The position numbers were made by a program, and so were the translations under genes. 61,519 bases of DNA from a virus (lineage: Duplodnaviria > Caudoviricetes). Position 1 is the stretch's first letter, and each line of letters begins with the position of its first letter. The notes beneath the pieces were generated by a model. The model saw only the letters and a program-made list of their open reading frames with translations, was not told the DNA's origin and did not search any database. The stretch covers positions 1-61,519 of the IMG/VR virus record IMGVR_UViG_3300032213_001563; one strand, 5' to 3'. This document shows positions 1-61,519 of this stretch, piece by piece.

Positions 1-167
1 CGTCTAGAACTTCCTGCCCTCGCCGCGTCTAGAACTTCCTGCCCTCGCCGCGTCTACGTCTAGAACTTCCTGCCCTCGCCGCGTCTACGTCTAGAACTTC
101 CTGCCCTCGCCGCGTCTAGAACTTCCTGCCCTCGCCGCGTCTACGTCTAGAACTTCCCGCCTCGCCG
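1..167. repeat. Tandem repeat CGTCTAGAACTTCCTGCCCTCGCCG (25 bp, or 31 bp with an extra CGTCTA), continuing from the window end
   Basis: Units at 1-25, 26-50, 51-81, 82-112, 113-137 and a degenerate unit at 138-167; same unit at 61452-61519. Confidence 0.97.
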
Positions 168-262
168 CCTCGCCGCCCCTTTTCCGTGTGATTCCCCGGC
201 CCTTCCCCTTTGCTAGGCAGTTATCTAGTAAGGTGAATTGTGTCCGCATAATTCCCCGGCAG

Positions 263-283
263 CTTAGAACCATTGGTTCTAAG
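263..283. repeat. Early-region palindrome copy 1, CTTAGAACCATTGGTTCTAAG
   Basis: Inverted repeat seen directly. Confidence 0.95.
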
Positions 284-302
284 CGAGTCACAAAAAAGAT
301 CC

Positions 303-323
303 CTTAGAACCATTGGTTCTAAG
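303..323. repeat. Early-region palindrome copy 2
   Basis: Identical to copy 1; ends 27 nt before ATG 351. Confidence 0.95.
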
Positions 324-350
324 CTCACCCAAAAACAACCAGCCCACCCT

Positions 351-566
351 ATGACATCATCCCCTCTCCAGAAAGACAACGGCAAAGTCTCGTGGATTCC
401 CCAGCCCGGTGACTCCTATCTTGTCACCGGCACTGACCGCGATGGCCGCCGCTTCCGTCGCTCTTGTCCATCATGGGCCTATGCCGCAGGTATCAACTTG
501 TGGCGCGGCTCTCGCTGGCTAGTCCGTGATGGTCGCCGATTCAGGATCAATACAACCGTCAATTAA
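351..566 (+). CDS. Hypothetical early protein (71 aa)
   Basis: ATG 351 follows the palindrome and an A/C-rich leader; the upstream extension in the ORF track runs through the palindromes. Confidence 0.65.
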   Translation: MTSSPLQKDNGKVSWIPQPGDSYLVTGTDRDGRRFRRSCPSWAYAAGINLWRGSRWLVRDGRRFRINTTVN

Positions 567-570
567 CCCG

Positions 571-592
571 CTTAGAACCACGTGGTTCTAAG
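571..592. repeat. Early-region palindrome copy 3, CTTAGAACCACGTGGTTCTAAG
   Basis: 22-bp perfect palindrome 4 nt after a stop codon. Confidence 0.95.
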
Positions 593-621
593 CCCATCCA
601 AAAACAACCAACGCCATCCCC

Positions 622-798
622 ATGAAACAAGAAGTATCCACATTCCTCGCCCGTCTCAGAAAAGCAGGCCGCACCTATCCAGCCCGCAGCGTTGACAACA
701 CCGCGCATTTCCCCAGCGCGGCGATTCGCCGTCTCCAGATGGGACTGCCAGCCCGTCCTCGTGGCGATGACATCGAACTGCCAAACCTTTCCGCTTAG
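622..798 (+). CDS. Small hypothetical protein (58 aa, MKQEVSTFLARLRKAG...), below the ORF-track cutoff
   Basis: Translated by hand; fills the gap between palindromes 3 and 4; its TAG stop lies inside palindrome 4. Confidence 0.65.
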   Translation: MKQEVSTFLARLRKAGRTYPARSVDNTAHFPSAAIRRLQMGLPARPRGDDIELPNLSA

Positions 799-814
799 AA
801 CCAATGGTTCTAAG
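794..814. repeat. Early-region palindrome copy 4, CTTAGAACCAATGGTTCTAAG (reverse-complement centre)
   Basis: Seen directly; followed by short AACCCGAC repeats. Confidence 0.95.
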
Positions 815-850
815 CCCCGCAACCCGACAACCCGACAACCCGATAACCCT

Positions 851-1174
851 ATGACCACCGTCAGAGTTTACACGTCCCGCAACCCGCTACTCATTATTGA
901 CGGGTTCTCCGTCAGAGTAGAAGGCACAGCATCCCATCTTATGGGGTTGATTGACTCGCTCCTCACGGGCAGCCACTACATCGAAGCCGCCGAATTGGTG
1001 GCTGAGCCTGTCCTACTCCGTGCCTTGCGGCGAGTCCGAGAGGGTAGCCTTCCACCTGATAACCTTCTGGTCATCATGCCGTGCGGCAAGATCAACCCCG
1101 TTACGCCAGACGGTGACTTTGCGCTGCCCTGGCCCGGAGGCTTCTTTGAGTGGAGAGCCGCAGAACTATTCTAA
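851..1174 (+). CDS. Stand-alone DUF3696-like protein (resembles the C-terminal module of certain ABC-type ATPases)
   Basis: Ends EPVLLRALRRVREGSLPPDNLLV...DGDFALPWPGGFFEWRAAELF; ATG 851 follows an A/C-rich leader. Confidence 0.55.
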   Translation: MTTVRVYTSRNPLLIIDGFSVRVEGTASHLMGLIDSLLTGSHYIEAAELVAEPVLLRALRRVREGSLPPDNLLVIMPCGKINPVTPDGDFALPWPGGFFEWRAAELF

Positions 1175-1178
1175 TTTC

Positions 1179-1199
1179 CTTAGAACCATTGGTTCTAAG
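1179..1199. repeat. Early-region palindrome copy 5
   Basis: CTTAGAACCATTGGTTCTAAG 4 nt after a stop codon. Confidence 0.95.
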
Positions 1200-1252
1200 C
1201 CCCGCAACAATCTCCCGGCACCGCCGGGCCTAAACCCAAAACACAAAACACA

Positions 1253-1828
1253 ATGAAACTAACCGTAAAAGAAGCCCTCGAAGACATCGAAGGGTATAGC
1301 AAAGCAATCATGGACGTAGCCCCAGGCTTCCTTAGCAGGATGCCGAAGGGCATCACAGATGGGCGGGAATTGATGTCCCTCCTGACCTTCGGTGCTAAAG
1401 CCGAAATCGAGGCCGAAGGAGTCCTGCTCTGGGATCAATACCCTAGCGGGCGTCAAGCCGCTCGCAAGATCGAGCATGTCGCCCTCTCCGTGATGTGGCA
1501 GAGGCGGCAGAAGGAGCAAGAAGAGCCGTGCCCTTTGACGGAGGCATGGAAGAAATCGGGAGTCGATATGCCGCCGCCTGAAGTCATCAGCGCCATGCGT
1601 GAGATCCTCGGAATCCGCTCCAAGGACAAGGTAGAAATCACGGGGGAGTCCCTTGTGGATGATGACCATGGGCTGCCCATGGATTGCTTTCTGGCTCTCC
1701 AGAAAGTCCTGCCCGGTATCAGGGTCGTTCAGCGCAAGGTCATCTCTTGCCCTATCCTGCCCGTTGAGATAGCCCAGGCTACCCTAGACATCGTCCTCAT
1801 TAAGGCCCGCGCCATTGGCATCATGTAA
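1253..1828 (+). CDS. Hypothetical protein (191 aa)
   Basis: Long ORF with A/C-rich leader. Confidence 0.75.
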   Translation: MKLTVKEALEDIEGYSKAIMDVAPGFLSRMPKGITDGRELMSLLTFGAKAEIEAEGVLLWDQYPSGRQAARKIEHVALSVMWQRRQKEQEEPCPLTEAWKKSGVDMPPPEVISAMREILGIRSKDKVEITGESLVDDDHGLPMDCFLALQKVLPGIRVVQRKVISCPILPVEIAQATLDIVLIKARAIGIM

Positions 1829-2065
1829 AAACCAGCTTACCCCCTTTGCTAGGGAGTAATATAATGCACCGGGCTCCTCGGTTAAAATGAGTCGTGGCTA
1901 ACGATACTAGTCTAGCGGCCTTGCCCTCCGCGATAAAGCAACGGGCCTCCCACTTTCCCTCGTGTTGGGAATAGGGTGGGCCGGGGTATGGATGACCCGT
2001 TTTGTTTCCATGCTCCGGCCCTAATACCCTGCATCCCTCACGCCCTAAACCATTTCGGATTGATC

Positions 2066-2087
2066 CTTAGAACCACATGGTTCTAAG
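2066..2087. repeat. Early-region palindrome copy 6, CTTAGAACCACATGGTTCTAAG
   Basis: Seen directly, upstream of the AAA ATPase. Confidence 0.95.
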
Positions 2088-2128
2088 CCATCCGACAACC
2101 CAAGCACAAACCCAAAAACAACACGACA

Positions 2129-3736
2129 ATGGAAGCACCAAATGTAAAAGCAATCAATGCAGACAAAGCAACCCGCGAAGAAATGCGGGAGTGGATCAGT
2201 GAATCAGCCCGTGCCCTGACTCGCGCCATCCACGGGACGCCGTCGCTCTCCGGGCTGCGGGAAGTTATGAAACTCATAGGGCACAATAGCCTCAGCGAGG
2301 TCGTCGCTACGGGAACCATGGAGACGCTCAGGAAAGCCGTGGTCAGCCTCATGGAGCAAGCCGTCAAGCACGGCGTCCCCCTAGTAGGGGAGGGCGTCGA
2401 GCCATCTCTGCCCACGACTCCGCTTTTCACAGCGGATGAGATGGAAGAACTCAAAGCGAGGGTTACGGTGTTTGACCCCCTAGAAAAAGTTAGCGCAGAC
2501 ACCGAAGATGACGCCTCGCGCCTTGCTTCGGAGGCTACGGATCTAGCGCGCCGTGCCGCCGCTGCCGCTGCCGCCGCCGCCAAGGCCGCGGCTATGCCAC
2601 GCCCTGCCGCTGGTATGGCAGCCATTGACAAGGAGCGCATCGACAACGTGGAGCGTCTCGCCAACTCTACGGCGGCGTCCCTCCGCGATGAGTCTGCCAA
2701 GCTACGCGCCATGGAGGATAAGCTCGCCCCGCTCGCTGCTGTGCTCGATGCTATCACCGCGTCATCCGCCGCGTCAGCCCCGGCCCTGCCACCCGCTGCC
2801 GTTGCTGCCGTCAAGGCTGCTGTCACGGGGGATCGTCTCCTTAGCGAGGTGCTGCCGTTCTTCACTCCTGGGCTACCTCAGGGTAATCAGATTCCGTGCG
2901 TCGCTTCGCCGCCCTCCTTCGGCAAGACGTTCATGTCTGACGAGATTAGCCGCATCTATGACGGGTCATTCTTCCATCCGTTCAAGGACAGTCTTGACGA
3001 GATTGACTCGCTGGTTGGCACGCTCATGCCCCGCAGTGATGGCACGTTTGCTGTCATTGACGGGCCGCTTGTCAGCGCCGCTCGCCTTGCCAGCACTGGC
3101 GTCAATGTTCTCTTCGTTGGTGATGAGATCTTCAACGCCAGCAAGAAAACCCTGGAGTGGATGCAGTCCTTCCTATCGCCACGTCTCGTGCCCTACCTCG
3201 GAGCGGATGGCGTCGAAACCCTGCGCCGTTGCTTTGTCATCCAGACCAAGCACAGCATGGAGGATGGCACGTTTGAGGTTATCAAAGCGCCGGAAGAGAA
3301 CCTGCACTTCCTGTTCCTTGGCAACCTGCGCACCAACCCACCCGAGGCACTGATGTCACGCTGTCGCCTCATGCGCTTCGACTATGATCCTGCCTGGGCT
3401 GCTGATACAGCGTATGAGCGTCTCAATGGCTACAGTGGTGGCTTGTTCTCCGGCCCTGCTACTAAAGAATGGTCCCTCGCTTGGGCCAAGGCTATGACCG
3501 CCAGCCGTGAGGCATACTCACGCATGGAAGTCAGCCGCCCGCTATGCTTCCGCTTCCTGATCGGTGCTGTCACCCATGTATCCCGCCAGCCCGGCGCGAA
3601 TCTGGGTATGCTCACCGACTACGTAGCCAAGTGGTCTCCGCATCAGATCGCGGTGCAGAATGCTGCCACGCAAGACACTGATCCAACCAGTCGTGAGGCG
3701 GTGGGCAAGATCATCAAGGCTGCTTTCGCCAAGTAA
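2129..3736 (+). CDS. MoxR/CbbQ/CobS-like AAA+ ATPase with Ala-rich coiled-coil N-terminus
   Basis: Walker A SPPSFGKT, Walker B VLFVGDE, IDGPLVSAA motif, sensor Asn (LGN), ALMSRC arginine finger; followed by peptidase and vWA genes. Confidence 0.8.
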   Translation: MEAPNVKAINADKATREEMREWISESARALTRAIHGTPSLSGLREVMKLIGHNSLSEVVATGTMETLRKAVVSLMEQAVKHGVPLVGEGVEPSLPTTPLFTADEMEELKARVTVFDPLEKVSADTEDDASRLASEATDLARRAAAAAAAAAKAAAMPRPAAGMAAIDKERIDNVERLANSTAASLRDESAKLRAMEDKLAPLAAVLDAITASSAASAPALPPAAVAAVKAAVTGDRLLSEVLPFFTPGLPQGNQIPCVASPPSFGKTFMSDEISRIYDGSFFHPFKDSLDEIDSLVGTLMPRSDGTFAVIDGPLVSAARLASTGVNVLFVGDEIFNASKKTLEWMQSFLSPRLVPYLGADGVETLRRCFVIQTKHSMEDGTFEVIKAPEENLHFLFLGNLRTNPPEALMSRCRLMRFDYDPAWAADTAYERLNGYSGGLFSGPATKEWSLAWAKAMTASREAYSRMEVSRPLCFRFLIGAVTHVSRQPGANLGMLTDYVAKWSPHQIAVQNAATQDTDPTSREAVGKIIKAAFAK

Positions 3737-3749
3737 GTAACAATGAGGG

Positions 3750-3770
3750 CTTAGAACCATTGGTTCTAAG
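3750..3770. repeat. Early-region palindrome copy 7 (extends to GGGCTTAG...CTAAGCCC, 3747-3773)
   Basis: Seen directly, between ATPase and peptidase genes. Confidence 0.95.
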
Positions 3771-3807
3771 CCCCGCAACCCAGCAACCCTCCGACCCTAC
3801 ACCCATT

Positions 3808-4899
3808 ATGTCACCATCACCAGCACCACCCGCAACAACTCCTGTGCAGATGCGAGAATGGCGTCTCGCCTACAACTCATCCAAGCGCCGTCAAACCGTG
3901 AAGCCTGACGGCTCCGTCCGCCAGCGTGCGGGTAGCCTAGCCTACCTGTATAACAAGGCTCGCGAGGCCATCAGGATCAGGCTGATCGACACGGAGCTAC
4001 CATACAAAACTGCCAACTGGCAGTGGGATGGTAAGTCTCACGTCATCAACGTGCATCGCGATGTTCCGAGTGTGTTCTTCTCCTCCGAGGGAACCAATAC
4101 CTCACCTCGTCGCATCGGTCTAGCCAAGGCTGTCGTCGCCCATGAGGTATGTCACGGGCTGTACACCTCGCGGAGTCCCGATGCAGGCGATGATTGCGCC
4201 AGGGTGGGCATCCCCTTCCGCCTCCTCAACCTCATGGAGGATTGCCGCATCGAGCACGCTTATGTGACTCAGCGGGGCAAGGATCACAAGTTCAACTGGA
4301 AGATCTTTGACGACTTCATGCCCAAGACCGGCGACACGATCAAGTCTCCATCGGACTGGCTCTTTACCATGAAGCGGCGTGAGCCTGTGCTATTCAAACA
4401 CCCATCGAGTGTCATGGCTCCGTATAAATGGGGCGGCGCAGCTATGGTGATGATGCCAACGGTGAGCTACATACATCCGCTCAAGGAATACGAGGGGCTC
4501 CTCCTTCCAACCGTCGGCGTCTTTGAAAAGTTCTACGCTATTATTGTAGCGGCTAAGTCTACTGAGGAGCTCGTGCCCATTGCGGCCTACTGGAAGGATA
4601 CGTTTGGTGCGGAGTCCGCGTCAGACCTTCCGCCTATCCTAGTCAGGACTGTCCCGTCTTCCTTCGGCGACAAGGAAGATCCTATGGAGAGCGGCGGGTC
4701 TAGCGGTGCCTCTGAGGCGATTCGCACCCCTGACCACAAGCCGGTCGACTCATTGACGGGTGGCCCCCTTGCTACCGGTCGCTCTGCAATCTACGAGGAC
4801 CGGGTGGTGCACTCGCAAGCTGGTGATGTGCTAGCCCGTCCGACCCTTCGAGGCCTCATCCCCCTGGCAAAGTATCTCCAAAACTCACAATACGCATAA
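3808..4899 (+). CDS. Zincin metallopeptidase-like protein (CobT N-terminal-like MoxR partner)
   Basis: VAHEVCHGLYT (HExxH) followed by LLNLMEDCRIE. Confidence 0.75.
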   Translation: MSPSPAPPATTPVQMREWRLAYNSSKRRQTVKPDGSVRQRAGSLAYLYNKAREAIRIRLIDTELPYKTANWQWDGKSHVINVHRDVPSVFFSSEGTNTSPRRIGLAKAVVAHEVCHGLYTSRSPDAGDDCARVGIPFRLLNLMEDCRIEHAYVTQRGKDHKFNWKIFDDFMPKTGDTIKSPSDWLFTMKRREPVLFKHPSSVMAPYKWGGAAMVMMPTVSYIHPLKEYEGLLLPTVGVFEKFYAIIVAAKSTEELVPIAAYWKDTFGAESASDLPPILVRTVPSSFGDKEDPMESGGSSGASEAIRTPDHKPVDSLTGGPLATGRSAIYEDRVVHSQAGDVLARPTLRGLIPLAKYLQNSQYA

Positions 4900-4903
4900 C
4901 ATT

Positions 4904-5629
4904 ATGAAGAACAAGATCCCTGGTTTCAGATACGTCGTGGCTCAGTGCGTCACCAACAGCTTCGCTTCCGTCATGGAGCAGGCCGAGCCCGCAAATGCAG
5001 ACCCGTCACCCACGGGCAGCCGCCTCAATTATCACGCCATGTTCACCCATAGCTACGGCTCTGCTTTCCTACAGCCCGCAGCCGTTGACGGTATGCGCCG
5101 CGTCTTACTTATCGTTGACTTCTCCGGGTCGATGAAAGGCATGTGGGAGACCGGTGGTGCTGAGTTTGTGTGGGGGCTGATGCAGTTTGCTCGTCAAGGT
5201 GGATGCTACCTCAGAGTCCTCCTGACGGGGGATGCGGACGGCTCTTGTGAGCTGCCTGTCGATACACCCTTTGACATCTTCAGCAGTCTCGTCCCTTACG
5301 CCAGTCAAGAGTCATTCGCCCGCACCATGGAAACCCCGGTAATCACCGAGCTGATGGAGGATGCCGACATCACGGTGTGCTGGACCGACGGCCAACTAAC
5401 CGACGGATATGTTGACGCTATCCGCTGGCGTGAGAGGAACATCAACGTCGTGGGCGCATGTCTGGGCCATCCAGAGATGCACGCATACCATCCCACCAAA
5501 GCACGGATTAAATTATGGGAGGCGATGCAGGAATACTTCCACGCCTACTTCATCAGTGATCATCCGGCCAAGGTAGCCACGCTCTTATCTACCTGGGTGG
5601 CGTCGTGCCCCATCCGTAGCCTTCAATAA
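4904..5629 (+). CDS. von Willebrand factor A (vWA) domain protein
   Basis: MIDAS motif LLIVDFSGSM plus a later WTDG. Confidence 0.8.
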   Translation: MKNKIPGFRYVVAQCVTNSFASVMEQAEPANADPSPTGSRLNYHAMFTHSYGSAFLQPAAVDGMRRVLLIVDFSGSMKGMWETGGAEFVWGLMQFARQGGCYLRVLLTGDADGSCELPVDTPFDIFSSLVPYASQESFARTMETPVITELMEDADITVCWTDGQLTDGYVDAIRWRERNINVVGACLGHPEMHAYHPTKARIKLWEAMQEYFHAYFISDHPAKVATLLSTWVASCPIRSLQ

Positions 5630-5646
5630 ACCAACAACACGGGAGG

Positions 5647-5667
5647 CTTAGAACCATTGGTTCTAAG
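5647..5667. repeat. Early-region palindrome copy 8
   Basis: CTTAGAACCATTGGTTCTAAG between genes. Confidence 0.95.
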
Positions 5668-5694
5668 CCCCTCAAAACACCCTACCATAAACCT

Positions 5695-6219
5695 ATGAAA
5701 ACCATCGAAAAATTCTGCCATATCCACCACGCCTGCCCCGAGGGTAGGGAGTGGGCCATAGCCAACTGCTCTAACATGCAGGAGGCGTGGGACAAAGCCC
5801 CCGACCCCTCATGGGTTCTCTGGATCGCCACCCGTCAAGGCGTTTTGACCGACCGCGAACTCCGTCTATTTGCGGTCTGGTGCGCTCGACAGGTGCAGCA
5901 CCTACTGACCGATCCGCGTTCGGTTAATGCTATCGACGTAGCGGAACGCTATGCTAACGGCGAGGCTACCGACGAGGATCTAGCCGCAGCCAGGGACGCA
6001 GCCAGGGCCGTAGCCTACGACGCATCCTACGCCGCAGCATGGCCCGCACCCTACGCCGCAGCCGCAGCCAGGGGCGCAGCCTGGGCCGCAGCCAGGGGCG
6101 CAGCCTGGGCCGCAGGCAGGGCCGCAGCCTGGGCCGCATCCTACGCCGCACCCTACGCCGTAGCCACAGCCACCCAAGCCCAATGGCTACGTGAGATCAC
6201 CAAACCCAAATTCGACTAA
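5695..6219 (+). CDS. Phage protein with (AAW/AAR/AAY) low-complexity repeats (Imm5-like phage family)
   Basis: LRLFAVWCARQV...DPRSVNAIDVAERYANGEAT followed by Ala-rich repeats. Confidence 0.7.
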   Translation: MKTIEKFCHIHHACPEGREWAIANCSNMQEAWDKAPDPSWVLWIATRQGVLTDRELRLFAVWCARQVQHLLTDPRSVNAIDVAERYANGEATDEDLAAARDAARAVAYDASYAAAWPAPYAAAAARGAAWAAARGAAWAAGRAAAWAASYAAPYAVATATQAQWLREITKPKFD

Positions 6220-6223
6220 ACCT

Positions 6224-6523
6224 ATGGAGCCACCAAAACATTTGAGGTCCGCATCAGTGAAACAGATGCCCGCTGATCGTGCTAAGATCACAACCATTGA
6301 CAAGTCAAACCCCTCATTCCCTGCTGTCTGCATCGTCTGGACCGACGCCAAGATGCAGCCTGACGACTTCAACCTATCCGAGCTCGGTGATGTTGAAGCA
6401 ATCCAGTCCGACTTGCTTGCCTGCCCACCTCGCGGATGGGTTATGCTTCGCGGCGAGTGCCGTCGAAAGCTAGGCAGCTTCGTCAAGCTTCTACCCAAAA
6501 GACTCCGCCCTAAACGCCTATGA
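6224..6523 (+). CDS. Hypothetical protein
   Basis: ATG 4 nt after the previous stop; ATGA overlap with the next gene. Confidence 0.55.
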   Translation: MEPPKHLRSASVKQMPADRAKITTIDKSNPSFPAVCIVWTDAKMQPDDFNLSELGDVEAIQSDLLACPPRGWVMLRGECRRKLGSFVKLLPKRLRPKRL

Positions 6524-6876
6524 TTCCGCCACTATACTTCGACCCCACAGAACCCACCGTCTTCTACCGTAAGCTAGAAGTCGGTGAGATAATAATGGAT
6601 GGGGACCGGGGCATAATTAGACCCGACGTACCCGAAGGAGGCGGTAGTGTTGACCTCACCCACAGAACAATCTGCGGTGGATGTACAGTAAAGAGTAGTG
6701 ACGGCAACCTCTACTTCCGAAGGATCACCCCCGAACCCCCGAAACCCGAATCCCCTAGCCCCCTCAATGAGCTCTTCGACTTATGGTTCATCAAGTACTC
6801 TCCCGTCTGTGTTGACGAAGATGAACGCAGAGTATGGGAGCGAGCCATCAAGGCAATGAACCCAACCGAAAAGTAA
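6520..6876 (+). CDS. Hypothetical protein
   Basis: ORF in tightly packed + strand run. Confidence 0.65.
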   Translation: MIPPLYFDPTEPTVFYRKLEVGEIIMDGDRGIIRPDVPEGGGSVDLTHRTICGGCTVKSSDGNLYFRRITPEPPKPESPSPLNELFDLWFIKYSPVCVDEDERRVWERAIKAMNPTEK

Positions 6877-6908
6877 CAATCCCCCAAACCAAAAACAACA
6901 CCTATGAA
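6872..6908 (+). repeat. 37-bp perfect direct repeat, copy 1 (stop + leader + start)
   Basis: AGTAACAATCCCCCAAACCAAAAACAACACCTATGAA, identical at 7430-7466. Confidence 0.95.
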
Positions 6909-7434
6909 GCACACCCTCACTGTAACCGCCGAGCTCATCGGCTCCGCTATCCAAAGCTATCTAAAAAGTTTTGGTCACACCAACATAACCACCTCCAGTG
7001 TTGACGGCGAACTCGTTTGTACGACCGAGCACGCTGCCCGCCGAAGTTTTGGAGACCCAATCCCGGCCACATGCAAGTGGCCGCACGACTGTTTCATCCA
7101 GTGCGGGGACAATGGGGCTGTCCTCGTTTGGGATAAGGGCAACTACACGACTGCATTCTGGGAGGCGTTCCCCCGCAATCTAGGCACCTTTTTGCGTGGT
7201 GAAGGTAGCACTATCGAGGAAGCTGAGAAAGACTGCTTCGCTCAGTATGAGCGCATCCTCGCCTGCCCAGGCCACGAGTTTGAAAGGCGCAAGTATGAGA
7301 GCGGCGCAGGGATCTGCAAGCACTGCAACCTACTCCAATCTAAAGTATTCGAGCCGACCGAAGCGTGGAAAGAGAAGGAGGCCGCGTCACTCGCCAAGAT
7401 AAAAGCGTCGCTAGAACTCCAAGATAAAGAGTAA
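6904..7434 (+). CDS. Hypothetical Cys/His-containing phage protein
   Basis: 176-aa ORF, TAFWEAFP and CPGHEF...CKHC motifs. Confidence 0.75.
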   Translation: MKHTLTVTAELIGSAIQSYLKSFGHTNITTSSVDGELVCTTEHAARRSFGDPIPATCKWPHDCFIQCGDNGAVLVWDKGNYTTAFWEAFPRNLGTFLRGEGSTIEEAEKDCFAQYERILACPGHEFERRKYESGAGICKHCNLLQSKVFEPTEAWKEKEAASLAKIKASLELQDKE

Positions 7435-7466
7435 CAATCCCCCAAACCAAAAACAACACCTATGAA
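7430..7466 (+). repeat. 37-bp perfect direct repeat, copy 2
   Basis: Identical to 6872-6908. Confidence 0.95.
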
Positions 7467-8325
7467 AACGAAACTACATTCCTATCACTTCAACCTCAAG
7501 CATATCCCCGATCACCAAGCATACATGCTGCTCAAGGAGCGCATGAAGCGCGAGTCCCGTCGAGGTGACCGCATCAAGCTTGTGGACGCCGCACCCCGAG
7601 ACAGTCAATCATTTGATTTCCTGAAGCTCCTTACCCAGGACGATAATCTCACCACTTACGAGGTCGAGCTAGACATCAAGCATGTGTTCAATAATCAATG
7701 GAACTCCGCAGATACGTTGGATCACTCAGGCTACCGTGTCTTCGATTGGGTTGAGTATTACAACCCCCGTAATGTCAGTTTAATCCGGGGCCATTGGCTG
7801 GAGGTGACGGATGAGATGGTAGCTACCCGCGAGAATACCCTTAAGTGCGGCTACTGCGGCGCTCAATACGGCCCGCATCACCAAGCCAGTGAGCACCCTG
7901 ACTTCTGCATGAAGTGCCTCGATAGCCCTTACCTCAAGGAGGAAGACCTTGGGCTGTTGCGCTTATATCCAGTCAGCGCGGATCACAGACCCCAATCCAT
8001 CGAGTTGTCTAGCGAAGACAGAGCATGGCTGCTACCCCGCTACACTGAAGCCCAGATGAAGGGCAACAAAGACAGGGCAGAGTCCCGTGCTCTCAAGCAG
8101 CGCGAGGCTCTTGAGGAAAAGCGCGCCCTTAATGATATGGAGTATGCTGGATTCGACCAGCTACTGAACGCCGGAATTGACACCGGGAATATCATCTTCC
8201 ACAGTCACATTCCGGTATTCAAATTCGGGTGGCGCTCCGCCCTGTCGCCTTCGGTTGCAGAAGCTATGAAGGCGAAGGTCGAAGAGATCGGATTCAAGTT
8301 CCCGACAGAGTTCGCCATCGCCTAA
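7462..8325 (+). CDS. Hypothetical protein with a Zn-ribbon-like CxxC...CxxC
   Basis: CGYCG...CMKC in a 287-aa ORF. Confidence 0.75.
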   Translation: MKTKLHSYHFNLKHIPDHQAYMLLKERMKRESRRGDRIKLVDAAPRDSQSFDFLKLLTQDDNLTTYEVELDIKHVFNNQWNSADTLDHSGYRVFDWVEYYNPRNVSLIRGHWLEVTDEMVATRENTLKCGYCGAQYGPHHQASEHPDFCMKCLDSPYLKEEDLGLLRLYPVSADHRPQSIELSSEDRAWLLPRYTEAQMKGNKDRAESRALKQREALEEKRALNDMEYAGFDQLLNAGIDTGNIIFHSHIPVFKFGWRSALSPSVAEAMKAKVEEIGFKFPTEFAIA

Positions 8326-8337
8326 CTTACTTTCAGG

Positions 8338-8368
8338 GAGTCCTTAGAACCTGAGGTTCTAAGGACTC
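8338..8368. repeat. Early-region palindrome copy 9 (variant with 14-bp arms GAGTCCTTAGAACC-TGA-GGTTCTAAGGACTC)
   Basis: Same core arms, different loop, extended pairing. Confidence 0.93.
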
Positions 8369-8394
8369 TCGATCAACAACAACCCCACAAAAAT

Positions 8395-8688
8395 ATGAGC
8401 AAGTCAAAGTTCCCTGGCCTATTCGCGCCGCCTATCCCAACGATTGGATTCAATCACCTACCCTACGTAGATGCTAACGTGTTACACTTCCACCAACATG
8501 CTCTTATGCGGGGCGTTTGCGAGCTACTGATCCGCATTGGGGGTGACGCCATCGAAGAGAGCTTTGAGGAGGTGACGCCGACAACGCGTAAACTTCTCCA
8601 AGATCTACGCGATGCAGGCTATGCCTATGTCCGGTTCTCTACCGCCCATACAACCTACCCCGATATTTGGCCTGTCTTTTCTTGGTAG
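8395..8688 (+). CDS. Hypothetical protein
   Basis: ORF after palindrome and A/C leader. Confidence 0.7.
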   Translation: MSKSKFPGLFAPPIPTIGFNHLPYVDANVLHFHQHALMRGVCELLIRIGGDAIEESFEEVTPTTRKLLQDLRDAGYAYVRFSTAHTTYPDIWPVFSW

Positions 8689-8689
8689 T

Positions 8690-8720
8690 CCCCGCAACCC
8701 CGCAACCCCGCAACCCCGCA
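8690..8720. repeat. CCCCGCAA 8-bp tandem repeat (about 4 copies), intergenic
   Basis: Seen directly; CCCCGCAAC also follows palindromes 4, 5 and 7. Confidence 0.85.
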
Positions 8721-8725
8721 GCACT

Positions 8726-8917
8726 ATGGAACAAGAACCTACTAGAACCGAAATCACACGCAGCACGCATTTCATCCTGCCCAGCAATAACGATGTGTAC
8801 TCCATCGCCAAAGCCGCCACGAAGGGCATCATCTGGGGCATCGTTGAAACTGTAGCTACAGTAATCATCGTTGCCTATGTAACCAACTGGATACTCAACC
8901 ATGCCTTCGACTGGTAA
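8726..8917 (+). CDS. Small membrane protein
   Basis: Hydrophobic C-terminal segment GIIWGIVETVATVIIVAYV. Confidence 0.6.
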   Translation: MEQEPTRTEITRSTHFILPSNNDVYSIAKAATKGIIWGIVETVATVIIVAYVTNWILNHAFDW

Positions 8918-8964
8918 TCCCAAACCCCTCCACCGCTCCATCGCTACATCCCGCCAACCCTGCC

Positions 8965-9180
8965 ATGAAAACATCTGCCATCACCAAACTTATGGACCAG
9001 CTCGACCATCGAGCCGCTAACCTAGAACTCGAAGCCGTCGCGAAGCGTCATGCTTTGAAGGAGAGCGTCAAGGCTCGCGGTATCGCCGCCGCCAAGGAAG
9101 CCCGCGTTTGCCGGGCACGTATCCAGAACCTAGCCGCCCAACGCGCCGAGGCTCTGGGCAGAACCCTCAACCTGTGGTAA
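8965..9180 (+). CDS. Hypothetical coiled-coil protein
   Basis: ORF in operon. Confidence 0.6.
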   Translation: MKTSAITKLMDQLDHRAANLELEAVAKRHALKESVKARGIAAAKEARVCRARIQNLAAQRAEALGRTLNLW

Positions 9181-9183
9181 TTT

Positions 9184-9549
9184 ATGACACCAACCAAGAT
9201 ATACCCATACTCAACACCCGAGGGCATCTGCGAACTGGTGCCGCTAGAGGATTACGAGGCGCTTAAAAAGGCATACGCCGCCATGCGCGAGGAACTTGAA
9301 GACTGGCGCGACGCCGCCAAAGGAGCTGAAAGTAGTCATGCAGATGAAGTGCATTGTTCTTGCGTCCCGCTGCTGCACAAGCTGCTCAAGGATGAGCGAG
9401 CAAACAATGCCACCATGCGCGAGGCTATCAGGGAGGCGCGTGAGGTTATAGGATACATACTCGACGACTCTGTAACATTTCTGAGAAACACCAATATCGA
9501 GAGGGCTCAATCCACCCTAACCAAACTCCAACCCTACACCACCCCATGA
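9184..9549 (+). CDS. Hypothetical coiled-coil protein
   Basis: ORF in operon, ATGA overlap downstream. Confidence 0.65.
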   Translation: MTPTKIYPYSTPEGICELVPLEDYEALKKAYAAMREELEDWRDAAKGAESSHADEVHCSCVPLLHKLLKDERANNATMREAIREAREVIGYILDDSVTFLRNTNIERAQSTLTKLQPYTTP

Positions 9550-9743
9550 ATAATACAGCAACATCACAACGAGGCGGTCCACGCATCGCCCCCGAACCAG
9601 ATCGCCGCGCCAAGGTAATGAAGGTAAAGCGAATCCTTGACGAAGGATACGGCATCGAACTCGCCTGTAAGCGAGCACGAACAACCAGCGCGACCATCCG
9701 TAGCTGGGCCAAAGATCTAAACATCAAACTAAGGACGCTATGA
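9546..9743 (+). CDS. Small helix-turn-helix DNA-binding protein
   Basis: GYGIELACKRARTTSATIRSW, an HTH-like pattern. Confidence 0.55.
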   Translation: MNNTATSQRGGPRIAPEPDRRAKVMKVKRILDEGYGIELACKRARTTSATIRSWAKDLNIKLRTL

Positions 9744-10249
9744 TAATCCGACTTAACACACCTCCACTCCCACGTGACTGGTCAACAATGGCCGGTTCCG
9801 AGAAACTCCTTCTCCAGACTGACATCGCCGTGTCACCCTCGTCAACACTCCGCGCCAAGACGCTGCTGTTCGAGAACCTTGACGGCATGAACCGCTTCTG
9901 GCGGTTGGCCCTGGAGCGCCCGCCCTTATCCAAGGATACAATGGCCGTGTGTAATCCACTGACGGTTGAGGTTCACTTTAGTAAGGTGAAGGGTAAACCA
10001 CAGAGGCAGCCCGAGTTGCGCGTCGATCCGAGATACTTCTGTGTGATTGGCCTCGTCAATGAGCACCTATCCCGTGAGTTCATCGTCCACGAATCCGTCC
10101 ACGCAGCGTTCGCTTATAGCCGCCGCGTGCGTGGCAAGCACCGTTGGTTAGATGATGACAAGGATGGAGATGAGCGTATCTGCTACCCAGCCGGGCGCAT
10201 AGCTTCTGACATCATAGGCGCATTCCGCAAGAAAGGATTCTTATCGTGA
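9740..10249 (+). CDS. HExxH metallopeptidase-like protein
   Basis: FIVHESVHAA and downstream DERICY. Confidence 0.6.
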   Translation: MIIRLNTPPLPRDWSTMAGSEKLLLQTDIAVSPSSTLRAKTLLFENLDGMNRFWRLALERPPLSKDTMAVCNPLTVEVHFSKVKGKPQRQPELRVDPRYFCVIGLVNEHLSREFIVHESVHAAFAYSRRVRGKHRWLDDDKDGDERICYPAGRIASDIIGAFRKKGFLS

Positions 10250-10626
10250 CCGCACCTATCTACGCCCCCGGACTCCGGGTATTCCTCAGTAAAGGTCCAC
10301 TAATTCCAGGCGTCATCTTGCCACCTGCTGCGGATACGCCTCCAGGATTTAGGCTCGTGCAGCTAGAGACCGAGACAGATCCCGCTGAGTTCCGCACGCC
10401 GGAGCTCATCGCGGCTACGCTTACTCCTGGCAGGCGCGTGTTCCGTAGCGGTGAGACGCCCCATCGTTATGGCACTATCCCTCCCGCTGGTCAGTTCCCC
10501 CGCAATCTTGTCAAAGCTAGGATGCAGCGGGAAGAAGACAGCGTCATTGTGCGCTGGGACAACGGAGAGTTCGAGCTTGTAGCAAAGGCTAATCTCACAC
10601 CCATCGTCTACAAGATTGACGCATGA
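10246..10626 (+). CDS. Hypothetical protein (possibly SH3-like repeats)
   Basis: GTG start overlapping the previous stop; PGLRV / PGRRV and VIVRWDNG. Confidence 0.55.
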   Translation: MTAPIYAPGLRVFLSKGPLIPGVILPPAADTPPGFRLVQLETETDPAEFRTPELIAATLTPGRRVFRSGETPHRYGTIPPAGQFPRNLVKARMQREEDSVIVRWDNGEFELVAKANLTPIVYKIDA

Positions 10627-10841
10627 AGCCAACACTAGAACAGATCAACTACTTGTATCCTAAGGGGGTTACATGGTATGTCTGGAAGCACTACTACTCG
10701 GGAAAGTTGCGCGCTCAGTTCCGCCCTATCGGAGCCAAGCCATACTCACCTGGAAAAGCTTGGACCCTTGTCCGAGCAGAACCTCACGACCCAAAGCTAT
10801 GCAAAAGAAGATTACTCTCACGTCTATTCGCCGACATATAA
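10623..10841 (+). CDS. Hypothetical protein
   Basis: ATGA-coupled ORF. Confidence 0.5.
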   Translation: MKPTLEQINYLYPKGVTWYVWKHYYSGKLRAQFRPIGAKPYSPGKAWTLVRAEPHDPKLCKRRLLSRLFADI

Positions 10842-10978
10842 AAGTAAACCTGACCCCTATCCAAGTTTGGCAGGTCGCTACCTTCATACTCGCATGGTCC
10901 TTCATCGGATTCTTCCCGGCTATATTGATCTACCTCGTACTCAGCATCATCGAAATCATCATTGTTTGCGCCGACTAA
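10799..10978 (+). CDS. Small membrane protein
   Basis: Basic N-terminus then a long hydrophobic stretch. Confidence 0.45.
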   Translation: MQKKITLTSIRRHIKVNLTPIQVWQVATFILAWSFIGFFPAILIYLVLSIIEIIIVCAD

Positions 10979-11062
10979 AAAATCATTTGTGCTACCAAGA
11001 TTGTAGTATAAAACCACCGACCTAGACAGATGCGTCTAGTAACCCGTAAACCCATCACCACT

Positions 11063-11335
11063 ATGCCGATAATCGAAATACCATCCGACGACATCATCCT
11101 TGACAAGGAACTCCGCCGCGACATTGACGCCATCACCCAACGCCTCAAGTCTGCCAAGCCAAGCCGCGAACGCAGCATCACCATTACCAAGTTACAAGAG
11201 GCGGTGATGTGGCTGGGTATGGATCTCAAGCGCATCAACGAAGAGAATCCAGGAGCCTCCCCAAATCCATATCCGAACTCCAAAGATCCGAGCAATACGA
11301 AGATCGAGCCAACCGCTGACGGGCTGAAGCTCTGA
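11063..11335 (+). CDS. Acb2/Tad1-like helical-hairpin protein (putative immune-signal sponge)
   Basis: SRERSITITKLQEAVMWLG matches the family signature (S-R-E-x-S-[LI]-x-x-T-K-[LI]-[QE]-E-A-x-M-W); about 90 aa. Confidence 0.65.
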   Translation: MPIIEIPSDDIILDKELRRDIDAITQRLKSAKPSRERSITITKLQEAVMWLGMDLKRINEENPGASPNPYPNSKDPSNTKIEPTADGLKL

Positions 11336-11343
11336 ACCAATTC

Positions 11344-11450
11344 GAGCGCGTGCTGGAATCAGGTAAACAGTGCTGTTAGCTCGGCGGGATAGCGTTTTAA
11401 TGGCTAACAAAGTAACTCCCTTGCAGGTTCGAGTCCTGCCGCGCTCACCA
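11344..11450 (+). tRNA. Atypical 107-nt tRNA-like gene (Leu-like D-arm and A discriminator; irregular anticodon/variable region)
   Basis: Acceptor stem GAGCGCG/CGCGCTC, encoded ACCA end, D-arm CTG-GAATCAGGTAAA-CAG, T-arm GCAGG-TTCGAGT-CCTGC. Confidence 0.75.
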
Positions 11451-11476
11451 AAACAACCCCCCCCCCAGCAACCCCG

Positions 11477-11647
11477 ATGCCCGACTCCCCTTATACCGAG
11501 CCTGAGAAAAACGCGATGAATCACATTGCCAAGATGTGCTCCTCGTGTCATAAAGCCGCCGCTTCCTACCTTGCGCTAATGCGCGCCGTCAAACTTCGCC
11601 TCGAACTCGAAGGCTATACACCACCAACAAAACCCAAAACCAAGTAA
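11477..11647 (+). CDS. Small hypothetical protein (56 aa), below the ORF-track cutoff
   Basis: Translated by hand: MPDSPYTEPEKNAMNHIAKMCSSCHK...; stop 3 nt before the next ATG. Confidence 0.55.
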   Translation: MPDSPYTEPEKNAMNHIAKMCSSCHKAAASYLALMRAVKLRLELEGYTPPTKPKTK

Positions 11648-11650
11648 CCC

Positions 11651-11878
11651 ATGAGCAGAAATAAACTAAAGCGCCGTTCCAACCACTTCTTCACACGAGC
11701 AAGGCTCTTCGCCTATGCGGCAGAACTGGATAGACAAGGCGAGTTTTCCCAAGCCATAGCTGTCAGATCTCGCGTTGCCCCAGACGGGTCTCGCCTTCCC
11801 AGCCTAAGCCAACCACAGAAAAGGAAAAACCGTCGCCGGGCTTTCGCCGCCGGAGACCCCCTTGCCTTCTCCCGATGA
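11651..11878 (+). CDS. Basic hypothetical protein
   Basis: ORF in operon. Confidence 0.55.
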   Translation: MSRNKLKRRSNHFFTRARLFAYAAELDRQGEFSQAIAVRSRVAPDGSRLPSLSQPQKRKNRRRAFAAGDPLAFSR

Positions 11879-12108
11879 ACCGTGACACATTCGCTTACTG
11901 GCGACGTACCCCCTCAGTAATGTGCCCGCTGGTTATCAATCCAGGCCAGCCATCTGAGTGCCGCCTTGTCGCCCGTGGCAAGCACGTTCACATTTACCAC
12001 TACACGAGACTTGATAATCCCAAGCGTTCGCGTAAAGCCCATCTGGCTCGACCCACGAGCAAGCCTCACCGGGAGGAACCCGGTAATCAACCCAACTCCA
12101 TACCTACT

Positions 12109-12237
12109 ATGAAGACCCCAATGAAAGGCGCTGCTAAAAGTGCTGCCACAAAGGGCGCTGCTAAAGGTGCTATGAAGGGCGCGGCTACCAAAGTAGCTAA
12201 GTCCGCCATGGCTTCCAAAGGCTACGCCAAGAAGTAA
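12109..12237 (+). CDS. Small Lys/Ala-rich histone-H1-like peptide (42 aa)
   Basis: MKTPMKGAAKSAATKGAAKGAMKGAATKVAK...; A/C leader; terminator follows. Confidence 0.55.
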   Translation: MKTPMKGAAKSAATKGAAKGAMKGAATKVAKSAMASKGYAKK

Positions 12238-12263
12238 TCAGATAACCCTGACACATACTTCAC

Positions 12264-12300
12264 AAGCCCTCGATTGCCCCCGCAGTCGGGGGCTTTTTGT
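12264..12300 (+). terminator. Intrinsic terminator
   Basis: AAGCCCTCGATTGC-CCCC-GCAGTCGGGGGCTT stem followed by TTTGT. Confidence 0.75.
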
Positions 12301-12346
12301 GTTTAGGAACCTTGACGCCCTGCAACCCTGAAGCATGGTTGCCTGC

Positions 12347-12838
12347 ATGATCATCTCCGATAAAACAAAAGCTATCATCAAGAACCTCTTTGAATCTGGT
12401 CAGTCGCTCCAAGACATCGCCGAAGCCAGCGGGGTCCCCGTCAATGAAGTCAAAGTTCTACGAGCCAAAGGTAGGTGGACGCGGAAGCCGAAGAAGCAAC
12501 TCGCTATGGCTGAAGCGCAGCTCGTCAAAGATGACGCAGAAGCCGCTGACATTCTCGCCGCCGCTGACGAAGCTCTACATGCTAACCCAGGCAAGCGACA
12601 CTCTGCTATGGTGTTCAAGCGAGTTCACGCAGCCCTTGCAGGATTGAAGACGTTGCCGCCGCTTAAGACCTGGAAGGATATCGAGATGGCTGACAAGATC
12701 GCACGTCGTGCTGCGGGCCTTGATCGTGAGGGATCAGGAAGCGGCACCGTCATTAACCTCGGCATCATTGCTGGAGGGTATAAGCCGAAGCTAGCGCCAT
12801 CGAAGAAAGTGGTTGATCTGCGGGATGTGGGAGAGTAA
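12347..12838 (+). CDS. HTH protein, candidate terminase small subunit
   Basis: N-terminal HTH (LFESGQSLQDIAEASGVPVNEVKVLRAKGRW), helical middle, C-terminal TVINLGII strand; no other TerS candidate next to terL. Confidence 0.45.
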   Translation: MIISDKTKAIIKNLFESGQSLQDIAEASGVPVNEVKVLRAKGRWTRKPKKQLAMAEAQLVKDDAEAADILAAADEALHANPGKRHSAMVFKRVHAALAGLKTLPPLKTWKDIEMADKIARRAAGLDREGSGSGTVINLGIIAGGYKPKLAPSKKVVDLRDVGE

Positions 12839-12863
12839 CACGCAAGCTCTTTCCAACAAAAAT

Positions 12864-13340
12864 ATGTACCCAGAATTAGACCTTGACGCCCCCTTTGACG
12901 AGTTCGTCAAACAACTTCAGAACAACCCTTGGACGCCCGTTGAGTTAATCAAAGCCCGCGACGGATTGCAACAGCGCATCGCCCAGATTATGCGCCAGAT
13001 CGCTACCGCAGATGAAGGTCGTGGGCCATCCTGGAGAACCTCGGTGGAGACCGCGAAGAGATACTTCAAGAAGAAACTCCAGAAGGTCATGGAAGTTCTT
13101 GAGGCAGGGCCAACAGAAGCAGCCCGCAAGAAACCGAGCGGTCATGGATTTCTCCTGACGTTCATCATTGACGGCCAGCATCATGTGATGGCTTCCAAAA
13201 AGAATCCGTCAGACTTGTGGGCCGAGCTTATCGCTGACGCTACGCCAGATAGCTCGCCGCCTGCGCTGGTCGCTTTCCTCAACTTGTCTGAGGAGTCCGC
13301 CAAGAAAGTGCCCGAGCACCTGTGGATCGACGACCTATGA
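12864..13340 (+). CDS. Hypothetical protein
   Basis: Last + strand gene; its stop overlaps that of the converging late operon. Confidence 0.65.
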   Translation: MYPELDLDAPFDEFVKQLQNNPWTPVELIKARDGLQQRIAQIMRQIATADEGRGPSWRTSVETAKRYFKKKLQKVMEVLEAGPTEAARKKPSGHGFLLTFIIDGQHHVMASKKNPSDLWAELIADATPDSSPPALVAFLNLSEESAKKVPEHLWIDDL

Positions 13341-13682
13341 TTTCTTGCGCAGCGGGCTGACTCGATCGCCCATGCCAACGCGAGATTTCTCTGACATCTT
13401 TGACGCCAGCTCCGATCTGGTCAGTTCCTTGCTGGTCTTCGGCGTGTCTTTAGATACGCGCTTTGTGGGACGACAGTATTCATTCTTGCCGCCGCCCCCG
13501 CATGGTTTGCCGGTGCGCTGGTCAACCCACTTCTCTTGCTCCCACCGTTTCAGGGACGAACCCTTCTCACCCTTGCGGACATTGCCGGATTCCTTCCGGC
13601 ACTTGGCGATGGCTTGGCTTGCCCGAGCTGATGGGAAGATGTCATACGCTGCCTTGGCGTGGTAGTAGCACTTGTCTTTCAT
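13335..13682 (-). CDS. Small basic conserved viral protein
   Basis: FPSARAS...LKRWEQEKWVD...GKPCG...YCRPTKRVSKDTPKT, a pattern recalled from cyanophage/giant-virus hypotheticals. Confidence 0.7.
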   Translation of the reverse strand: MKDKCYYHAKAAYDIFPSARASQAIAKCRKESGNVRKGEKGSSLKRWEQEKWVDQRTGKPCGGGGKNEYCRPTKRVSKDTPKTSKELTRSELASKMSEKSRVGMGDRVSPLRKKS

Positions 13683-13687
13683 AGTCG

Positions 13688-14278
13688 TCAGGGGTTACGT
13701 TCTTTCGTCATCCAGCACCATTCGGGATAAACAACGTCGTCTTCCTCATAAGACTGCTTCGGCAACTGGACCTTGAGGTTTAGACGGCAACCACATTGCG
13801 AGCAGTTATGCAACCTAGCCGCAGCATCAGGGACACGGGCGGCGGGGAGGATGCCATCCATGGCAACAACCTCGCCCAGGCGCGCATCGCATGAAGCGCA
13901 CCCACCAGCCCTGACATTGCGTGGGCAGGTAGCGCAGATCTCAGCGCGTTTATTGACGAGTTCCATGGGGGCGAGGTTCGCCCCGCCGAGAATCCAGTTC
14001 TTTGCTGTAGTGAAGAAGCGCCCGAGGGTTTCAAAAGTAACACCGACCACAGCGGTCGATGTTGAACTATCACAGTAAGGAGGCTTCAGCCCCATCTGTT
14101 CGCAGATAGAGTGCTCGATCTGTTCGTTCGTCATAGGCTCCCTACCATTTAAGGAGAGGAACCCACGGACGGCGGTGATGAGTTTGCTGGCGGAGAAATT
14201 GGCGATGTAGCTTCCCGTCACCGGGTCGCGCCAGCGCCATTTTCCATTCGGGGTTGAGGCATTGTGGTTGATCTTCAT
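13688..14278 (-). CDS. Cys-rich (Zn-binding) hypothetical protein
   Basis: RAEICATCPRN...CASC...CSQCGC. Confidence 0.7.
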   Translation of the reverse strand: MKINHNASTPNGKWRWRDPVTGSYIANFSASKLITAVRGFLSLNGREPMTNEQIEHSICEQMGLKPPYCDSSTSTAVVGVTFETLGRFFTTAKNWILGGANLAPMELVNKRAEICATCPRNVRAGGCASCDARLGEVVAMDGILPAARVPDAAARLHNCSQCGCRLNLKVQLPKQSYEEDDVVYPEWCWMTKERNP

Positions 14279-17200
14279 TTTTCTTCCCAGTGTGGTGCGA
14301 TTTCTCGGGCGTAGATTCTCTCTTGGATGACGCTCTGCACGTACTCTTTCGCGTCCTCGGAGATTTTCTTTACTTCTTTCTGCGCGGCTTCGCGGCCTTC
14401 ATTGCCCTCAGCAGCTAGATCTGTCAGGGCTTTGATGGTGTCTGGAGGCAGCATCATTGTGACCTGCTCACCGAATAAGCGTAGCGCATCAATCTCGACC
14501 TCGGGAGGGAAGCTTGACAGAAGTCCGCCTTCCTCGTCGATCTCGTCAGACCCTTTCACGTAAGTCTTGAACCTCATATCGCTTCCCTTCGGAGGCGACA
14601 GGAACAAACCGGCACTGACCAGCGGCGTCATTACAGGATCGTATCCATCATCAGCTGTCATTGGCAGGATACGTTTGGTCATAGGGGCGTACCAGAAGTT
14701 CGTCACCGGACGACCCATACTATTGACCATGTTCGGACGGCCCAGGCTTTCGCCGTAGAACTCGTTTGCGGGCAGCGTGCTGATGAGCGCGGTAGCCAGA
14801 CCACGAGCGTCAAGCGAGTGACGGGTATCTGGCAGTGCATATTCCCCGCCATCCAACAGCCCGCTGGCCATACTTGCTACGTTACCTACAAGACGTGGGT
14901 TGGTTGCACCAGCGACAAAGTTGACCCCCATATCTACCAAGTTGCGGGCGGAGGTCGCCTCTGCTTGTGGGTTGTCGCTGAGTATCTCGCCAACTTGCGC
15001 GAGTCCCTGGAGGGAGTTCTTCACCGTGACAGCTTTGATGAACGCCACCGAAGCGTTTATGGAACTTTCAAGCGCACGGATTTTTGTGGGGTCTTTCTGA
15101 CTACTGACCATCCTATCATCCGTGAGCGCGGCGAGCGCCCCGAAGAATAGGTTGAAGCCAGGAATGTCTTTCCACGATATGTAAGCATCGCCCATCTTGA
15201 GCGTATAGGGAGCCCACCTTGGTTGGCGGTAGCGAAGCTGACGATTGCGCTCAGAGTCTGGGTAGCCCTTACCGTAAACCATGAGCCACGGAACGCGCCC
15301 CTCCATCTCGTCTTCAAGACCTGCTTTATAGAAAGCCCCGAGCGTCAACTGTGTTGCCAAAGCAAAGAATCCCTGAGCAAGGAGCTTGTATTGATTGATA
15401 GACCCAGACTCAACTCGTGCCCTACGGTAGTTATTATCTTCACTGAAGAACCAGCTTGACGGGCTTGCATTGAATGCGCGCCCAAAGGATACAAGACCCA
15501 GCGGGAAGCTCAATGCCAGCGAGAAGTCCATCAAGTTACCCATTGATCGGGTGAAGGATACGACCACTGAAGACAGCCCTCCTGTCTTGCGTTCAACCCA
15601 TCCGAGGATTCCGTCAAAAAGCCATCCAGATAGGCCCGTCGGATTATTGCTCAGATTGGCAAACCGAGCAGACTCCCGACTCGCGTCCATGAAGTTCTCT
15701 TTTGCTGTCGCGTCAAGGTCGATGGCCAGTTCATTGTAGAGACGTTCGCGGCGCTGCTCAAGTAGCTGCGCTCTGCGGGACTTCATCGCTAGATCAGGAC
15801 GTGGGCTGTTGCGGAACTGCTCACGTTCAGACGCTAGAATCATCTCGATCTCACGGGCTGCTGCCTCGTCAGGGGTAAAGGACTCGCGCATGATCTTCTT
15901 CATCGTCGCTTGGTCTGCGCCGTTCATTGTCAAGACATAGTTAATGGCCAGACGTTGACGAGCGATAGAGGATGGGACCGATACGGTCGCATCTATGACC
16001 GCCCCGATTCTCCCAAGCAATTTGTAGAAGTTCTTTTTCGCAGTCATCAGCGACTTGATGAACGGCAGGTCGATCACAGGGATGTCGCGCTCCAAGATTA
16101 GCAAACTCTCACTTGCTTCGGAGGCAAAGCGGGAACGCCCGGTTCGTGCGGCCCTGTTCATTTCGTTCCAAACCTCAGGGCGAGCCACCGGATCGAGGAC
16201 CCATGTAGCGGCTTTCATCATAGTGAGCAGATTGCTAGCTGCGAGGCGAGGGTCTTTTGCTTTGACGGCGTAGGCAACGCTGTTGAACCCGAGGTCCATA
16301 AGCGTCTGCACCATACCGTAACCAGCGTTGACCTCGGCGGTGCCGAATCCGCTTAGCACTCCAGACTTCCACATTGCCACCGGGATAGCGGCTAAGTATG
16401 TGGACCTGAGCGTGCCGCTCTTAACGAGTGACTTGAATCCATACGCGGCGATGAGCGACTTGTGGAGTTCACTGACAACCCGAGCATTCAATTCCTGGAC
16501 GGCGTCATTGCGCTGCACGGAACCAAGCGGCATCGACATGATGCGGTTTGCTTCACGGTCTAGCTCGTCAGCTATGACGGGATCATACGATGGTAGCCCG
16601 AACTCCACAGCCATAGCGTTGTAGAACTCTTCTTGACGGAGCCCACCGAGGCGGGCGAGGCGCAAGAATTTCTCACTGCGGGAGAAACGTTTCGTATTAT
16701 CACGCTCAGCGAAGTCTGACCGGCTCCTTGCGTAGCTAACCAGCGTGCGTTGGATGCGGCGGTTAAGCTCAGCTTCGTAGGCGGTTTTGAAAGCCTCCGC
16801 CACCTTGCGGGATTGCTCCTCGTTGAGCCCTGCGGTGCTGGAGATCATCCCCGCTAGGTTTGCTACGGTTGCATTTCTTTCTGTGATGGACAGGTAGATT
16901 TGCTCACGCATGTCGATCGACTTGCGCACAATGTTGGCAGCCATGCTTAGCGGAACGAGGTCAAACTCCATGGCCTCGATAGCTGCTTTGGCAGCTTCGT
17001 ATTGTTTCAGGGCTTCGGGGGATGCGTCCTTCGGAGCGGCGAGGCTGGCGAGAAGCTTTGCCTTGCTCTTGTTGAGGGCATCTTCCACGCTCGGAGCGAA
17101 CTCAGTAATGGATGCTGCCAACTCACGGATGGAGCGTTTCAGCGCCTCCTTCTTGGCTGCTTCCTGTTGTGCGGGCGTTAGCTCTGGGGACGGCGGCTCG

Positions 17201-20200
17201 ATCTCTGCAAGGGCTTCGTTGATGCGGATCGCGACGAGGCGCTTCACCTCGTCAGAGTATTCCTCGAAGAAGGATTTCTCCGAAATGCCAGCGGCTTCGG
17301 CAGCCTTCTTGACTTGCCCACGGATCTTGCCGTCAACCATACCGACCATCTTATCAGAGACCCACTCAGCCATCTGCTCAGGGATAGAGATGTCTGGCTC
17401 ACCAGCAGCGAGACGATCCAGCGAGTCCAGTAGGTCAGCCAGAAGTTTGACCTCAGCAGGGCTACCGCCAGCGGCTTTGGTCACTGCTTCGATGATCTTC
17501 TTGAGGAGCGGAGATTTCTTGACGGCATCTTCAGCGGAAGCGTCAGCGTCCTTCTTCAGCTCAGGGAATAAGTCTTTGGCATCTTTAGGCAACTTCTCAC
17601 GGGAACCCTTATCGACCGCGTCTTTGTAAGTCGCCCCCGCTGTTTTAGGGTTGAACAGTTCCTGGGCGAGCTTGGCTGCTGCGAGCATTCGACCGGAGGT
17701 AGAGGCAACGTCTTGAAGGCTGCGCCCTTGAAGCTTGGCTTGATCTTCAAGATCCTGCAATAGGACAAGACCTCCAGGAGTCGGAGTCTTTGCCATCGCA
17801 GTCGTCAAGTCTTGGACCCGGCGGTTGAGTGCTTGGACAATAACAACACGAGCGAGGAATCGCTGCACGTCCGTCAGGTCATACACGCCGCCCGCAACAC
17901 TGGCGTCGAGTGCGCTGAAGTCCGACGCTGAGGAGAGACTAGCTAGCTTGGCACCGATTTGGGCTTCGACTTGTTTAAGGTCAATCTCTTTGGTAGAGCT
18001 GAAGTAGGTGCTCTCCTTCAGGTATTCTGCAACCTTCGTTGGCATTGCTGGCAGTGAGCCTCTCAGAGCTTGCGTCACTTTGAGCACGCCGGTCACTGTG
18101 CCTGGGATGGTGCGAACCGGGGCTAGGCTGTATTTAGTCTCGGCCTCGGGCAGCGAACTCATCATCTCCATGTCAGACTTAGCAACCTGAGCGGCCAGCT
18201 CATTTATGCCGTCGCCGATGACCGGAGGATTCGTCGTGTCAGGATTGCGGCTCACGTTGACCAGCACCGATGCTTCTTCTTGAGCGGCTTTCTGTGCGAA
18301 CTCCGTGCTCTCGGCTGGAGGGAATTGACCGTAAGCGGCGGGCATGACGCCCGGCTGGATCACAACCTGCGGGTTCTCCGCAATGTTGAAGACACGGTCA
18401 AGGCTTTTCTCCAAAGCAGAATCACGTGGCAGATCGGGGAACACCGCTTGATAGAGTTTGCTCAGGATGCGCTGGATGAAGTTAGGGCGTCCTTCGGCAG
18501 CGGCTACGTCAGCACCGACGGAGGGTGGCAGGGTTGCCAGCCATGAACTGAATCGAGTATCCGCCAGGACACCGGCGATGAACTCTTCTGTATCAGCCAA
18601 CTGGTAAGCGAACTCGTCACTTTCAGGAGTTGTCTTGGCGAACTCAGCAGCAGATTTGCGGAGCTTGTCAAGCTCGTCGAATGCTTGCTTGACCGGCTCG
18701 GACACCTTGCCCAGCAGGTAGTTGTTGTACGCGATCGAGGTTACTGCGTGCGAGCTTTCGTGGATCAGGGTTTCAATGATCCATGCTTTCGTCAGCGTTG
18801 ATTGCATCGTGCCTTTGAACTCTGGCTTCACGAAGCTCAGGTTCAGAGAGATGGTGTGCTCATTCGGATCGTAAGCGCCAGAAGGACGGACGATCTGGTT
18901 TCCGTTGACGGCTTGCTTTGCCCCGACGCAGAGCGACAGCCCGCGTAGCGTGGCAACATCCGCATGGGCGGCTAGGTATTCAGCAACCTTGCGGCGAGCT
19001 GGGTCCACGCCTTCCATATTAGCGATAGCGGAAAGAGCGGCCCGCACAGAGGCTGGGTCTCCGTCAACCAATCCGAGTTCTTCCAAGACAAACTTGGTCG
19101 CGTCTTCTTCAGACAGCGGAGTAGTCTCAGGAGTCTTGCCGTCGAAGGCTTCACGAGCGCCGCTACGCATTGCTTGACGCAGCATCTCGGCCTCAGCCAT
19201 GTCATCCCTGGCCTGCTTAGCAGACTTGCCAGTCTTGCGGGCGTAGATGTCAGGGATCTCAGAGTTATTCGGGCGGGCAGGCAGCGCCACAGACAAGCTG
19301 TTCTTGGAACCAACGCCCATCGCGTCGAGGAATGACTCGATATTGAGGATTGCTTTTGTGGCGTTGATGTCGCCGTAAGCTCTCCACCATGTCAAGAATT
19401 GACGGGCGGAAGCTCTCAGGAAGGCGATCGTTCTAGCAAGCGTGCCTGAGGATGCAGACATCATTTCCAGAATGTCTTCTGTCGTATGTCCATTTTCAGA
19501 CACTTGACGCATCATGCGGTAGTAGTCAGCACCAAGCTGCACCATGCCAGCAGCGCCGTCCGGTGTGGAGCTTGACGTGCCGCGTGCAAAGTAAGCCAAG
19601 TAGTTTGGGTCTTCTGGGGTGAGGCCATAGACCTGTCGGATAATCCGATGCCGGGTTTCAGGGCTGAGAGACTCGGCGGTGTCAATGAGTTCGCCGTCGC
19701 TAAAGCGTTGTAGGATCGCAAGGGTTGACGCCTCACGATCAAGCAGCGCGTTGAGGTATGTGGTGATGCCCTGCGCGTCAAGACCACGAGAGCGTAGCGA
19801 CCCGACAAGCTCGGTCAGAGCTTCCTCGTTCACATAGACTGCTGTGTCAGACCTATCACGGCTGACAAAGAGAGGCTGCGAAGGAATGCCAGGACCACCA
19901 GCAACCATCTTGATCTCACGTCCAGTCTTGACTTTAGCGGCACGGAGGAACGGAGCGAAGTCAAGAGGCTTCTTGACACCGTCTTCCGCGACCTCAACTA
20001 CGGATTCAGCAAGCGGGGTTGCTTCTTCAACCGGGACGTCGGACTCAGGAAGCAAGCCGATGTTAGTCTCAGCGATGCCTTCAGGGTCCGCAGCGGCAGA
20101 GTCGTCGCCAAGCAAGCGAGCCTCTACGGTATTGGTCGAAGCTGGGGAGTTAGCTAGATCGACGGCTTCACGAACCTTGGCAACGTGGCTGACTTCCTTG

Positions 20201-23200
20201 ACCCCAGCGGTGCGAGATTTAGGGAATGCAATCTCTGGGTTGTTCAAGACAGCCTTCAGCAAATCAAGGAAACGCTTCCCTTGGTTAGGGCTGTTGACCA
20301 TCAGACTACCAGCGGCCATAAGACCAGCGTGCAAGCTAGATCCGCGCTTAGTAGGCTTGCCAGTAAGCAGCTCACCAATGGTGCTCCAGAAACGGCTCCA
20401 CAAAGAGACCAGCTTCGGAACCTTGATGCCAGTCTTATGCGTCCGCAACATCTCGCCAAACTCGGGAGATGTCAGCATTGCTTGGACGAATGAAGGGGTG
20501 TCCTTGAGGGCGTCGGTGAATCGAGCCTCCATCCCGCCAGGGCGTGTGGATCGCTCCACGAGGACAGCTTCTTGACGAAGCTCGTCAAGAGTTGCCAAAG
20601 CTTTGCTCTGGGTTGCATTGAGGAGCTTGCCAGGAGTAGTCAGCTCTGAGGTAGCGTGGGTCAAAAGCCCACGTAGCAGGGCTTCAGGGCCGCGAGGAGT
20701 TCCGTCAAGAGTTGGCGTCATAGCCGCCACGTTGAGGACCAACTGAGAGTTACTGACGAAGACGTCGGAGCTGAGAGCGGGGTCTTCAATAACTTGCACT
20801 CCTTCGAGGCCATCTAGGAGACCTGGATTCTCGTTAAAGATCCGAGCAAGCGCCTTGAAGTGTGGGCTGCCGCTGTTCTCTTTGTTGACCAACTGACGAA
20901 TCGCCGCCGCAACCGTCGCCATATCGGACTCTTGGTTGAGACCGATCGCGGAAAGCTGGCCACGATAGCCAGCTTGATCTGCTGTGGTGTTGGAGGGCGT
21001 TGCAGTAAGTTGGACCATGGCAAGCCCTGCGTTGACCGCCTTGGTCGGAGATGGAGAAGCCATCCGAGTTTGCGTAGCCTTTGCTTTAGCCTCCGCCGAT
21101 TTCACCGCGTCATCGACTTTCTTTTTAGCCGCCTCCCTTACAGCAGGAGGAACTGTCTGAGTTATCGGAGAAGCTGGCTTCAGGCTCTTTAGCTGTGTCC
21201 TTGCGTCGGCGAGTGACTCACTAGCCTCTTTAATGGCCATGTTGATGCGACTCAACCGTGAGTTTAGCTCGTTGGCCTGCTTCTGGATTTCGGGGGTTAC
21301 GGGGGTTTCGCGGGTAGGTCTGATTTCGGCAAGCCTATCCTTGGCTATAGCTGCCTCGTTTTCTAGGCGAGAAATCTCTTGTTCGAGGCGGGCCACCGTG
21401 CCCGCAGCCGCCATAACAATCGCTTCCTGTGTCACCTGAGCTTCTAGCTCTCTGGCTTTAGCAACTTCTGTAGAAGTTGCTGTTCTGCCGCGCACGCGAA
21501 CTTGAGGCGTGATGTCACTGGTTAGCCGCGCCAGTACAGCAAAGACTTCTTTGATTGAGCCCCGTGCAGAGTCAGAATTAAGGCCCAGGTTTTCTGACGC
21601 CTGCTTAATGATTCTTGCGGCAGCACTGGAGTCGCTAACCTTGACGACGGCCGCAATATAAGCCAAGTCCATTGTCTTGAGCTGCTCGTCAGTAAATCTG
21701 CGAGCGCCAACACGGGTGGTCAATTTGCTGAGGGCATCACGACCAAGCTTTGCAAAGTCGAGGAAGAAGCGAGCCACATTGGGCATCGCGCTGATTCGCT
21801 CAACAAGGGTTTTGTCTTTGAGCAAGTTAGTTAGGCCGCGTCGCTCGTCTTTGTTAAGGGCGGGGCCGTGTTCATAAATTAGCTCACCGTCAACCCCCAC
21901 CTTGAACTTGAGGTTACGCTGGAAGTCAGCCAAAGCTTGACGAGCTTGCAGTGGCTTACCTGTGAGGGTGAGAAGACTTACTTCATCCGGCGTCCCGTCG
22001 TTCAACTCTTGGAGGGCGGCACCTAAAGCGGCAACCTCCTCTTCGGTAAGAGGAGTGTCTCCGGCGGCTTGTTGGTCGATGCTCATATCGACCTTGCCGA
22101 AGTTTTGCTGAATGACGTCTTTACCCAATTCAGCAGATTCACGATCTGCCGTGCTGAGAGGATCATCGAGCGATCCAGTGATAATAGTCCGGCGAGTCTG
22201 CTCGGCACCCGTAAAGTCTTTGAGCACGTCCCTAACTGTGATCTGGAGCGGAATCAGCTTGTTGGAGACTTCCTCAGGAGAAAGCTCAGGGTTATCCTTG
22301 AGTAACTGGCGGACCTTTACAGTGGCTGCATTTACCACCGCGCCTTCGATAAGCGTTACCCTGTCTTTAAGAGCTTCTGGGTAAAGCCCGGTGTTAAGGA
22401 ATCGGCCAATTATGGTGACGTATGCAGGGTCGCCCTGACGAGAGATACCAAGGTACTCTTGGAGCAGGACATCCTCGCCAGGAATGGACTCCGGCGCGTG
22501 CTTCTCTACGTACTCAGGCGTGCCAATGAACGGAAGCTGCGGGTTCGCCGTCTTAGACATAGCCATGATCTGGTCGATAAGCTCAGCTCGATCGGCTTTA
22601 AACTCGGCGATAGCCTCGATGGATAGCTCCCGACCGCCAGACACACCAGCGGCGATAATGTTTGACGTCGTGCGTAGCTCTTCACGTAGCTGGTCAATAG
22701 TCTTGCCTGTCTTGGCAGCTATCTTTTCCCCTGTGCGTAGAAGGCGATCTAAGCGAGACTGGCGTTTGGGGCTATTCTTATAGAGCGTAGTCCATTCCCC
22801 GGCCTTGGTAATTTTTGCATCACCGCGTGTCTTATCATAAGCGCCCGTGACGACGCCATTGGCATCGACCTCAATCCCCGGAGCAATCTTAGATCTCGAC
22901 AAAGTAGGTGGAACGGTAACTTCCCAGCCCGCATTGATCTGCTTAGCCGTGATGATCGGATCGTTGGTGAAGAACCCGACTCGTTTGCCGTTGACATCTT
23001 TGTAGGGAACCGGCCCTCCCTGGCTCTTAGTGTACTCTGCGGATGGAGAGAGTGGCTTCATCTGCGAGCCATAAGTTGACCCGGTGAGCTCTCCATCAGG
23101 ACTACCTTCCTCTGGTGGATACGTCTCTTTCCAAGCACGGTTAAGATCCTCCATGATCTCTTTGAGCGCAGGGTCATTATTCGACACGCCTCTCGTGGTC

Positions 23201-25968
23201 TGCGCCTTAATGAAGGAACTGATCTCGGTGCTGCTAGGCATGACGCCGTCTCTGAGCGCGTCCTCTTTGACGAGGGCTGCTGCTTTCAACTGATCGGGAG
23301 TCAGCGTTTTGAGCGCGCTGGCTTTACCCTGACGAGCCCCTGATGGAGTTCTCGCTTGAGTTTGTCCTGCTCCTTGCTGTTTAGCGGGCTGCCCTTGGAC
23401 AGGAGGAACGCTACTTGTTGGCGGCTCTTTTGCTTGGGTGTCATCGGATTCGGGGGTTCGGGGTTTCGGGGGTGCTGGCTTCGCCATCGCTAGTGGAGCT
23501 TCAGGCAAAGGCGCTGGAGCTACCGTGGTGCCCACGCCTCCCGGCGTTGGCTGTGGCCCTTCGGTAGCGTCCGTCGGTTCCGCTGGCGTAGGCACAGCGG
23601 GAGATTCTTGGGTAGGCGTAATGGCGGGGGCTTCGGCTTCTGGAGTAGCAGCGGGAGCGGGGGCCGTAGCGACAGGCTTCGGCGCAGGCGCGGCAGTGGA
23701 GACTGGCGCAGGAACCTCTGGAGTAGCAATGGGAGTAGGGGCTGGTGCCTCAGCTTCTGGAGTAGCAACAGGAGCAGGAGCCGGTGTAGGAGCAGGAGTA
23801 GCAACAGGAGCGGGAGTAGCGACGGGAGCTTCGCCCGCTTCAGCAAAAGGATCGGCAGCTTCAATGACAGGAGCGGATACTTCGGGCTCGGCCACCGGAA
23901 CCATTGCGTCAGGGTTCGCAGCGATCGCGGCGCGTAGCCCGTCAAGACGTTGCTGCATTTCCTGTAGTTCAACACCCTCACCAAAACTACTTGTTCTAGG
24001 AGTAGCATTGATCTTAGCTTCGAGCTCGCGAGCAACCACGGTTGCTTGCTGATAGGCTGGCTGTTGACCCAGGGCGGCTTCGGCGGCGCGCTGTGCTTCG
24101 GCGGCTTTCCTATCTAGATCTTCCTGGGTGATCGTGCTGATCTGTGCGTTAGCCTGTTCGCGAAGAACCGCTGCCGTGCTCGGAGCCCCAGCGGCTTCTA
24201 GTGAGTTGGCGGCGTCAAGTTGTTGTTGGACGACGGGGTTCTTCTTCGCCTCTTGACGGGCGGTGTACGCGTCCATCAATGAGTATGGCAATCTCATGCC
24301 TGCTCCTAGCAGTCCGCCAGCGGCGGCGGATTTCATCGTCTCAGTGACAATCTCTTCGACCGGCTTGCTTGGGTCGATAGCTACCTTGTCAACGACTTGG
24401 TTGATGAGCTCGTCAAGACCCTCTTCTGGGATTTCAGACAACGCTTCTTTGCCCAGGGATCTGCTGAAGAAAACAAACAGTCCGTCCTTAGCAACCTGAG
24501 CAGCTCTGCTGGCTTGAGGAGCCGCAAGGATTTCACCACCTGTTGCGCCAAATAGAGCGGTGAGGACCGCTGTGGTAGCGCCAGAGATAAGACCACGAGC
24601 TCTAGCCCCATCACGCGCTCTACGACGAGCTGCTTCAACAGCTTCTGGGGTCTGTTTATCGGCGGGGATCATGGAGAGTTCGTCTTTCAGGAACTCGTCA
24701 AAGTATTGATTAAACGCACCGCCTGCGCTTTGAAGACCGCCTGCAGCCGAAGCGGCGGCAACACCACCGGCTTTGGAGATAGCTGCTTGACGCGCCGTGA
24801 TCTTCGCGGCTGCTTCACCAGCAGCTTTCAAAGTCGCAGCTTCGGCAAGCGCCCCGGCACCGATACGGCCAGCCGTCGCAGCGGCAGCCGTGCGGCCAGC
24901 CGCACCAGCGGCAAGGCGTCCAGCCGCGACTAACCCACGACCAGCCGCACCAGCGGGGGCAGTCGCAAGAGAAGTGAACACCATAGAAGCCGCATCGGCT
25001 GCCAGAGTCGCTCCTCCGACTGCTTTAATGCCTGCGGCTAGATCTTGGCTCATCCTCCCAACGGTCTCGGCATTAGCATCGGTTTCTGCATCTTCCCAAC
25101 CAAGGAAGCGTTTAGCCCCGTAGTAAGCGCCGACCACCTCGCTAGCTCCGAGCAGCCCGCCTAGCTTTAGCTGAGTCCCAAGGTTAGAATACCACGACCC
25201 ATTCTCTTTTTGCCAACGCTCCATGATGTCAGCGTCGGTTAGGTTAGGCTCTCCTTCGCGGGCGTCTTTTTCAAACGCACGGAATTTGTCCATGCCCCCT
25301 AACCACCTGTCTTCAAAAGTCTGATCGACGGCGTCAATCTGAGACCTAAGAGTAGTGCCAACATCCTCACGGAGCCTGCGGCCCTTAACCAGAGTATCAA
25401 TCTTTTGCTCCTCGGTTAGGTTAGACTTAATGACGGACTCACGAAAGCGTGCTTTGTCAAGAGCTAGGGATGGGCTCGCGTAGAAGTTACCGTTCGCCAC
25501 ATGGAACTCGCGATCGTCATTGGCTACTTCTTCGACCGCTTTGAGGTCATCCTCATCAGCGACGGACACGGTCTCGTTGAGCTTTTCTAGTTCATCCCGC
25601 TCTTCAGGAGCCAGAAGCGCAACACCAGTACCGCCAAACTTACCCGCTTTTGATTCAAGCTCCTTCTTACGAGAAGCCAAGATAAGGCGATCCTGAGCTG
25701 CTTTGGGCTTTTCAGCGGCGGCTTCTTCGCCTGCCATGGCCACCGGAGAATCTCCGCGTAGCTCTGCAGCTTTGGTTTTGGAGAACTTCTGGAACCAGTC
25801 CCAGCTATCGTTGTCAAGGTTGTCGGTATCTTCGAGCGCCGCAGAACGATAGTCAGCCTGCCAATTATTGAACACGTCCTGACGCTGGGCTTTGTCAAGC
25901 GTTTGGAAAGCTTCGTTGGACTCAATCGTGCTCCAGTTAGGGAAATCAGAAAAAGATTTGGCGGGCAT
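14275..25968 (-). CDS. Giant (3897 aa) internal virion / DNA-ejection polyvalent protein with zincin domain
   Basis: Last of three ejection-type genes; Gly/Ala-rich hydrophobic N-terminal region, Pro/Ala linker, LIHESSH motif, C-terminal WAPYTLKMGDAYISWKDIP resembling podovirus internal virion protein tails. Confidence 0.75.
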   Translation of the reverse strand: MPAKSFSDFPNWSTIESNEAFQTLDKAQRQDVFNNWQADYRSAALEDTDNLDNDSWDWFQKFSKTKAAELRGDSPVAMAGEEAAAEKPKAAQDRLILASRKKELESKAGKFGGTGVALLAPEERDELEKLNETVSVADEDDLKAVEEVANDDREFHVANGNFYASPSLALDKARFRESVIKSNLTEEQKIDTLVKGRRLREDVGTTLRSQIDAVDQTFEDRWLGGMDKFRAFEKDAREGEPNLTDADIMERWQKENGSWYSNLGTQLKLGGLLGASEVVGAYYGAKRFLGWEDAETDANAETVGRMSQDLAAGIKAVGGATLAADAASMVFTSLATAPAGAAGRGLVAAGRLAAGAAGRTAAAATAGRIGAGALAEAATLKAAGEAAAKITARQAAISKAGGVAAASAAGGLQSAGGAFNQYFDEFLKDELSMIPADKQTPEAVEAARRRARDGARARGLISGATTAVLTALFGATGGEILAAPQASRAAQVAKDGLFVFFSRSLGKEALSEIPEEGLDELINQVVDKVAIDPSKPVEEIVTETMKSAAAGGLLGAGMRLPYSLMDAYTARQEAKKNPVVQQQLDAANSLEAAGAPSTAAVLREQANAQISTITQEDLDRKAAEAQRAAEAALGQQPAYQQATVVARELEAKINATPRTSSFGEGVELQEMQQRLDGLRAAIAANPDAMVPVAEPEVSAPVIEAADPFAEAGEAPVATPAPVATPAPTPAPAPVATPEAEAPAPTPIATPEVPAPVSTAAPAPKPVATAPAPAATPEAEAPAITPTQESPAVPTPAEPTDATEGPQPTPGGVGTTVAPAPLPEAPLAMAKPAPPKPRTPESDDTQAKEPPTSSVPPVQGQPAKQQGAGQTQARTPSGARQGKASALKTLTPDQLKAAALVKEDALRDGVMPSSTEISSFIKAQTTRGVSNNDPALKEIMEDLNRAWKETYPPEEGSPDGELTGSTYGSQMKPLSPSAEYTKSQGGPVPYKDVNGKRVGFFTNDPIITAKQINAGWEVTVPPTLSRSKIAPGIEVDANGVVTGAYDKTRGDAKITKAGEWTTLYKNSPKRQSRLDRLLRTGEKIAAKTGKTIDQLREELRTTSNIIAAGVSGGRELSIEAIAEFKADRAELIDQIMAMSKTANPQLPFIGTPEYVEKHAPESIPGEDVLLQEYLGISRQGDPAYVTIIGRFLNTGLYPEALKDRVTLIEGAVVNAATVKVRQLLKDNPELSPEEVSNKLIPLQITVRDVLKDFTGAEQTRRTIITGSLDDPLSTADRESAELGKDVIQQNFGKVDMSIDQQAAGDTPLTEEEVAALGAALQELNDGTPDEVSLLTLTGKPLQARQALADFQRNLKFKVGVDGELIYEHGPALNKDERRGLTNLLKDKTLVERISAMPNVARFFLDFAKLGRDALSKLTTRVGARRFTDEQLKTMDLAYIAAVVKVSDSSAAARIIKQASENLGLNSDSARGSIKEVFAVLARLTSDITPQVRVRGRTATSTEVAKARELEAQVTQEAIVMAAAGTVARLEQEISRLENEAAIAKDRLAEIRPTRETPVTPEIQKQANELNSRLSRINMAIKEASESLADARTQLKSLKPASPITQTVPPAVREAAKKKVDDAVKSAEAKAKATQTRMASPSPTKAVNAGLAMVQLTATPSNTTADQAGYRGQLSAIGLNQESDMATVAAAIRQLVNKENSGSPHFKALARIFNENPGLLDGLEGVQVIEDPALSSDVFVSNSQLVLNVAAMTPTLDGTPRGPEALLRGLLTHATSELTTPGKLLNATQSKALATLDELRQEAVLVERSTRPGGMEARFTDALKDTPSFVQAMLTSPEFGEMLRTHKTGIKVPKLVSLWSRFWSTIGELLTGKPTKRGSSLHAGLMAAGSLMVNSPNQGKRFLDLLKAVLNNPEIAFPKSRTAGVKEVSHVAKVREAVDLANSPASTNTVEARLLGDDSAAADPEGIAETNIGLLPESDVPVEEATPLAESVVEVAEDGVKKPLDFAPFLRAAKVKTGREIKMVAGGPGIPSQPLFVSRDRSDTAVYVNEEALTELVGSLRSRGLDAQGITTYLNALLDREASTLAILQRFSDGELIDTAESLSPETRHRIIRQVYGLTPEDPNYLAYFARGTSSSTPDGAAGMVQLGADYYRMMRQVSENGHTTEDILEMMSASSGTLARTIAFLRASARQFLTWWRAYGDINATKAILNIESFLDAMGVGSKNSLSVALPARPNNSEIPDIYARKTGKSAKQARDDMAEAEMLRQAMRSGAREAFDGKTPETTPLSEEDATKFVLEELGLVDGDPASVRAALSAIANMEGVDPARRKVAEYLAAHADVATLRGLSLCVGAKQAVNGNQIVRPSGAYDPNEHTISLNLSFVKPEFKGTMQSTLTKAWIIETLIHESSHAVTSIAYNNYLLGKVSEPVKQAFDELDKLRKSAAEFAKTTPESDEFAYQLADTEEFIAGVLADTRFSSWLATLPPSVGADVAAAEGRPNFIQRILSKLYQAVFPDLPRDSALEKSLDRVFNIAENPQVVIQPGVMPAAYGQFPPAESTEFAQKAAQEEASVLVNVSRNPDTTNPPVIGDGINELAAQVAKSDMEMMSSLPEAETKYSLAPVRTIPGTVTGVLKVTQALRGSLPAMPTKVAEYLKESTYFSSTKEIDLKQVEAQIGAKLASLSSASDFSALDASVAGGVYDLTDVQRFLARVVIVQALNRRVQDLTTAMAKTPTPGGLVLLQDLEDQAKLQGRSLQDVASTSGRMLAAAKLAQELFNPKTAGATYKDAVDKGSREKLPKDAKDLFPELKKDADASAEDAVKKSPLLKKIIEAVTKAAGGSPAEVKLLADLLDSLDRLAAGEPDISIPEQMAEWVSDKMVGMVDGKIRGQVKKAAEAAGISEKSFFEEYSDEVKRLVAIRINEALAEIEPPSPELTPAQQEAAKKEALKRSIRELAASITEFAPSVEDALNKSKAKLLASLAAPKDASPEALKQYEAAKAAIEAMEFDLVPLSMAANIVRKSIDMREQIYLSITERNATVANLAGMISSTAGLNEEQSRKVAEAFKTAYEAELNRRIQRTLVSYARSRSDFAERDNTKRFSRSEKFLRLARLGGLRQEEFYNAMAVEFGLPSYDPVIADELDREANRIMSMPLGSVQRNDAVQELNARVVSELHKSLIAAYGFKSLVKSGTLRSTYLAAIPVAMWKSGVLSGFGTAEVNAGYGMVQTLMDLGFNSVAYAVKAKDPRLAASNLLTMMKAATWVLDPVARPEVWNEMNRAARTGRSRFASEASESLLILERDIPVIDLPFIKSLMTAKKNFYKLLGRIGAVIDATVSVPSSIARQRLAINYVLTMNGADQATMKKIMRESFTPDEAAAREIEMILASEREQFRNSPRPDLAMKSRRAQLLEQRRERLYNELAIDLDATAKENFMDASRESARFANLSNNPTGLSGWLFDGILGWVERKTGGLSSVVVSFTRSMGNLMDFSLALSFPLGLVSFGRAFNASPSSWFFSEDNNYRRARVESGSINQYKLLAQGFFALATQLTLGAFYKAGLEDEMEGRVPWLMVYGKGYPDSERNRQLRYRQPRWAPYTLKMGDAYISWKDIPGFNLFFGALAALTDDRMVSSQKDPTKIRALESSINASVAFIKAVTVKNSLQGLAQVGEILSDNPQAEATSARNLVDMGVNFVAGATNPRLVGNVASMASGLLDGGEYALPDTRHSLDARGLATALISTLPANEFYGESLGRPNMVNSMGRPVTNFWYAPMTKRILPMTADDGYDPVMTPLVSAGLFLSPPKGSDMRFKTYVKGSDEIDEEGGLLSSFPPEVEIDALRLFGEQVTMMLPPDTIKALTDLAAEGNEGREAAQKEVKKISEDAKEYVQSVIQERIYAREIAPHWEEK

Positions 25969-26006
25969 ATCCGGGGACTATGCACGCCTAACGACAACCA
26001 TCAAGG

Positions 26007-27008
26007 TTATTCCTTTCTTGCTGGCGCGCCCCCGGTTCCCCCGAGGCGCAGGCTCTTAATGTAGTCTGCGACTTCATCGACGGGGTTCACGCTACCAGAA
26101 TAGAGGCGGTCGCGTTCCGCTTCTAACTTAGTCCTTTCTTCTTTGGAGAGAGTCCTGCTCTCCAGTCGCTCGTTAATAGACCTTAGTTGAGCGTTCATCC
26201 TAGCCGTTGGGGTAGCCTGTTGTTCTAGCATACCAAGCTTGGCGTCAGTGTAGTCCCCAAACTTGCCACCATCCTTTTTCTTGAGAGCCCCAATTTCTTC
26301 AGGGGTGACGCCGAATCCCAAAAGTTTCTTCTTGCGCAAGCCCTGAGCTCTCTTGCGAGTAATGTCTTCGGTAAGCTTGGCCAAGCCTGCTGGAACCTTA
26401 GACGGATTTGCTTCACGCTCTTTACGGATCGCCTCAAATTGAGGGTTAAACTCAGCCATAAACTGGTCGTCTTCTAGCTCGTCAGCAGCTTTCAATGCGA
26501 GACGCTCGGTATCCTCCAGATTTCTGCGGGCGGCGGCGCGCTCTTCGCTGTCAATCTGATCTTGTCTCCGCCGCTGCTCTTCCTCTAGGTTTAGTTTATC
26601 ACGAGCGGCTTGCTCACTCGTACGGATTTGCTCGCTACGGGCACCGCCAGCGAGGTCCAGGAATGACCGAACCTGCTGAGAAGCAAGGGCATTAGCCGCT
26701 CCAGGTTCCGCCATGATGCGGCTGAGGTTGGTAAAGTAGTCTGGTTTGGTAGGGTCAAGCTGCGTCAAGCGCGGCATGAGGGCTGCGGCAGCAGCTTCTT
26801 CGGCTTTACGGCGAGCCTCCGCGTCACGAGCGCGCAGGTTTTGCTCTTCATTCAAAAGCAATCCTTGCTCTTGCCCTGCCAACGACAACGCGTTCTTGCG
26901 AGTCTCCGAAGCAGCACGGTAGAACTCGGGCACAACAACACCTGCCGCACGCGACGTGAGGTAGGTGGGCTGCGGGGTTGCGGGGTTGAGCCAGTCAGCG
27001 ATTGCCAT
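26007..27008 (-). CDS. Putative internal virion (ejection) protein, coiled-coil
   Basis: Helical E/R/A-rich, upstream of the giant protein. Confidence 0.55.
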   Translation of the reverse strand: MAIADWLNPATPQPTYLTSRAAGVVVPEFYRAASETRKNALSLAGQEQGLLLNEEQNLRARDAEARRKAEEAAAAALMPRLTQLDPTKPDYFTNLSRIMAEPGAANALASQQVRSFLDLAGGARSEQIRTSEQAARDKLNLEEEQRRRQDQIDSEERAAARRNLEDTERLALKAADELEDDQFMAEFNPQFEAIRKEREANPSKVPAGLAKLTEDITRKRAQGLRKKKLLGFGVTPEEIGALKKKDGGKFGDYTDAKLGMLEQQATPTARMNAQLRSINERLESRTLSKEERTKLEAERDRLYSGSVNPVDEVADYIKSLRLGGTGGAPARKE

Positions 27009-27020
27009 AGGAAGGGAAAA

Positions 27021-27761
27021 TTAAGTGATTCGACGATTTCTGGAAAGGGTTGCAGCGGTGCTCTTAGCTGCGGCGAGCTTCTTATCTTTAGCCTCCCGCA
27101 GCTTCTTCTGCTCAGGAGTCTCTTCCTCCGCGCCTGGAGAAGACAGTTCTAGCAAACGGTTAGCCTCGTCGGTGTCATCCACCTTAACCCTTCCAGCCTT
27201 CATGGCGTTGCTCAGAGTTTGACGGGGCGACTGAATAACTTTGACTTCTGGCTTGGCTGGTTGCGCGGTGCTGCCAGGAGTAGTTTCTCCACCAGCGGCG
27301 GGTTTAGTTCCTGCGGCATCAGTTCCTCCACCAGCGGGAGGCATCGGAGCATCGGTGATATTGCCAGCCTCATCCATCACCTTCTTGCCAGCGTTGGCGG
27401 TGTTGAACTGATCCCGCTTGGCGGCGAACGATCCATCGGCTTTGGCGGTGGCGATACGAGCCTCACGGGTCTGGCCCATCACATTAGGGATCTGGCTGCG
27501 CATCTGGTTTGACAGAGCCTCGCGGGAGGCAACGCGTCCGGTGGCGATCGAGGCAACATCTTCCGCAGAACCCGTCATACCGGCGGACATGCCTTCAGTG
27601 TCAAGGGCGTTGGAGAACGAGAGCGCCTTCTCATAGTTCTTCTCCTTCTTGGCTTGGCGTAATCCCTTGCGCATGAGGGAAGTGCGAGCGCGGTTAGCAG
27701 CGGTTTCGCGGGTGACTTCGCGGTCCATGCCAAGAGTGTAGCGAGATGCGGGGATAGCCAT
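27021..27761 (-). CDS. Putative internal virion (ejection) protein
   Basis: Position and Ala/Gly-rich low-complexity composition. Confidence 0.5.
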   Translation of the reverse strand: MAIPASRYTLGMDREVTRETAANRARTSLMRKGLRQAKKEKNYEKALSFSNALDTEGMSAGMTGSAEDVASIATGRVASREALSNQMRSQIPNVMGQTREARIATAKADGSFAAKRDQFNTANAGKKVMDEAGNITDAPMPPAGGGTDAAGTKPAAGGETTPGSTAQPAKPEVKVIQSPRQTLSNAMKAGRVKVDDTDEANRLLELSSPGAEEETPEQKKLREAKDKKLAAAKSTAATLSRNRRIT

Positions 27762-27762
27762 A

Positions 27763-28695
27763 TTAGTAGGAAGTGCGGAGTCCTGGGGAACCGTAGTTGA
27801 AGGAAGGGATTACGCGGGCCTTGCCGCGCAGACGGCGAAGCTCAGCGTTCAGCAAAGCGTAAGCTTGATCAAAATGGGCGATGGAGCTGTCAAGGTCTGA
27901 CTGATCCTCCAAACGGAGGGCGATCAATCCATGCTTCAGCGCGCCCACATTGCTAGGAATTACTAAATCGTCTTCGTTTAGTAGATCCACATGGCGGCGG
28001 CTGCATAGCACGGTGATTGTGCAGTTACTCGGGATCGACCCGACTTTGTAGCGGCGGTAGCTAGGGTCGGTTTCTCCTGGCTCGTAGTAGCCTAGTTCCA
28101 TGGTGCCGGAACGCAGCGTGCAGGGCTTGCTCATCAGGGGGAGCGTCAAGCTTTCGACGACAGAGATGGAGCCCGTGAAGTTGTTGTCGCCCGAAGCCAG
28201 GGTAATACGTAGGCCATCCTGGCCGTCAGGGCTGAAAAGTCGATTGCCGTCCGCGTCATAACCACGCAAGACGGCCTGCCCGCCGATACCGGCATCGTTA
28301 GCCGCAACGCGAAGATAGACGACGGCTGCTTCGGTCAGATCGGTGTGCGTGCAAACCTCGCTCATTTCCACAACCGAAGACATGGTGCGGTCAAAGTCAT
28401 AAGACCCCGGCCCGACTTCGTTGAACTCATGGGCTAGGGCGAAGATTCGGCGCGGGGATTGATTGGACACGCGCAACCCCAGCAACGCGGAAGCCCGGCG
28501 CGGTAGGGTGATGTAGCCGTTAGGCGCGGAGATGTCGGCCTGGAACTCAGATTTCGCCCATAACCCACTGTCAATGAACCGTTGGCCCACCTGATTCAGG
28601 TAGCGAAGGAACTTTTCGTCCATGGGGTTACTCGCGTCCACATGCTCGTAGAGCAGGTCACGGGCTTTGGCAACGGTCAGGCGAGCGGAGGACAT
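27763..28695 (-). CDS. Putative head-tail adaptor / tail structural protein
   Basis: Start at MSSARL; helical N- and C-terminal parts (FLRYLNQVGQR; ALKHGLIALRLE) flanking a beta-rich insert. Confidence 0.5.
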   Translation of the reverse strand: MSSARLTVAKARDLLYEHVDASNPMDEKFLRYLNQVGQRFIDSGLWAKSEFQADISAPNGYITLPRRASALLGLRVSNQSPRRIFALAHEFNEVGPGSYDFDRTMSSVVEMSEVCTHTDLTEAAVVYLRVAANDAGIGGQAVLRGYDADGNRLFSPDGQDGLRITLASGDNNFTGSISVVESLTLPLMSKPCTLRSGTMELGYYEPGETDPSYRRYKVGSIPSNCTITVLCSRRHVDLLNEDDLVIPSNVGALKHGLIALRLEDQSDLDSSIAHFDQAYALLNAELRRLRGKARVIPSFNYGSPGLRTSY

Positions 28696-28726
28696 AGCGG
28701 CAAAGTAATTGGTTGTCAGGGTTTCG

Positions 28727-29665
28727 TCAAACCTTTCGGTAAGCGACGACCCCGATACTGCCGCCGCTAGACCCTCCTCTAAATACAGGTGCGGAAAAGA
28801 AACCTGCAACCGTCGGCTGGAAACCAATCTTTAAGTAACGTGAAACCGGGGCGGCAGTAGCTGATGCTGTTAGGTATGGTAGTCCAGTATCGGCGTCGAT
28901 GGCTGTGTAAGACGGGCCTTGCGAAGCATCGTCTTGGCGAATGACCAAAATATACGATCCGATATTTAACCCCTTGTTATACTCGATCGGAAGTCCACGG
29001 TTTTGACGGTCAAGCACATAACTTGGGGAGTACCCTCGAATTGACAGGCTCATCCCAATAGTAGTTGAAGTCGTGCCCTGATAATTTGGGGGACTCTGTT
29101 CTTCGTCGATAGACTCAAGAGAAGAGAAAGCCCCAGCGGTAATGACTGACTTTGGCAGCACAGGGGCATTCTTAATACTGAACAGATCATCGGGGCCGAA
29201 AGGAGCTAGATCAAGAGTCCCAGCATAATAGATACTACTATACCCTGCTGGCATTCCTGGGGTCTGTACTGTTGCGTTGGGATTATTAAACGCCGCTAAG
29301 CTATTTTCACCTTGGCCTCCGTACTCGCCACTATTTAGGTAGCTCGGCCCAATTAACGGAACAAGTCCAGATTGTTCGATGACCGTGTAACCTTCCGCCA
29401 CTTTAACGGGCTTCTTGTCTTCACCAATCACATAAACAGCCTCAACAGATGTGGTGCGTCCAATGTCTGCCCAAAGCACAGGCACGAACTCAAGGGGCTC
29501 TGGGGGAGGAGCCGGAGCGCCAGCCGGGGCCACCGCCACCATCTGACCGTTAGGGCTATCCCATACTTCCACGCCATCGCCGTTGGTAATACGCAAGCGA
29601 TCCTCCCACTCGGCGATGCGCTCGGCGGCGGCTTCGATAACTTCGCGGGCTTGGGTAGGGCTCAT
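28727..29665 (-). CDS. Putative virion structural protein
   Basis: ORF in late operon, beta-rich. Confidence 0.55.
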   Translation of the reverse strand: MSPTQAREVIEAAAERIAEWEDRLRITNGDGVEVWDSPNGQMVAVAPAGAPAPPPEPLEFVPVLWADIGRTTSVEAVYVIGEDKKPVKVAEGYTVIEQSGLVPLIGPSYLNSGEYGGQGENSLAAFNNPNATVQTPGMPAGYSSIYYAGTLDLAPFGPDDLFSIKNAPVLPKSVITAGAFSSLESIDEEQSPPNYQGTTSTTIGMSLSIRGYSPSYVLDRQNRGLPIEYNKGLNIGSYILVIRQDDASQGPSYTAIDADTGLPYLTASATAAPVSRYLKIGFQPTVAGFFSAPVFRGGSSGGSIGVVAYRKV

Positions 29666-29844
29666 GGTTTGTCTCGGACTACAACAAAGGGGAACCCGGA
29701 ATGGGCGATCGTATTACCGTCGGCGGGGAGCACATTACCAATGCGCTGCACCGCCTCGTCAATCATTGATGTGACGATGCGCAACACTTCATTGGCCTGG
29801 GCTTCCGGCCCGGCTTTCCCGTCGAGAAGTTCGTCGGAGGTCAT
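29662..29844 (-). CDS. Small hypothetical protein
   Basis: ATGA-coupled on both sides. Confidence 0.55.
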   Translation of the reverse strand: MTSDELLDGKAGPEAQANEVLRIVTSMIDEAVQRIGNVLPADGNTIAHSGFPFVVVRDKP

Positions 29845-30047
29845 TGCTGTAGGAAAATGAATTGCTCGTTGAGCCCTGACATAGATCCCACACGCCCTGC
29901 ACCAAAGACGCGGAACATGCCGAAAGTTGAGTCAATATGCTGCTCAACAACCGTCTTCAGTGCAGCGAACTGCGCATCACCTCCAGCACCCCCATTCAGG
30001 GTTTCTAGGAGTGAAGGTTGCGGGGTTGGCTCAGGTTCTTCGATCAT
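29841..30047 (-). CDS. Small hypothetical protein
   Basis: ATGA-coupled to the 1437-aa gene (start MIEEP). Confidence 0.55.
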   Translation of the reverse strand: MIEEPEPTPQPSLLETLNGGAGGDAQFAALKTVVEQHIDSTFGMFRVFGAGRVGSMSGLNEQFIFLQQ

Positions 30048-33000
30048 GGTTTGAAGATGCAAACGCGGTTACGATCGGTGACGAGGAGGTCGTTACCCTG
30101 CCACGATACGCCAGAAGCATCGGATAAGGTAGCTGCGGATCGGGGTGGCAGGGTTGTAGTGTCAAAGTTTGGTTGTCCAAGCACCGCTCCGGGCAGGCTG
30201 CCGGTAACAAGCGAGCTCGTTGAGTAGAACAGTAACGCCCGGTAGTTATTCGTATCAGCTACTGCTAGCTGACCTGAACTATTGACGGAGACTCCGCTAG
30301 GTTGATTGACCCCTCCACGACCTGATCCAGCGGCGAAGGAGGATAGATCTGGCTGGAACAAGATAGCAGAGTGGAAAACAGGGTACCCATTCGGGACTTC
30401 TGGGAAGACAACAACCCGATTCCATCCTGTGTCTGCAATGTATAGCTTCCCGTCGGAGGGGCTGACGCACACGCTTTGCGGAGACTTTAGACGTGGGTAA
30501 GTAAGCCCGCTAATATTGAGCACCGGAGAAGTAGGTGTAGCGACCGAGCTAGCCGCCTGACCGAGAGCATGATCTGCCGCTTGTCCGTTGACCGCTGGGA
30601 ACGAGGTCCACAGCAGGATACGGTGGTTGACGGGGTCCGCCGCGAGTAAGCTTCCGGCTTTGCCAGTGCCTGAAGGATCTGGGTTTGGCACAACAAAGAT
30701 GTCGGTAATGCCGCCAAACTTGCTGAGCGTGTACCCTGAGTTTGCGGAACCTGTAGTAAAGCTAGTGCCCTGACCCAAGACTAGCGAAGCAGCTTGGGTA
30801 GTCCCTGGAGTGTGGGACGCTGGAACTGTGCTGTATATTAGGATGCGGTTGCGGCCTGTGTCTGCAACAACTAGCTGATTGCCATACCAAGCAACTGCTC
30901 TAGGACTTTGAAGATTGCTTACTGTGATCGTCGTGGGCGCGGCGGACGCTGTAAAAGAAGTCTGACCAAGGACAACATCAGCGGCTTTGCCGGAAATAAG
31001 GTCAACGTAACTATTCCAAACAAGAACTCGATGGGCCTGTGTATCAGCAATAGCGATTCGCCCACTAGAGCTAACGGCTGCACGGGATGTGGTGCTATTG
31101 CGGATTGTCGAATCATCGGTGGTAAATGCCGCGTCAGCAGTCAAGTTACTCTGCCCTAAAACAAGTGAAGCCGACGATGCGTTCTGTAAGCTCCCCGGAG
31201 GGTAGGCAAACCCTGATAAGGTCACATTAAATGGATTCTCATCAGCGTCGTTATTCGGGATATTGACCGTTGTGGTAAGGGGGCCGGTAGTTGTGCCAGG
31301 GCTTACAATAACATCAAACGCCGTCGATGGGTCTCCTGGGTCAAGGTGAGTCACTAAAGGATTGAGGGCGGTGGCAGTAAACTTACTGACGTCACCACCC
31401 AAGACAGACGGAGTTCCGAGGTTAAGCCTAGCATTACCTAAATTGTTGATCGTGAAACGAGTGGAACGGGACAAGCCAGTAGCTAAGTTGCCGAAGCTGA
31501 CAACTGAGGTGCCGTCGATTAAGATATTTCCGAGGGAAGGGGCTTCGACCTGAATCTCTTGTTGGGTCCCCGCAGTTCCAGAAACCGCAATGCTGAACGT
31601 GGGCTGAATTGGGTCACTGCTTAATAGCTCTAGCGTGGTGGATTTTAATCCAGTAGTCGTCCCGGTAGGCGGGAAGAAGATGACGCTCAGGTTAGACGAA
31701 CCTCCCGGTGCGATCGTGGCTGGTAAAGTGCCTGAGACACTGAACAATGAGGCGTCGCCACCAACAAAATTTGCAGCACTCAGCGTCAAGTTACCGACTC
31801 CTACATTGCGCACTGTGATCGTGGTCGAAGTGCTGTGTCCAGGAGCTGCAAAGCCTAGATACAGCGGGCCTCCAGAGAGTATATCTACGGAGTCATTGTC
31901 ACGCACAGCAATTCGTCCTACGGCTACACCGGTAGCTGTGACGTTAAGTAGGTATGGAGACTCGCTTCCGTCTGGGTCATTGTTGGCAATAGTCACCTGC
32001 AAAGCCTGGGCTCCGCCAGCAGCAGGAGTAAAACGAAGTGTAACCGTCCCAGAGCTGCCCGCAGCAATCGCGCTAGCTGGAGCTCCAACAAGACTCCATC
32101 CTGACGGAGTCGGCGAAGGAAGCTGCACCGATGCTTCTAGTGGCCCGTTTCCTAGATTTTGGACCGTGAACACATAGTCAGCAGAAGATCCTGTGTTTAC
32201 GTTGCCGAGCGCAATAGCTGGCGAGTTATTGCTGACGACATTGCTGCCGCCATACTGCACGTTGATCTCCGCTTTCACGGCGCTACCTGTCAAGTTGACA
32301 ACATAGCTAGGGATGTTTGACGCATCTGATAGGAGCGTCATCGTTGCCGTCCCAGCCCCTGTCGGAGTTGTTGGAGCAAATAAGACGTCAACGGTGGCGC
32401 TGCCTCCGGGCGGGATCGAGGTAGGCAACTGGCTAGTCACCGTAAAGTAACTCGCGTAGTCGCCAGTAAAAGAAACGGAAATCCCAGAAAGTGTCAGCAG
32501 CCCTGGATTACGAATGAGGAACGAACGAGTAGCCCCGACAACAGGGGTCGCATTACCAAAGGCCAGCGTTCCAGTGATGGTAGGCAGAGCGACGTCATCT
32601 TCGGTGTCAAGGCTGCCGTCAGGACCCGCAGTATAAAGAGCGATCTCTGGAACTGGTGGGCACATAACCATCAACGTGTTCGACTCCCAGGCGATCTGGT
32701 TGAGGCCGACAAATCTATAGGCCCGCAAGCGGCAGTAATAAGGTACGCCTCGTGTCACGCCAGTCACAGTAATGCCCGTCGTCCCATACACATTGAGGTC
32801 TTTGAATCCTGACAAGAACCCTGTCTTAAAAGACGGATCGGTTGACACGTCTAGCCGGAGTTGGGCTGGCGTCTGGGTATGCGTCCATGCGAGGACAAAC
32901 GAAGTTGCTGCCGTGGACACCAAAGTTATGTCGCTGTCAAAAGCTCCGCCAGCGAGGGTAGGGGCGTCAACAATTATCACGCGCTTCAACCATCCGCCTT

Positions 33001-34357
33001 GATTCGGGCGCAAGTCAACTTCGGCAACAACGCTGCCGGGCCAGCGAGGGTAGTTAGTTGCTGGATACTCCTGCTGGAAGTTGGCCGCGTAGAAAGTTAC
33101 GTAACCGTGCAAGCACGCTGGAACTTCAACCTGAAGTAGCGGGCTGTTAAAGGAAATGGATTTGGGTAGCAGGGGTGTTGGCTCCTCCAGTTTAGGAGAA
33201 GTGTTTGATGGGCTATTGCTAGTCCAAAAAGGATCGCCGCCGACTACAGGCATCTTGCTCGTCCAGGTCTCGATAACAGTAGCGAGGCAAGGGCCGGAGT
33301 AAGGGTCGGTCGCAAAAACTGGAACCGTAACGTAGCCCGTTATCTGGGAAAAGATGTTTGACGGATCTGAATAGACCGGCGTGATCCTAACATAGTTTAG
33401 CACCGCTGGCCACGCGTAGTTGGTGATGATCTTGTAGGAGCGAGTGGCTACACCATCGACAGCTTTCCCGGCGAGCCCTGCGGCTTGCTTGGTAGTCTTG
33501 ATTGACCAGAGAGTGTTGACGGGCTGTAGCTCGACCACACTTCCATCGGTTTGAATGCCTGTCGGGATCGTGGTCCCAGCATCAACTTTACTGCGCCGAT
33601 AGGTATTAGTGGCGTTGGTGTCGGCGTCGAACTCACGGCCCAGGAGCTCGTTTTCTACATAGCGGACAATGGTGGCGGGGAATGTCCCCGTCGCGATCGG
33701 AGCAATCGTCACAACAGCACTCGCCGTACTGACGAGGGAGCTGATGGCGGTCCCTGGCGGTATGACCGCGTCAAGGCTTTCAATATAGTCGCCCGCAACA
33801 CGCAGAGAAGGGGAGGCAAAGCTGACGGTAGTTGATCCAGCGGTCGTGGTGATATTCGTGGTGCCAGTCACCTGACGGCGGCGGATCTTCTCGCGAACCA
33901 CAACCACCGTCACAAAAATTGACGACAGCACTTCGTCAGAAAGAGGACGCTCCTCAACTCCAACGGCAGCCCATTCCAGCGGGTAAGGGAAATACCCCAG
34001 CGGCGGCATCGGGTAAGTCGCCGAAGCGGAGAACTCAGAACGTCGAATGACGAACGTCTGCTCAAGCTGAGGCCACTCGTTGGTGTCGCGCACCTGCCAA
34101 TTATAGAGGTGCTGATTCTCCCGCGTCGTAGCGTAATACCACCGTTGCCAGCCAGCTCCGCCTTCGGCGGTCACAAATACTAGCTCGTGATGAGGATACT
34201 TAGCGGAGTCTGGATGCGGGTCGCCGTAAGCCCAAGTCTTGTTCTTTGGTAGATCTCCGTCGCGCACCTCGAAGAAAATCAGATCTTCCTGCCCCTGCGG
34301 AGTTGGGAAGGAGAGAACGGGGATGCGCTCGGGGATGTCGGGCTTTGGGCGAATCAT
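30044..34357 (-). CDS. Large tail/receptor-binding protein: phage N-terminal region + FN3-like + four choice-of-anchor-D-like Ig domains + NHL beta-propeller
   Basis: Repeated EI...FG...F-I-N-G...L units (e.g. IPNNDADENPFNVTLSG); NHL repeats IADTQAHRVL, VADTGRNRIL, ADVVLGQ. Confidence 0.75.
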   Translation of the reverse strand: MIRPKPDIPERIPVLSFPTPQGQEDLIFFEVRDGDLPKNKTWAYGDPHPDSAKYPHHELVFVTAEGGAGWQRWYYATTRENQHLYNWQVRDTNEWPQLEQTFVIRRSEFSASATYPMPPLGYFPYPLEWAAVGVEERPLSDEVLSSIFVTVVVVREKIRRRQVTGTTNITTTAGSTTVSFASPSLRVAGDYIESLDAVIPPGTAISSLVSTASAVVTIAPIATGTFPATIVRYVENELLGREFDADTNATNTYRRSKVDAGTTIPTGIQTDGSVVELQPVNTLWSIKTTKQAAGLAGKAVDGVATRSYKIITNYAWPAVLNYVRITPVYSDPSNIFSQITGYVTVPVFATDPYSGPCLATVIETWTSKMPVVGGDPFWTSNSPSNTSPKLEEPTPLLPKSISFNSPLLQVEVPACLHGYVTFYAANFQQEYPATNYPRWPGSVVAEVDLRPNQGGWLKRVIIVDAPTLAGGAFDSDITLVSTAATSFVLAWTHTQTPAQLRLDVSTDPSFKTGFLSGFKDLNVYGTTGITVTGVTRGVPYYCRLRAYRFVGLNQIAWESNTLMVMCPPVPEIALYTAGPDGSLDTEDDVALPTITGTLAFGNATPVVGATRSFLIRNPGLLTLSGISVSFTGDYASYFTVTSQLPTSIPPGGSATVDVLFAPTTPTGAGTATMTLLSDASNIPSYVVNLTGSAVKAEINVQYGGSNVVSNNSPAIALGNVNTGSSADYVFTVQNLGNGPLEASVQLPSPTPSGWSLVGAPASAIAAGSSGTVTLRFTPAAGGAQALQVTIANNDPDGSESPYLLNVTATGVAVGRIAVRDNDSVDILSGGPLYLGFAAPGHSTSTTITVRNVGVGNLTLSAANFVGGDASLFSVSGTLPATIAPGGSSNLSVIFFPPTGTTTGLKSTTLELLSSDPIQPTFSIAVSGTAGTQQEIQVEAPSLGNILIDGTSVVSFGNLATGLSRSTRFTINNLGNARLNLGTPSVLGGDVSKFTATALNPLVTHLDPGDPSTAFDVIVSPGTTTGPLTTTVNIPNNDADENPFNVTLSGFAYPPGSLQNASSASLVLGQSNLTADAAFTTDDSTIRNSTTSRAAVSSSGRIAIADTQAHRVLVWNSYVDLISGKAADVVLGQTSFTASAAPTTITVSNLQSPRAVAWYGNQLVVADTGRNRILIYSTVPASHTPGTTQAASLVLGQGTSFTTGSANSGYTLSKFGGITDIFVVPNPDPSGTGKAGSLLAADPVNHRILLWTSFPAVNGQAADHALGQAASSVATPTSPVLNISGLTYPRLKSPQSVCVSPSDGKLYIADTGWNRVVVFPEVPNGYPVFHSAILFQPDLSSFAAGSGRGGVNQPSGVSVNSSGQLAVADTNNYRALLFYSTSSLVTGSLPGAVLGQPNFDTTTLPPRSAATLSDASGVSWQGNDLLVTDRNRVCIFKP

Positions 34358-34391
34358 GGTGTGCCCAACCTAACAGCCAGATGAGGGCGCG

Positions 34392-34721
34392 TCAATACTT
34401 GCCCTTGCCGCGTGGAGGGGCTTTTCGATCCTTGCCGGGGCCGGCCCAAAGCTCGCGGCGAGCCCAATAGTTGGGGCTCGTCTTGTCATCTTTTGTTAAG
34501 TCACCGCTCTTGTCACGGATCTTGGCGGAGCGGGCAAGGTATGACTTGCGCGCTGCTTCGGAGTAGTTGTGGCCGTAGCCTTCGGCTCCGAAGTGAACAA
34601 CCCTGATCTTCTTGGTACCAGGGTCGCGGACGAAGACGCTCTTCTTCTTACCTGCGGGGGTGATGCCGGGCATCTTCCGAGGTGAGTCTAGGGTGACTTC
34701 TTTGCCTTTCCAGGTAGCCAT
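34392..34721 (-). CDS. Small basic conserved viral protein
   Basis: VVHFGAEGY...RKSYLARS...DKTSPNYWAR.LW pattern recalled from phage/giant-virus hypotheticals. Confidence 0.7.
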   Translation of the reverse strand: MATWKGKEVTLDSPRKMPGITPAGKKKSVFVRDPGTKKIRVVHFGAEGYGHNYSEAARKSYLARSAKIRDKSGDLTKDDKTSPNYWARRELWAGPGKDRKAPPRGKGKY

Positions 34722-34724
34722 AAA

Positions 34725-35288
34725 TTAGATGAGGGTGTTGGCAAACTTGGTAGCCTGATCCCAGCGAGAAACAAGTCCTTTCCAGAACTTGGCGCGTTTG
34801 CCAACCGGCGGGGCTACCTGCCTCTCATACGCCTCACGAGCTTCTCGGAAACGGAGGAGGAAAGCACGGGGCTCGCGCTCAGCACGGCCAAGGGCGGCTA
34901 GCGTGATCGGCCCAACCTCGCCGTCAACAGTGACGTCAAGAGCTATCTGCAGGATGCGGGCGCATCCGGTAGGACCACGATTAAAGGCAGTGTCGCGGAG
35001 CACGGATTCAACGGCGGGAGACTTGGCCCAATTACCAGGGACATCCGTGTACTTCAGAATGTATTCAACAGCCTCAGCCTCTGCTTGGGCAAACTTCTTC
35101 TTCGCGATCAAAGAAGAAAGGCGCTCTGCGGCGGCTGGGTGGAAACGGTCATTGATACCCGCTACTTCGTAAGTTCCGCCGCCGTCGCCAGGGGGTAGCT
35201 TGTAAACAGCAAGGCGTCCGCTGCGATCCCTCCGGGCTTCGACGTCAAGGATATGGCAGCCAATGGCTAGTTCGTGGGGAGCTCTCAT
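34725..35288 (-). CDS. Endolysin, glycoside hydrolase family 108-like with peptidoglycan-binding region
   Basis: E...DGGGTYEVAGI, DTAFNRG, LQIALDVTVDGEVGPITLAA, KFWKGLVSR. Confidence 0.8.
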   Translation of the reverse strand: MRAPHELAIGCHILDVEARRDRSGRLAVYKLPPGDGGGTYEVAGINDRFHPAAAERLSSLIAKKKFAQAEAEAVEYILKYTDVPGNWAKSPAVESVLRDTAFNRGPTGCARILQIALDVTVDGEVGPITLAALGRAEREPRAFLLRFREAREAYERQVAPPVGKRAKFWKGLVSRWDQATKFANTLI

Positions 35289-35527
35289 GGGATATATCGG
35301 TAGTTCTGCTTCCAGAGAAACGAGGAAAGCTTGACAGCCTCCTTCGTTACAAAGTCCTCTGTCCAGTGCGGGTGCCGGTGATGGAGGAACTCGTGAACGA
35401 GCACTTCAAGACGCTGCTGCGCGGGAAGACGTGGGTCGATCTCGATGACTTTGTCATCCGGCCAATACAGCCCACGAGCTCTGTGACGGCCTAGTTTGCG
35501 TTCGCTGACTGGTGGGGACTTGCTCAC
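35285..35527 (-). CDS. Minimal HExxH metallopeptidase-like protein
   Basis: GLYWPDDKVIEIDPRL...EVLVHEFLH. Confidence 0.7.
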   Translation of the reverse strand: MSKSPPVSERKLGRHRARGLYWPDDKVIEIDPRLPAQQRLEVLVHEFLHHRHPHWTEDFVTKEAVKLSSFLWKQNYRYIP

Positions 35528-35754
35528 TGGTAAAGGGCGCGCAAACGATTACGGTCGGCTAGGATCTCCAGATGGTCTTGGAGATTCACCCACGTCTCGT
35601 CCGTCGCTGGCGTGTAACTCTGGCCCGCTTTGAGATGCAACCTTGGCGGGGCAGACGATGGCATAGAGCCGCGAGAGTCTGTTGTGTCTCGCTTCAAGCC
35701 GCAACAGCTTGACACGGTCAACATTGGCAGAAGCACTAACGCGAAGAATCTCAT
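35524..35754 (-). CDS. Putative o-spanin (lipoprotein)
   Basis: Hydrophobic leader ending VSSC, largely overlapping the i-spanin-like ORF in another frame, in the lysis cassette. Confidence 0.5.
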   Translation of the reverse strand: MRFFALVLLPMLTVSSCCGLKRDTTDSRGSMPSSAPPRLHLKAGQSYTPATDETWVNLQDHLEILADRNRLRALYQ

Positions 35755-35872
35755 CGTCGATTTGGTTCAGGTCGATGGCTAGCTTCCATGCAAGCCAGAG
35801 CGGAAATGTTTTGAGGGCTTCAGTAGCAGCTACTACCAGAGCCGCGACAGAAACTGTAATTCCGAGAGGCAT
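35549..35872 (-). CDS. Putative i-spanin
   Basis: N-terminal hydrophobic helix then coiled coil; TAATG-coupled to the upstream holin-like gene. Confidence 0.5.
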   Translation of the reverse strand: MPLGITVSVAALVVAATEALKTFPLWLAWKLAIDLNQIDDEILRVSASANVDRVKLLRLEARHNRLSRLYAIVCPAKVASQSGPELHASDGRDVGESPRPSGDPSRP

Positions 35873-36033
35873 TACTTGGCGTCGGCGGCTTTGATAAGTC
35901 CGTAACCACCAGTGATAAGGGCGAAGGTTTCGCCGATATTGTTGACGGTGCCGGTCTTGAGGAAGGACACAACAGCGTTGGCCACTGCTGCGAGGATGGT
36001 GAAGACTCCGAGGATTGTGGTTTTAGATGTCAT
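35872..36033 (-). CDS. Putative holin (53 aa, two TM segments), below the ORF-track cutoff
   Basis: Translated by hand: MTSKTTILGVFTILAAVANAVVSFLKTG...FALITGGYGLIKAADAK. Confidence 0.65.
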   Translation of the reverse strand: MTSKTTILGVFTILAAVANAVVSFLKTGTVNNIGETFALITGGYGLIKAADAK

Positions 36034-36044
36034 AGCGGAGGAGG

Positions 36045-36266
36045 TTACTTTGCTGACGATGGGGCGTCAACTGCCTTCTTGGCCCGCATCCCGCGCAGAA
36101 GTTTGACGACTGTGAGAATGCCGACGAGGTTGCCGACGACTAGCGAGCTTATCTGCAGCCACTGTTCTATGTCTTGCAGCGACACGAGGAAAGCGAGGAA
36201 GTTGAATGAGCCTCCAACTACAGCCGTCGGCACGCCTTGGGTGTATTCTGTGGGGGCAGCGTTCAT
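36045..36266 (-). CDS. Small membrane protein (holin/antiholin candidate)
   Basis: Two hydrophobic segments and a basic C-terminus. Confidence 0.55.
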   Translation of the reverse strand: MNAAPTEYTQGVPTAVVGGSFNFLAFLVSLQDIEQWLQISSLVVGNLVGILTVVKLLRGMRAKKAVDAPSSAK

Positions 36267-36269
36267 AGG

Positions 36270-36656
36270 TTACGAGGGTAGAGGACCGAAGATTTGATCT
36301 GCGCGCTCCGTGGTGATGATGCCCGCGCCTACTAGAGCGACGCGTCCTTGAATGACGCGCTGATCATCAGAGTGAACTTCAGCTCTCCATGTGCTGAGAG
36401 TAAAGCGGAGAGCCGCGATCTGAGAGTCTGTCGAAAGCGAGATAGCCGCACGTTCCGACATGGTGAACTCTTCAATGAACTCTTGTGCGCTTGGCCATTT
36501 ACGAGCCTCAAGCGGGCGATTGTCCCACGCTGCTTGAAGTTCTTCAAACGTAGGTTTTGGGCCTGGGCCAAACCACTCCAATGTAGAGTAGTCATTTTCA
36601 GACAGGCTCCACTGAGCATTAGGAAATAGGGAAACTAGGATAATGGGAAGGTTCAT
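36270..36656 (-). CDS. Tail fibre assembly/chaperone-like protein
   Basis: Directly after the fibre gene; LFPNAQW...LEW...PKPTFEELQAAW. Confidence 0.55.
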   Translation of the reverse strand: MNLPIILVSLFPNAQWSLSENDYSTLEWFGPGPKPTFEELQAAWDNRPLEARKWPSAQEFIEEFTMSERAAISLSTDSQIAALRFTLSTWRAEVHSDDQRVIQGRVALVGAGIITTERADQIFGPLPS

Positions 36657-38689
36657 GGCAAGATCTCAGTGACTTTAATCGTGCTGCGCATTGTGTTTCC
36701 CCAAGTCGGGGTAGTGAAGTCGTTAATGTAAATTGTGCCAGTTCCCGCAGCTCGACCAAAGCGCACTCTGAAAGTTTGGGGTGAGGTTGTCCCAGGAGAG
36801 ACACGGGCAACAAGTGGTAGCTGGTTATAATAACCGTTCGCCGATATAGTTTGTGCGGTTGTAGCAGTGGCGTCAGTCTCACTATTGCGGAACAAAGTAG
36901 CGACGATCGTCACTACTCCGCTCCCAATAACAGCTAGGTTGACCTCAACTAGCAAGGTTGACGAAGCATTAGACGGCGTGACGGTAATGTCTAGTTCTGA
37001 GTATGCCGTCCCTTCGTTGCTTTGCGGGATCGTATCGTCGTTAGGTATGACGATGCTTGTTGAAGTCTTCGCCGTAGCGTCTTGGATATACCCACGCTGG
37101 ATCATCAATCCTCCGTTAATACCTAGTGTCGTGCGTGTCGCGGATGCGCTGGCTTGTGTGAGTAGGCTACGCCCAAACGTGGTGGTAGATAGTGCCGCAA
37201 TGCTGGTAAGGTCAGCGTCGAGAGGTTGATAATTCGCGGCGACAGTCGCTGAGGTAACAAAAGCACTCGCGGGGGAGCCCTGCAAGGTGGCCGCATCTAC
37301 TCCAGTGACTAAACTGCCGTCGATAGGTTCTATTCGGCGCGGCACAGCGGACTGGCCAGAGGTGGAGACAAAGTAAGAAAACGTCGGTGCGTACTGAGTA
37401 ATGTTTACCGAGCGCCCAGGCCCCAGTGTCTTTTCAGTTACGGATAAAGAGGTGCCTCCTGCGCTACCAGTGGCAGCGGTAAAATCACCCCCAGCATTGA
37501 TTGCTGAAATAAGGGCATCCCTCACTTGTTCCAAAGATACTGGAGTTGATAAACTTATCGGAGTTCCACTAGCAGTAGGCGAGGAGCCATCACCGTCGAT
37601 GACAAAATAATACGTTACAGCCGACCCACTAGCGAGCGCCCAAAGAACAATCGCGTCACCGGGAGAGGGCGCTGAAGTAATGATCACTTGAGTGACTTCA
37701 TAGGTTCCAGTTACAGCAGCCTGAGCAGCGACAAAATTAGAGAGCTCGCCGGATCGAATGAATCCGCCGGTAGTGCCGACTTCATCGCTTAGAACACCAG
37801 CTAGCTGAGCACTTGTAGTCGAGGCGAATTGAGCCAGGGAGCCAGATGTGAGGGCATCGCCTGATCCAGCTACAATGGTCTGCCAAGTGTTATCGCCTCG
37901 CAGAAACTTGGTGCTGATACTGGTGCCGGTTCCCAGCCGGGCAGCGGATACAATACCGCTGGAGATGTTGGAGGCGTTTAGAGAACTAGAGCTTGTCAGG
38001 TAGGTTGACGCAGCCGTCGCGGAGGTAAGATAAGTCGAAGCAGCCGTCGCGGATGTTAAGTAGGTTGACGAGGCATTCGCAGACGTCAGATAGGTTGACG
38101 CGGCATTCGCAGACGTCAGATAGGTTGACGCGGCGGAAGAGATGGTCAGGTAAGTCGAAGCGGCAGTAGCCGGGGTGAGATAAGTCGCAGCAGCCGTAGC
38201 TGGAGTCAGATAGGTTGACGCGGCGGCAGCGGTGGTCAGGTAGTCTGATAGGTTGGCGCTCTGTGTGGCAAGAGTGCCCAAGCCAAGAGTGGCCCGGACA
38301 GCAGCGGCATCGGCTTGGGTAAGCAGACTACGCCCAAACGTGGTTGTAGATAGTGCTGCAATGTTGGTGAGGTCGGCGTCAAGCGGTTGGTATGCCAAAG
38401 CGGCTGCTGTAGTCGTCAACGCATCCGTGATGCCGAAGCCAGAAACGGTTGTTGGCTTGCTGGTGATGCTTGACCATGGCACCGTCAAACCCGTGAGGAA
38501 CCCGGTAGCCGTGCCGTTATTCACAATCGAAGCGCCGGAGTTGATCGTCAAGGTAGTCCCGGATGGGACGACGAGGCTTTCCGTCAGCGCGTTACCGCTG
38601 ATTGTCTTGATGACGTTCTTGGTCTGAGCCCCTGCGATAGAGGCAAAGATCAAGTAGATGCACAGAAGCAGGAGGGGAGGTGGTCTCAT
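36653..38689 (-). CDS. Tail fibre-like protein with signal-peptide-like N-terminus
   Basis: YLTxAxAAST repeats, duplicated YQPLDADLTxIAALSTTTFGRSLLTQA, KFLRGDNTW, C-terminal beta-sandwich ending STIKVTEI. Confidence 0.7.
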   Translation of the reverse strand: MRPPPLLLLCIYLIFASIAGAQTKNVIKTISGNALTESLVVPSGTTLTINSGASIVNNGTATGFLTGLTVPWSSITSKPTTVSGFGITDALTTTAAALAYQPLDADLTNIAALSTTTFGRSLLTQADAAAVRATLGLGTLATQSANLSDYLTTAAAASTYLTPATAAATYLTPATAASTYLTISSAASTYLTSANAASTYLTSANASSTYLTSATAASTYLTSATAASTYLTSSSSLNASNISSGIVSAARLGTGTSISTKFLRGDNTWQTIVAGSGDALTSGSLAQFASTTSAQLAGVLSDEVGTTGGFIRSGELSNFVAAQAAVTGTYEVTQVIITSAPSPGDAIVLWALASGSAVTYYFVIDGDGSSPTASGTPISLSTPVSLEQVRDALISAINAGGDFTAATGSAGGTSLSVTEKTLGPGRSVNITQYAPTFSYFVSTSGQSAVPRRIEPIDGSLVTGVDAATLQGSPASAFVTSATVAANYQPLDADLTSIAALSTTTFGRSLLTQASASATRTTLGINGGLMIQRGYIQDATAKTSTSIVIPNDDTIPQSNEGTAYSELDITVTPSNASSTLLVEVNLAVIGSGVVTIVATLFRNSETDATATTAQTISANGYYNQLPLVARVSPGTTSPQTFRVRFGRAAGTGTIYINDFTTPTWGNTMRSTIKVTEILP

Positions 38690-38692
38690 AGT

Positions 38693-39376
38693 TTAGGCAA
38701 GTCGTTTCCAAACACGCGGATTGGAGGTCGCATCAAAGTCGTCGGGACGAACAATCCCGGCTGAAGGGTTCTCCGCATCGGTGCCTGGGAACAACCGCCA
38801 TGTCTGCATCTCACTGGCGATGTAGCACATGATGAGGAGCCCGTCCCGTCCAAGGGTAATGACGCTGTCAAGGGCATTAGACCCTCCGCCAGTCAAGGCG
38901 TCAATCTCGCGTAGATACAGCGGAGCGGTCGGAACCGTTTCATACGCTGGCTGGACAGCACCAGCCACAGAGGCGCTTTGGCTGACTTCCAATGTTACCG
39001 GTGATGTAGAGAAGCTAGTGTAGCCAGAGACTACACGAACCTCGAAAGTAAGTGGCACGACGCCTTGAGAAGCCAGCGCAGATACAATAGAGCTGACTGC
39101 AAAGCTTACGCCGGGAAAGCGATAGACCGTCGAAGCCCCGCGCCCAAAGATTGACGCATTGTTAGCAAACACAATCGGTGTCCTAGATCCAGGGCCAGCA
39201 TACGCGACAAGCGCAACAGTGCTGCCAGCAGGTAGAGGAACAACACGTCCATTAGTAGAGAAGCTGACGTCAACAGGGATAAGGTCATCCCTTCGAGCTG
39301 TGAGCTTGCGGATTGGAGTGCGAGCTCGTGGAGAGCTGACCAAGATATGGTCGGAGAGATCGACGTGTAACTTCAT
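38693..39376 (-). CDS. Putative fibre-attachment/structural protein
   Basis: Beta-rich; between capsid and fibre genes. Confidence 0.5.
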   Translation of the reverse strand: MKLHVDLSDHILVSSPRARTPIRKLTARRDDLIPVDVSFSTNGRVVPLPAGSTVALVAYAGPGSRTPIVFANNASIFGRGASTVYRFPGVSFAVSSIVSALASQGVVPLTFEVRVVSGYTSFSTSPVTLEVSQSASVAGAVQPAYETVPTAPLYLREIDALTGGGSNALDSVITLGRDGLLIMCYIASEMQTWRLFPGTDAENPSAGIVRPDDFDATSNPRVWKRLA

Positions 39377-39378
39377 TT

Positions 39379-39651
39379 TTAGTCCAAGCTGGCTTTGCCA
39401 AACTTGATCTCGACTTGGTTGACGAAGCCTGACTCACCGTCATCTTCGCTTTCCTCGTCGCCTTCTTCGCCACAGCCACACTCGCTTCCTTCCAAGCTGA
39501 CGAGGGTCAACTTGTTACCGGCTTCGAGCCGGATCTCTGCCATAGCCGCGAAGGTGTCACCTACTTTGACTCCCTCAGGAAGTTCAAAATCTTCGGGCAT
39601 GGGGAACATTTGCATCGCGGGAATAGGGTAGAAGGGGTTCAGGGGTATCAT
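39379..39651 (-). CDS. Small acidic hypothetical protein
   Basis: Start MIPLNP just after the post-capsid hairpin. Confidence 0.55.
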   Translation of the reverse strand: MIPLNPFYPIPAMQMFPMPEDFELPEGVKVGDTFAAMAEIRLEAGNKLTLVSLEGSECGCGEEGDEESEDDGESGFVNQVEIKFGKASLD

Positions 39652-39658
39652 AGAATTA

Positions 39659-39684
39659 GGGGAGGAGGTTTGACCCTCCTCCCC
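39659..39684 (-). terminator. Hairpin after the major capsid gene (terminator or mRNA stabiliser)
   Basis: GGGGAGGAGG-N6-CCTCCTCCCC; weak U-tail. Confidence 0.55.
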
Positions 39685-39700
39685 GTCATTCATTCACACC

Positions 39701-41014
39701 TTACGGAGCGACCGGAGTCGGATCGGAGGTGGCGTCGCAAGCCAGACCAGCAACGCTAGGAGCGCAGCGGCGGAAGCGGAACACCGACGCAAGGTCCGGG
39801 GAGATTGGCTTCGCAGCGCAGCTCAGCACACCACGGAAGAAGCCAATCGTCCCGTCAGGGTTGGTGGTTTCGTGCGGGATGTTGAGCCAGCGGAAGTCGC
39901 CCATGTAGTTCTGGGCGGTGAAGGCGGTGCCGCCGCCAGGAGCGGTGAGGGCCTTCGGAACCTGGAACTCCAGGGCTTCGCGAACGTAAACGTAAGCTTC
40001 TTCGATGTCAGCGACTTCGTAGGCGCTGTTCAGAATGAACTTGCGTCCATTGGTGGTTTCCACTGGAACGAACGGAAGGACTTCGGAGAAAGCTGCACTG
40101 ACGATGTTGAACCGGCGAGGGAACATGTCCACGAGGTAGAACCAGCCCTTGTAGGAGCGTTCCACACCCAGAGGAGCCAACAGCTCATTGACGCGGGAGT
40201 TGTTGTAGCGGAAGTCGTCGCGCAGATTCAGCGCACCGATACCACGGAACAAGAACTCCTGGGCTTCAGGGCTGAGCACCACGGCATAAACCGGGCGACC
40301 ATTTTCCATACCCCAAGGCTCAGCGCCTTCGCGGACGAGCTTGAGATAGACGCGGTCAAGGATGCCCTGAGAGATATGTCTCATGGCAGCAGTTCTAGCT
40401 GCGTCATCTGCACCGGCTGGAACAGCCCACGTGTCAGAACCGTCAACATTGGTCATTGTGGAAGTGACCACCACTTTGCTCTCGGCCATGTCGGCGTAAG
40501 CAGAGCGGTAGTAGGATTCCCAAGCCCACTTGGTGTTGTCCTTGAGGATGTTGAACATCGCCGTGAGCTGATCCCGGCGCTTCGCAGCAAAGCGAAGGTC
40601 ATGGACGCAGATCTTGGGGCTCTGCACAGCAGCCTGCTTGAGGCCGTAGGAGCGAACCGTCTGGCCAAAGCCGATGGTAGCTGGGGTAGGTAGGCAGGTG
40701 CCGAGCGTCTGAGGATTAGGGTTCAGCGAACCGTCCAGACCACCAGGAGCGCCGTCGTTGCCGAAGTACTGCTGAGTGTTGACGTCGGTCCAGGTCAGGC
40801 CAGCGCCGTTACCCGGAAGGGAGCGTTCCCATGTGAGGACGTTAATGACGTCGCCCATTTCGTCAGGGAAAGAACCGCGCTGAGCGAGGTTGATCCATGC
40901 GGAAGTGTTGAGCGACTTGGTGTAGATGTCAGGGCCAATGCGGCCAGCCTCGTTGACGAGGATGGAGTTCACAGAGTCGAGCTGAGCTGCGGAGAGAGTA
41001 GCGATAGCGGGCAT
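39701..41014 (-). CDS. Major capsid protein
   Basis: 437 aa from MPAIAT; follows portal and scaffold; strong codon bias; candidate own promoter upstream and hairpin downstream. Confidence 0.8.
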   Translation of the reverse strand: MPAIATLSAAQLDSVNSILVNEAGRIGPDIYTKSLNTSAWINLAQRGSFPDEMGDVINVLTWERSLPGNGAGLTWTDVNTQQYFGNDGAPGGLDGSLNPNPQTLGTCLPTPATIGFGQTVRSYGLKQAAVQSPKICVHDLRFAAKRRDQLTAMFNILKDNTKWAWESYYRSAYADMAESKVVVTSTMTNVDGSDTWAVPAGADDAARTAAMRHISQGILDRVYLKLVREGAEPWGMENGRPVYAVVLSPEAQEFLFRGIGALNLRDDFRYNNSRVNELLAPLGVERSYKGWFYLVDMFPRRFNIVSAAFSEVLPFVPVETTNGRKFILNSAYEVADIEEAYVYVREALEFQVPKALTAPGGGTAFTAQNYMGDFRWLNIPHETTNPDGTIGFFRGVLSCAAKPISPDLASVFRFRRCAPSVAGLACDATSDPTPVAP

Positions 41015-41130
41015 AACAGAAGAAGAGGAGGATGAGGTTGACTGACGGTGGGCTCCCCGAGCCAAGGGAATGTAGGCTCTTAGATCTCTGGCAGTGAACG
41101 GTATTAGAGTTACCGAGCGAACTCGCCGTC

Positions 41131-41158
41131 AAACTATGACGAGCCCTCCGTCAGTCAA
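41131..41158 (-). promoter_or_regulatory. Candidate sigma70-like promoter for the capsid gene
   Basis: TTGACT-N16-TAGTTT on the minus strand in the scaffold-capsid gap. Confidence 0.4.
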
Positions 41159-41166
41159 GAAAAATC

Positions 41167-42321
41167 TCATCGACCCCCAAGCCCTGCCTCGATCGCGTCA
41201 AGGAACGACCCAGGTTTAGCGCCTGACGCTGGAGCACTGCCGCCGGGAGCTGGCGTAGCTCCTTTGAATGCTCCGATCTGACGCTCCAGTTCGGCGATCC
41301 GATTGCTCTTCTCACGCAACGCCTTAGCTACTCTAGGCAATGCAGCCCCAGCGTAGGCAATATAGGCGCGAAGTCCTGGATCTGCGGAGTTGAAATCCAC
41401 GGTGTCGGCTTCAGCGCGAATAGACTTGGCGGTCGCCTCGTCTGCCAGGAAAGGAAGCTTTTGGGTCAAGAGTTCCCAAGTTTCGTCAGAGGCTGCCTTC
41501 TGCTTGCGAAGCTCTTCGACCGACTGACGGCGCTGAGTTTCAGCGCGTTCGAGCTCAAACTTCTTCAGAGTCTCCGCAGCGTTCTCCTCAAGAGCAACCT
41601 TGGTGTCAACCACCGCGTCAAACTCTTCGGCAGCGCGGTAAAGCTTCAGGCGGTCAGGTTCGAGCATCGTCTCGGCTAGTTGGGCCAGCTTTCTGACACG
41701 ATCCTTACGATTGCCCTCAACCACGGCAGCGTTAAGTGCCTCAAGATCAAGCTCATAGGTATCGGCAAGATCCTCAACGACAGAGCGAATCGACTCAATA
41801 GGCTGGGTCACACGTTTCTGATACTCTTCGGTAGCTTCCAGTTTGATGCCAGTGATCTCACGCTCGTAGGTTTCGAGCTTCTCACGCAGCGAGCTAACTT
41901 CCGCCTCAGCCGCTTTGAGTTTGTTCAACTCTTCAGCAGGGACTTGGGAAGTCGAAGCTTCTTCGTACTTGCGCTTCCACTCTTTGATCTCGGACTTGAG
42001 TTCTTTCCAGCGGTTCCCAGCTTTTTCCGTCAAGCCTTCAGGAACGACGTCATCGTCGGTGTCGGGCTTCTGGGTTTGAGGGGTGGTTTCGTCAGGCTTG
42101 TCTTTACCGAGGAAAGACGCCATGTCGTCATCTCCAGAAAGAGTAGTTTCTCCAGAGGCGGGAGGAGTAGTTTCTCCAGAGGCGAGAGGAGTAGTTTCTC
42201 CAGCAGCGGGAGGAGTAGTCTCTCCAGGGGAGGGGGCCGGTGTGGAGAACAGGTCGTCAAGTCCGCCTAAGCGGTCGATGATCGTGCTAGTGTCTGGGGT
42301 GTCGGTGGGTGCGTCTGGCAT
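41167..42321 (-). CDS. Capsid scaffolding protein
   Basis: Acidic/Pro-rich N-terminus with GETTP repeats and a long coiled coil, between portal and capsid. Confidence 0.7.
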   Translation of the reverse strand: MPDAPTDTPDTSTIIDRLGGLDDLFSTPAPSPGETTPPAAGETTPLASGETTPPASGETTLSGDDDMASFLGKDKPDETTPQTQKPDTDDDVVPEGLTEKAGNRWKELKSEIKEWKRKYEEASTSQVPAEELNKLKAAEAEVSSLREKLETYEREITGIKLEATEEYQKRVTQPIESIRSVVEDLADTYELDLEALNAAVVEGNRKDRVRKLAQLAETMLEPDRLKLYRAAEEFDAVVDTKVALEENAAETLKKFELERAETQRRQSVEELRKQKAASDETWELLTQKLPFLADEATAKSIRAEADTVDFNSADPGLRAYIAYAGAALPRVAKALREKSNRIAELERQIGAFKGATPAPGGSAPASGAKPGSFLDAIEAGLGGR

Positions 42322-42359
42322 TTTGGGCGTGGGTTATGGGGTGATTAAGTGGAAGGTTT

Positions 42360-42701
42360 TTAAAGGCTAGCTGAGTCGGGAGGAGAACCAGCCCAACTCC
42401 AAGCACCTAATGATTCAATCTCTCCGGCTTTACGAGCGCGGGACATTGACGCTTCATCGACTGACGGGAGGTTGCGCAGTGCTTTTAGACAAGCTTCCCA
42501 GCCTGCATGGAACTGGTGGCAAAGCGCCCCGGCCCCTAGATCTGAACTAGGTAGTGGCTTGGGCGAATTCATCTGCCGAAGAACAGCGAATGCGCCTACC
42601 ATGTAAGGTTGGCGCAACGCTGATTCGAGTTGAAAGCGGTAGGTTTCTGATTTGGACCACTCGGCAAGGGTGGTTGGTGTTGGCGGTGCTGTATCGGGCA
42701 T
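42360..42701 (-). CDS. Hypothetical protein between portal and scaffold
   Basis: Position typical of podovirus small head genes. Confidence 0.6.
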   Translation of the reverse strand: MPDTAPPTPTTLAEWSKSETYRFQLESALRQPYMVGAFAVLRQMNSPKPLPSSDLGAGALCHQFHAGWEACLKALRNLPSVDEASMSRARKAGEIESLGAWSWAGSPPDSASL

Positions 42702-42707
42702 AGGAAA

Positions 42708-44972
42708 TTATACACCAAGTCGGCGGAGCTTAGCTGCCTCCTTGGCGTCATTTAGCGCCTGCTTCTGGGCAAACTCAGCTTGACGTAGCTGAATCTTCTG
42801 CTGGTGCTCTTCTTGTTTCATCTGCAGGCGCAGATTGTGTTCGATCAGTTTCCGCTCCATTTCAGGAGGAAGAGATTGATCTTGTGGTGCTTCGGCTTGC
42901 TGGCCTTCCGCAGCGGCGGCTTCTTCAGCCTTACGAGCCTCTGCCTTGAGCTTCTCTTGACCGTTCCAGATCATTTCGCCGTATTGCTGGAGCTGCTGAC
43001 GATAGACGGCGGCCATGTCAGAGATAGCAGGGTCAACCCCGCCCATCTCGACATGCTGAGTCGCATGAGCGTGAAGCATAACCATTGGTTGAACAGCCTC
43101 AGCAAGAGTAGTCGCACCGGATTCTAGCGCGTCAAAGTATTGGCGCAGGCGAGCGTCGTGGTGCTTCAAGTGGATGAGGTGCAGCTCGTTCGACTGAGCT
43201 TGAATGTCCTCTCCACTTATCAAGTGTGAGTTCTCCAACACAGCCAACTTGTCATCAATAGTTGGGCGAGGTTCGGTCTTCTCAGGGACGTAACGATCTG
43301 CCAAGTCATACCCAACACGAGCGGCCACACGGTCGCGCAGAAGGTTATGTCTCCCAACGTCGTCGAAAGATGGAGCTTCTCTGGCCAGCTCATTGAGGAT
43401 AAGCTGACGAGCCTCGGGAGACCCGCCACCCACAGCACGGTTCACAGTGCAACGGTCAAAGTCGATGACACCAAAAGCTTCTTCTGGGATTCCGTCTTCG
43501 AGGATGCGGTCGCGTAGTTCGGTAATCAAATCACCGCCGGGCAGGTCACGACCGTAGTCAAGGTTGAAGGCGCGACGAGCAACTTCGCGAAGCAGGTTCT
43601 GGAAGGGCTCATAGAAAAGATTCAGGCTCGTAATGCTGAGCTTGCTCATGCGGGCAACATAAGCTTCGACCTCGAACCGAGTGCGCTCTTTGTCGTCAGC
43701 AAACATGCCGACCGAGCTGTATTGGCCAGACTTGCTCTGCAACAGTGAAGACATGTCGCTGATAACCGGCATCGCGTTGCTGGATAGGTTCGGGATCGTG
43801 CGCTCGATAACTTTGTTGCCGGGCGTCAAGATCGCGTATGGGCCGTAGTAAGTCAGCGATAAGTCAGCGAGCGCCTGCTCGTCAGCGGGCTGGATCATCA
43901 CCGAGCTTGACAGCATGGCCGCGTCAACCACCTGATTTCTCAGACGGTTGGAGACTTGGATGTGCGGGTAGATCTTGTAACCGAGGCCGCGAATGCTGTG
44001 CATGTAGCCGTTAGACCCGATGCCGAACATGAATACATGGAACGGCGGACGGTTGGCCGGATACTTGTCTTCCTTCTTGTAGATGAACTTGTCCGGAGTG
44101 CCGATGTCAAGGAACTGGTAGTGGGACCACATTCCAGAGAACTCCTTGACCCAGAGATGGCCAATCGGAATCTCATTGCCAACACAGTCAAAGTAGAGGT
44201 CATTGTTCTTCAGGCGCTCTTGAACCTGCTCCCAATCCATGACGCGGCGGTCGCCAGCAGCATTGACGGACTTGACCAAAGCTTCACGAACCGCCGCTAC
44301 ATCCCAGCCTAGCTCGGCTGCTTGCTCAGGGTTTTTAATGAAGGAGAAAAGCTGAGACGGGCGGTAACGCTGGATGCTCCCAGCAAGCTCAAGAGAGCCG
44401 GGATCAGCGAGCGTGTGGCGCGGGAAAAAGAAATCGCCCAGCTTGGCAACATGCCATCGCCAGTCGAGGTGGTCAGGATAGTAGCAGACGGAGATGCCGT
44501 CGGCCACAAAATGGTGGCAGCAATAGAGGAACCGATGGAAAAAGCTTCCCCACTTACGCAGCATACCAGTGAAATGCTTGCTCATGGACGACTCATAGCG
44601 CATACGCTCGGGAGCCGAGAATGAGTTAGGTCGCAGACGGAACCTCAGGAACTCGTCGGTGTTGGAGAACAGATCGACGTAACCGCTCATGCTAAACTCA
44701 AGCATTGCACCGGCCTCGTCAAAGTTCAGGTTTGACCTACCGCCTTGCCCGGTCTCGACGAGGTCTTCATCGCGATACGGGCGCTGCCCGTCAAACATTG
44801 CCTGGAATTGAGCACGCCCCCGGCTCGACTCGACATCGTCGTCAATCATCTTGTGCAACGATGCGTGAGCTGACTTTGAATCCGCGATACGGCGATCTGG
44901 GATCTTACCTGCTGAGGAAGCTGTGAGCAACCCGTCGTCGGTCTTCTGAAACTCTTGGTAGGCGTTCTGCAT
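42708..44972 (-). CDS. Portal (head-tail connector) protein
   Basis: 754 aa; position downstream of terL and upstream of scaffold/capsid; RTRFEV motif and C-terminal Q/E-rich coiled coil. Confidence 0.75.
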   Translation of the reverse strand: MQNAYQEFQKTDDGLLTASSAGKIPDRRIADSKSAHASLHKMIDDDVESSRGRAQFQAMFDGQRPYRDEDLVETGQGGRSNLNFDEAGAMLEFSMSGYVDLFSNTDEFLRFRLRPNSFSAPERMRYESSMSKHFTGMLRKWGSFFHRFLYCCHHFVADGISVCYYPDHLDWRWHVAKLGDFFFPRHTLADPGSLELAGSIQRYRPSQLFSFIKNPEQAAELGWDVAAVREALVKSVNAAGDRRVMDWEQVQERLKNNDLYFDCVGNEIPIGHLWVKEFSGMWSHYQFLDIGTPDKFIYKKEDKYPANRPPFHVFMFGIGSNGYMHSIRGLGYKIYPHIQVSNRLRNQVVDAAMLSSSVMIQPADEQALADLSLTYYGPYAILTPGNKVIERTIPNLSSNAMPVISDMSSLLQSKSGQYSSVGMFADDKERTRFEVEAYVARMSKLSITSLNLFYEPFQNLLREVARRAFNLDYGRDLPGGDLITELRDRILEDGIPEEAFGVIDFDRCTVNRAVGGGSPEARQLILNELAREAPSFDDVGRHNLLRDRVAARVGYDLADRYVPEKTEPRPTIDDKLAVLENSHLISGEDIQAQSNELHLIHLKHHDARLRQYFDALESGATTLAEAVQPMVMLHAHATQHVEMGGVDPAISDMAAVYRQQLQQYGEMIWNGQEKLKAEARKAEEAAAAEGQQAEAPQDQSLPPEMERKLIEHNLRLQMKQEEHQQKIQLRQAEFAQKQALNDAKEAAKLRRLGV

Positions 44973-44977
44973 ATTCG

Positions 44978-45718
44978 TTAGGGTTTGCGGCGGATAACTG
45001 TCGGTACCCGTGCAATAACCTCGGATTTAGTCTCCGTGTCAACTGCGACAACTTCGGGGGTTGGCTCAGGAGTCACTTCGGGGGTTGGCTCGGAGACTGG
45101 CGTAGGGGCGCTCTTGCGGGAGACTAGCACCTTGCCCCACGTTCTGGGGACAATGATCTCCGTTCCGTGCGGGTAGCGGTCAACGGCGTCAGTCAAGTGA
45201 GCAAACGTCCCAGCCCGATAAATCTGGCTCAGAGAGCTTGAATGAGCGTGGCGGACGGGAAGGGAGATTCCCTTGACACAAGGGCAGGAGTGGGCGTTGA
45301 GCCGTCGGGAAGCTCCAGCGCGGTACACACCAGTCGTGTGCAGCTCTTGCGGGCCAAGGAAAAGGGAAGTGGCGAAGCGGAGGCTATCCTCGATCCTAGT
45401 TAGCCAGCCAGCCTTACCTACAACAACCGTCCCTGGATCAAACCACAACGTGTGAGGATGCGGGTTGCGGAAGTATGACACCCACAGAAAGTTTCCTGGA
45501 TGCGACATCTGCGACATGAAAACCGCCGACAGGATCACCCCGCCAAACTTGGTCTTTTGACGAAGCTCGGTAGCAAACTTCTCGGCCTCGGCCAAGCATT
45601 CGGTAGCTGTCAAGACGTAAACTTGATGTCCGGGGCCGGGTTCTGACGCGCTCAGTGTATTGAGTAGCGCAGGGAGATGAGGTAGTGCGTCCGGGTAGAT
45701 AGGGATAGTTAGTCGCAT
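44978..45718 (-). CDS. Hypothetical protein, possibly a degenerate GT-A glycosyltransferase
   Basis: MRLTIPIY start, LWFDPGT...GWLTRI pattern, next to a GT9-like gene. Confidence 0.4.
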   Translation of the reverse strand: MRLTIPIYPDALPHLPALLNTLSASEPGPGHQVYVLTATECLAEAEKFATELRQKTKFGGVILSAVFMSQMSHPGNFLWVSYFRNPHPHTLWFDPGTVVVGKAGWLTRIEDSLRFATSLFLGPQELHTTGVYRAGASRRLNAHSCPCVKGISLPVRHAHSSSLSQIYRAGTFAHLTDAVDRYPHGTEIIVPRTWGKVLVSRKSAPTPVSEPTPEVTPEPTPEVVAVDTETKSEVIARVPTVIRRKP

Positions 45719-46779
45719 AACGCGGGGAGATAGTTGCTGACGGGAGGGATGAATCTCCGAATACATATTTTACGGGTCGCAAGCTTGAGCGCAAGTGTTG
45801 GTTTTCTAAACATTCGACGAGCGATCGCATCCTCAGCCCACTCAGGATAGAATTGAAAGTTATCTGCTAGGATCATGCGCTTCGCGTTGTCCCGGCAGAA
45901 CATGTGAAGCTCGGGCGAATACTTGCACTTGTGAAACGCAGCACTGTCAAGGTCGTCAAAGTATCGCGTAGATCTGCCTGGGCAGTCCACACGCCACCCG
46001 CCAGGAGGTGGATTCCAATCAGCGTAAGTCTCGACGAACACCTCCTCAACAGAGGACTGAACCTCTGATCCCCCGAGACCCGGAACTTCTTCAGGGAATA
46101 TGGCTCGGTTAGAGAAGCACGGGCTGGACCCATGGCGAATGTAGATGTTGTCCGGGTTACTGAGGCTGACCTCCGTAATGGCAGGAACATGAGCTCCCTC
46201 AACGATAGCTAACGCAGGTGATTGGTTGCCAATGAACAGCGAAGCACTGAGGCACAGGTCAAGGGTTGACCCACCCCAATCGGTTTCGGGGTATTTGACT
46301 GTTACGGAGCTGGGGATCAGGGGTGAAAAAGCGGCATACTCTTCAGGAGTCCCGACAAAAAAGATGGGGTTGCGCCTCACTGCACTCAACAGAGCGCCCC
46401 ACGGGAACAGAGAGTTGTGCTGCGTCAGTGTTCGTGAGACCACGATATGGTCGCTGACGGACGTCATGCGCTCGAACCAAGGCTTGAAGTCGTATATCCC
46501 ACAATAGTAGCTCATCTTGGCAAGCATTGACCTGCCATCCTGACCACACGGATACGGACGTAAGTCTAATCCATACTGAAGCAGTGGGGGAAGAGCACGG
46601 TAAACCCCTCGAATCCAGCTCATTCGAGAAGCCAGCGCACTGATCTCGTCAAAGTGATCACGCGCCGCAGGCTCACAAGTAGGGTAGTAAACATGGTGGG
46701 GGCCACCAGGGATGCGAGAGAAAATTCCGAGGGCGTAGAATGCCTCGTGAAGGCGTTTCGCCGGAGATACTATTTTCAT
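45709..46779 (-). CDS. Glycosyltransferase, GT9 (heptosyltransferase)-like
   Basis: IFFVGTPEEY...LCLSASLFIGNQSPALAIVEGAHVP resembles the GT9 C-terminal motif. Confidence 0.6.
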   Translation of the reverse strand: MKIVSPAKRLHEAFYALGIFSRIPGGPHHVYYPTCEPAARDHFDEISALASRMSWIRGVYRALPPLLQYGLDLRPYPCGQDGRSMLAKMSYYCGIYDFKPWFERMTSVSDHIVVSRTLTQHNSLFPWGALLSAVRRNPIFFVGTPEEYAAFSPLIPSSVTVKYPETDWGGSTLDLCLSASLFIGNQSPALAIVEGAHVPAITEVSLSNPDNIYIRHGSSPCFSNRAIFPEEVPGLGGSEVQSSVEEVFVETYADWNPPPGGWRVDCPGRSTRYFDDLDSAAFHKCKYSPELHMFCRDNAKRMILADNFQFYPEWAEDAIARRMFRKPTLALKLATRKICIRRFIPPVSNYLPALCD

Positions 46780-46780
46780 G

Positions 46781-48550
46781 TTACACGAATCTGCGAGCGC
46801 GCCCCGCGACGTCAAGCCTGTTTAGCGCCTTCTTCAATGATGAGACTTGACGGCCCCGGCTTGACACATTGCGCGTAGCTGGCTTCTCGACAGAAGAGAA
46901 CCCAAGTCTTGACCTACAGAGGTCAACAAGAATGAAAGCCGCATCGGCTAAGTCAGGGCTGAAGCCTACACGGTCCTTCATGTCAACCTTACTCTCTGCT
47001 CGGAGGAGAAGCTTCCCTGCCCCTTTGACAGTCTGGTATCTACGAGATGTCATTTCTCGGATCGTTGAAGCATCAAGGCCGCTTATCTGCTTAGCTCTCA
47101 GCAACTCCTTGCCAGCAAACCAAAGCTCTGACACACGATCGGCATATCTTTCATAGGAAGGTGAGCGGTCAGAAGAAGAAACCGGAGTATCGGATGCCCT
47201 GCCGCTGAAGTTGACTCGGAGGAAGTCAGGCCCCCACAATACCGCTAGCACGTCAGCGAATGGGGCACCACCACCCGTGGCATCGAGTGCAAAGTTACGC
47301 AGGGTCACTCCTCTCTTGACGCATTCATCTCGAACCTGACGGCAGATCTGGTGGGTGCGTGGGTCCGTCTTGTTAGTCGCGTCCTCAGCAATGAGGAGAA
47401 CCTCGTCAAGGAAGAGATGCCGTGCCCCGCCGATAGTCTTACCTACCGTCCCGAATCGTAATACGCACCGGTCCCCGCCAGCCGTAAAGGCTACGTCAAG
47501 CGCAGCTACCCGAGTCTTCCCAGCATCGGGAGCCCAGATAGGCTGTGAAGTTCCTCCGCCGCGTTCAATTTCAGTATCCGAGTAAATGCTATCCTCAGCA
47601 CCAAGCGGGCACCAGAACCCCTTGATCATTCGGTAATATGCGACGGACTTATCACCCAGCTTAGCAGCTTCATCCAAATCAGACTGCTTTGCTAGGAATG
47701 GGTACTTGGTGAAGCCTAACGTAATGTTAGGGCTACGCTCGGCATCAAACCGGATGAAGTGGCCATACTTAGTTTTCCAAGAGTAGTCTATCTCAGACAC
47801 GGAGGTCCACCCATCAAGAGGTTCGGAGAAGCGGCCATGCGGGTCGTAATGCGAGTTAGGGTTCCCAATCCCGACCATCTTGAAGTCTTCGTTTCGAGCT
47901 AGGTTAGAGAACGCAGTCGTCAAGATACTGTCGGCTAGCTCGGGCAACTCGTCAGCGATTAGTCGCAGGCGCGGGGCTTTGAAGCCCATGAACTTGTTTT
48001 GGGCGTCACGCTCTTTCTTGCGGTCAGAAGCTACAAGAGTTAGGCCAAACTTGTCGGACTGAATGCCCTCAGACTCGAAACGAATAACACCCTGCGAGGA
48101 GACCAACTTACCCGGCAGCCCTGGAACAGCCTGGAAGTAGTCTTCCACCGTGGACCAGATACGCTTACGAGAGTCCTTGAGGGAGGTAGAGGTATAGAGA
48201 ACCTGTGTCGCATGAGGTGCGCACAAAAATTCAATGAGGCCCCACACAGCGAAGAAGTCTGTCTTACCGGAACTAGCGCAGCCACCCACGGACAAGTATT
48301 TATGGCTGCAGATCGCTTCAAGCATCTCTTCTGCCCATGGATGCCAGATGAAATTTTTGCTCGAACCCGGATGATTCCACAAAAGATCAACCGCTTGGCG
48401 AAAATGATGGGCTGTGCCAGGAGACTCAGGCGCTCCTTCGCGATAGCAGAACAACTCAATGTCTAAGTCGCTGACTTCATCCCCCCAGATAAGCCCATAC
48501 TTCTCCCGTTCGGCTGGGACGGGCAGACTTTTTTTCTTGACTGTGGCCAT
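46781..48550 (-). CDS. terL: Terminase large subunit
   Basis: Walker A GCASSGKT, Walker B LIADE, GIGNP coupling motif, nuclease ALDVAFTAGGD ... SPDLADA. Confidence 0.92.
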   Translation of the reverse strand: MATVKKKSLPVPAEREKYGLIWGDEVSDLDIELFCYREGAPESPGTAHHFRQAVDLLWNHPGSSKNFIWHPWAEEMLEAICSHKYLSVGGCASSGKTDFFAVWGLIEFLCAPHATQVLYTSTSLKDSRKRIWSTVEDYFQAVPGLPGKLVSSQGVIRFESEGIQSDKFGLTLVASDRKKERDAQNKFMGFKAPRLRLIADELPELADSILTTAFSNLARNEDFKMVGIGNPNSHYDPHGRFSEPLDGWTSVSEIDYSWKTKYGHFIRFDAERSPNITLGFTKYPFLAKQSDLDEAAKLGDKSVAYYRMIKGFWCPLGAEDSIYSDTEIERGGGTSQPIWAPDAGKTRVAALDVAFTAGGDRCVLRFGTVGKTIGGARHLFLDEVLLIAEDATNKTDPRTHQICRQVRDECVKRGVTLRNFALDATGGGAPFADVLAVLWGPDFLRVNFSGRASDTPVSSSDRSPSYERYADRVSELWFAGKELLRAKQISGLDASTIREMTSRRYQTVKGAGKLLLRAESKVDMKDRVGFSPDLADAAFILVDLCRSRLGFSSVEKPATRNVSSRGRQVSSLKKALNRLDVAGRARRFV

Positions 48551-48565
48551 ACAAAGTTGTAATAT
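48537..48565 (+). promoter_or_regulatory. sigma70-like promoter for the recombinase/replication operon
   Basis: TTGACT (48537-42)-N17-TAATAT (48560-65). Confidence 0.6.
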
Positions 48566-48576
48566 ACTACATTCAC

Positions 48577-48605
48577 ATGTTACCCCATGAAAAAAACTAA
48601 GTCAA
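48577..48605 (-). promoter_or_regulatory. sigma70-like promoter for the terL/virion operon
   Basis: Minus strand TTGACT (48605-00)-N17-TAACAT (48582-77). Confidence 0.55.
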
Positions 48606-49459
48606 CAAAGCCAGCCACTGTGTCCGAAGTAGCCAAAGCGTTTATCAAAAGTCGCCGCTTCGAGGGGATGTCCCAAGCCTACATCAGAGCAGTGAAAATT
48701 TATATGAAGATTTTCATCGACTACTTTGGCGAAACTCCGCTGATAGAAGTTACCCCGGAGAAAGCGATGGCATCAGCGTTCCGACACTGGAGCCCTACAA
48801 CAAGAGATAACTATATCCGCATCCTGAAGACCTTTGCTTCATGGGCGCGTGATAACGACTTCATCCCTTATGACCGGCGGACGTTTGCCGAGCGGATCAA
48901 GAAAGTAAAGATCATCCTAGATGAGCCTGAGTTCTTCACGACCGAAGAAATGCGCCGCCTGCTGTCAGTGGCTAGCATGCTTGTAGGCGGAGACGAAGAG
49001 TTCCTAATTCCCGTCCTCGTTTTAGGCGGGTTTGTTGGTATGCGCGCCAGCGAGATATGCCGAGTTAGGTGGGAGGACATCGACCTTGCCCACAAAGCAA
49101 TAAGGCTCGGGCCAAGGGTCACAAAGACCGGTCGCAGGCGCATAGCCATCATACCCGATAACGCGGTAGCGTGGCTAAAACACGTAGAGAAAAAGATCGG
49201 ATTCGTCGTCCCCCAGCATATTGTTCAGAACCTGAACCGGTACACAGGAATGATGGCAACGGAATCAGGGGTGGAATGGAAGAACAACGCGCTGCGCCAC
49301 TCCTATGTGACCTATGCTATGGCCCAGGAGCGTGATGCCTGGAAAGTATCTGAGCAAGTGGGCAACTCTCCGCGAGTTCTGCAAGCCCATTACAAAGGAC
49401 TTGTGCTGGCATCGGATGCAGTAGAGTGGTTTAATATCACACCCGATAACACACTATGA
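48587..49459 (+). CDS. Tyrosine recombinase/integrase (short, Xer-sized, 290 aa)
   Basis: GMRASEI (R), TKT (K), NALRHSY, GNS, HY (catalytic Tyr). Confidence 0.9.
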   Translation: MKKTKSTKPATVSEVAKAFIKSRRFEGMSQAYIRAVKIYMKIFIDYFGETPLIEVTPEKAMASAFRHWSPTTRDNYIRILKTFASWARDNDFIPYDRRTFAERIKKVKIILDEPEFFTTEEMRRLLSVASMLVGGDEEFLIPVLVLGGFVGMRASEICRVRWEDIDLAHKAIRLGPRVTKTGRRRIAIIPDNAVAWLKHVEKKIGFVVPQHIVQNLNRYTGMMATESGVEWKNNALRHSYVTYAMAQERDAWKVSEQVGNSPRVLQAHYKGLVLASDAVEWFNITPDNTL

Positions 49460-49935
49460 AGAGAAACCTAATAGCAATCGACCCTGGACTGAGTGGCGGA
49501 ATCATCATCGGTAGCGAAGATGAGCTAACCCCACGAGGCATCGGGGCTATGCCAGCCACAGAGGCTGACGTCGTAGAGATCCTCCGTGAAGCCGTCGTGG
49601 GCTCAGAAGACACTCCAGTCCTAGTTGTAGAGAAGCTTCCTCTCTTCGTGTCAGTCCCAGGTGGTCGCGTAAGCGGAGCCAGCATGGCCAAGCTACACCG
49701 TAACGCAGGTCTCATCACAGGTGCTGCCCTTGCGCTATGTATCCGCATCATCGAAGTTGATCCTCATTCATGGCAGAAACACTTCCGGCTTGGAACAAAG
49801 AAGTCCGCTGGAGGCTACACTGCCTGGAAAAACGTCCTCAAAGGGGAAGCACAGAAACGCTTTCCATCCGTCAAAGTAACCCATGCAATATCCGACGCAC
49901 TCCTGATCTGGGAGTTCGCTAAGACCCTCAAATGA
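49456..49935 (+). CDS. RuvC-like Holliday junction resolvase
   Basis: IAIDPGLSGG, VVE, P..WQK, SDALLI. Confidence 0.8.
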   Translation: MKRNLIAIDPGLSGGIIIGSEDELTPRGIGAMPATEADVVEILREAVVGSEDTPVLVVEKLPLFVSVPGGRVSGASMAKLHRNAGLITGAALALCIRIIEVDPHSWQKHFRLGTKKSAGGYTAWKNVLKGEAQKRFPSVKVTHAISDALLIWEFAKTLK

Positions 49936-52622
49936 AAGCCCCGTATCCTCAGCAGGATGAGCACATCAACGCGCTCGTCAACATCATCAACACGTACCGA
50001 GCGGCGCTTGACTCCTCAAAGACAGGCACAGGCAAGACCCTATGCGCCGCTGAAGTAGCTAAGCGATTGGGGTTCAACGTCTTTGTTGTCGCTCCGAAGG
50101 CTACTCTGGTAAACTGGTCCCGCGTTCTCAAAGAACAGGGAGCTGGTGTTGTAGGCATCATCAATTACGAGAAGCTCCGCATGGGGAAGACGGGTTTCGG
50201 GGGGTGGAAAAAAGGTGCCTTTTATTTCAACTTGCCCCCGAAGACATTGATCGTGTTTGACGAGGTCCACGTCTGCAAGGGTCACTATACTCAAAATGCC
50301 AAGGTGCTCATAGGCGCAGCCTCATTCCATACGCTAATGCTCAGCGCAACGGCGTGTGAAAACCCCGTGGAGATGCGGGCGTTAGGGTATCTACTTGGGC
50401 TACACACCCTCAAGGATTTCTATGGATGGGCTATCCGGTTCGGAGCTACCCCGAACGCATGGGGCGCGCTAGAGTTTGTCAAAAAGGCTGGCAGCGATGC
50501 TCACCTCGATCGACTCCGTCGCCTTGTGTATCCTATCCATGGTCACATGCTGACGCGAGAGGACCTGTCCGAGTTCTTCCCCAACGGCCAAATCATCTAT
50601 GACCCTATTTCCTTCGGCAGCTCGACAGAGATTACCAAGCTACTAGATGAGTGTAGTGAAGAGCTCCAAGTAATCATTGACAAAGAGATAGAGGAAAAGC
50701 TCACGCTCAAAGGCAACCCTGCTGAAGCGATGGTAAAAGTAACCAGAGCTCGCCAGAAAGTCGAAATATTAAAGATGCCGGAAATTCGGCTGATGGTGAA
50801 AGACCGGCTAGAAGAAGGCAAGTCCGTTGCTGTCTTTCTCAACTATAACCAGAGCGTCAAGTATCTGTGCGACTTGCTAGAGTCGGACGGCATAACAGCA
50901 GGAAAGATCTGGGGCGAAGAACCTAGAACAGCTAAGCGACAACAAGTCGTCGATGCTTTCCAGCAAGACGAAATCCATGTCCTCATCTGCAACATTGCTG
51001 CAGGCGGGACCGGAGTGAACCTCCACCATACTGACACAGCAGTTCGCCCGCGAGAGTCTCTCATATCACCGTGCTATAACGCAAAGGTGATGGAGCAGGT
51101 CTTCGGACGCATCGACCGTGCCGGTGCTAAGTCTGATCCAATCAACCGCGTCCTCGTGGCTGCTGGATCTGTTGAAGAAAAAGTTATGCAATCTGTGCAA
51201 ATCAAGATTGACAACATGAGCAGGCTACACAAAAAGTCGTTTATTACAACTATGCCAAGGACACCAACCTACCCCGCACCTACAACAGAAAGTGCTATCG
51301 AAGTCGATGCTACCGTCATCGAGACAGCCCCAAAAGCTGAAACGCCCGTCCCCGCAGCAGCGGAGAAACCCCAGAAAGTAGAGCGCAAACGCAAGGCCAA
51401 AAAAGAAGAGGCTCCTGCTGCAGCGCCAGAACCTGCGCCAGCTCCGGTTATCGCTGAAACACCAGCAGTCGTAACCCCAGCCACAGGGGAAGACGCTGTG
51501 AAGAAGAGCGGAGAACGCGGCCACGCTAGTTTCTCCCCGTCGCAACTTGATAGTTTGTCGATCTGCCCTGGCTACAAAGGCGGGACATCGAGCCCGACGG
51601 CGATGAAAGCTGCTGAGCAAGGCACACGTTGTCATGCAGCTTGCGAGACCGGAGACCTAACAGGACTCACCGAGGAAGAGCGGATGCTCGTAGAGATGGC
51701 TGTTGGGTATGAAGCCGACGTCGCTGTAGGAGCTATCGAGGTCAAACGTGAAATCTGCGTGGAAGTGTTCGACCAATGGGGCTTCCTTGACACGTTGATT
51801 ATCAAGCCCGACGGCAAAGCCGACATCGTTGACTTCAAGTTCGGCGTCATGCCTGTCCGTGATGCCGAGTTCAACATCCAAATGAAGGCTTACACCTACG
51901 GTGTCTGGGTCATGTTCCCAAGCATCAAGGAGATTACCGTTCACCTTGTTCAGCCTAAACTTGATACGATCACCTTCCATACGTGGGATCGCGATCGTGA
52001 TATGGAAAACATCGGAACAGAGATCAAACAGGTCATCGAACGCGCTAAGCTGGCGAGGGCTGATTTCTTCTCTCCAGACGTCGAAAAACTCTTTACGCCG
52101 CTCTGTGAAGCCTGTGATTTCTGCGGAAATCGCGCACGCTGCCGACCTCTTTCCAGGAAAGTCATCAAGATTTCTTCAAAATACGACCCTGTATTCGGAG
52201 TTCTTGACGACCCAATGATGCGCCCAGGCGAGATTCGTGACCCAAAAACATTGGGATTGCTGCTCCGCGCAGCCAAGATCGCAGCGAAATGGGCAGAAGA
52301 TGTCCAGACGTCAGCACTCGAACAAGCTCTCACAGAGGGCATCGTCCCAGAAGACTTCCGCCTCGTCGAAGTCAATAAGCCACGCCGGGTAAGTAACCCG
52401 CTTTTGGCCTACGAGGCACTCAAAGACAAGATCGCATGGGAAGACATGCTGGCTTGTGCTACCGGTGTAAGCATCGGTAAGCTAGAAGAAATTTTCACCG
52501 AATCTGCTCCTCGGGGCGAGAAGGCGAAATACAAGGCTCTGCTCACGGATCGTCTCCAAGATGCCGGAGCCTTGGTGTCCGAAGGAACCTATCACAAACT
52601 AGATCCCATTCGGACTAAGTAA
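49932..52622 (+). CDS. SF2 helicase fused through a Pro/Ala linker to a PD-(D/E)xK (DUF2800/Cas4-like) nuclease
   Basis: KTGTGKT, DEVH, SAT, GGTGVNL, QVFGRIDR; then HASFSPS, GTRCH, GFLD...IVDFKFG, Q..Y, CDFC....C. Confidence 0.85.
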   Translation: MKAPYPQQDEHINALVNIINTYRAALDSSKTGTGKTLCAAEVAKRLGFNVFVVAPKATLVNWSRVLKEQGAGVVGIINYEKLRMGKTGFGGWKKGAFYFNLPPKTLIVFDEVHVCKGHYTQNAKVLIGAASFHTLMLSATACENPVEMRALGYLLGLHTLKDFYGWAIRFGATPNAWGALEFVKKAGSDAHLDRLRRLVYPIHGHMLTREDLSEFFPNGQIIYDPISFGSSTEITKLLDECSEELQVIIDKEIEEKLTLKGNPAEAMVKVTRARQKVEILKMPEIRLMVKDRLEEGKSVAVFLNYNQSVKYLCDLLESDGITAGKIWGEEPRTAKRQQVVDAFQQDEIHVLICNIAAGGTGVNLHHTDTAVRPRESLISPCYNAKVMEQVFGRIDRAGAKSDPINRVLVAAGSVEEKVMQSVQIKIDNMSRLHKKSFITTMPRTPTYPAPTTESAIEVDATVIETAPKAETPVPAAAEKPQKVERKRKAKKEEAPAAAPEPAPAPVIAETPAVVTPATGEDAVKKSGERGHASFSPSQLDSLSICPGYKGGTSSPTAMKAAEQGTRCHAACETGDLTGLTEEERMLVEMAVGYEADVAVGAIEVKREICVEVFDQWGFLDTLIIKPDGKADIVDFKFGVMPVRDAEFNIQMKAYTYGVWVMFPSIKEITVHLVQPKLDTITFHTWDRDRDMENIGTEIKQVIERAKLARADFFSPDVEKLFTPLCEACDFCGNRARCRPLSRKVIKISSKYDPVFGVLDDPMMRPGEIRDPKTLGLLLRAAKIAAKWAEDVQTSALEQALTEGIVPEDFRLVEVNKPRRVSNPLLAYEALKDKIAWEDMLACATGVSIGKLEEIFTESAPRGEKAKYKALLTDRLQDAGALVSEGTYHKLDPIRTK

Positions 52623-52663
52623 GGAAACCAACGAAACTACAGAAACTACAGAAACTAAATACT

Positions 52664-53470
52664 ATGGCTAGCATCTCATTCAATCGTCGCCCAGCTACAC
52701 CCACGTCGGCTGAAAGCACACCGGAAGTCGTCGAACGCTACGAGTCAACTCGTGACGTTCCAGTCGCCGGAGCTCCAGTCCGCACGGAAACACCAGCAGT
52801 CGTAGCCCCAGCTACGCTCAGCACCAGTGTTGCCGCTGCTTCTGACACGGACGTCCAGGGCGACGTCAACCTCTCCGACCTTCGTCTTCCAAGGCTCAAT
52901 CTCGTGCAGCGCACGGGAGACCTCCCAGACAAGTTCGGCTTCGGCGAGTTCGTCCTCAACAAGACCTGCCTGATCCCACGGCCCCTAGAGTTCATCGCTC
53001 TGAGCCTCAAGAAGCAGTTCCAAGAGAAGCGCCCTTACGGCGACACAGAACGCGGGGCTGTCTATGACAGTGCTGAAGAAGTCAGGGCTGCAGGTGGCTC
53101 GATCGGCTTTGGAGACTACCAATTCTCCGAGCTGGCGCACATCTTCATGCTCATCAAGAAAGACGCTTCCATCGACACGATGGAAGACGCTGATGCAGTG
53201 CGTGACTTGTTCATGTATGAAATCGCCGGAGATCTTTGGGCTCCAGTGATTTACAGCGTGGGCCGCAGCGCCTACACCAGTCTGGGTAAAGCACTCTTGA
53301 CAGCACGCCAATTCACGCTGCGCAAAGGTCTTTACACCGGCAAGTGGAGTCTGACGTCATCCGTCAACAAAGGCGCGAAGGGAAGCTGGGTAACTCCAAT
53401 CCCGACATTCCGTGGACGCCTTTCTGACGCTGACGCAGAGATCGCCAACGCTATCCGCAGAGGCGAATAA
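52664..53470 (+). CDS. Putative ssDNA-binding/recombination protein
   Basis: Position after the nuclease; DLRLPRLNLVQ motif; highly biased codons. Confidence 0.5.
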   Translation: MASISFNRRPATPTSAESTPEVVERYESTRDVPVAGAPVRTETPAVVAPATLSTSVAAASDTDVQGDVNLSDLRLPRLNLVQRTGDLPDKFGFGEFVLNKTCLIPRPLEFIALSLKKQFQEKRPYGDTERGAVYDSAEEVRAAGGSIGFGDYQFSELAHIFMLIKKDASIDTMEDADAVRDLFMYEIAGDLWAPVIYSVGRSAYTSLGKALLTARQFTLRKGLYTGKWSLTSSVNKGAKGSWVTPIPTFRGRLSDADAEIANAIRRGE

Positions 53471-53543
53471 CCCCAAACCAATCCGGCTCCCTCTGTAACA
53501 ATGCGGAGGGAGCCAAACCCAAAAACGAAAAGAGAACCTAGTT

Positions 53544-53966
53544 ATGACACCCGATACCGAAACACCGACACCAGAAAATGAAACCGCCGCCTCCATCCCG
53601 CAAGAGCTGTTCCAAGCACCAGTAAATCTGCCCGATGGCAGCTCTGTTACAGTAGTCCTTACCCTCGACCCACTGGGTAACGTCTCATTCTTCCTCGACC
53701 GCAAAATCCAACAGGACCAATTCGGTCCAGCAGCTATCGTTGAGGTAGCCGCAAGACTATCCAAGCTCAACGACACCCTCATCAACTACATCAATGCCCG
53801 CATCGCCGAAGCCAGAGCGACCCTCGAAAAAGAAGAACAGCCCGAGCTCCCCCTCGATCAACAACCTGACGAGCTTTCTTCGGACGCTACCCCCTGCGAA
53901 ACCGGGACCTGTTGTGGTGGATGTGAGCCTAGTGAAGTCGCTGCACACGCTAGCGAGCCGCAATAA
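53544..53966 (+). CDS. Acidic hypothetical protein
   Basis: ORF in replication operon. Confidence 0.65.
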   Translation: MTPDTETPTPENETAASIPQELFQAPVNLPDGSSVTVVLTLDPLGNVSFFLDRKIQQDQFGPAAIVEVAARLSKLNDTLINYINARIAEARATLEKEEQPELPLDQQPDELSSDATPCETGTCCGGCEPSEVAAHASEPQ

Positions 53967-53987
53967 TATCTCGATCGCCATCCGCGT

Positions 53988-54377
53988 ATGTCCCCAGAAT
54001 CCATCGAAGGCAAAGCTATGGCGGTTGGAATGACCGACCCAAAAGGTGAGGCGGGTAAATTGAAGTGCCCGCTTCACTTGCTGCCTCCCCACGCGCTTAA
54101 CCAAACGGCATGGGTCCAGGCTCTAGGAGCCCGTAAATACGGCCACTGGAACTGGCGTCAGAACAAAGTAGAAGCAATGACCTATGTCGGAGCGATACTT
54201 CGTCACATGAACGCTTGGGCCTCCGGTGAGGACGACGATCCAGAATCTGGATACTCGCACCTCGCTCACATTGCGGCAGGATGTAACATCCTGATGGACG
54301 CATCTCACGTTGGGAACCTAGTTGACAACCGACCACACCGGTTGTTTCCAGCGACCCAGCAGCAAACAGGCGACTAA
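53988..54377 (+). CDS. dATP/dGTP diphosphohydrolase-domain protein (DUF5664-like)
   Basis: K.PLHLLP...GARKYG.WNWR...RH..AW..GEDDDPESG.SHLAH. Confidence 0.8.
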   Translation: MSPESIEGKAMAVGMTDPKGEAGKLKCPLHLLPPHALNQTAWVQALGARKYGHWNWRQNKVEAMTYVGAILRHMNAWASGEDDDPESGYSHLAHIAAGCNILMDASHVGNLVDNRPHRLFPATQQQTGD

Positions 54378-54447
54378 CCTCGCCTCCCCAAATGCAAAGA
54401 ATCCGGGCGGAAGGTGACTCCTTCCGCCCTCAACATCAAAACACTAA

Positions 54448-56232
54448 ATGAAGACAGCGGCGATTGACTTTGAGACTTACTACGACTCAACATACGGCAT
54501 CACAATCCAGGGCACGAGGAACTACATCTTCGACTCGCGGTTCGACGCCTACATGGTGACGATAAAAACAGATACCGGCATCGAGTATGCTGGTCCCCCA
54601 GCAGACTTTGACTGGAAGCAGATTAGCGGAGACGGGTGGCAATGGCTACACCACAACGCGAGCTTTGACGAACTGGTGATCGAACGCCTGCGCAAGGATG
54701 GCATCGTCCCAGCAGACGCGATACCAGAGGTGACTCACTGCACAGCGGATCTCTGCGCATACCTGGGAGGTCCGAGAAACCTAGCAGGCGCGTCCAAGTT
54801 CTTCCTCAACGAGGAGGTATCAAAGGAAACCCGATCAGCCATGCTTGGCCAGAAATGGGAAAGCATGACCGAAGAGTTCCGCAAAGAAGTTACCATATAC
54901 GCAATGCGGGACGCTTCTCTGACCCTCTTGCTGTGGCAGAAACTAGGCGACCAATGGCCTGATAACGAACGACTTCTGTCAAGACATACGCGCAGGATCG
55001 CATGGGACGGTATCCCGATCGACGTGGAAGAGCTCGACAAATCCATCCCAGAGCTCGAACGCCGTAATTGGGAAGCAGGAACCCGCCTACCATGGTACCA
55101 TGAAGGCGAAGAGAAACCACTCAGCCCTAAAGCACTGGCCGAACAATGCCGCAAAGTAGGCATCGAGCCTCCACCAAGCCTAGCAAAGGACTCCGCAGAC
55201 TGCGCAGCATGGGAAGATAAGTATGGAGATGACTACCCATGGGTAGCCGCGATGCGGGAATACCGCAGAACTAACACATTGCTGGAGCGTCTCAAGGCTA
55301 TGAGAGCCCGAGTGACCCCAGCACGCGACATGAACTACGGATTGCTCTACTTTGGGGCGTCAGTGACGGGTCGATGGTCAGGAGCAGACGGCGTCAACGT
55401 GCAGAACCTGCCGTCAAAGCCAATGTTCGGGGTAGATTTCCGCAGTTTGCTGAAGGCTCCTCCAGGATATGTCTTCATCAACGCGGACTTGAGCCAGATC
55501 GAACCACGTTGCCTAGCGTGGTTGGCTGGAAATGAGGAACTTCTGCAGAAACTTCGGGATGGGATGGCGATTTACGAAGCCCACGCCCGAACATCTATGG
55601 GTTGGACGGGTGGAAAGCTCAAGAACGAGGATTCACACCTCTATGCGCTCGCGAAAGCCCGCGTTTTGTCGCTGGGTTACGGGGCTGGAGCGGATCAATT
55701 CGTGGTAATGGCAGCCAACTACGGCATCAAGCTCACTAATTCGGAGGCAGAATCCGTTATTGCAGCATTCCGAGCCAGCGAACCACTTATCTGTGGGCGC
55801 AGCGGGGTCTGGAACAACCTGCAAAACGGCATGAATGCCGCCGCCGCGAAGCGGGAAGACTACCATGTAGAGCTTCCATCGGGCCGAGTTCTCCGGTTTT
55901 TGCGCCCTAGCCGACTAGGAGGCTTGACAGCCGAGACCGTAACCGGTCGTGGAGTTACTCGAAGGAAGTGGTGGGGAGGTAGCCTCGCCCAGAATGTTTG
56001 CCAAGCCACCGCCCGCGACGTGTTCGCGAGCTTTATACCAGTGATCGAGTATGAATTAGGTCTGCCTATTCTGTTCCATGTCCATGACGAACTGACGTGT
56101 CTCGTCAAGGAAGACAAAGCCGAGGATGCGCTGCGCGACCTGCTGCAGGTAATGCGCACACCTCCTTCATTCATGCCCGGCCTGCCCCTAGACGCAGAGG
56201 GCAAGATCGTCACAACCTATCCAAACAAGTAA
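54448..56232 (+). CDS. DNA polymerase family A with 3'-5' exonuclease
   Basis: IDFET, HNASFD, YAMRD; TGRWS, ADLSQIEPR, K...LSLGYG, HVHDE. Confidence 0.92.
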   Translation: MKTAAIDFETYYDSTYGITIQGTRNYIFDSRFDAYMVTIKTDTGIEYAGPPADFDWKQISGDGWQWLHHNASFDELVIERLRKDGIVPADAIPEVTHCTADLCAYLGGPRNLAGASKFFLNEEVSKETRSAMLGQKWESMTEEFRKEVTIYAMRDASLTLLLWQKLGDQWPDNERLLSRHTRRIAWDGIPIDVEELDKSIPELERRNWEAGTRLPWYHEGEEKPLSPKALAEQCRKVGIEPPPSLAKDSADCAAWEDKYGDDYPWVAAMREYRRTNTLLERLKAMRARVTPARDMNYGLLYFGASVTGRWSGADGVNVQNLPSKPMFGVDFRSLLKAPPGYVFINADLSQIEPRCLAWLAGNEELLQKLRDGMAIYEAHARTSMGWTGGKLKNEDSHLYALAKARVLSLGYGAGADQFVVMAANYGIKLTNSEAESVIAAFRASEPLICGRSGVWNNLQNGMNAAAAKREDYHVELPSGRVLRFLRPSRLGGLTAETVTGRGVTRRKWWGGSLAQNVCQATARDVFASFIPVIEYELGLPILFHVHDELTCLVKEDKAEDALRDLLQVMRTPPSFMPGLPLDAEGKIVTTYPNK

Positions 56233-56233
56233 T

Positions 56234-58414
56234 ATGACACGCTATTTTTCCCTCCCAAACTTGGCCGGAACCGACGTCAGGCTCGAAGAGCCCGCCGAAT
56301 GGCCGCCAGAACTAGAAGGATCGCTATCCTTCCCATCCAAGGAAGACTTCCGCTCGTGGTGCGTCCAGCCCACGACAGACCACATCTTCTACAGCCTAGC
56401 CGAAGGCGTATCCCCGCGCATCCGCGTCAACATCCATGAGAACCCCGCGCATGTGCTGCACGGATTCGTGGCCGATTACGACGGGGCGGGGATCGTTGTC
56501 AGCGAATTGGTCGAACGCTGCAAGAAGCTGTCCGAGCGTATCCGCCCGACATGGGTAACGGAGACCTACTCCAACAAAGCCCGCGTTATCTGGGAGTTCG
56601 CCGAACCGGTACAACTCACCGGAGACCGCAAGCTCGACGACAAGTTCATCCGAAACCTTGGCAAGGAGCTAAAGGTCGAAACATTAGCCCCAGGACTAGA
56701 CGAGGCTAGCTACGATACTAAGATGTATTGGGAGTTTGGCCGCGCATGGCACCAAATCGGCGGCAAGGTTGACCGGGAGCTGACATTCGCCAACTGGCTC
56801 AAGGTCATCGAGAAGATGAAAACCGAGGGCACCGATCGCGGAGACTCCGTAATCCCGATCGACGTAGTCGCCGCCGCGCTGGAAAAGCGGTACCCAACCT
56901 TCAAAGCAAGATGGGTCGGCGACTTCATCCCTGGAGCACGCGGCCCGCTATTCTGGATTGACGACGGTATCGAGCGCAGCGGTTGCGTTGTCACCGACAT
57001 CGGCGTCAGAGCCTTCTCAACCAGATCAGCCAAGGGACTCCTGACATGGGCAGACCTCCTCGGCATGGAGTTCGTCAAGGAATACCAGGAAAAGCGCCTA
57101 TCGTCAGCCGCCGGAGAGACCTACTATGACACGAGCTCCGGCACCTACTGCCTCTACGTGAGCAACGAATGGCGGCGCTACTCGAAGGAAGACCTGCTGA
57201 TGCGGCTAAAAGTGGCCGGAATCAGCCATCGCCTGAAGAATGGCAAGACGGCAACCGAAGCGGAGCAGGTTCTCACCCTGATCCAGGAAACCCGCCGCGT
57301 TGACGGACAGGGTCCGTTCCTGTTCAACGAGAACTCCGTGGTCAACTTCAACGGCTACAAGATGCTGAACACAGCCTGCGTAAATGGCGTCATGCGCCCC
57401 GCCGCAGACGGCAGCCCCAGCAAATGGCCATGGCTACACCAGTTCTTCGAGAACGTATTCGACCCCGTAATCCAAGACGGATGCCACCCAAGGGAGTTCT
57501 TCTTCGCATGGCTGCAGCGTTTCTGGCGTTCGGGACTGAACTGCGAGCCACGCCTGGGACAGCTAGCCGTCCTAGCCGGGAAGCCCAGCAGAGGCAAAAG
57601 CTTCCTCGGTATCGCCGTCCTACGTAAGATCATGGGCGGCGCGGTGGACGCCAGCAACTACCTACTGGAAGGCAAGGGATTCAACCGCGAGCTGGGGGCG
57701 AGCCCGATCTGGAACGTGGACGACTCAAAATCCACGGCGAACTTCAATGACCACAAGCGGTTCTCGGAGATGCTCAAGAAGCACGCCGCCTCCCCGGAAC
57801 TGGTGTTCCACCCGAAATACATGGACGCAATCACTCTGCCGTGGTTCGGGCGGATCTTCATTACCTGCAACGATGACAGCGACTCGCTATCCATACTGCC
57901 AACCCTAGACGGCTCCATCCTCGACAAGCTGCACTTGTTCCGCTGCCACCCAACATGGAAGGCGGAGTTCGGCACGCTCAAGGAAAACGACGAGATGCTG
58001 TCCAGGGAGCTTCCGCACTTCCTGGCATGGCTGGACGCATGGGAAGCCCCAGAAGGCGTTATGGACGCCAAAAACCCGCGTTACGGGGTCGTCAGCTATC
58101 ATCACCCTGCCTTGGTGGAAAGCGCGCGGGATAGCTCTCCTGACCACCGTTTCGTCGAAATCCTCGAAGCATGGCGGGTATCCATGATGGATATGCACGT
58201 CAAAGGCAAGCCGACGATCTGGATTGGCTCCTGCACAGACCTCCTCCGGGCGGTCAACTCAGACGCCAGCCTCGCACCCCTGATGCGGAGCTACACTCCA
58301 GTTTCCGTCGGACGCATCCTAGCCAAGATCAAAGAATACTACACTCCGCTAGTTCGGACGACAAAGGTGGGAGGCATATCGCGCTACACCATCGACTACT
58401 CTCTGACGCTCTAG
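56234..58414 (+). CDS. Primase-helicase (N-terminal primase, C-terminal DUF5906/SF3-like P-loop)
   Basis: ADYD, TYS motifs; GKPSRGKS Walker A, WNVDD, ITCN. Confidence 0.8.
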   Translation: MTRYFSLPNLAGTDVRLEEPAEWPPELEGSLSFPSKEDFRSWCVQPTTDHIFYSLAEGVSPRIRVNIHENPAHVLHGFVADYDGAGIVVSELVERCKKLSERIRPTWVTETYSNKARVIWEFAEPVQLTGDRKLDDKFIRNLGKELKVETLAPGLDEASYDTKMYWEFGRAWHQIGGKVDRELTFANWLKVIEKMKTEGTDRGDSVIPIDVVAAALEKRYPTFKARWVGDFIPGARGPLFWIDDGIERSGCVVTDIGVRAFSTRSAKGLLTWADLLGMEFVKEYQEKRLSSAAGETYYDTSSGTYCLYVSNEWRRYSKEDLLMRLKVAGISHRLKNGKTATEAEQVLTLIQETRRVDGQGPFLFNENSVVNFNGYKMLNTACVNGVMRPAADGSPSKWPWLHQFFENVFDPVIQDGCHPREFFFAWLQRFWRSGLNCEPRLGQLAVLAGKPSRGKSFLGIAVLRKIMGGAVDASNYLLEGKGFNRELGASPIWNVDDSKSTANFNDHKRFSEMLKKHAASPELVFHPKYMDAITLPWFGRIFITCNDDSDSLSILPTLDGSILDKLHLFRCHPTWKAEFGTLKENDEMLSRELPHFLAWLDAWEAPEGVMDAKNPRYGVVSYHHPALVESARDSSPDHRFVEILEAWRVSMMDMHVKGKPTIWIGSCTDLLRAVNSDASLAPLMRSYTPVSVGRILAKIKEYYTPLVRTTKVGGISRYTIDYSLTL

Positions 58415-58471
58415 TCAAGCGCCAGCCCCAGGGATCGCCGCTCCCACCCCATGTTCCTTGCGTAGAGGAGC

Positions 58472-58981
58472 ATGGGGTTTATTGTGTTCAGCATGAGCAG
58501 TAGAGGCCGACCACCAACCAGACCCTGCGAGCAATGCTCGAAACCCTTTAGCCCTCCAGCAAGGAGGCCGACCACCCGATACTGTGGAGTCTGCCGAGGC
58601 AAACGGGAGCGAGCCTCAAAGTCAGGATGTATTGAAGATAAGGCAAGGATAATGATCGCGAAAACTAAGAATCGAGCAAAGAACAATAATCTGCCGTTCG
58701 AGATCGACGCGCTCTGGATCGTCATGCAGTGGTACAAGCAGCACGGAAGGTGCTCGCTGAGCGGCAGGCCCATGACGCTCGCTTTTGGCCCGTGCGGCGT
58801 GAGTCTGGAGCGGATCAACTCAGATAAGGGCTACACGCGGCGCAATACCGTCCTAGTGGCATTGCAGGTCAATTCCATGAAGAGCGACATGAAGCTGCAG
58901 GACTTCTTGGACTGGTGCAGGACCGTGACCGAATACAGCGAATCGAAGGGGGGAGAGCCCCTCGAAAACTTAAATCGTTGA
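58472..58981 (+). CDS. Putative HNH-like endonuclease with Zn finger
   Basis: CEQC...CGVC; RCSLSG...SLERINSDKGYTRRN...NSMK. Confidence 0.65.
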   Translation: MGFIVFSMSSRGRPPTRPCEQCSKPFSPPARRPTTRYCGVCRGKRERASKSGCIEDKARIMIAKTKNRAKNNNLPFEIDALWIVMQWYKQHGRCSLSGRPMTLAFGPCGVSLERINSDKGYTRRNTVLVALQVNSMKSDMKLQDFLDWCRTVTEYSESKGGEPLENLNR

Positions 58982-59054
58982 AACTGAGTCAATTAGCCCT
59001 CAAAAAGAAGGAGATGAGGGGGATGCGGTGGGGTAAAAATGGGTGTCCTACAGT

Positions 59055-60037
59055 CGCAAATCGTTGATCGTGAGCAAACTATGACGATTTAGTAGGGGAG
59101 TGGGGCAGATTTTGAAAAAACAAAAAACTGTCCGGGAATAAACAATCACCAGAAAAAAAAAATATGCCTATATATATATATATCTTTATATTATTAAAGG
59201 TAAGTTAAGTCCTACATCTCCTACTAACACGCGCCAGCCTTTGTCCCAGGCTGATTGCAGCAGGGGGTGGGGGTTGAAAATTGGGGGTATTTTGACCCCT
59301 ACACCCCTACACATTTTGCCCCCTTTTTGCCCCAAAATCGAGGATTGGAGGGTTCTCGGCCCCTGAATCTATTGTGAATAACTCTGTTTTGCGTGGTGAT
59401 CTGCCTCTTGAATCCGCTGTTCAGATGAGCAGTTTAAGCTCATTCGATTGAGCATAACCCCTGCCCTTGATTTTACTACTCAGATGAACTGCTGTTAGCT
59501 TGAACCCCTGCCGCCCTGATGCCCTGGATAGGGTTCCTTGGTTGGTCGATTGACCGGATCAGTGTCCTTTGATCGACGGATCAGTGTCCCTTGCTTGGTG
59601 AATCAGGGATCATTGCTAGATGGATCAGGGATGAAGGGATGAAGGGTTGCAGGGGTGTGACGTGCATACTTCCCGCGCTTTTATATACTGTTCACTTGAC
59701 CAGGACCCTGAAATTTGGGGAATTTCTGCGAACCCCTGACCGTATAAATCGCGGCTCAATCCGGCCCCTGACACCTCTACCCGTGGGGGTGTCCACCTCG
59801 CAACGCGTTGATTATCAACGGTTTACGACGCTCCTGACTATGGCTGGGCACATTGTGATGAAGCTTGACGACTCGGGGAAAGCCCCACCTAAATCATTGG
59901 CAATCAACGATTTACGTAAATCCCTACTAATTTAGTGGAGTATTGGGCAAGTCTGGCAGGTCGATCATATATGATTGAACCCGCGAGGGGCGCTCCTGGA
60001 GTCGCTGTCATAACTCGTTCATTATCAGCGGATTATG
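59055..60037. repeat. Four dispersed 29-bp imperfect palindromes (consensus about CGTAAxxCGTTGATTATCAACGxxTTACG)
   Basis: 59055-59083, 59799-59827, 59888-59916, 60009-60037 aligned by eye. Confidence 0.7.
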
Positions 60038-60060
60038 GCTTAGAAACAAATGGCTCTAAG

Positions 60061-60143
60061 GGCTCGTCAAGGTTTGACGAAAGGCTCGTCAAGGTTTGAC
60101 GAAAGGCTCGTCAAGGTTTGACGAAAGGCTCGTCAAGGTTTGA
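60061..60143. repeat. 22-bp tandem repeat GGCTCGTCAAGGTTTGACGAAA (about 3.8 copies), each unit internally palindromic
   Basis: Units at 60061, 60083, 60105 and partial at 60127. Confidence 0.95.
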
Positions 60144-60218
60144 ACCCCTGAACCCCTGAACCCCTGCTACCCTGCTACCTTGAACCATTTCAATCTTAAG
60201 TCACTGTCACTCTATAGG

Positions 60219-60275
60219 AGGGAAGCAGGGAAGCAGGGAAGCAGGGAAGCAGGGAAGCAGGGAAGCAGGGAAGCA
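60219..60275. repeat. AGGGAAGC 8-bp tandem repeat (about 7 copies)
   Basis: Seen directly. Confidence 0.95.
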
Positions 60276-60281
60276 ATCGCT

Positions 60282-60311
60282 CCCTTTCCTAGACAGTCCC
60301 ATGATGAACGC
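60282..60311 (+). promoter_or_regulatory. 30-bp duplicated upstream element, copy 1 (candidate early promoter)
   Basis: CCCTTTCCTAGACAGTCCCATGATGAACGC, identical at 60713-60742. Confidence 0.6.
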
Positions 60312-60369
60312 GCCTCTTTATAATATAGCGCCTCAATCAATCCCACCCCATCCCATCCCATCCCATCCC

Positions 60370-60639
60370 ATGACATCCCATATTGAACCCACCACCGGAG
60401 CAGCCTTCAGCCTCGCCATCAGAAACAGGCGGCAGGCCGTCCAGGCCAGACGCCTACCAGATGGCGTCTCAATACGAGAAATCACGCCCACCTTGGCGTG
60501 GGTCAGCTGCCGGACCTTCGGGGTCTGGGCAAGCGGACGCCGAGCCATTGGCCGGGCGGTTCGGCTCTGCCGTGCTAACGGCGGCGGAAATCAAATTTCC
60601 GCCGCATTGAATGACTGCCGGCTGTGGCCCCGAGACTAA
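60370..60639 (+). CDS. Hypothetical early protein (89 aa)
   Basis: ATG after a (CCCAT)n leader; terminator follows. Confidence 0.5.
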   Translation: MTSHIEPTTGAAFSLAIRNRRQAVQARRLPDGVSIREITPTLAWVSCRTFGVWASGRRAIGRAVRLCRANGGGNQISAALNDCRLWPRD

Positions 60640-60656
60640 TCAATCCCTTCCCATCC

Positions 60657-60691
60657 AAAGGCGCGCCCCCTAAAAAGGGCGCGCCTTTTTT
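60657..60691 (+). terminator. Intrinsic terminator, copy 1
   Basis: AAAGGCGCGCCC-CCTAAAAA-GGGCGCGCCTTTTTT. Confidence 0.85.
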
Positions 60692-60712
60692 GTGGAGAGG
60701 CGGCATCTGCCC

Positions 60713-60742
60713 CCCTTTCCTAGACAGTCCCATGATGAACGC
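60713..60742 (+). promoter_or_regulatory. 30-bp duplicated upstream element, copy 2
   Basis: Identical to 60282-60311. Confidence 0.6.
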
Positions 60743-60794
60743 ATTCCCACATTGGAAAGCGGCACCCTAAATCCAAACACTAGACACCCATCCC

Positions 60795-61298
60795 ATGAAA
60801 TCCGAAACATCCATTCCTTCATCCAACAAAAATCTTATCGCCTTCCTGAAGGCGGTGGAAACGTACAGCAAGTCAGCCTCTAGCTTCCGGGCGAAAGTCC
60901 GGGACATCGTCGCCTCCCTCCAGTTGGAGGGCTTCAGCAATGACGTTATTAAAACGTCAATGAGGGAGGCGGTAAAGGAAAGCGCTGAGGTAACGCCTCA
61001 GTATCTTAACCGCATCTTTGTCCTATCCGCCGAAAAAGGCGGATGTGGATTTGAAAACGAACGCCAGCGGCCTAGCGGGACAAATCCCGCAAAGAGCAAA
61101 GGCAAGCCAGAGGCAGCTAAGCCAGAGGCAGCTAAGCCTAGAGCTAGCCTTGCTAGCTCTGTCAAAATCACGGATGCGGCTTCATTGTTCGCGGCCCTTA
61201 TTGTGAGCTTCGAGGGGAAGACCTCGAAGATTATGCTTCTCGCTGAGAAGCTAGTTTCTCTGTCTGAGGAGCACATTCAAAAGACAGCCAAGAAGTAA
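60795..61298 (+). CDS. Basic hypothetical early protein with KPEAA repeat
   Basis: 167-aa ORF between the duplicated element and terminator. Confidence 0.75.
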   Translation: MKSETSIPSSNKNLIAFLKAVETYSKSASSFRAKVRDIVASLQLEGFSNDVIKTSMREAVKESAEVTPQYLNRIFVLSAEKGGCGFENERQRPSGTNPAKSKGKPEAAKPEAAKPRASLASSVKITDAASLFAALIVSFEGKTSKIMLLAEKLVSLSEEHIQKTAKK

Positions 61299-61315
61299 GC
61301 CAGCCAGCCAGCCAC

Positions 61316-61347
61316 GGCGCGCCCCCTAAAAAGGGCGCGCCTTTTTT
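61316..61347 (+). terminator. Intrinsic terminator, copy 2
   Basis: 35 bp (61316-61350) identical to 60660-60694. Confidence 0.85.
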
Positions 61348-61372
61348 GTGTAGGCATGGCGCGCCTTGCTTT

Positions 61373-61519
61373 GCCTGCCCTTCGATCTTCCCGCCTCGCC
61401 TGCCCTTCGATCTTCCCGCCTCGCCTGCCCTTCGATCTTCCCGCCTCGCCGCGTCTACGTCTAGAACTTCCTGCCCTCGCCGCGTCTACGTCTAGAACTT
61501 CCTGCCCTCGCCGCGTCTA
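61373..61519. repeat. 25-bp tandem repeat GCCTGCCCTTCGATCTTCCCGCCTC x3 merging into the CGTCTAGAAC repeat that continues at position 1
   Basis: Units at 61373, 61398, 61423; then 31-bp units to the end. Confidence 0.95.

What the first reader, a model, noticed from the sequence alone, without database searches (positions are those of the whole stretch)
263..8368. Early genes are partitioned into cassettes by nine copies of one palindrome (CTTAGAACC-N3/4-GGTTCTAAG)
Seen: copies at 263, 303, 571, 794, 1179, 2066, 3750, 5647 and 8343, plus a decayed one at 60039-60060. Each good copy is at a gene boundary, usually just after a stop codon (one supplies the stop) and about 25-55 nt before the next ATG. 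I saw none in the virion or replication operons. The arms are invariant while the centre varies in sequence and length (ATT, AAT, TGA, ACGT, ACAT), and copies 7 and 9 extend pairing with different flanks. That pattern fits selection for a hairpin better than a fixed-spacing operator, and no U-tract follows. Inference, three options: (a) integron-attC-like recombination sites letting the phage gain, lose or shuffle accessory/anti-defence genes, perhaps via its own tyrosine recombinase; (b) hairpin promoters analogous to phage N4 early promoters, read by an injected factor; (c) RNA processing/stabilising hairpins analogous to T7 early RNase III sites. This is the best candidate for an undescribed system.
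Basis: partly seen in the sequence, partly recalled or inferred. Interest (0 to 1): 0.85.

Follow-up and report, generated by a model that had tools for sequence, protein, structure and literature searches.

The report
Palindromes heading phage early-gene cassettes
An uncultured phage puts one exact 21-22-base palindrome in front of each of its presumed early gene blocks; it most likely acts as a phage-specific start signal for transcription, possibly read as a DNA hairpin as in coliphage N4, but no reading enzyme was found.

Summary
In detail: nine exact copies of CTTAGAACC-N3/4-GGTTCTAAG lie at 263-8363, one decayed copy at 60039, and none is expected by chance. All are intergenic and lie 27-53 nt before the next ATG. 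Five related uncultured-phage contigs keep 5-10 copies in the same slots. A more distant relative has a different inverted repeat, GTTGCA-N3/4-TGCAAC(AC), in the same slot. The arms never show compensatory change, which points to base-specific reading rather than mere pairing. No sigma-70-like promoter precedes the cassettes. In two relatives a strong terminator is followed only by the palindrome and then genes. The 3897-aa virion protein is a remote, collinear homologue of N4's injected RNA polymerase in two segments, but no polymerase module was detected. Best reading (0.4): a lineage-specific transcription start or control element, probably of hairpin-promoter type. Rivals: duplex operator, RNA hairpin, recombination site. 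Cassette order differs from a 91%-identical relative, with breakpoints at the palindromes, as in PeSL cassettes of T4-type phages. The scan noted the same motif family on other DNA (e1-6184460). There are no transcript data.

The parts
263..283 (+). Palindrome copy 1 (loop ATT). It is the first of a tandem pair at the head of the array; there is no gene before copy 2.
303..323 (+). Palindrome copy 2 (loop ATT), 27 nt before ATG 351.
571..592 (+). Palindrome copy 3 (4-nt loop ACGT), 4 nt after the stop at 566 and 29 nt before ATG 622.
794..814 (+). Palindrome copy 4 (loop AAT). Its TAG at 796-798 ends ORF 622-798. It lies 36 nt before ATG 851.
1179..1199 (+). Palindrome copy 5 (loop ATT), before the conserved 191-aa gene 1253-1828.
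2066..2087 (+). Palindrome copy 6 (4-nt loop ACAT), before the conserved 535-aa gene 2129-3736.
3750..3770 (+). Palindrome copy 7 (loop ATT, GGG/CCC extension), before gene 3808-4899. In the relative G004 the same slot holds a different inverted repeat.
5647..5667 (+). Palindrome copy 8 (loop ATT), before the block 5695-8325.
8343..8363 (+). Palindrome copy 9 (loop TGA). With its flanks it forms a 16-bp stem. It is the last copy; the genes after it have no palindrome.
60039..60060 (+). Decayed copy (2 mismatches), next to four 22-bp repeats. Intact copies sit at the matching place in L072 (6637) and G003 (24073, 24184).
207..232 (+). Second recurring upstream motif (CCCTTTGCT...TAnTAT-like), here just before copies 1-2. 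A further copy is at 1843, with variants at 60283 and 60714. It is a possible alternative promoter class.
14275..25968 (-). 3897-aa virion protein, a remote collinear homologue of N4 gp50 in residues 408-538 and 2363-2441. It is the candidate delivered reader of the palindromes; that role is inferred, not shown.

Best explanation
The palindrome is a cis-acting DNA signal that heads each left-end (presumed early) transcription unit. It is read base-specifically by a factor particular to this phage lineage. The most likely mechanism is N4-like logic. The inverted repeat is extruded or recognised as a short hairpin (9-bp stem, 3-4-nt loop). It then serves as the promoter, or an obligatory part of it, for transcription that does not use the host's sigma-70-type recognition. 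As a by-product, the repeated 21-bp identity makes the cassette boundaries recombination hot spots, which explains the shuffled and replaced small genes.

Shown: the copies, their positions, their conservation pattern, the lineage-specific replacement, the lack of host-type promoters, and the partial gp50 homology.

For: 1. Every copy points into a gene on the + strand, 27-53 nt upstream of its ATG. None lies elsewhere.

2. The sigma-70-type scan finds 4 sites in 1-14000 against 7.3 expected. None is on the + strand ahead of a palindrome-headed cassette. A textbook divergent pair (TTGACT-17-TAATAT and TTGACT-17-TAACAT) sits at 48537-48605, between the virion and replication blocks. So the host type of promoter exists in this genome but is not used at the cassettes.

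3. In G002 (633-662) and L072 (about 7305-7340) a GC hairpin with a T7-T8 run is followed 6-28 nt later by the palindrome, then a leader and gene, with no other conserved element.

4. The array head carries tandem copies: 263/303 here, 690/764 in G002 and 24073/24184 in G003. In the N4-like phage LUZ7, nine early start sites were mapped, most with hairpins, and the two strongest lie in tandem 33 nt apart (PMC9163698, passages).

5. Relatives with about 87% identical terminase keep 5, 10, 9 and 9 copies in the same slots. G004 (65% terminase identity) has orthologues of the flanking genes but a different repeat. There are 14 copies on the + strand, 12 of them in 13.6-26.7 kb, against 1.07 expected, and one lies between the same two genes.

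6. Of the 9 core pairs, 6 never vary, 3 vary on one side only, and 0 change on both sides in 40 distinct sites. The loops differ in sequence, and in length in 2 of 9 sites here. In G004 the spacing is N5 or N6, about half each. This fits base-specific reading of a B-form stem.

7. All four orthologous sites changed loop between L072 (TCA) and this phage (ATT or ACAT), although the flanks are 91% identical.

8. Profile comparison of 15 giant proteins with 8 Schitoviridae virion polymerases gives two collinear matches. Residues 408-538 match N4 293-418 (probability 94%, E 1.5e-7). Residues 2363-2441, including HExxH, match N4 2206-2267 (95.8%, E 8e-9). The spacing is 1825 aa against 1788 aa. A reversed-template control gives at best 0.3%. 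The order of membrane-like N-terminus, low-complexity linker, middle part, HExxH domain and large C-terminus matches the published gp50 layout (PMC13434306, passages).

9. The AlphaFold model of residues 842-1978 has 4 BFVD matches at E <= 0.001. Rank 4, and rank 10 at E 3.7e-3, are second segments of Vibrio phage virion RNA polymerases.
Against: 1. No polymerase module was found. The giant protein has no hit in Pfam, PHROGs or PDB sequences. Its middle part (900-2362) against the N4-family polymerase domain gives probability 0.2%, E 0.33. Against T7 RNA polymerase it gives 0.1%. The model of 842-1978 (pLDDT 66.5) has 0 PDB fold matches at E <= 0.001. The C-terminal half looks like LPD38/LPD39 polyvalent-protein domains. 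My T7-like motif look-alikes are not conserved in the family. This negative is weak, because the positive control (N4-family domain against T7) reached only 5.2%.

2. N4 promoters conserve the loop and its closing pair and let the stem covary (PMC4496689). Here it is the reverse.

3. Neither strand's hairpin is consistently better. Mean folding energy is -16.2 (sense) against -16.9 (antisense) kcal/mol. These are RNA parameters only, because the DNA parameter file was not found. Arm position 4 is A-T in 14, G.T in 12 and A.C in 14 of 40 sites on the sense strand, and never G-C.

4. A second upstream motif carrying a -10-like box could be the true promoter, with read-through of the palindromes.

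5. No transcript ends were available.

6. No other RNA polymerase gene was found among about 60 ORFs scanned.
Confidence: 0.4

Rival explanations
1. Duplex operator. A dimeric phage (or host) DNA-binding protein binds the two 9-bp half-sites on ordinary double-stranded DNA. It switches the accessory cassettes off or on together, as a global regulator with many operators does, or as a road-block in the manner of mycobacteriophage stoperators.
For: - The half-sites are invariant and show no compensatory change.
- 40 of 42 sites have exactly 3 central bases.
- Sites carry at most one weakened half-site: A,A in 14, one G in 26 and G,G in 0 of 40. This is what a dimer that tolerates one poor half-site predicts.
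- In L072, G002 and G003 a copy lies 0-60 nt upstream of the second motif with a -10-like box.
- Many-site phage repressor systems exist (PMC9283540; search listing and start of abstract only).
Against: - 2 of 9 copies here have a 4-nt centre. In G004 the spacing is N5 or N6, about half each. A rigid dimer tolerates that poorly.
- No host-type promoter is present for the operator to control.
- No clear helix-turn-helix regulator was found. There are only weak hits: HTH_28 at E 0.042, Sigma70_r4_2 at 0.036, and a DnaD-like domain at 0.02.
- Isolated half-sites are not enriched: 5 with up to 1 mismatch outside the nine copies, 2 of them in the decayed copy, against a shuffle mean of 11.7 for the whole genome (observed total 23).
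Confidence: 0.25
2. RNA hairpin. The region is transcribed as long polycistronic RNAs from a few upstream promoters. The palindrome then acts in the RNA, as a 5' or 3' stabiliser, a processing site for a hairpin-specific nuclease, or an insulator that also supplies stop codons between shuffled cassettes.
For: - The copies are intercistronic and lie just after stop codons.
- One copy supplies the stop. The arms contain TAG and TAA, and TGA loops add the third frame (read from the sequence).
- A subset has stems extended by different flanks, and relatives carry TTCG-loop mini-hairpins beside them.
- The second motif could be the only promoter.
Against: - On the sense strand 14 of 40 sites have an A.C mismatch at arm position 4. 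G-C, the most stable pair, never occurs.
- The extension helix is paired in only 49% of cells, and the covariation score is reached by 28 of 500 shuffles.
- Stem sequence is invariant while loops are free. RNA-binding proteins usually read loops and bulges, not A-form stems (established knowledge).
- Strong terminators lie directly upstream in two relatives.
- RNase III needs about two helical turns (established knowledge), and these stems are 9-16 bp.
Confidence: 0.15
3. Dedicated recombination sites. The palindromes would be integron-attC-like or transposon-end-like sites, at which the phage's tyrosine recombinase or another hairpin-specific enzyme excises, inserts and reorders gene cassettes.
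For: - Compared with the 91%-identical L072, two cassettes are in swapped order and one is replaced. Block ends lie 0-40 nt from palindromes.
- The leftmost cassettes hold one small gene each, and these differ among G000, G002 and G003.
- The very same palindrome forms both ends of a high-copy 350-820-bp element in several Oscillospiraceae MAGs.
Against: - A 3-4-nt centre cannot hold the 6-8-bp crossover region of tyrosine recombinases (established knowledge).
- The recombinase is a generic Xer-like protein. It scores 29.7 bits against a cut-off of 265 on the integron-integrase model.
- No HUH/Y1 transposase turned up in the Pfam scans.
- Unique genes turn over just as much in 8.4-13.6 kb, which has no palindrome.
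- The palindromes also flank genes kept in fixed order in all relatives.
- Nothing beyond the palindrome matches the MAG elements. About 35 single chance hits to this pattern are expected in 596 Gb (my arithmetic).
- Ordinary homologous recombination between 21-30-bp repeats explains the shuffling, as proposed for PeSLs (PMC2839356).
Confidence: 0.07

Closest known systems
Hairpin early promoters of coliphage N4 and N4-like phages such as LUZ7, read by the injected virion RNA polymerase gp50 (PMC4496689, PMC9163698, PMC13434306; passages read)
   Same: - Short inverted repeats with 3-nt (LUZ7 middle promoters: 3-4-nt) loops lie upstream of early genes in one part of the genome.
- There are several copies: 3 in N4 and 9 mapped early starts in LUZ7.
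- LUZ7's two strongest early start sites lie in tandem, and terminator hairpins precede the next promoter in the N4 sequence.
- The phage encodes a giant virion protein with gp50-like N-terminal and HExxH segments in the same order and spacing.
   Different: - The stem is 9 bp and invariant with a free loop. In N4 the loop and closing pair are fixed, the stem is 5-7 bp, and its other bases covary.
- No polymerase domain, no second (RNAPII-like) polymerase and no BLAST-level similarity to Schitoviridae were found.
- The genome is 61.5 kb and has no relative among 50,697 GenBank phage records.
PeSL (promoter-early stem-loop) cassettes of T4-type phages RB49 and phi1 (PMC2839356; abstract and passages read)
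   Same: - A repeated regulatory element sits between small, mostly orphan early genes.
- Close relatives differ by insertion, deletion, replacement and reordering of the flanked genes at the element.
   Different: - PeSLs are about 100 bp. They consist of a strong sigma-70-like promoter plus a GC stem-loop that terminates transcription.
- Here there is no sigma-70-like promoter and no T-run.
- The conserved part is just 21-22 bp with base-invariant arms.
Stoperators of cluster A mycobacteriophages, and multi-operator global regulators such as KorB of IncP plasmids (PMC9283540: listing and start of abstract only; KorB recalled, from no call)
   Same: Many identical short sites lie at gene boundaries, all read by one element-encoded protein, and they differ between lineages.
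   Different: - Stoperators are asymmetric, are bound by a monomer and are spread over the whole genome (start of abstract).
- These sites are symmetric and confined to 8.3 kb.
- No repressor gene was identified.
Integron attC sites (features recalled, from no call)
   Same: An array of same-direction, often single-gene cassettes is separated by palindromic sites that could fold as hairpins.
   Different: - attC sites are 57-141 bp, imperfect, and have extrahelical bases.
- They need an IntI integrase, and the recombinase here fails that model.

Membership tests
N4-type virion-polymerase hairpin promoter | Inverted repeat able to form a short hairpin with a 3-nt loop, upstream of early genes, in several copies in one region | tested here: met
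   There are 9 copies, 7 with a 3-nt and 2 with a 4-nt centre, all 27-53 nt before an ATG or before the next copy.
N4-type virion-polymerase hairpin promoter | Loop and closing-pair bases are conserved (a GC-rich heptamer centred at -11); the other stem bases are free as long as they pair (PMC4496689) | tested here: not met
   The loops are ATT, AAT, TGA, ACGT and ACAT here, and TCA, TGA, TGG and TCG in relatives. The stems are invariant, with 0 of 9 pairs showing compensatory change.
N4-type virion-polymerase hairpin promoter | A virion-packaged protein with a single-subunit RNA polymerase domain | tested here: inconclusive
   The giant virion protein matches gp50 in two flanking segments. 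Its middle part gives no match to the N4-family or T7 polymerase domains and no PDB fold match. BFVD ranks virion-polymerase segments 4th and 10th. The method's positive control was weak.
N4-type virion-polymerase hairpin promoter | Transcripts start 11-14 nt downstream of the hairpin centre; the process depends on gyrase and SSB | not testable with these tools
   No RNA run was listed, and this needs bench work.
PeSL cassette | Strong sigma-70-like early promoter inside the repeated unit | tested here: not met
   There is no + strand sigma-70-like site ahead of any cassette in 1-14000.
PeSL cassette | Stem-loop plus association with orphan genes that are shuffled between close relatives at the element | tested here: met
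   Searches show swapped order and replacement, with block ends 0-40 nt from the palindromes.
Integron (attC plus IntI) | Integron-type integrase | tested here: not met
   The TIGR02249 score is 29.7 bits against a cut-off of 265. The best hit is a generic Xer-like model, also far below its cut-off.
Integron (attC plus IntI) | attC architecture: 57-141 bp, imperfect, with extrahelical bases and R/L boxes (recalled) | tested here: not met
   The element is a 21-22-bp perfect palindrome.
Intrinsic terminator | GC-rich hairpin followed by a T-run | tested here: not met
   The flanks after all nine copies are C/A-rich. True terminators with T6-T8 exist elsewhere, at 12264-12295 and 61316-61341.
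RNase III processing site (T7 early type) | About 20 bp or more of double-stranded RNA (established knowledge) | tested here: not met
   The stems are 9 bp, and at most 16 bp with flanks.

The most novel reading that the evidence does not exclude
This clade is a second, sequence-unrecognisable lineage of phages that inject their own polymerase. Its gp50-like giant protein would keep N4's N-terminal and HExxH scaffold, but its middle part would be a polymerase (or a polymerase-recruiting module) diverged beyond detection. That module would read 9-bp-stem DNA hairpins through the stem rather than the loop, and its specificity would have switched wholesale between sister lineages (CTTAGAACC versus GTTGCA).
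Probability: 0.2. Interest if true: 0.85.

Novelty: new variant of a known kind. Interest (0 to 1): 0.62.

Why it matters
Hairpin promoters read by an injected polymerase are known only from N4-like phages. A clade with no detectable similarity to them except two short segments of the giant protein would show that this strategy is older and wider than the family Schitoviridae.

If the palindrome turns out to be an operator or an RNA signal instead, it is still useful. It is a clean, minimal (21 bp) example of a lineage-specific control element. It partitions anti-defence-type accessory genes into exchangeable cassettes, and natural evidence shows reordering at the element.

Either way it gives a sharp, cheap test. 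One synthetic 21-mer, in hairpin and duplex forms, can be tried against a handful of candidate proteins.

Tried and rejected
- **Transcript evidence.** The look-up of sequencing runs (kind rna, window 1-9000) listed no RNA holder. So read laying was not used.
- **Near relatives in GenBank phages.** There is no match for the first 9 kb or for the 754-aa portal candidate.
- **Prophage or host search.** The terminase query in genome contigs found no relative. The host stays unknown.
- **More distant relatives through the 535-aa early protein.** Only the same 6 contigs came back.
- **Rfam.** There are 0 matches at gathering scores in the whole window.
- **Strand preference of the hairpin.** None was found. 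The DNA parameter file was missing, so both 'DNA' columns repeat the RNA values.
- **Isolated half-sites.** They are not enriched.
- **Tandem 25-31-nt end repeats containing TCTAGAAC.** I considered them as extra half-sites. They have 2-3 mismatches, one at an invariant position, so I dropped the idea.
- **T7-like motifs A, B and C in the giant protein.** DG[ST], TKR and HD look-alikes occur in the right order. The TKR is unique to this phage, and G004 lacks all three, so I rejected it.
- **crAss-type DxDxD motif.** It is absent.
- **Fold of the conserved 287-aa early protein (7462-8325).** The model is confident (pLDDT 92) but has 0 PDB matches at E <= 0.001. It is not informative about the palindrome.
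- **The 167-aa protein 60795-61298.** I considered it as a reader. It has only a weak DnaD-like hit (E 0.02) and 14 relatives in 1.84 billion representatives. It sits beside repeats that look like an origin, so a replication role is more likely.
- **Oscillospiraceae match as a host clue.** I rejected it, because nothing beyond the palindrome is shared.
- **Literature.** I ran three searches only. None was aimed at this clade or motif, so I do not claim that it is unpublished.

Full report
**Observation.** The pattern CTTAGAACC-N3/4-GGTTCTAAG occurs exactly nine times, at 263, 303, 571, 794, 1179, 2066, 3750, 5647 and 8343. None of 100 dinucleotide-preserving shuffles gave a match. Allowing three mismatches adds only the decayed copy at 60039. 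The window is a complete 61,519-bp virus record. All copies are intergenic on the strand of the left-end genes. The gap to the next ATG is 27-53 nt. Five copies start 4-17 nt after a stop codon, and copy 4 contains the stop. Copies 1 and 2 are a tandem pair with no gene between them. No T-run follows any copy; the leaders are C/A-rich. C/A-rich, Shine-Dalgarno-poor leaders are a genome-wide trait: an SD-like motif appears in 6 of 62 ORFs listed.

**Genome context.**
- The + strand genes run to 13.6 kb. A - strand virion block (13.7-48.5 kb) includes a 3897-aa ORF. A + strand block follows with a recombinase, a helicase-nuclease, a DNA polymerase and a primase-helicase.
- No GenBank phage is similar.
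- 'Early' and 'left end' are inferences. The terminal repeat is an assembly-level call, and related contigs run through the junction.

**Relatives.** A terminase search in IMG/VR gave 43 loci, and I fetched five records whole.
- G001, G002 and G003 (about 87% identical terminase) carry 5, 10 and 9 variants of the palindrome. L072, whose DNA is 91% identical over 5 kb, carries 9. All sit before genes in the same direction.
- The slots before the conserved genes are the same in all of them. These genes are the 191-aa, 535-aa, 363+241-aa and following blocks, and the slot after the 287-aa gene also matches. The leftmost cassettes hold one small gene each, and these differ between genomes.
- G004 (65% terminase identity) has orthologues of five left-end proteins but no copy of this palindrome. 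Instead it has GTTGC(A)-N-(T)GCAACAC. There are 14 copies on the + strand, 12 of them within 13.6-26.7 kb, against 1.07 expected. One lies between the orthologues of the 535-aa and 363-aa genes.
- G005 (48% identity) keeps the C/A leaders and has only a few, different, long palindromes.

**Conservation pattern.** In 42 aligned sites (40 distinct), 6 of the 9 core pairs never vary, 3 vary on one side only, and none shows a change on both sides.
- Arm position 4 is A-T in 14 sites, G.T in 12 and A.C in 14. It is never G-C.
- Pairing of the flanks occurs in a subset only: 49% of cells, and covariation is not above the shuffles.
- Neither strand folds consistently better.
- What is conserved is therefore the base identity of both arms, not just pairing. 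Centres are free in sequence. Their length varies in 2 of 9 sites here and about half-and-half in G004.
- The four sites orthologous between L072 and this phage all changed their loop (TCA to ATT or ACAT), while the flanks stayed 91% identical.

**Promoters and terminators.**
- No sigma-70-like site precedes a cassette. A well-placed divergent pair of such sites lies at 48537-48605, and true intrinsic terminators with T6-T8 runs exist.
- In G002 and L072 such a terminator is followed within 6-28 nt by the palindrome, then a leader and gene, with nothing else conserved. This is my strongest argument for a restart signal.
- A second recurrent motif, CCCTTTGCT...TAnTAT, precedes some units and could be another promoter class. 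It keeps the read-through alternative alive.

**Who reads it?** No RNA polymerase gene was found among about 60 ORFs scanned.
- The giant protein has no Pfam, PHROG or PDB-sequence hit. Its 11 database relatives are 3472-4747 aa, and 3 of them carry PF18760. I recall that family as an ADP-ribosyltransferase of polyvalent proteins.
- A profile of 15 family members against 8 Schitoviridae virion polymerases gives two confident, collinear matches. Residues 408-538 match N4 gp50 293-418, and the HExxH region 2363-2441 matches gp50 2206-2267. The spacing is nearly equal. A reversed-template control is negative.
- The published gp50 layout is a membrane-spanning N-terminal domain, a low-complexity linker, the polymerase, a C1 domain with HExxH, and a large helical C2 domain (PMC13434306). 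This protein has the same order of features.
- The middle part, however, gives no match to the N4-family polymerase domain or to T7 polymerase. Its model has no PDB fold match. Against BFVD it has 4 matches at E <= 0.001; virion-polymerase segments rank 4th and 10th, with low TM-scores.
- The profile method barely links N4 to T7 (5.2%), so the negative is weak.

**Recombination.**
- Compared with L072, two cassettes are swapped and one is replaced, with block ends 0-40 nt from palindromes. This is the pattern described for PeSL cassettes (PMC2839356).
- A dedicated site-specific system is unlikely. The centre is too short, the recombinase is a generic Xer-like protein far below the integron-integrase cut-off, and turnover is as frequent where there are no palindromes.

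**Verdict.** I read the palindrome as a lineage-specific transcription start or control signal, most likely of hairpin-promoter type (0.4). The rivals are a duplex operator (0.25), an RNA hairpin (0.15) and a dedicated recombination site (0.07). The rest is unassigned. Function is inferred throughout, because no transcript data could be had.

Noticed in passing
window 207-232, 1843-1868, 60283, 60714; L072 6718, 8509, 9714; G002 16, 1302, 3493; G001 1434; G003 24206: A second recurring upstream motif, about aCCCTTTGCTtcGcAGTAaTAT, carries a -10-like TAnTAT box at a non-sigma-70 spacing. In L072 it replaces the palindrome in front of the orthologue of gene 351-566.
   Followed up: partly
window 1829-2065: A 237-nt non-coding stretch after the second motif at 1843 is about 91% conserved in L072 and has no Rfam match. 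It may encode a small RNA.
   Followed up: partly
loci L077-L196 (genome contigs), e.g. L087 972/1793, L088 4442/4968: The identical palindrome CTTAGAACC-N3-GGTTCTAAG forms both ends of a high-copy 350-820-bp repeated element in several Oscillospiraceae MAGs. A CTTGGAACC...GGTTCCAAG version recurs in Saccharibacteria MAGs. Nothing else matches the window.
   Followed up: partly
window 60062-60150 and 60220-60275; gene 60795-61298: Four 22-bp direct repeats and a (GGGAAGCA)n run lie next to the decayed palindrome. Downstream is a 167-aa protein with a weak DnaD-like hit and its own terminator. Together they look like a replication origin with its initiator.
   Followed up: partly
window 1-160 and 61444-61519: About eight tandem 25-31-nt repeats sit at both record ends. 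They contain TCTAGAAC, which resembles the palindrome's half-site, and may be why the assembly broke here.
   Followed up: no
window 53988-54377 and 11030-11335: Pfam hits: the dATP/dGTP diphosphohydrolase N-terminal domain (E 2.3e-28), which hints at modified DNA bases, and the Acb2/Tad1 hairpin domain (E 7.4e-07).
   Followed up: no
window 7462-8325: This 287-aa protein (phrog_26133) has homologues in the Caulobacter, Burkholderia, Hafnia, Clavibacter and Stenotrophomonas phages listed. It folds confidently (pLDDT 92) into a shape with no PDB match at E <= 0.001.
   Followed up: yes
window 2129-5629: By eye, the three conserved genes look like an AAA+ ATPase (GKT and DE motifs), an HExxH protein and a VWA protein (DxSxS). 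None has a Pfam, PHROG or NCBIfam hit.
   Followed up: partly
window 6874-6903 and 7432-7461: The 30 nt upstream of genes 6904 and 7462 are identical.
   Followed up: partly
whole window: Shine-Dalgarno-like motifs precede only 6 of 62 ORFs, and leaders are C/A-rich and G-poor in all modules. The host probably uses few SD sequences.
   Followed up: partly
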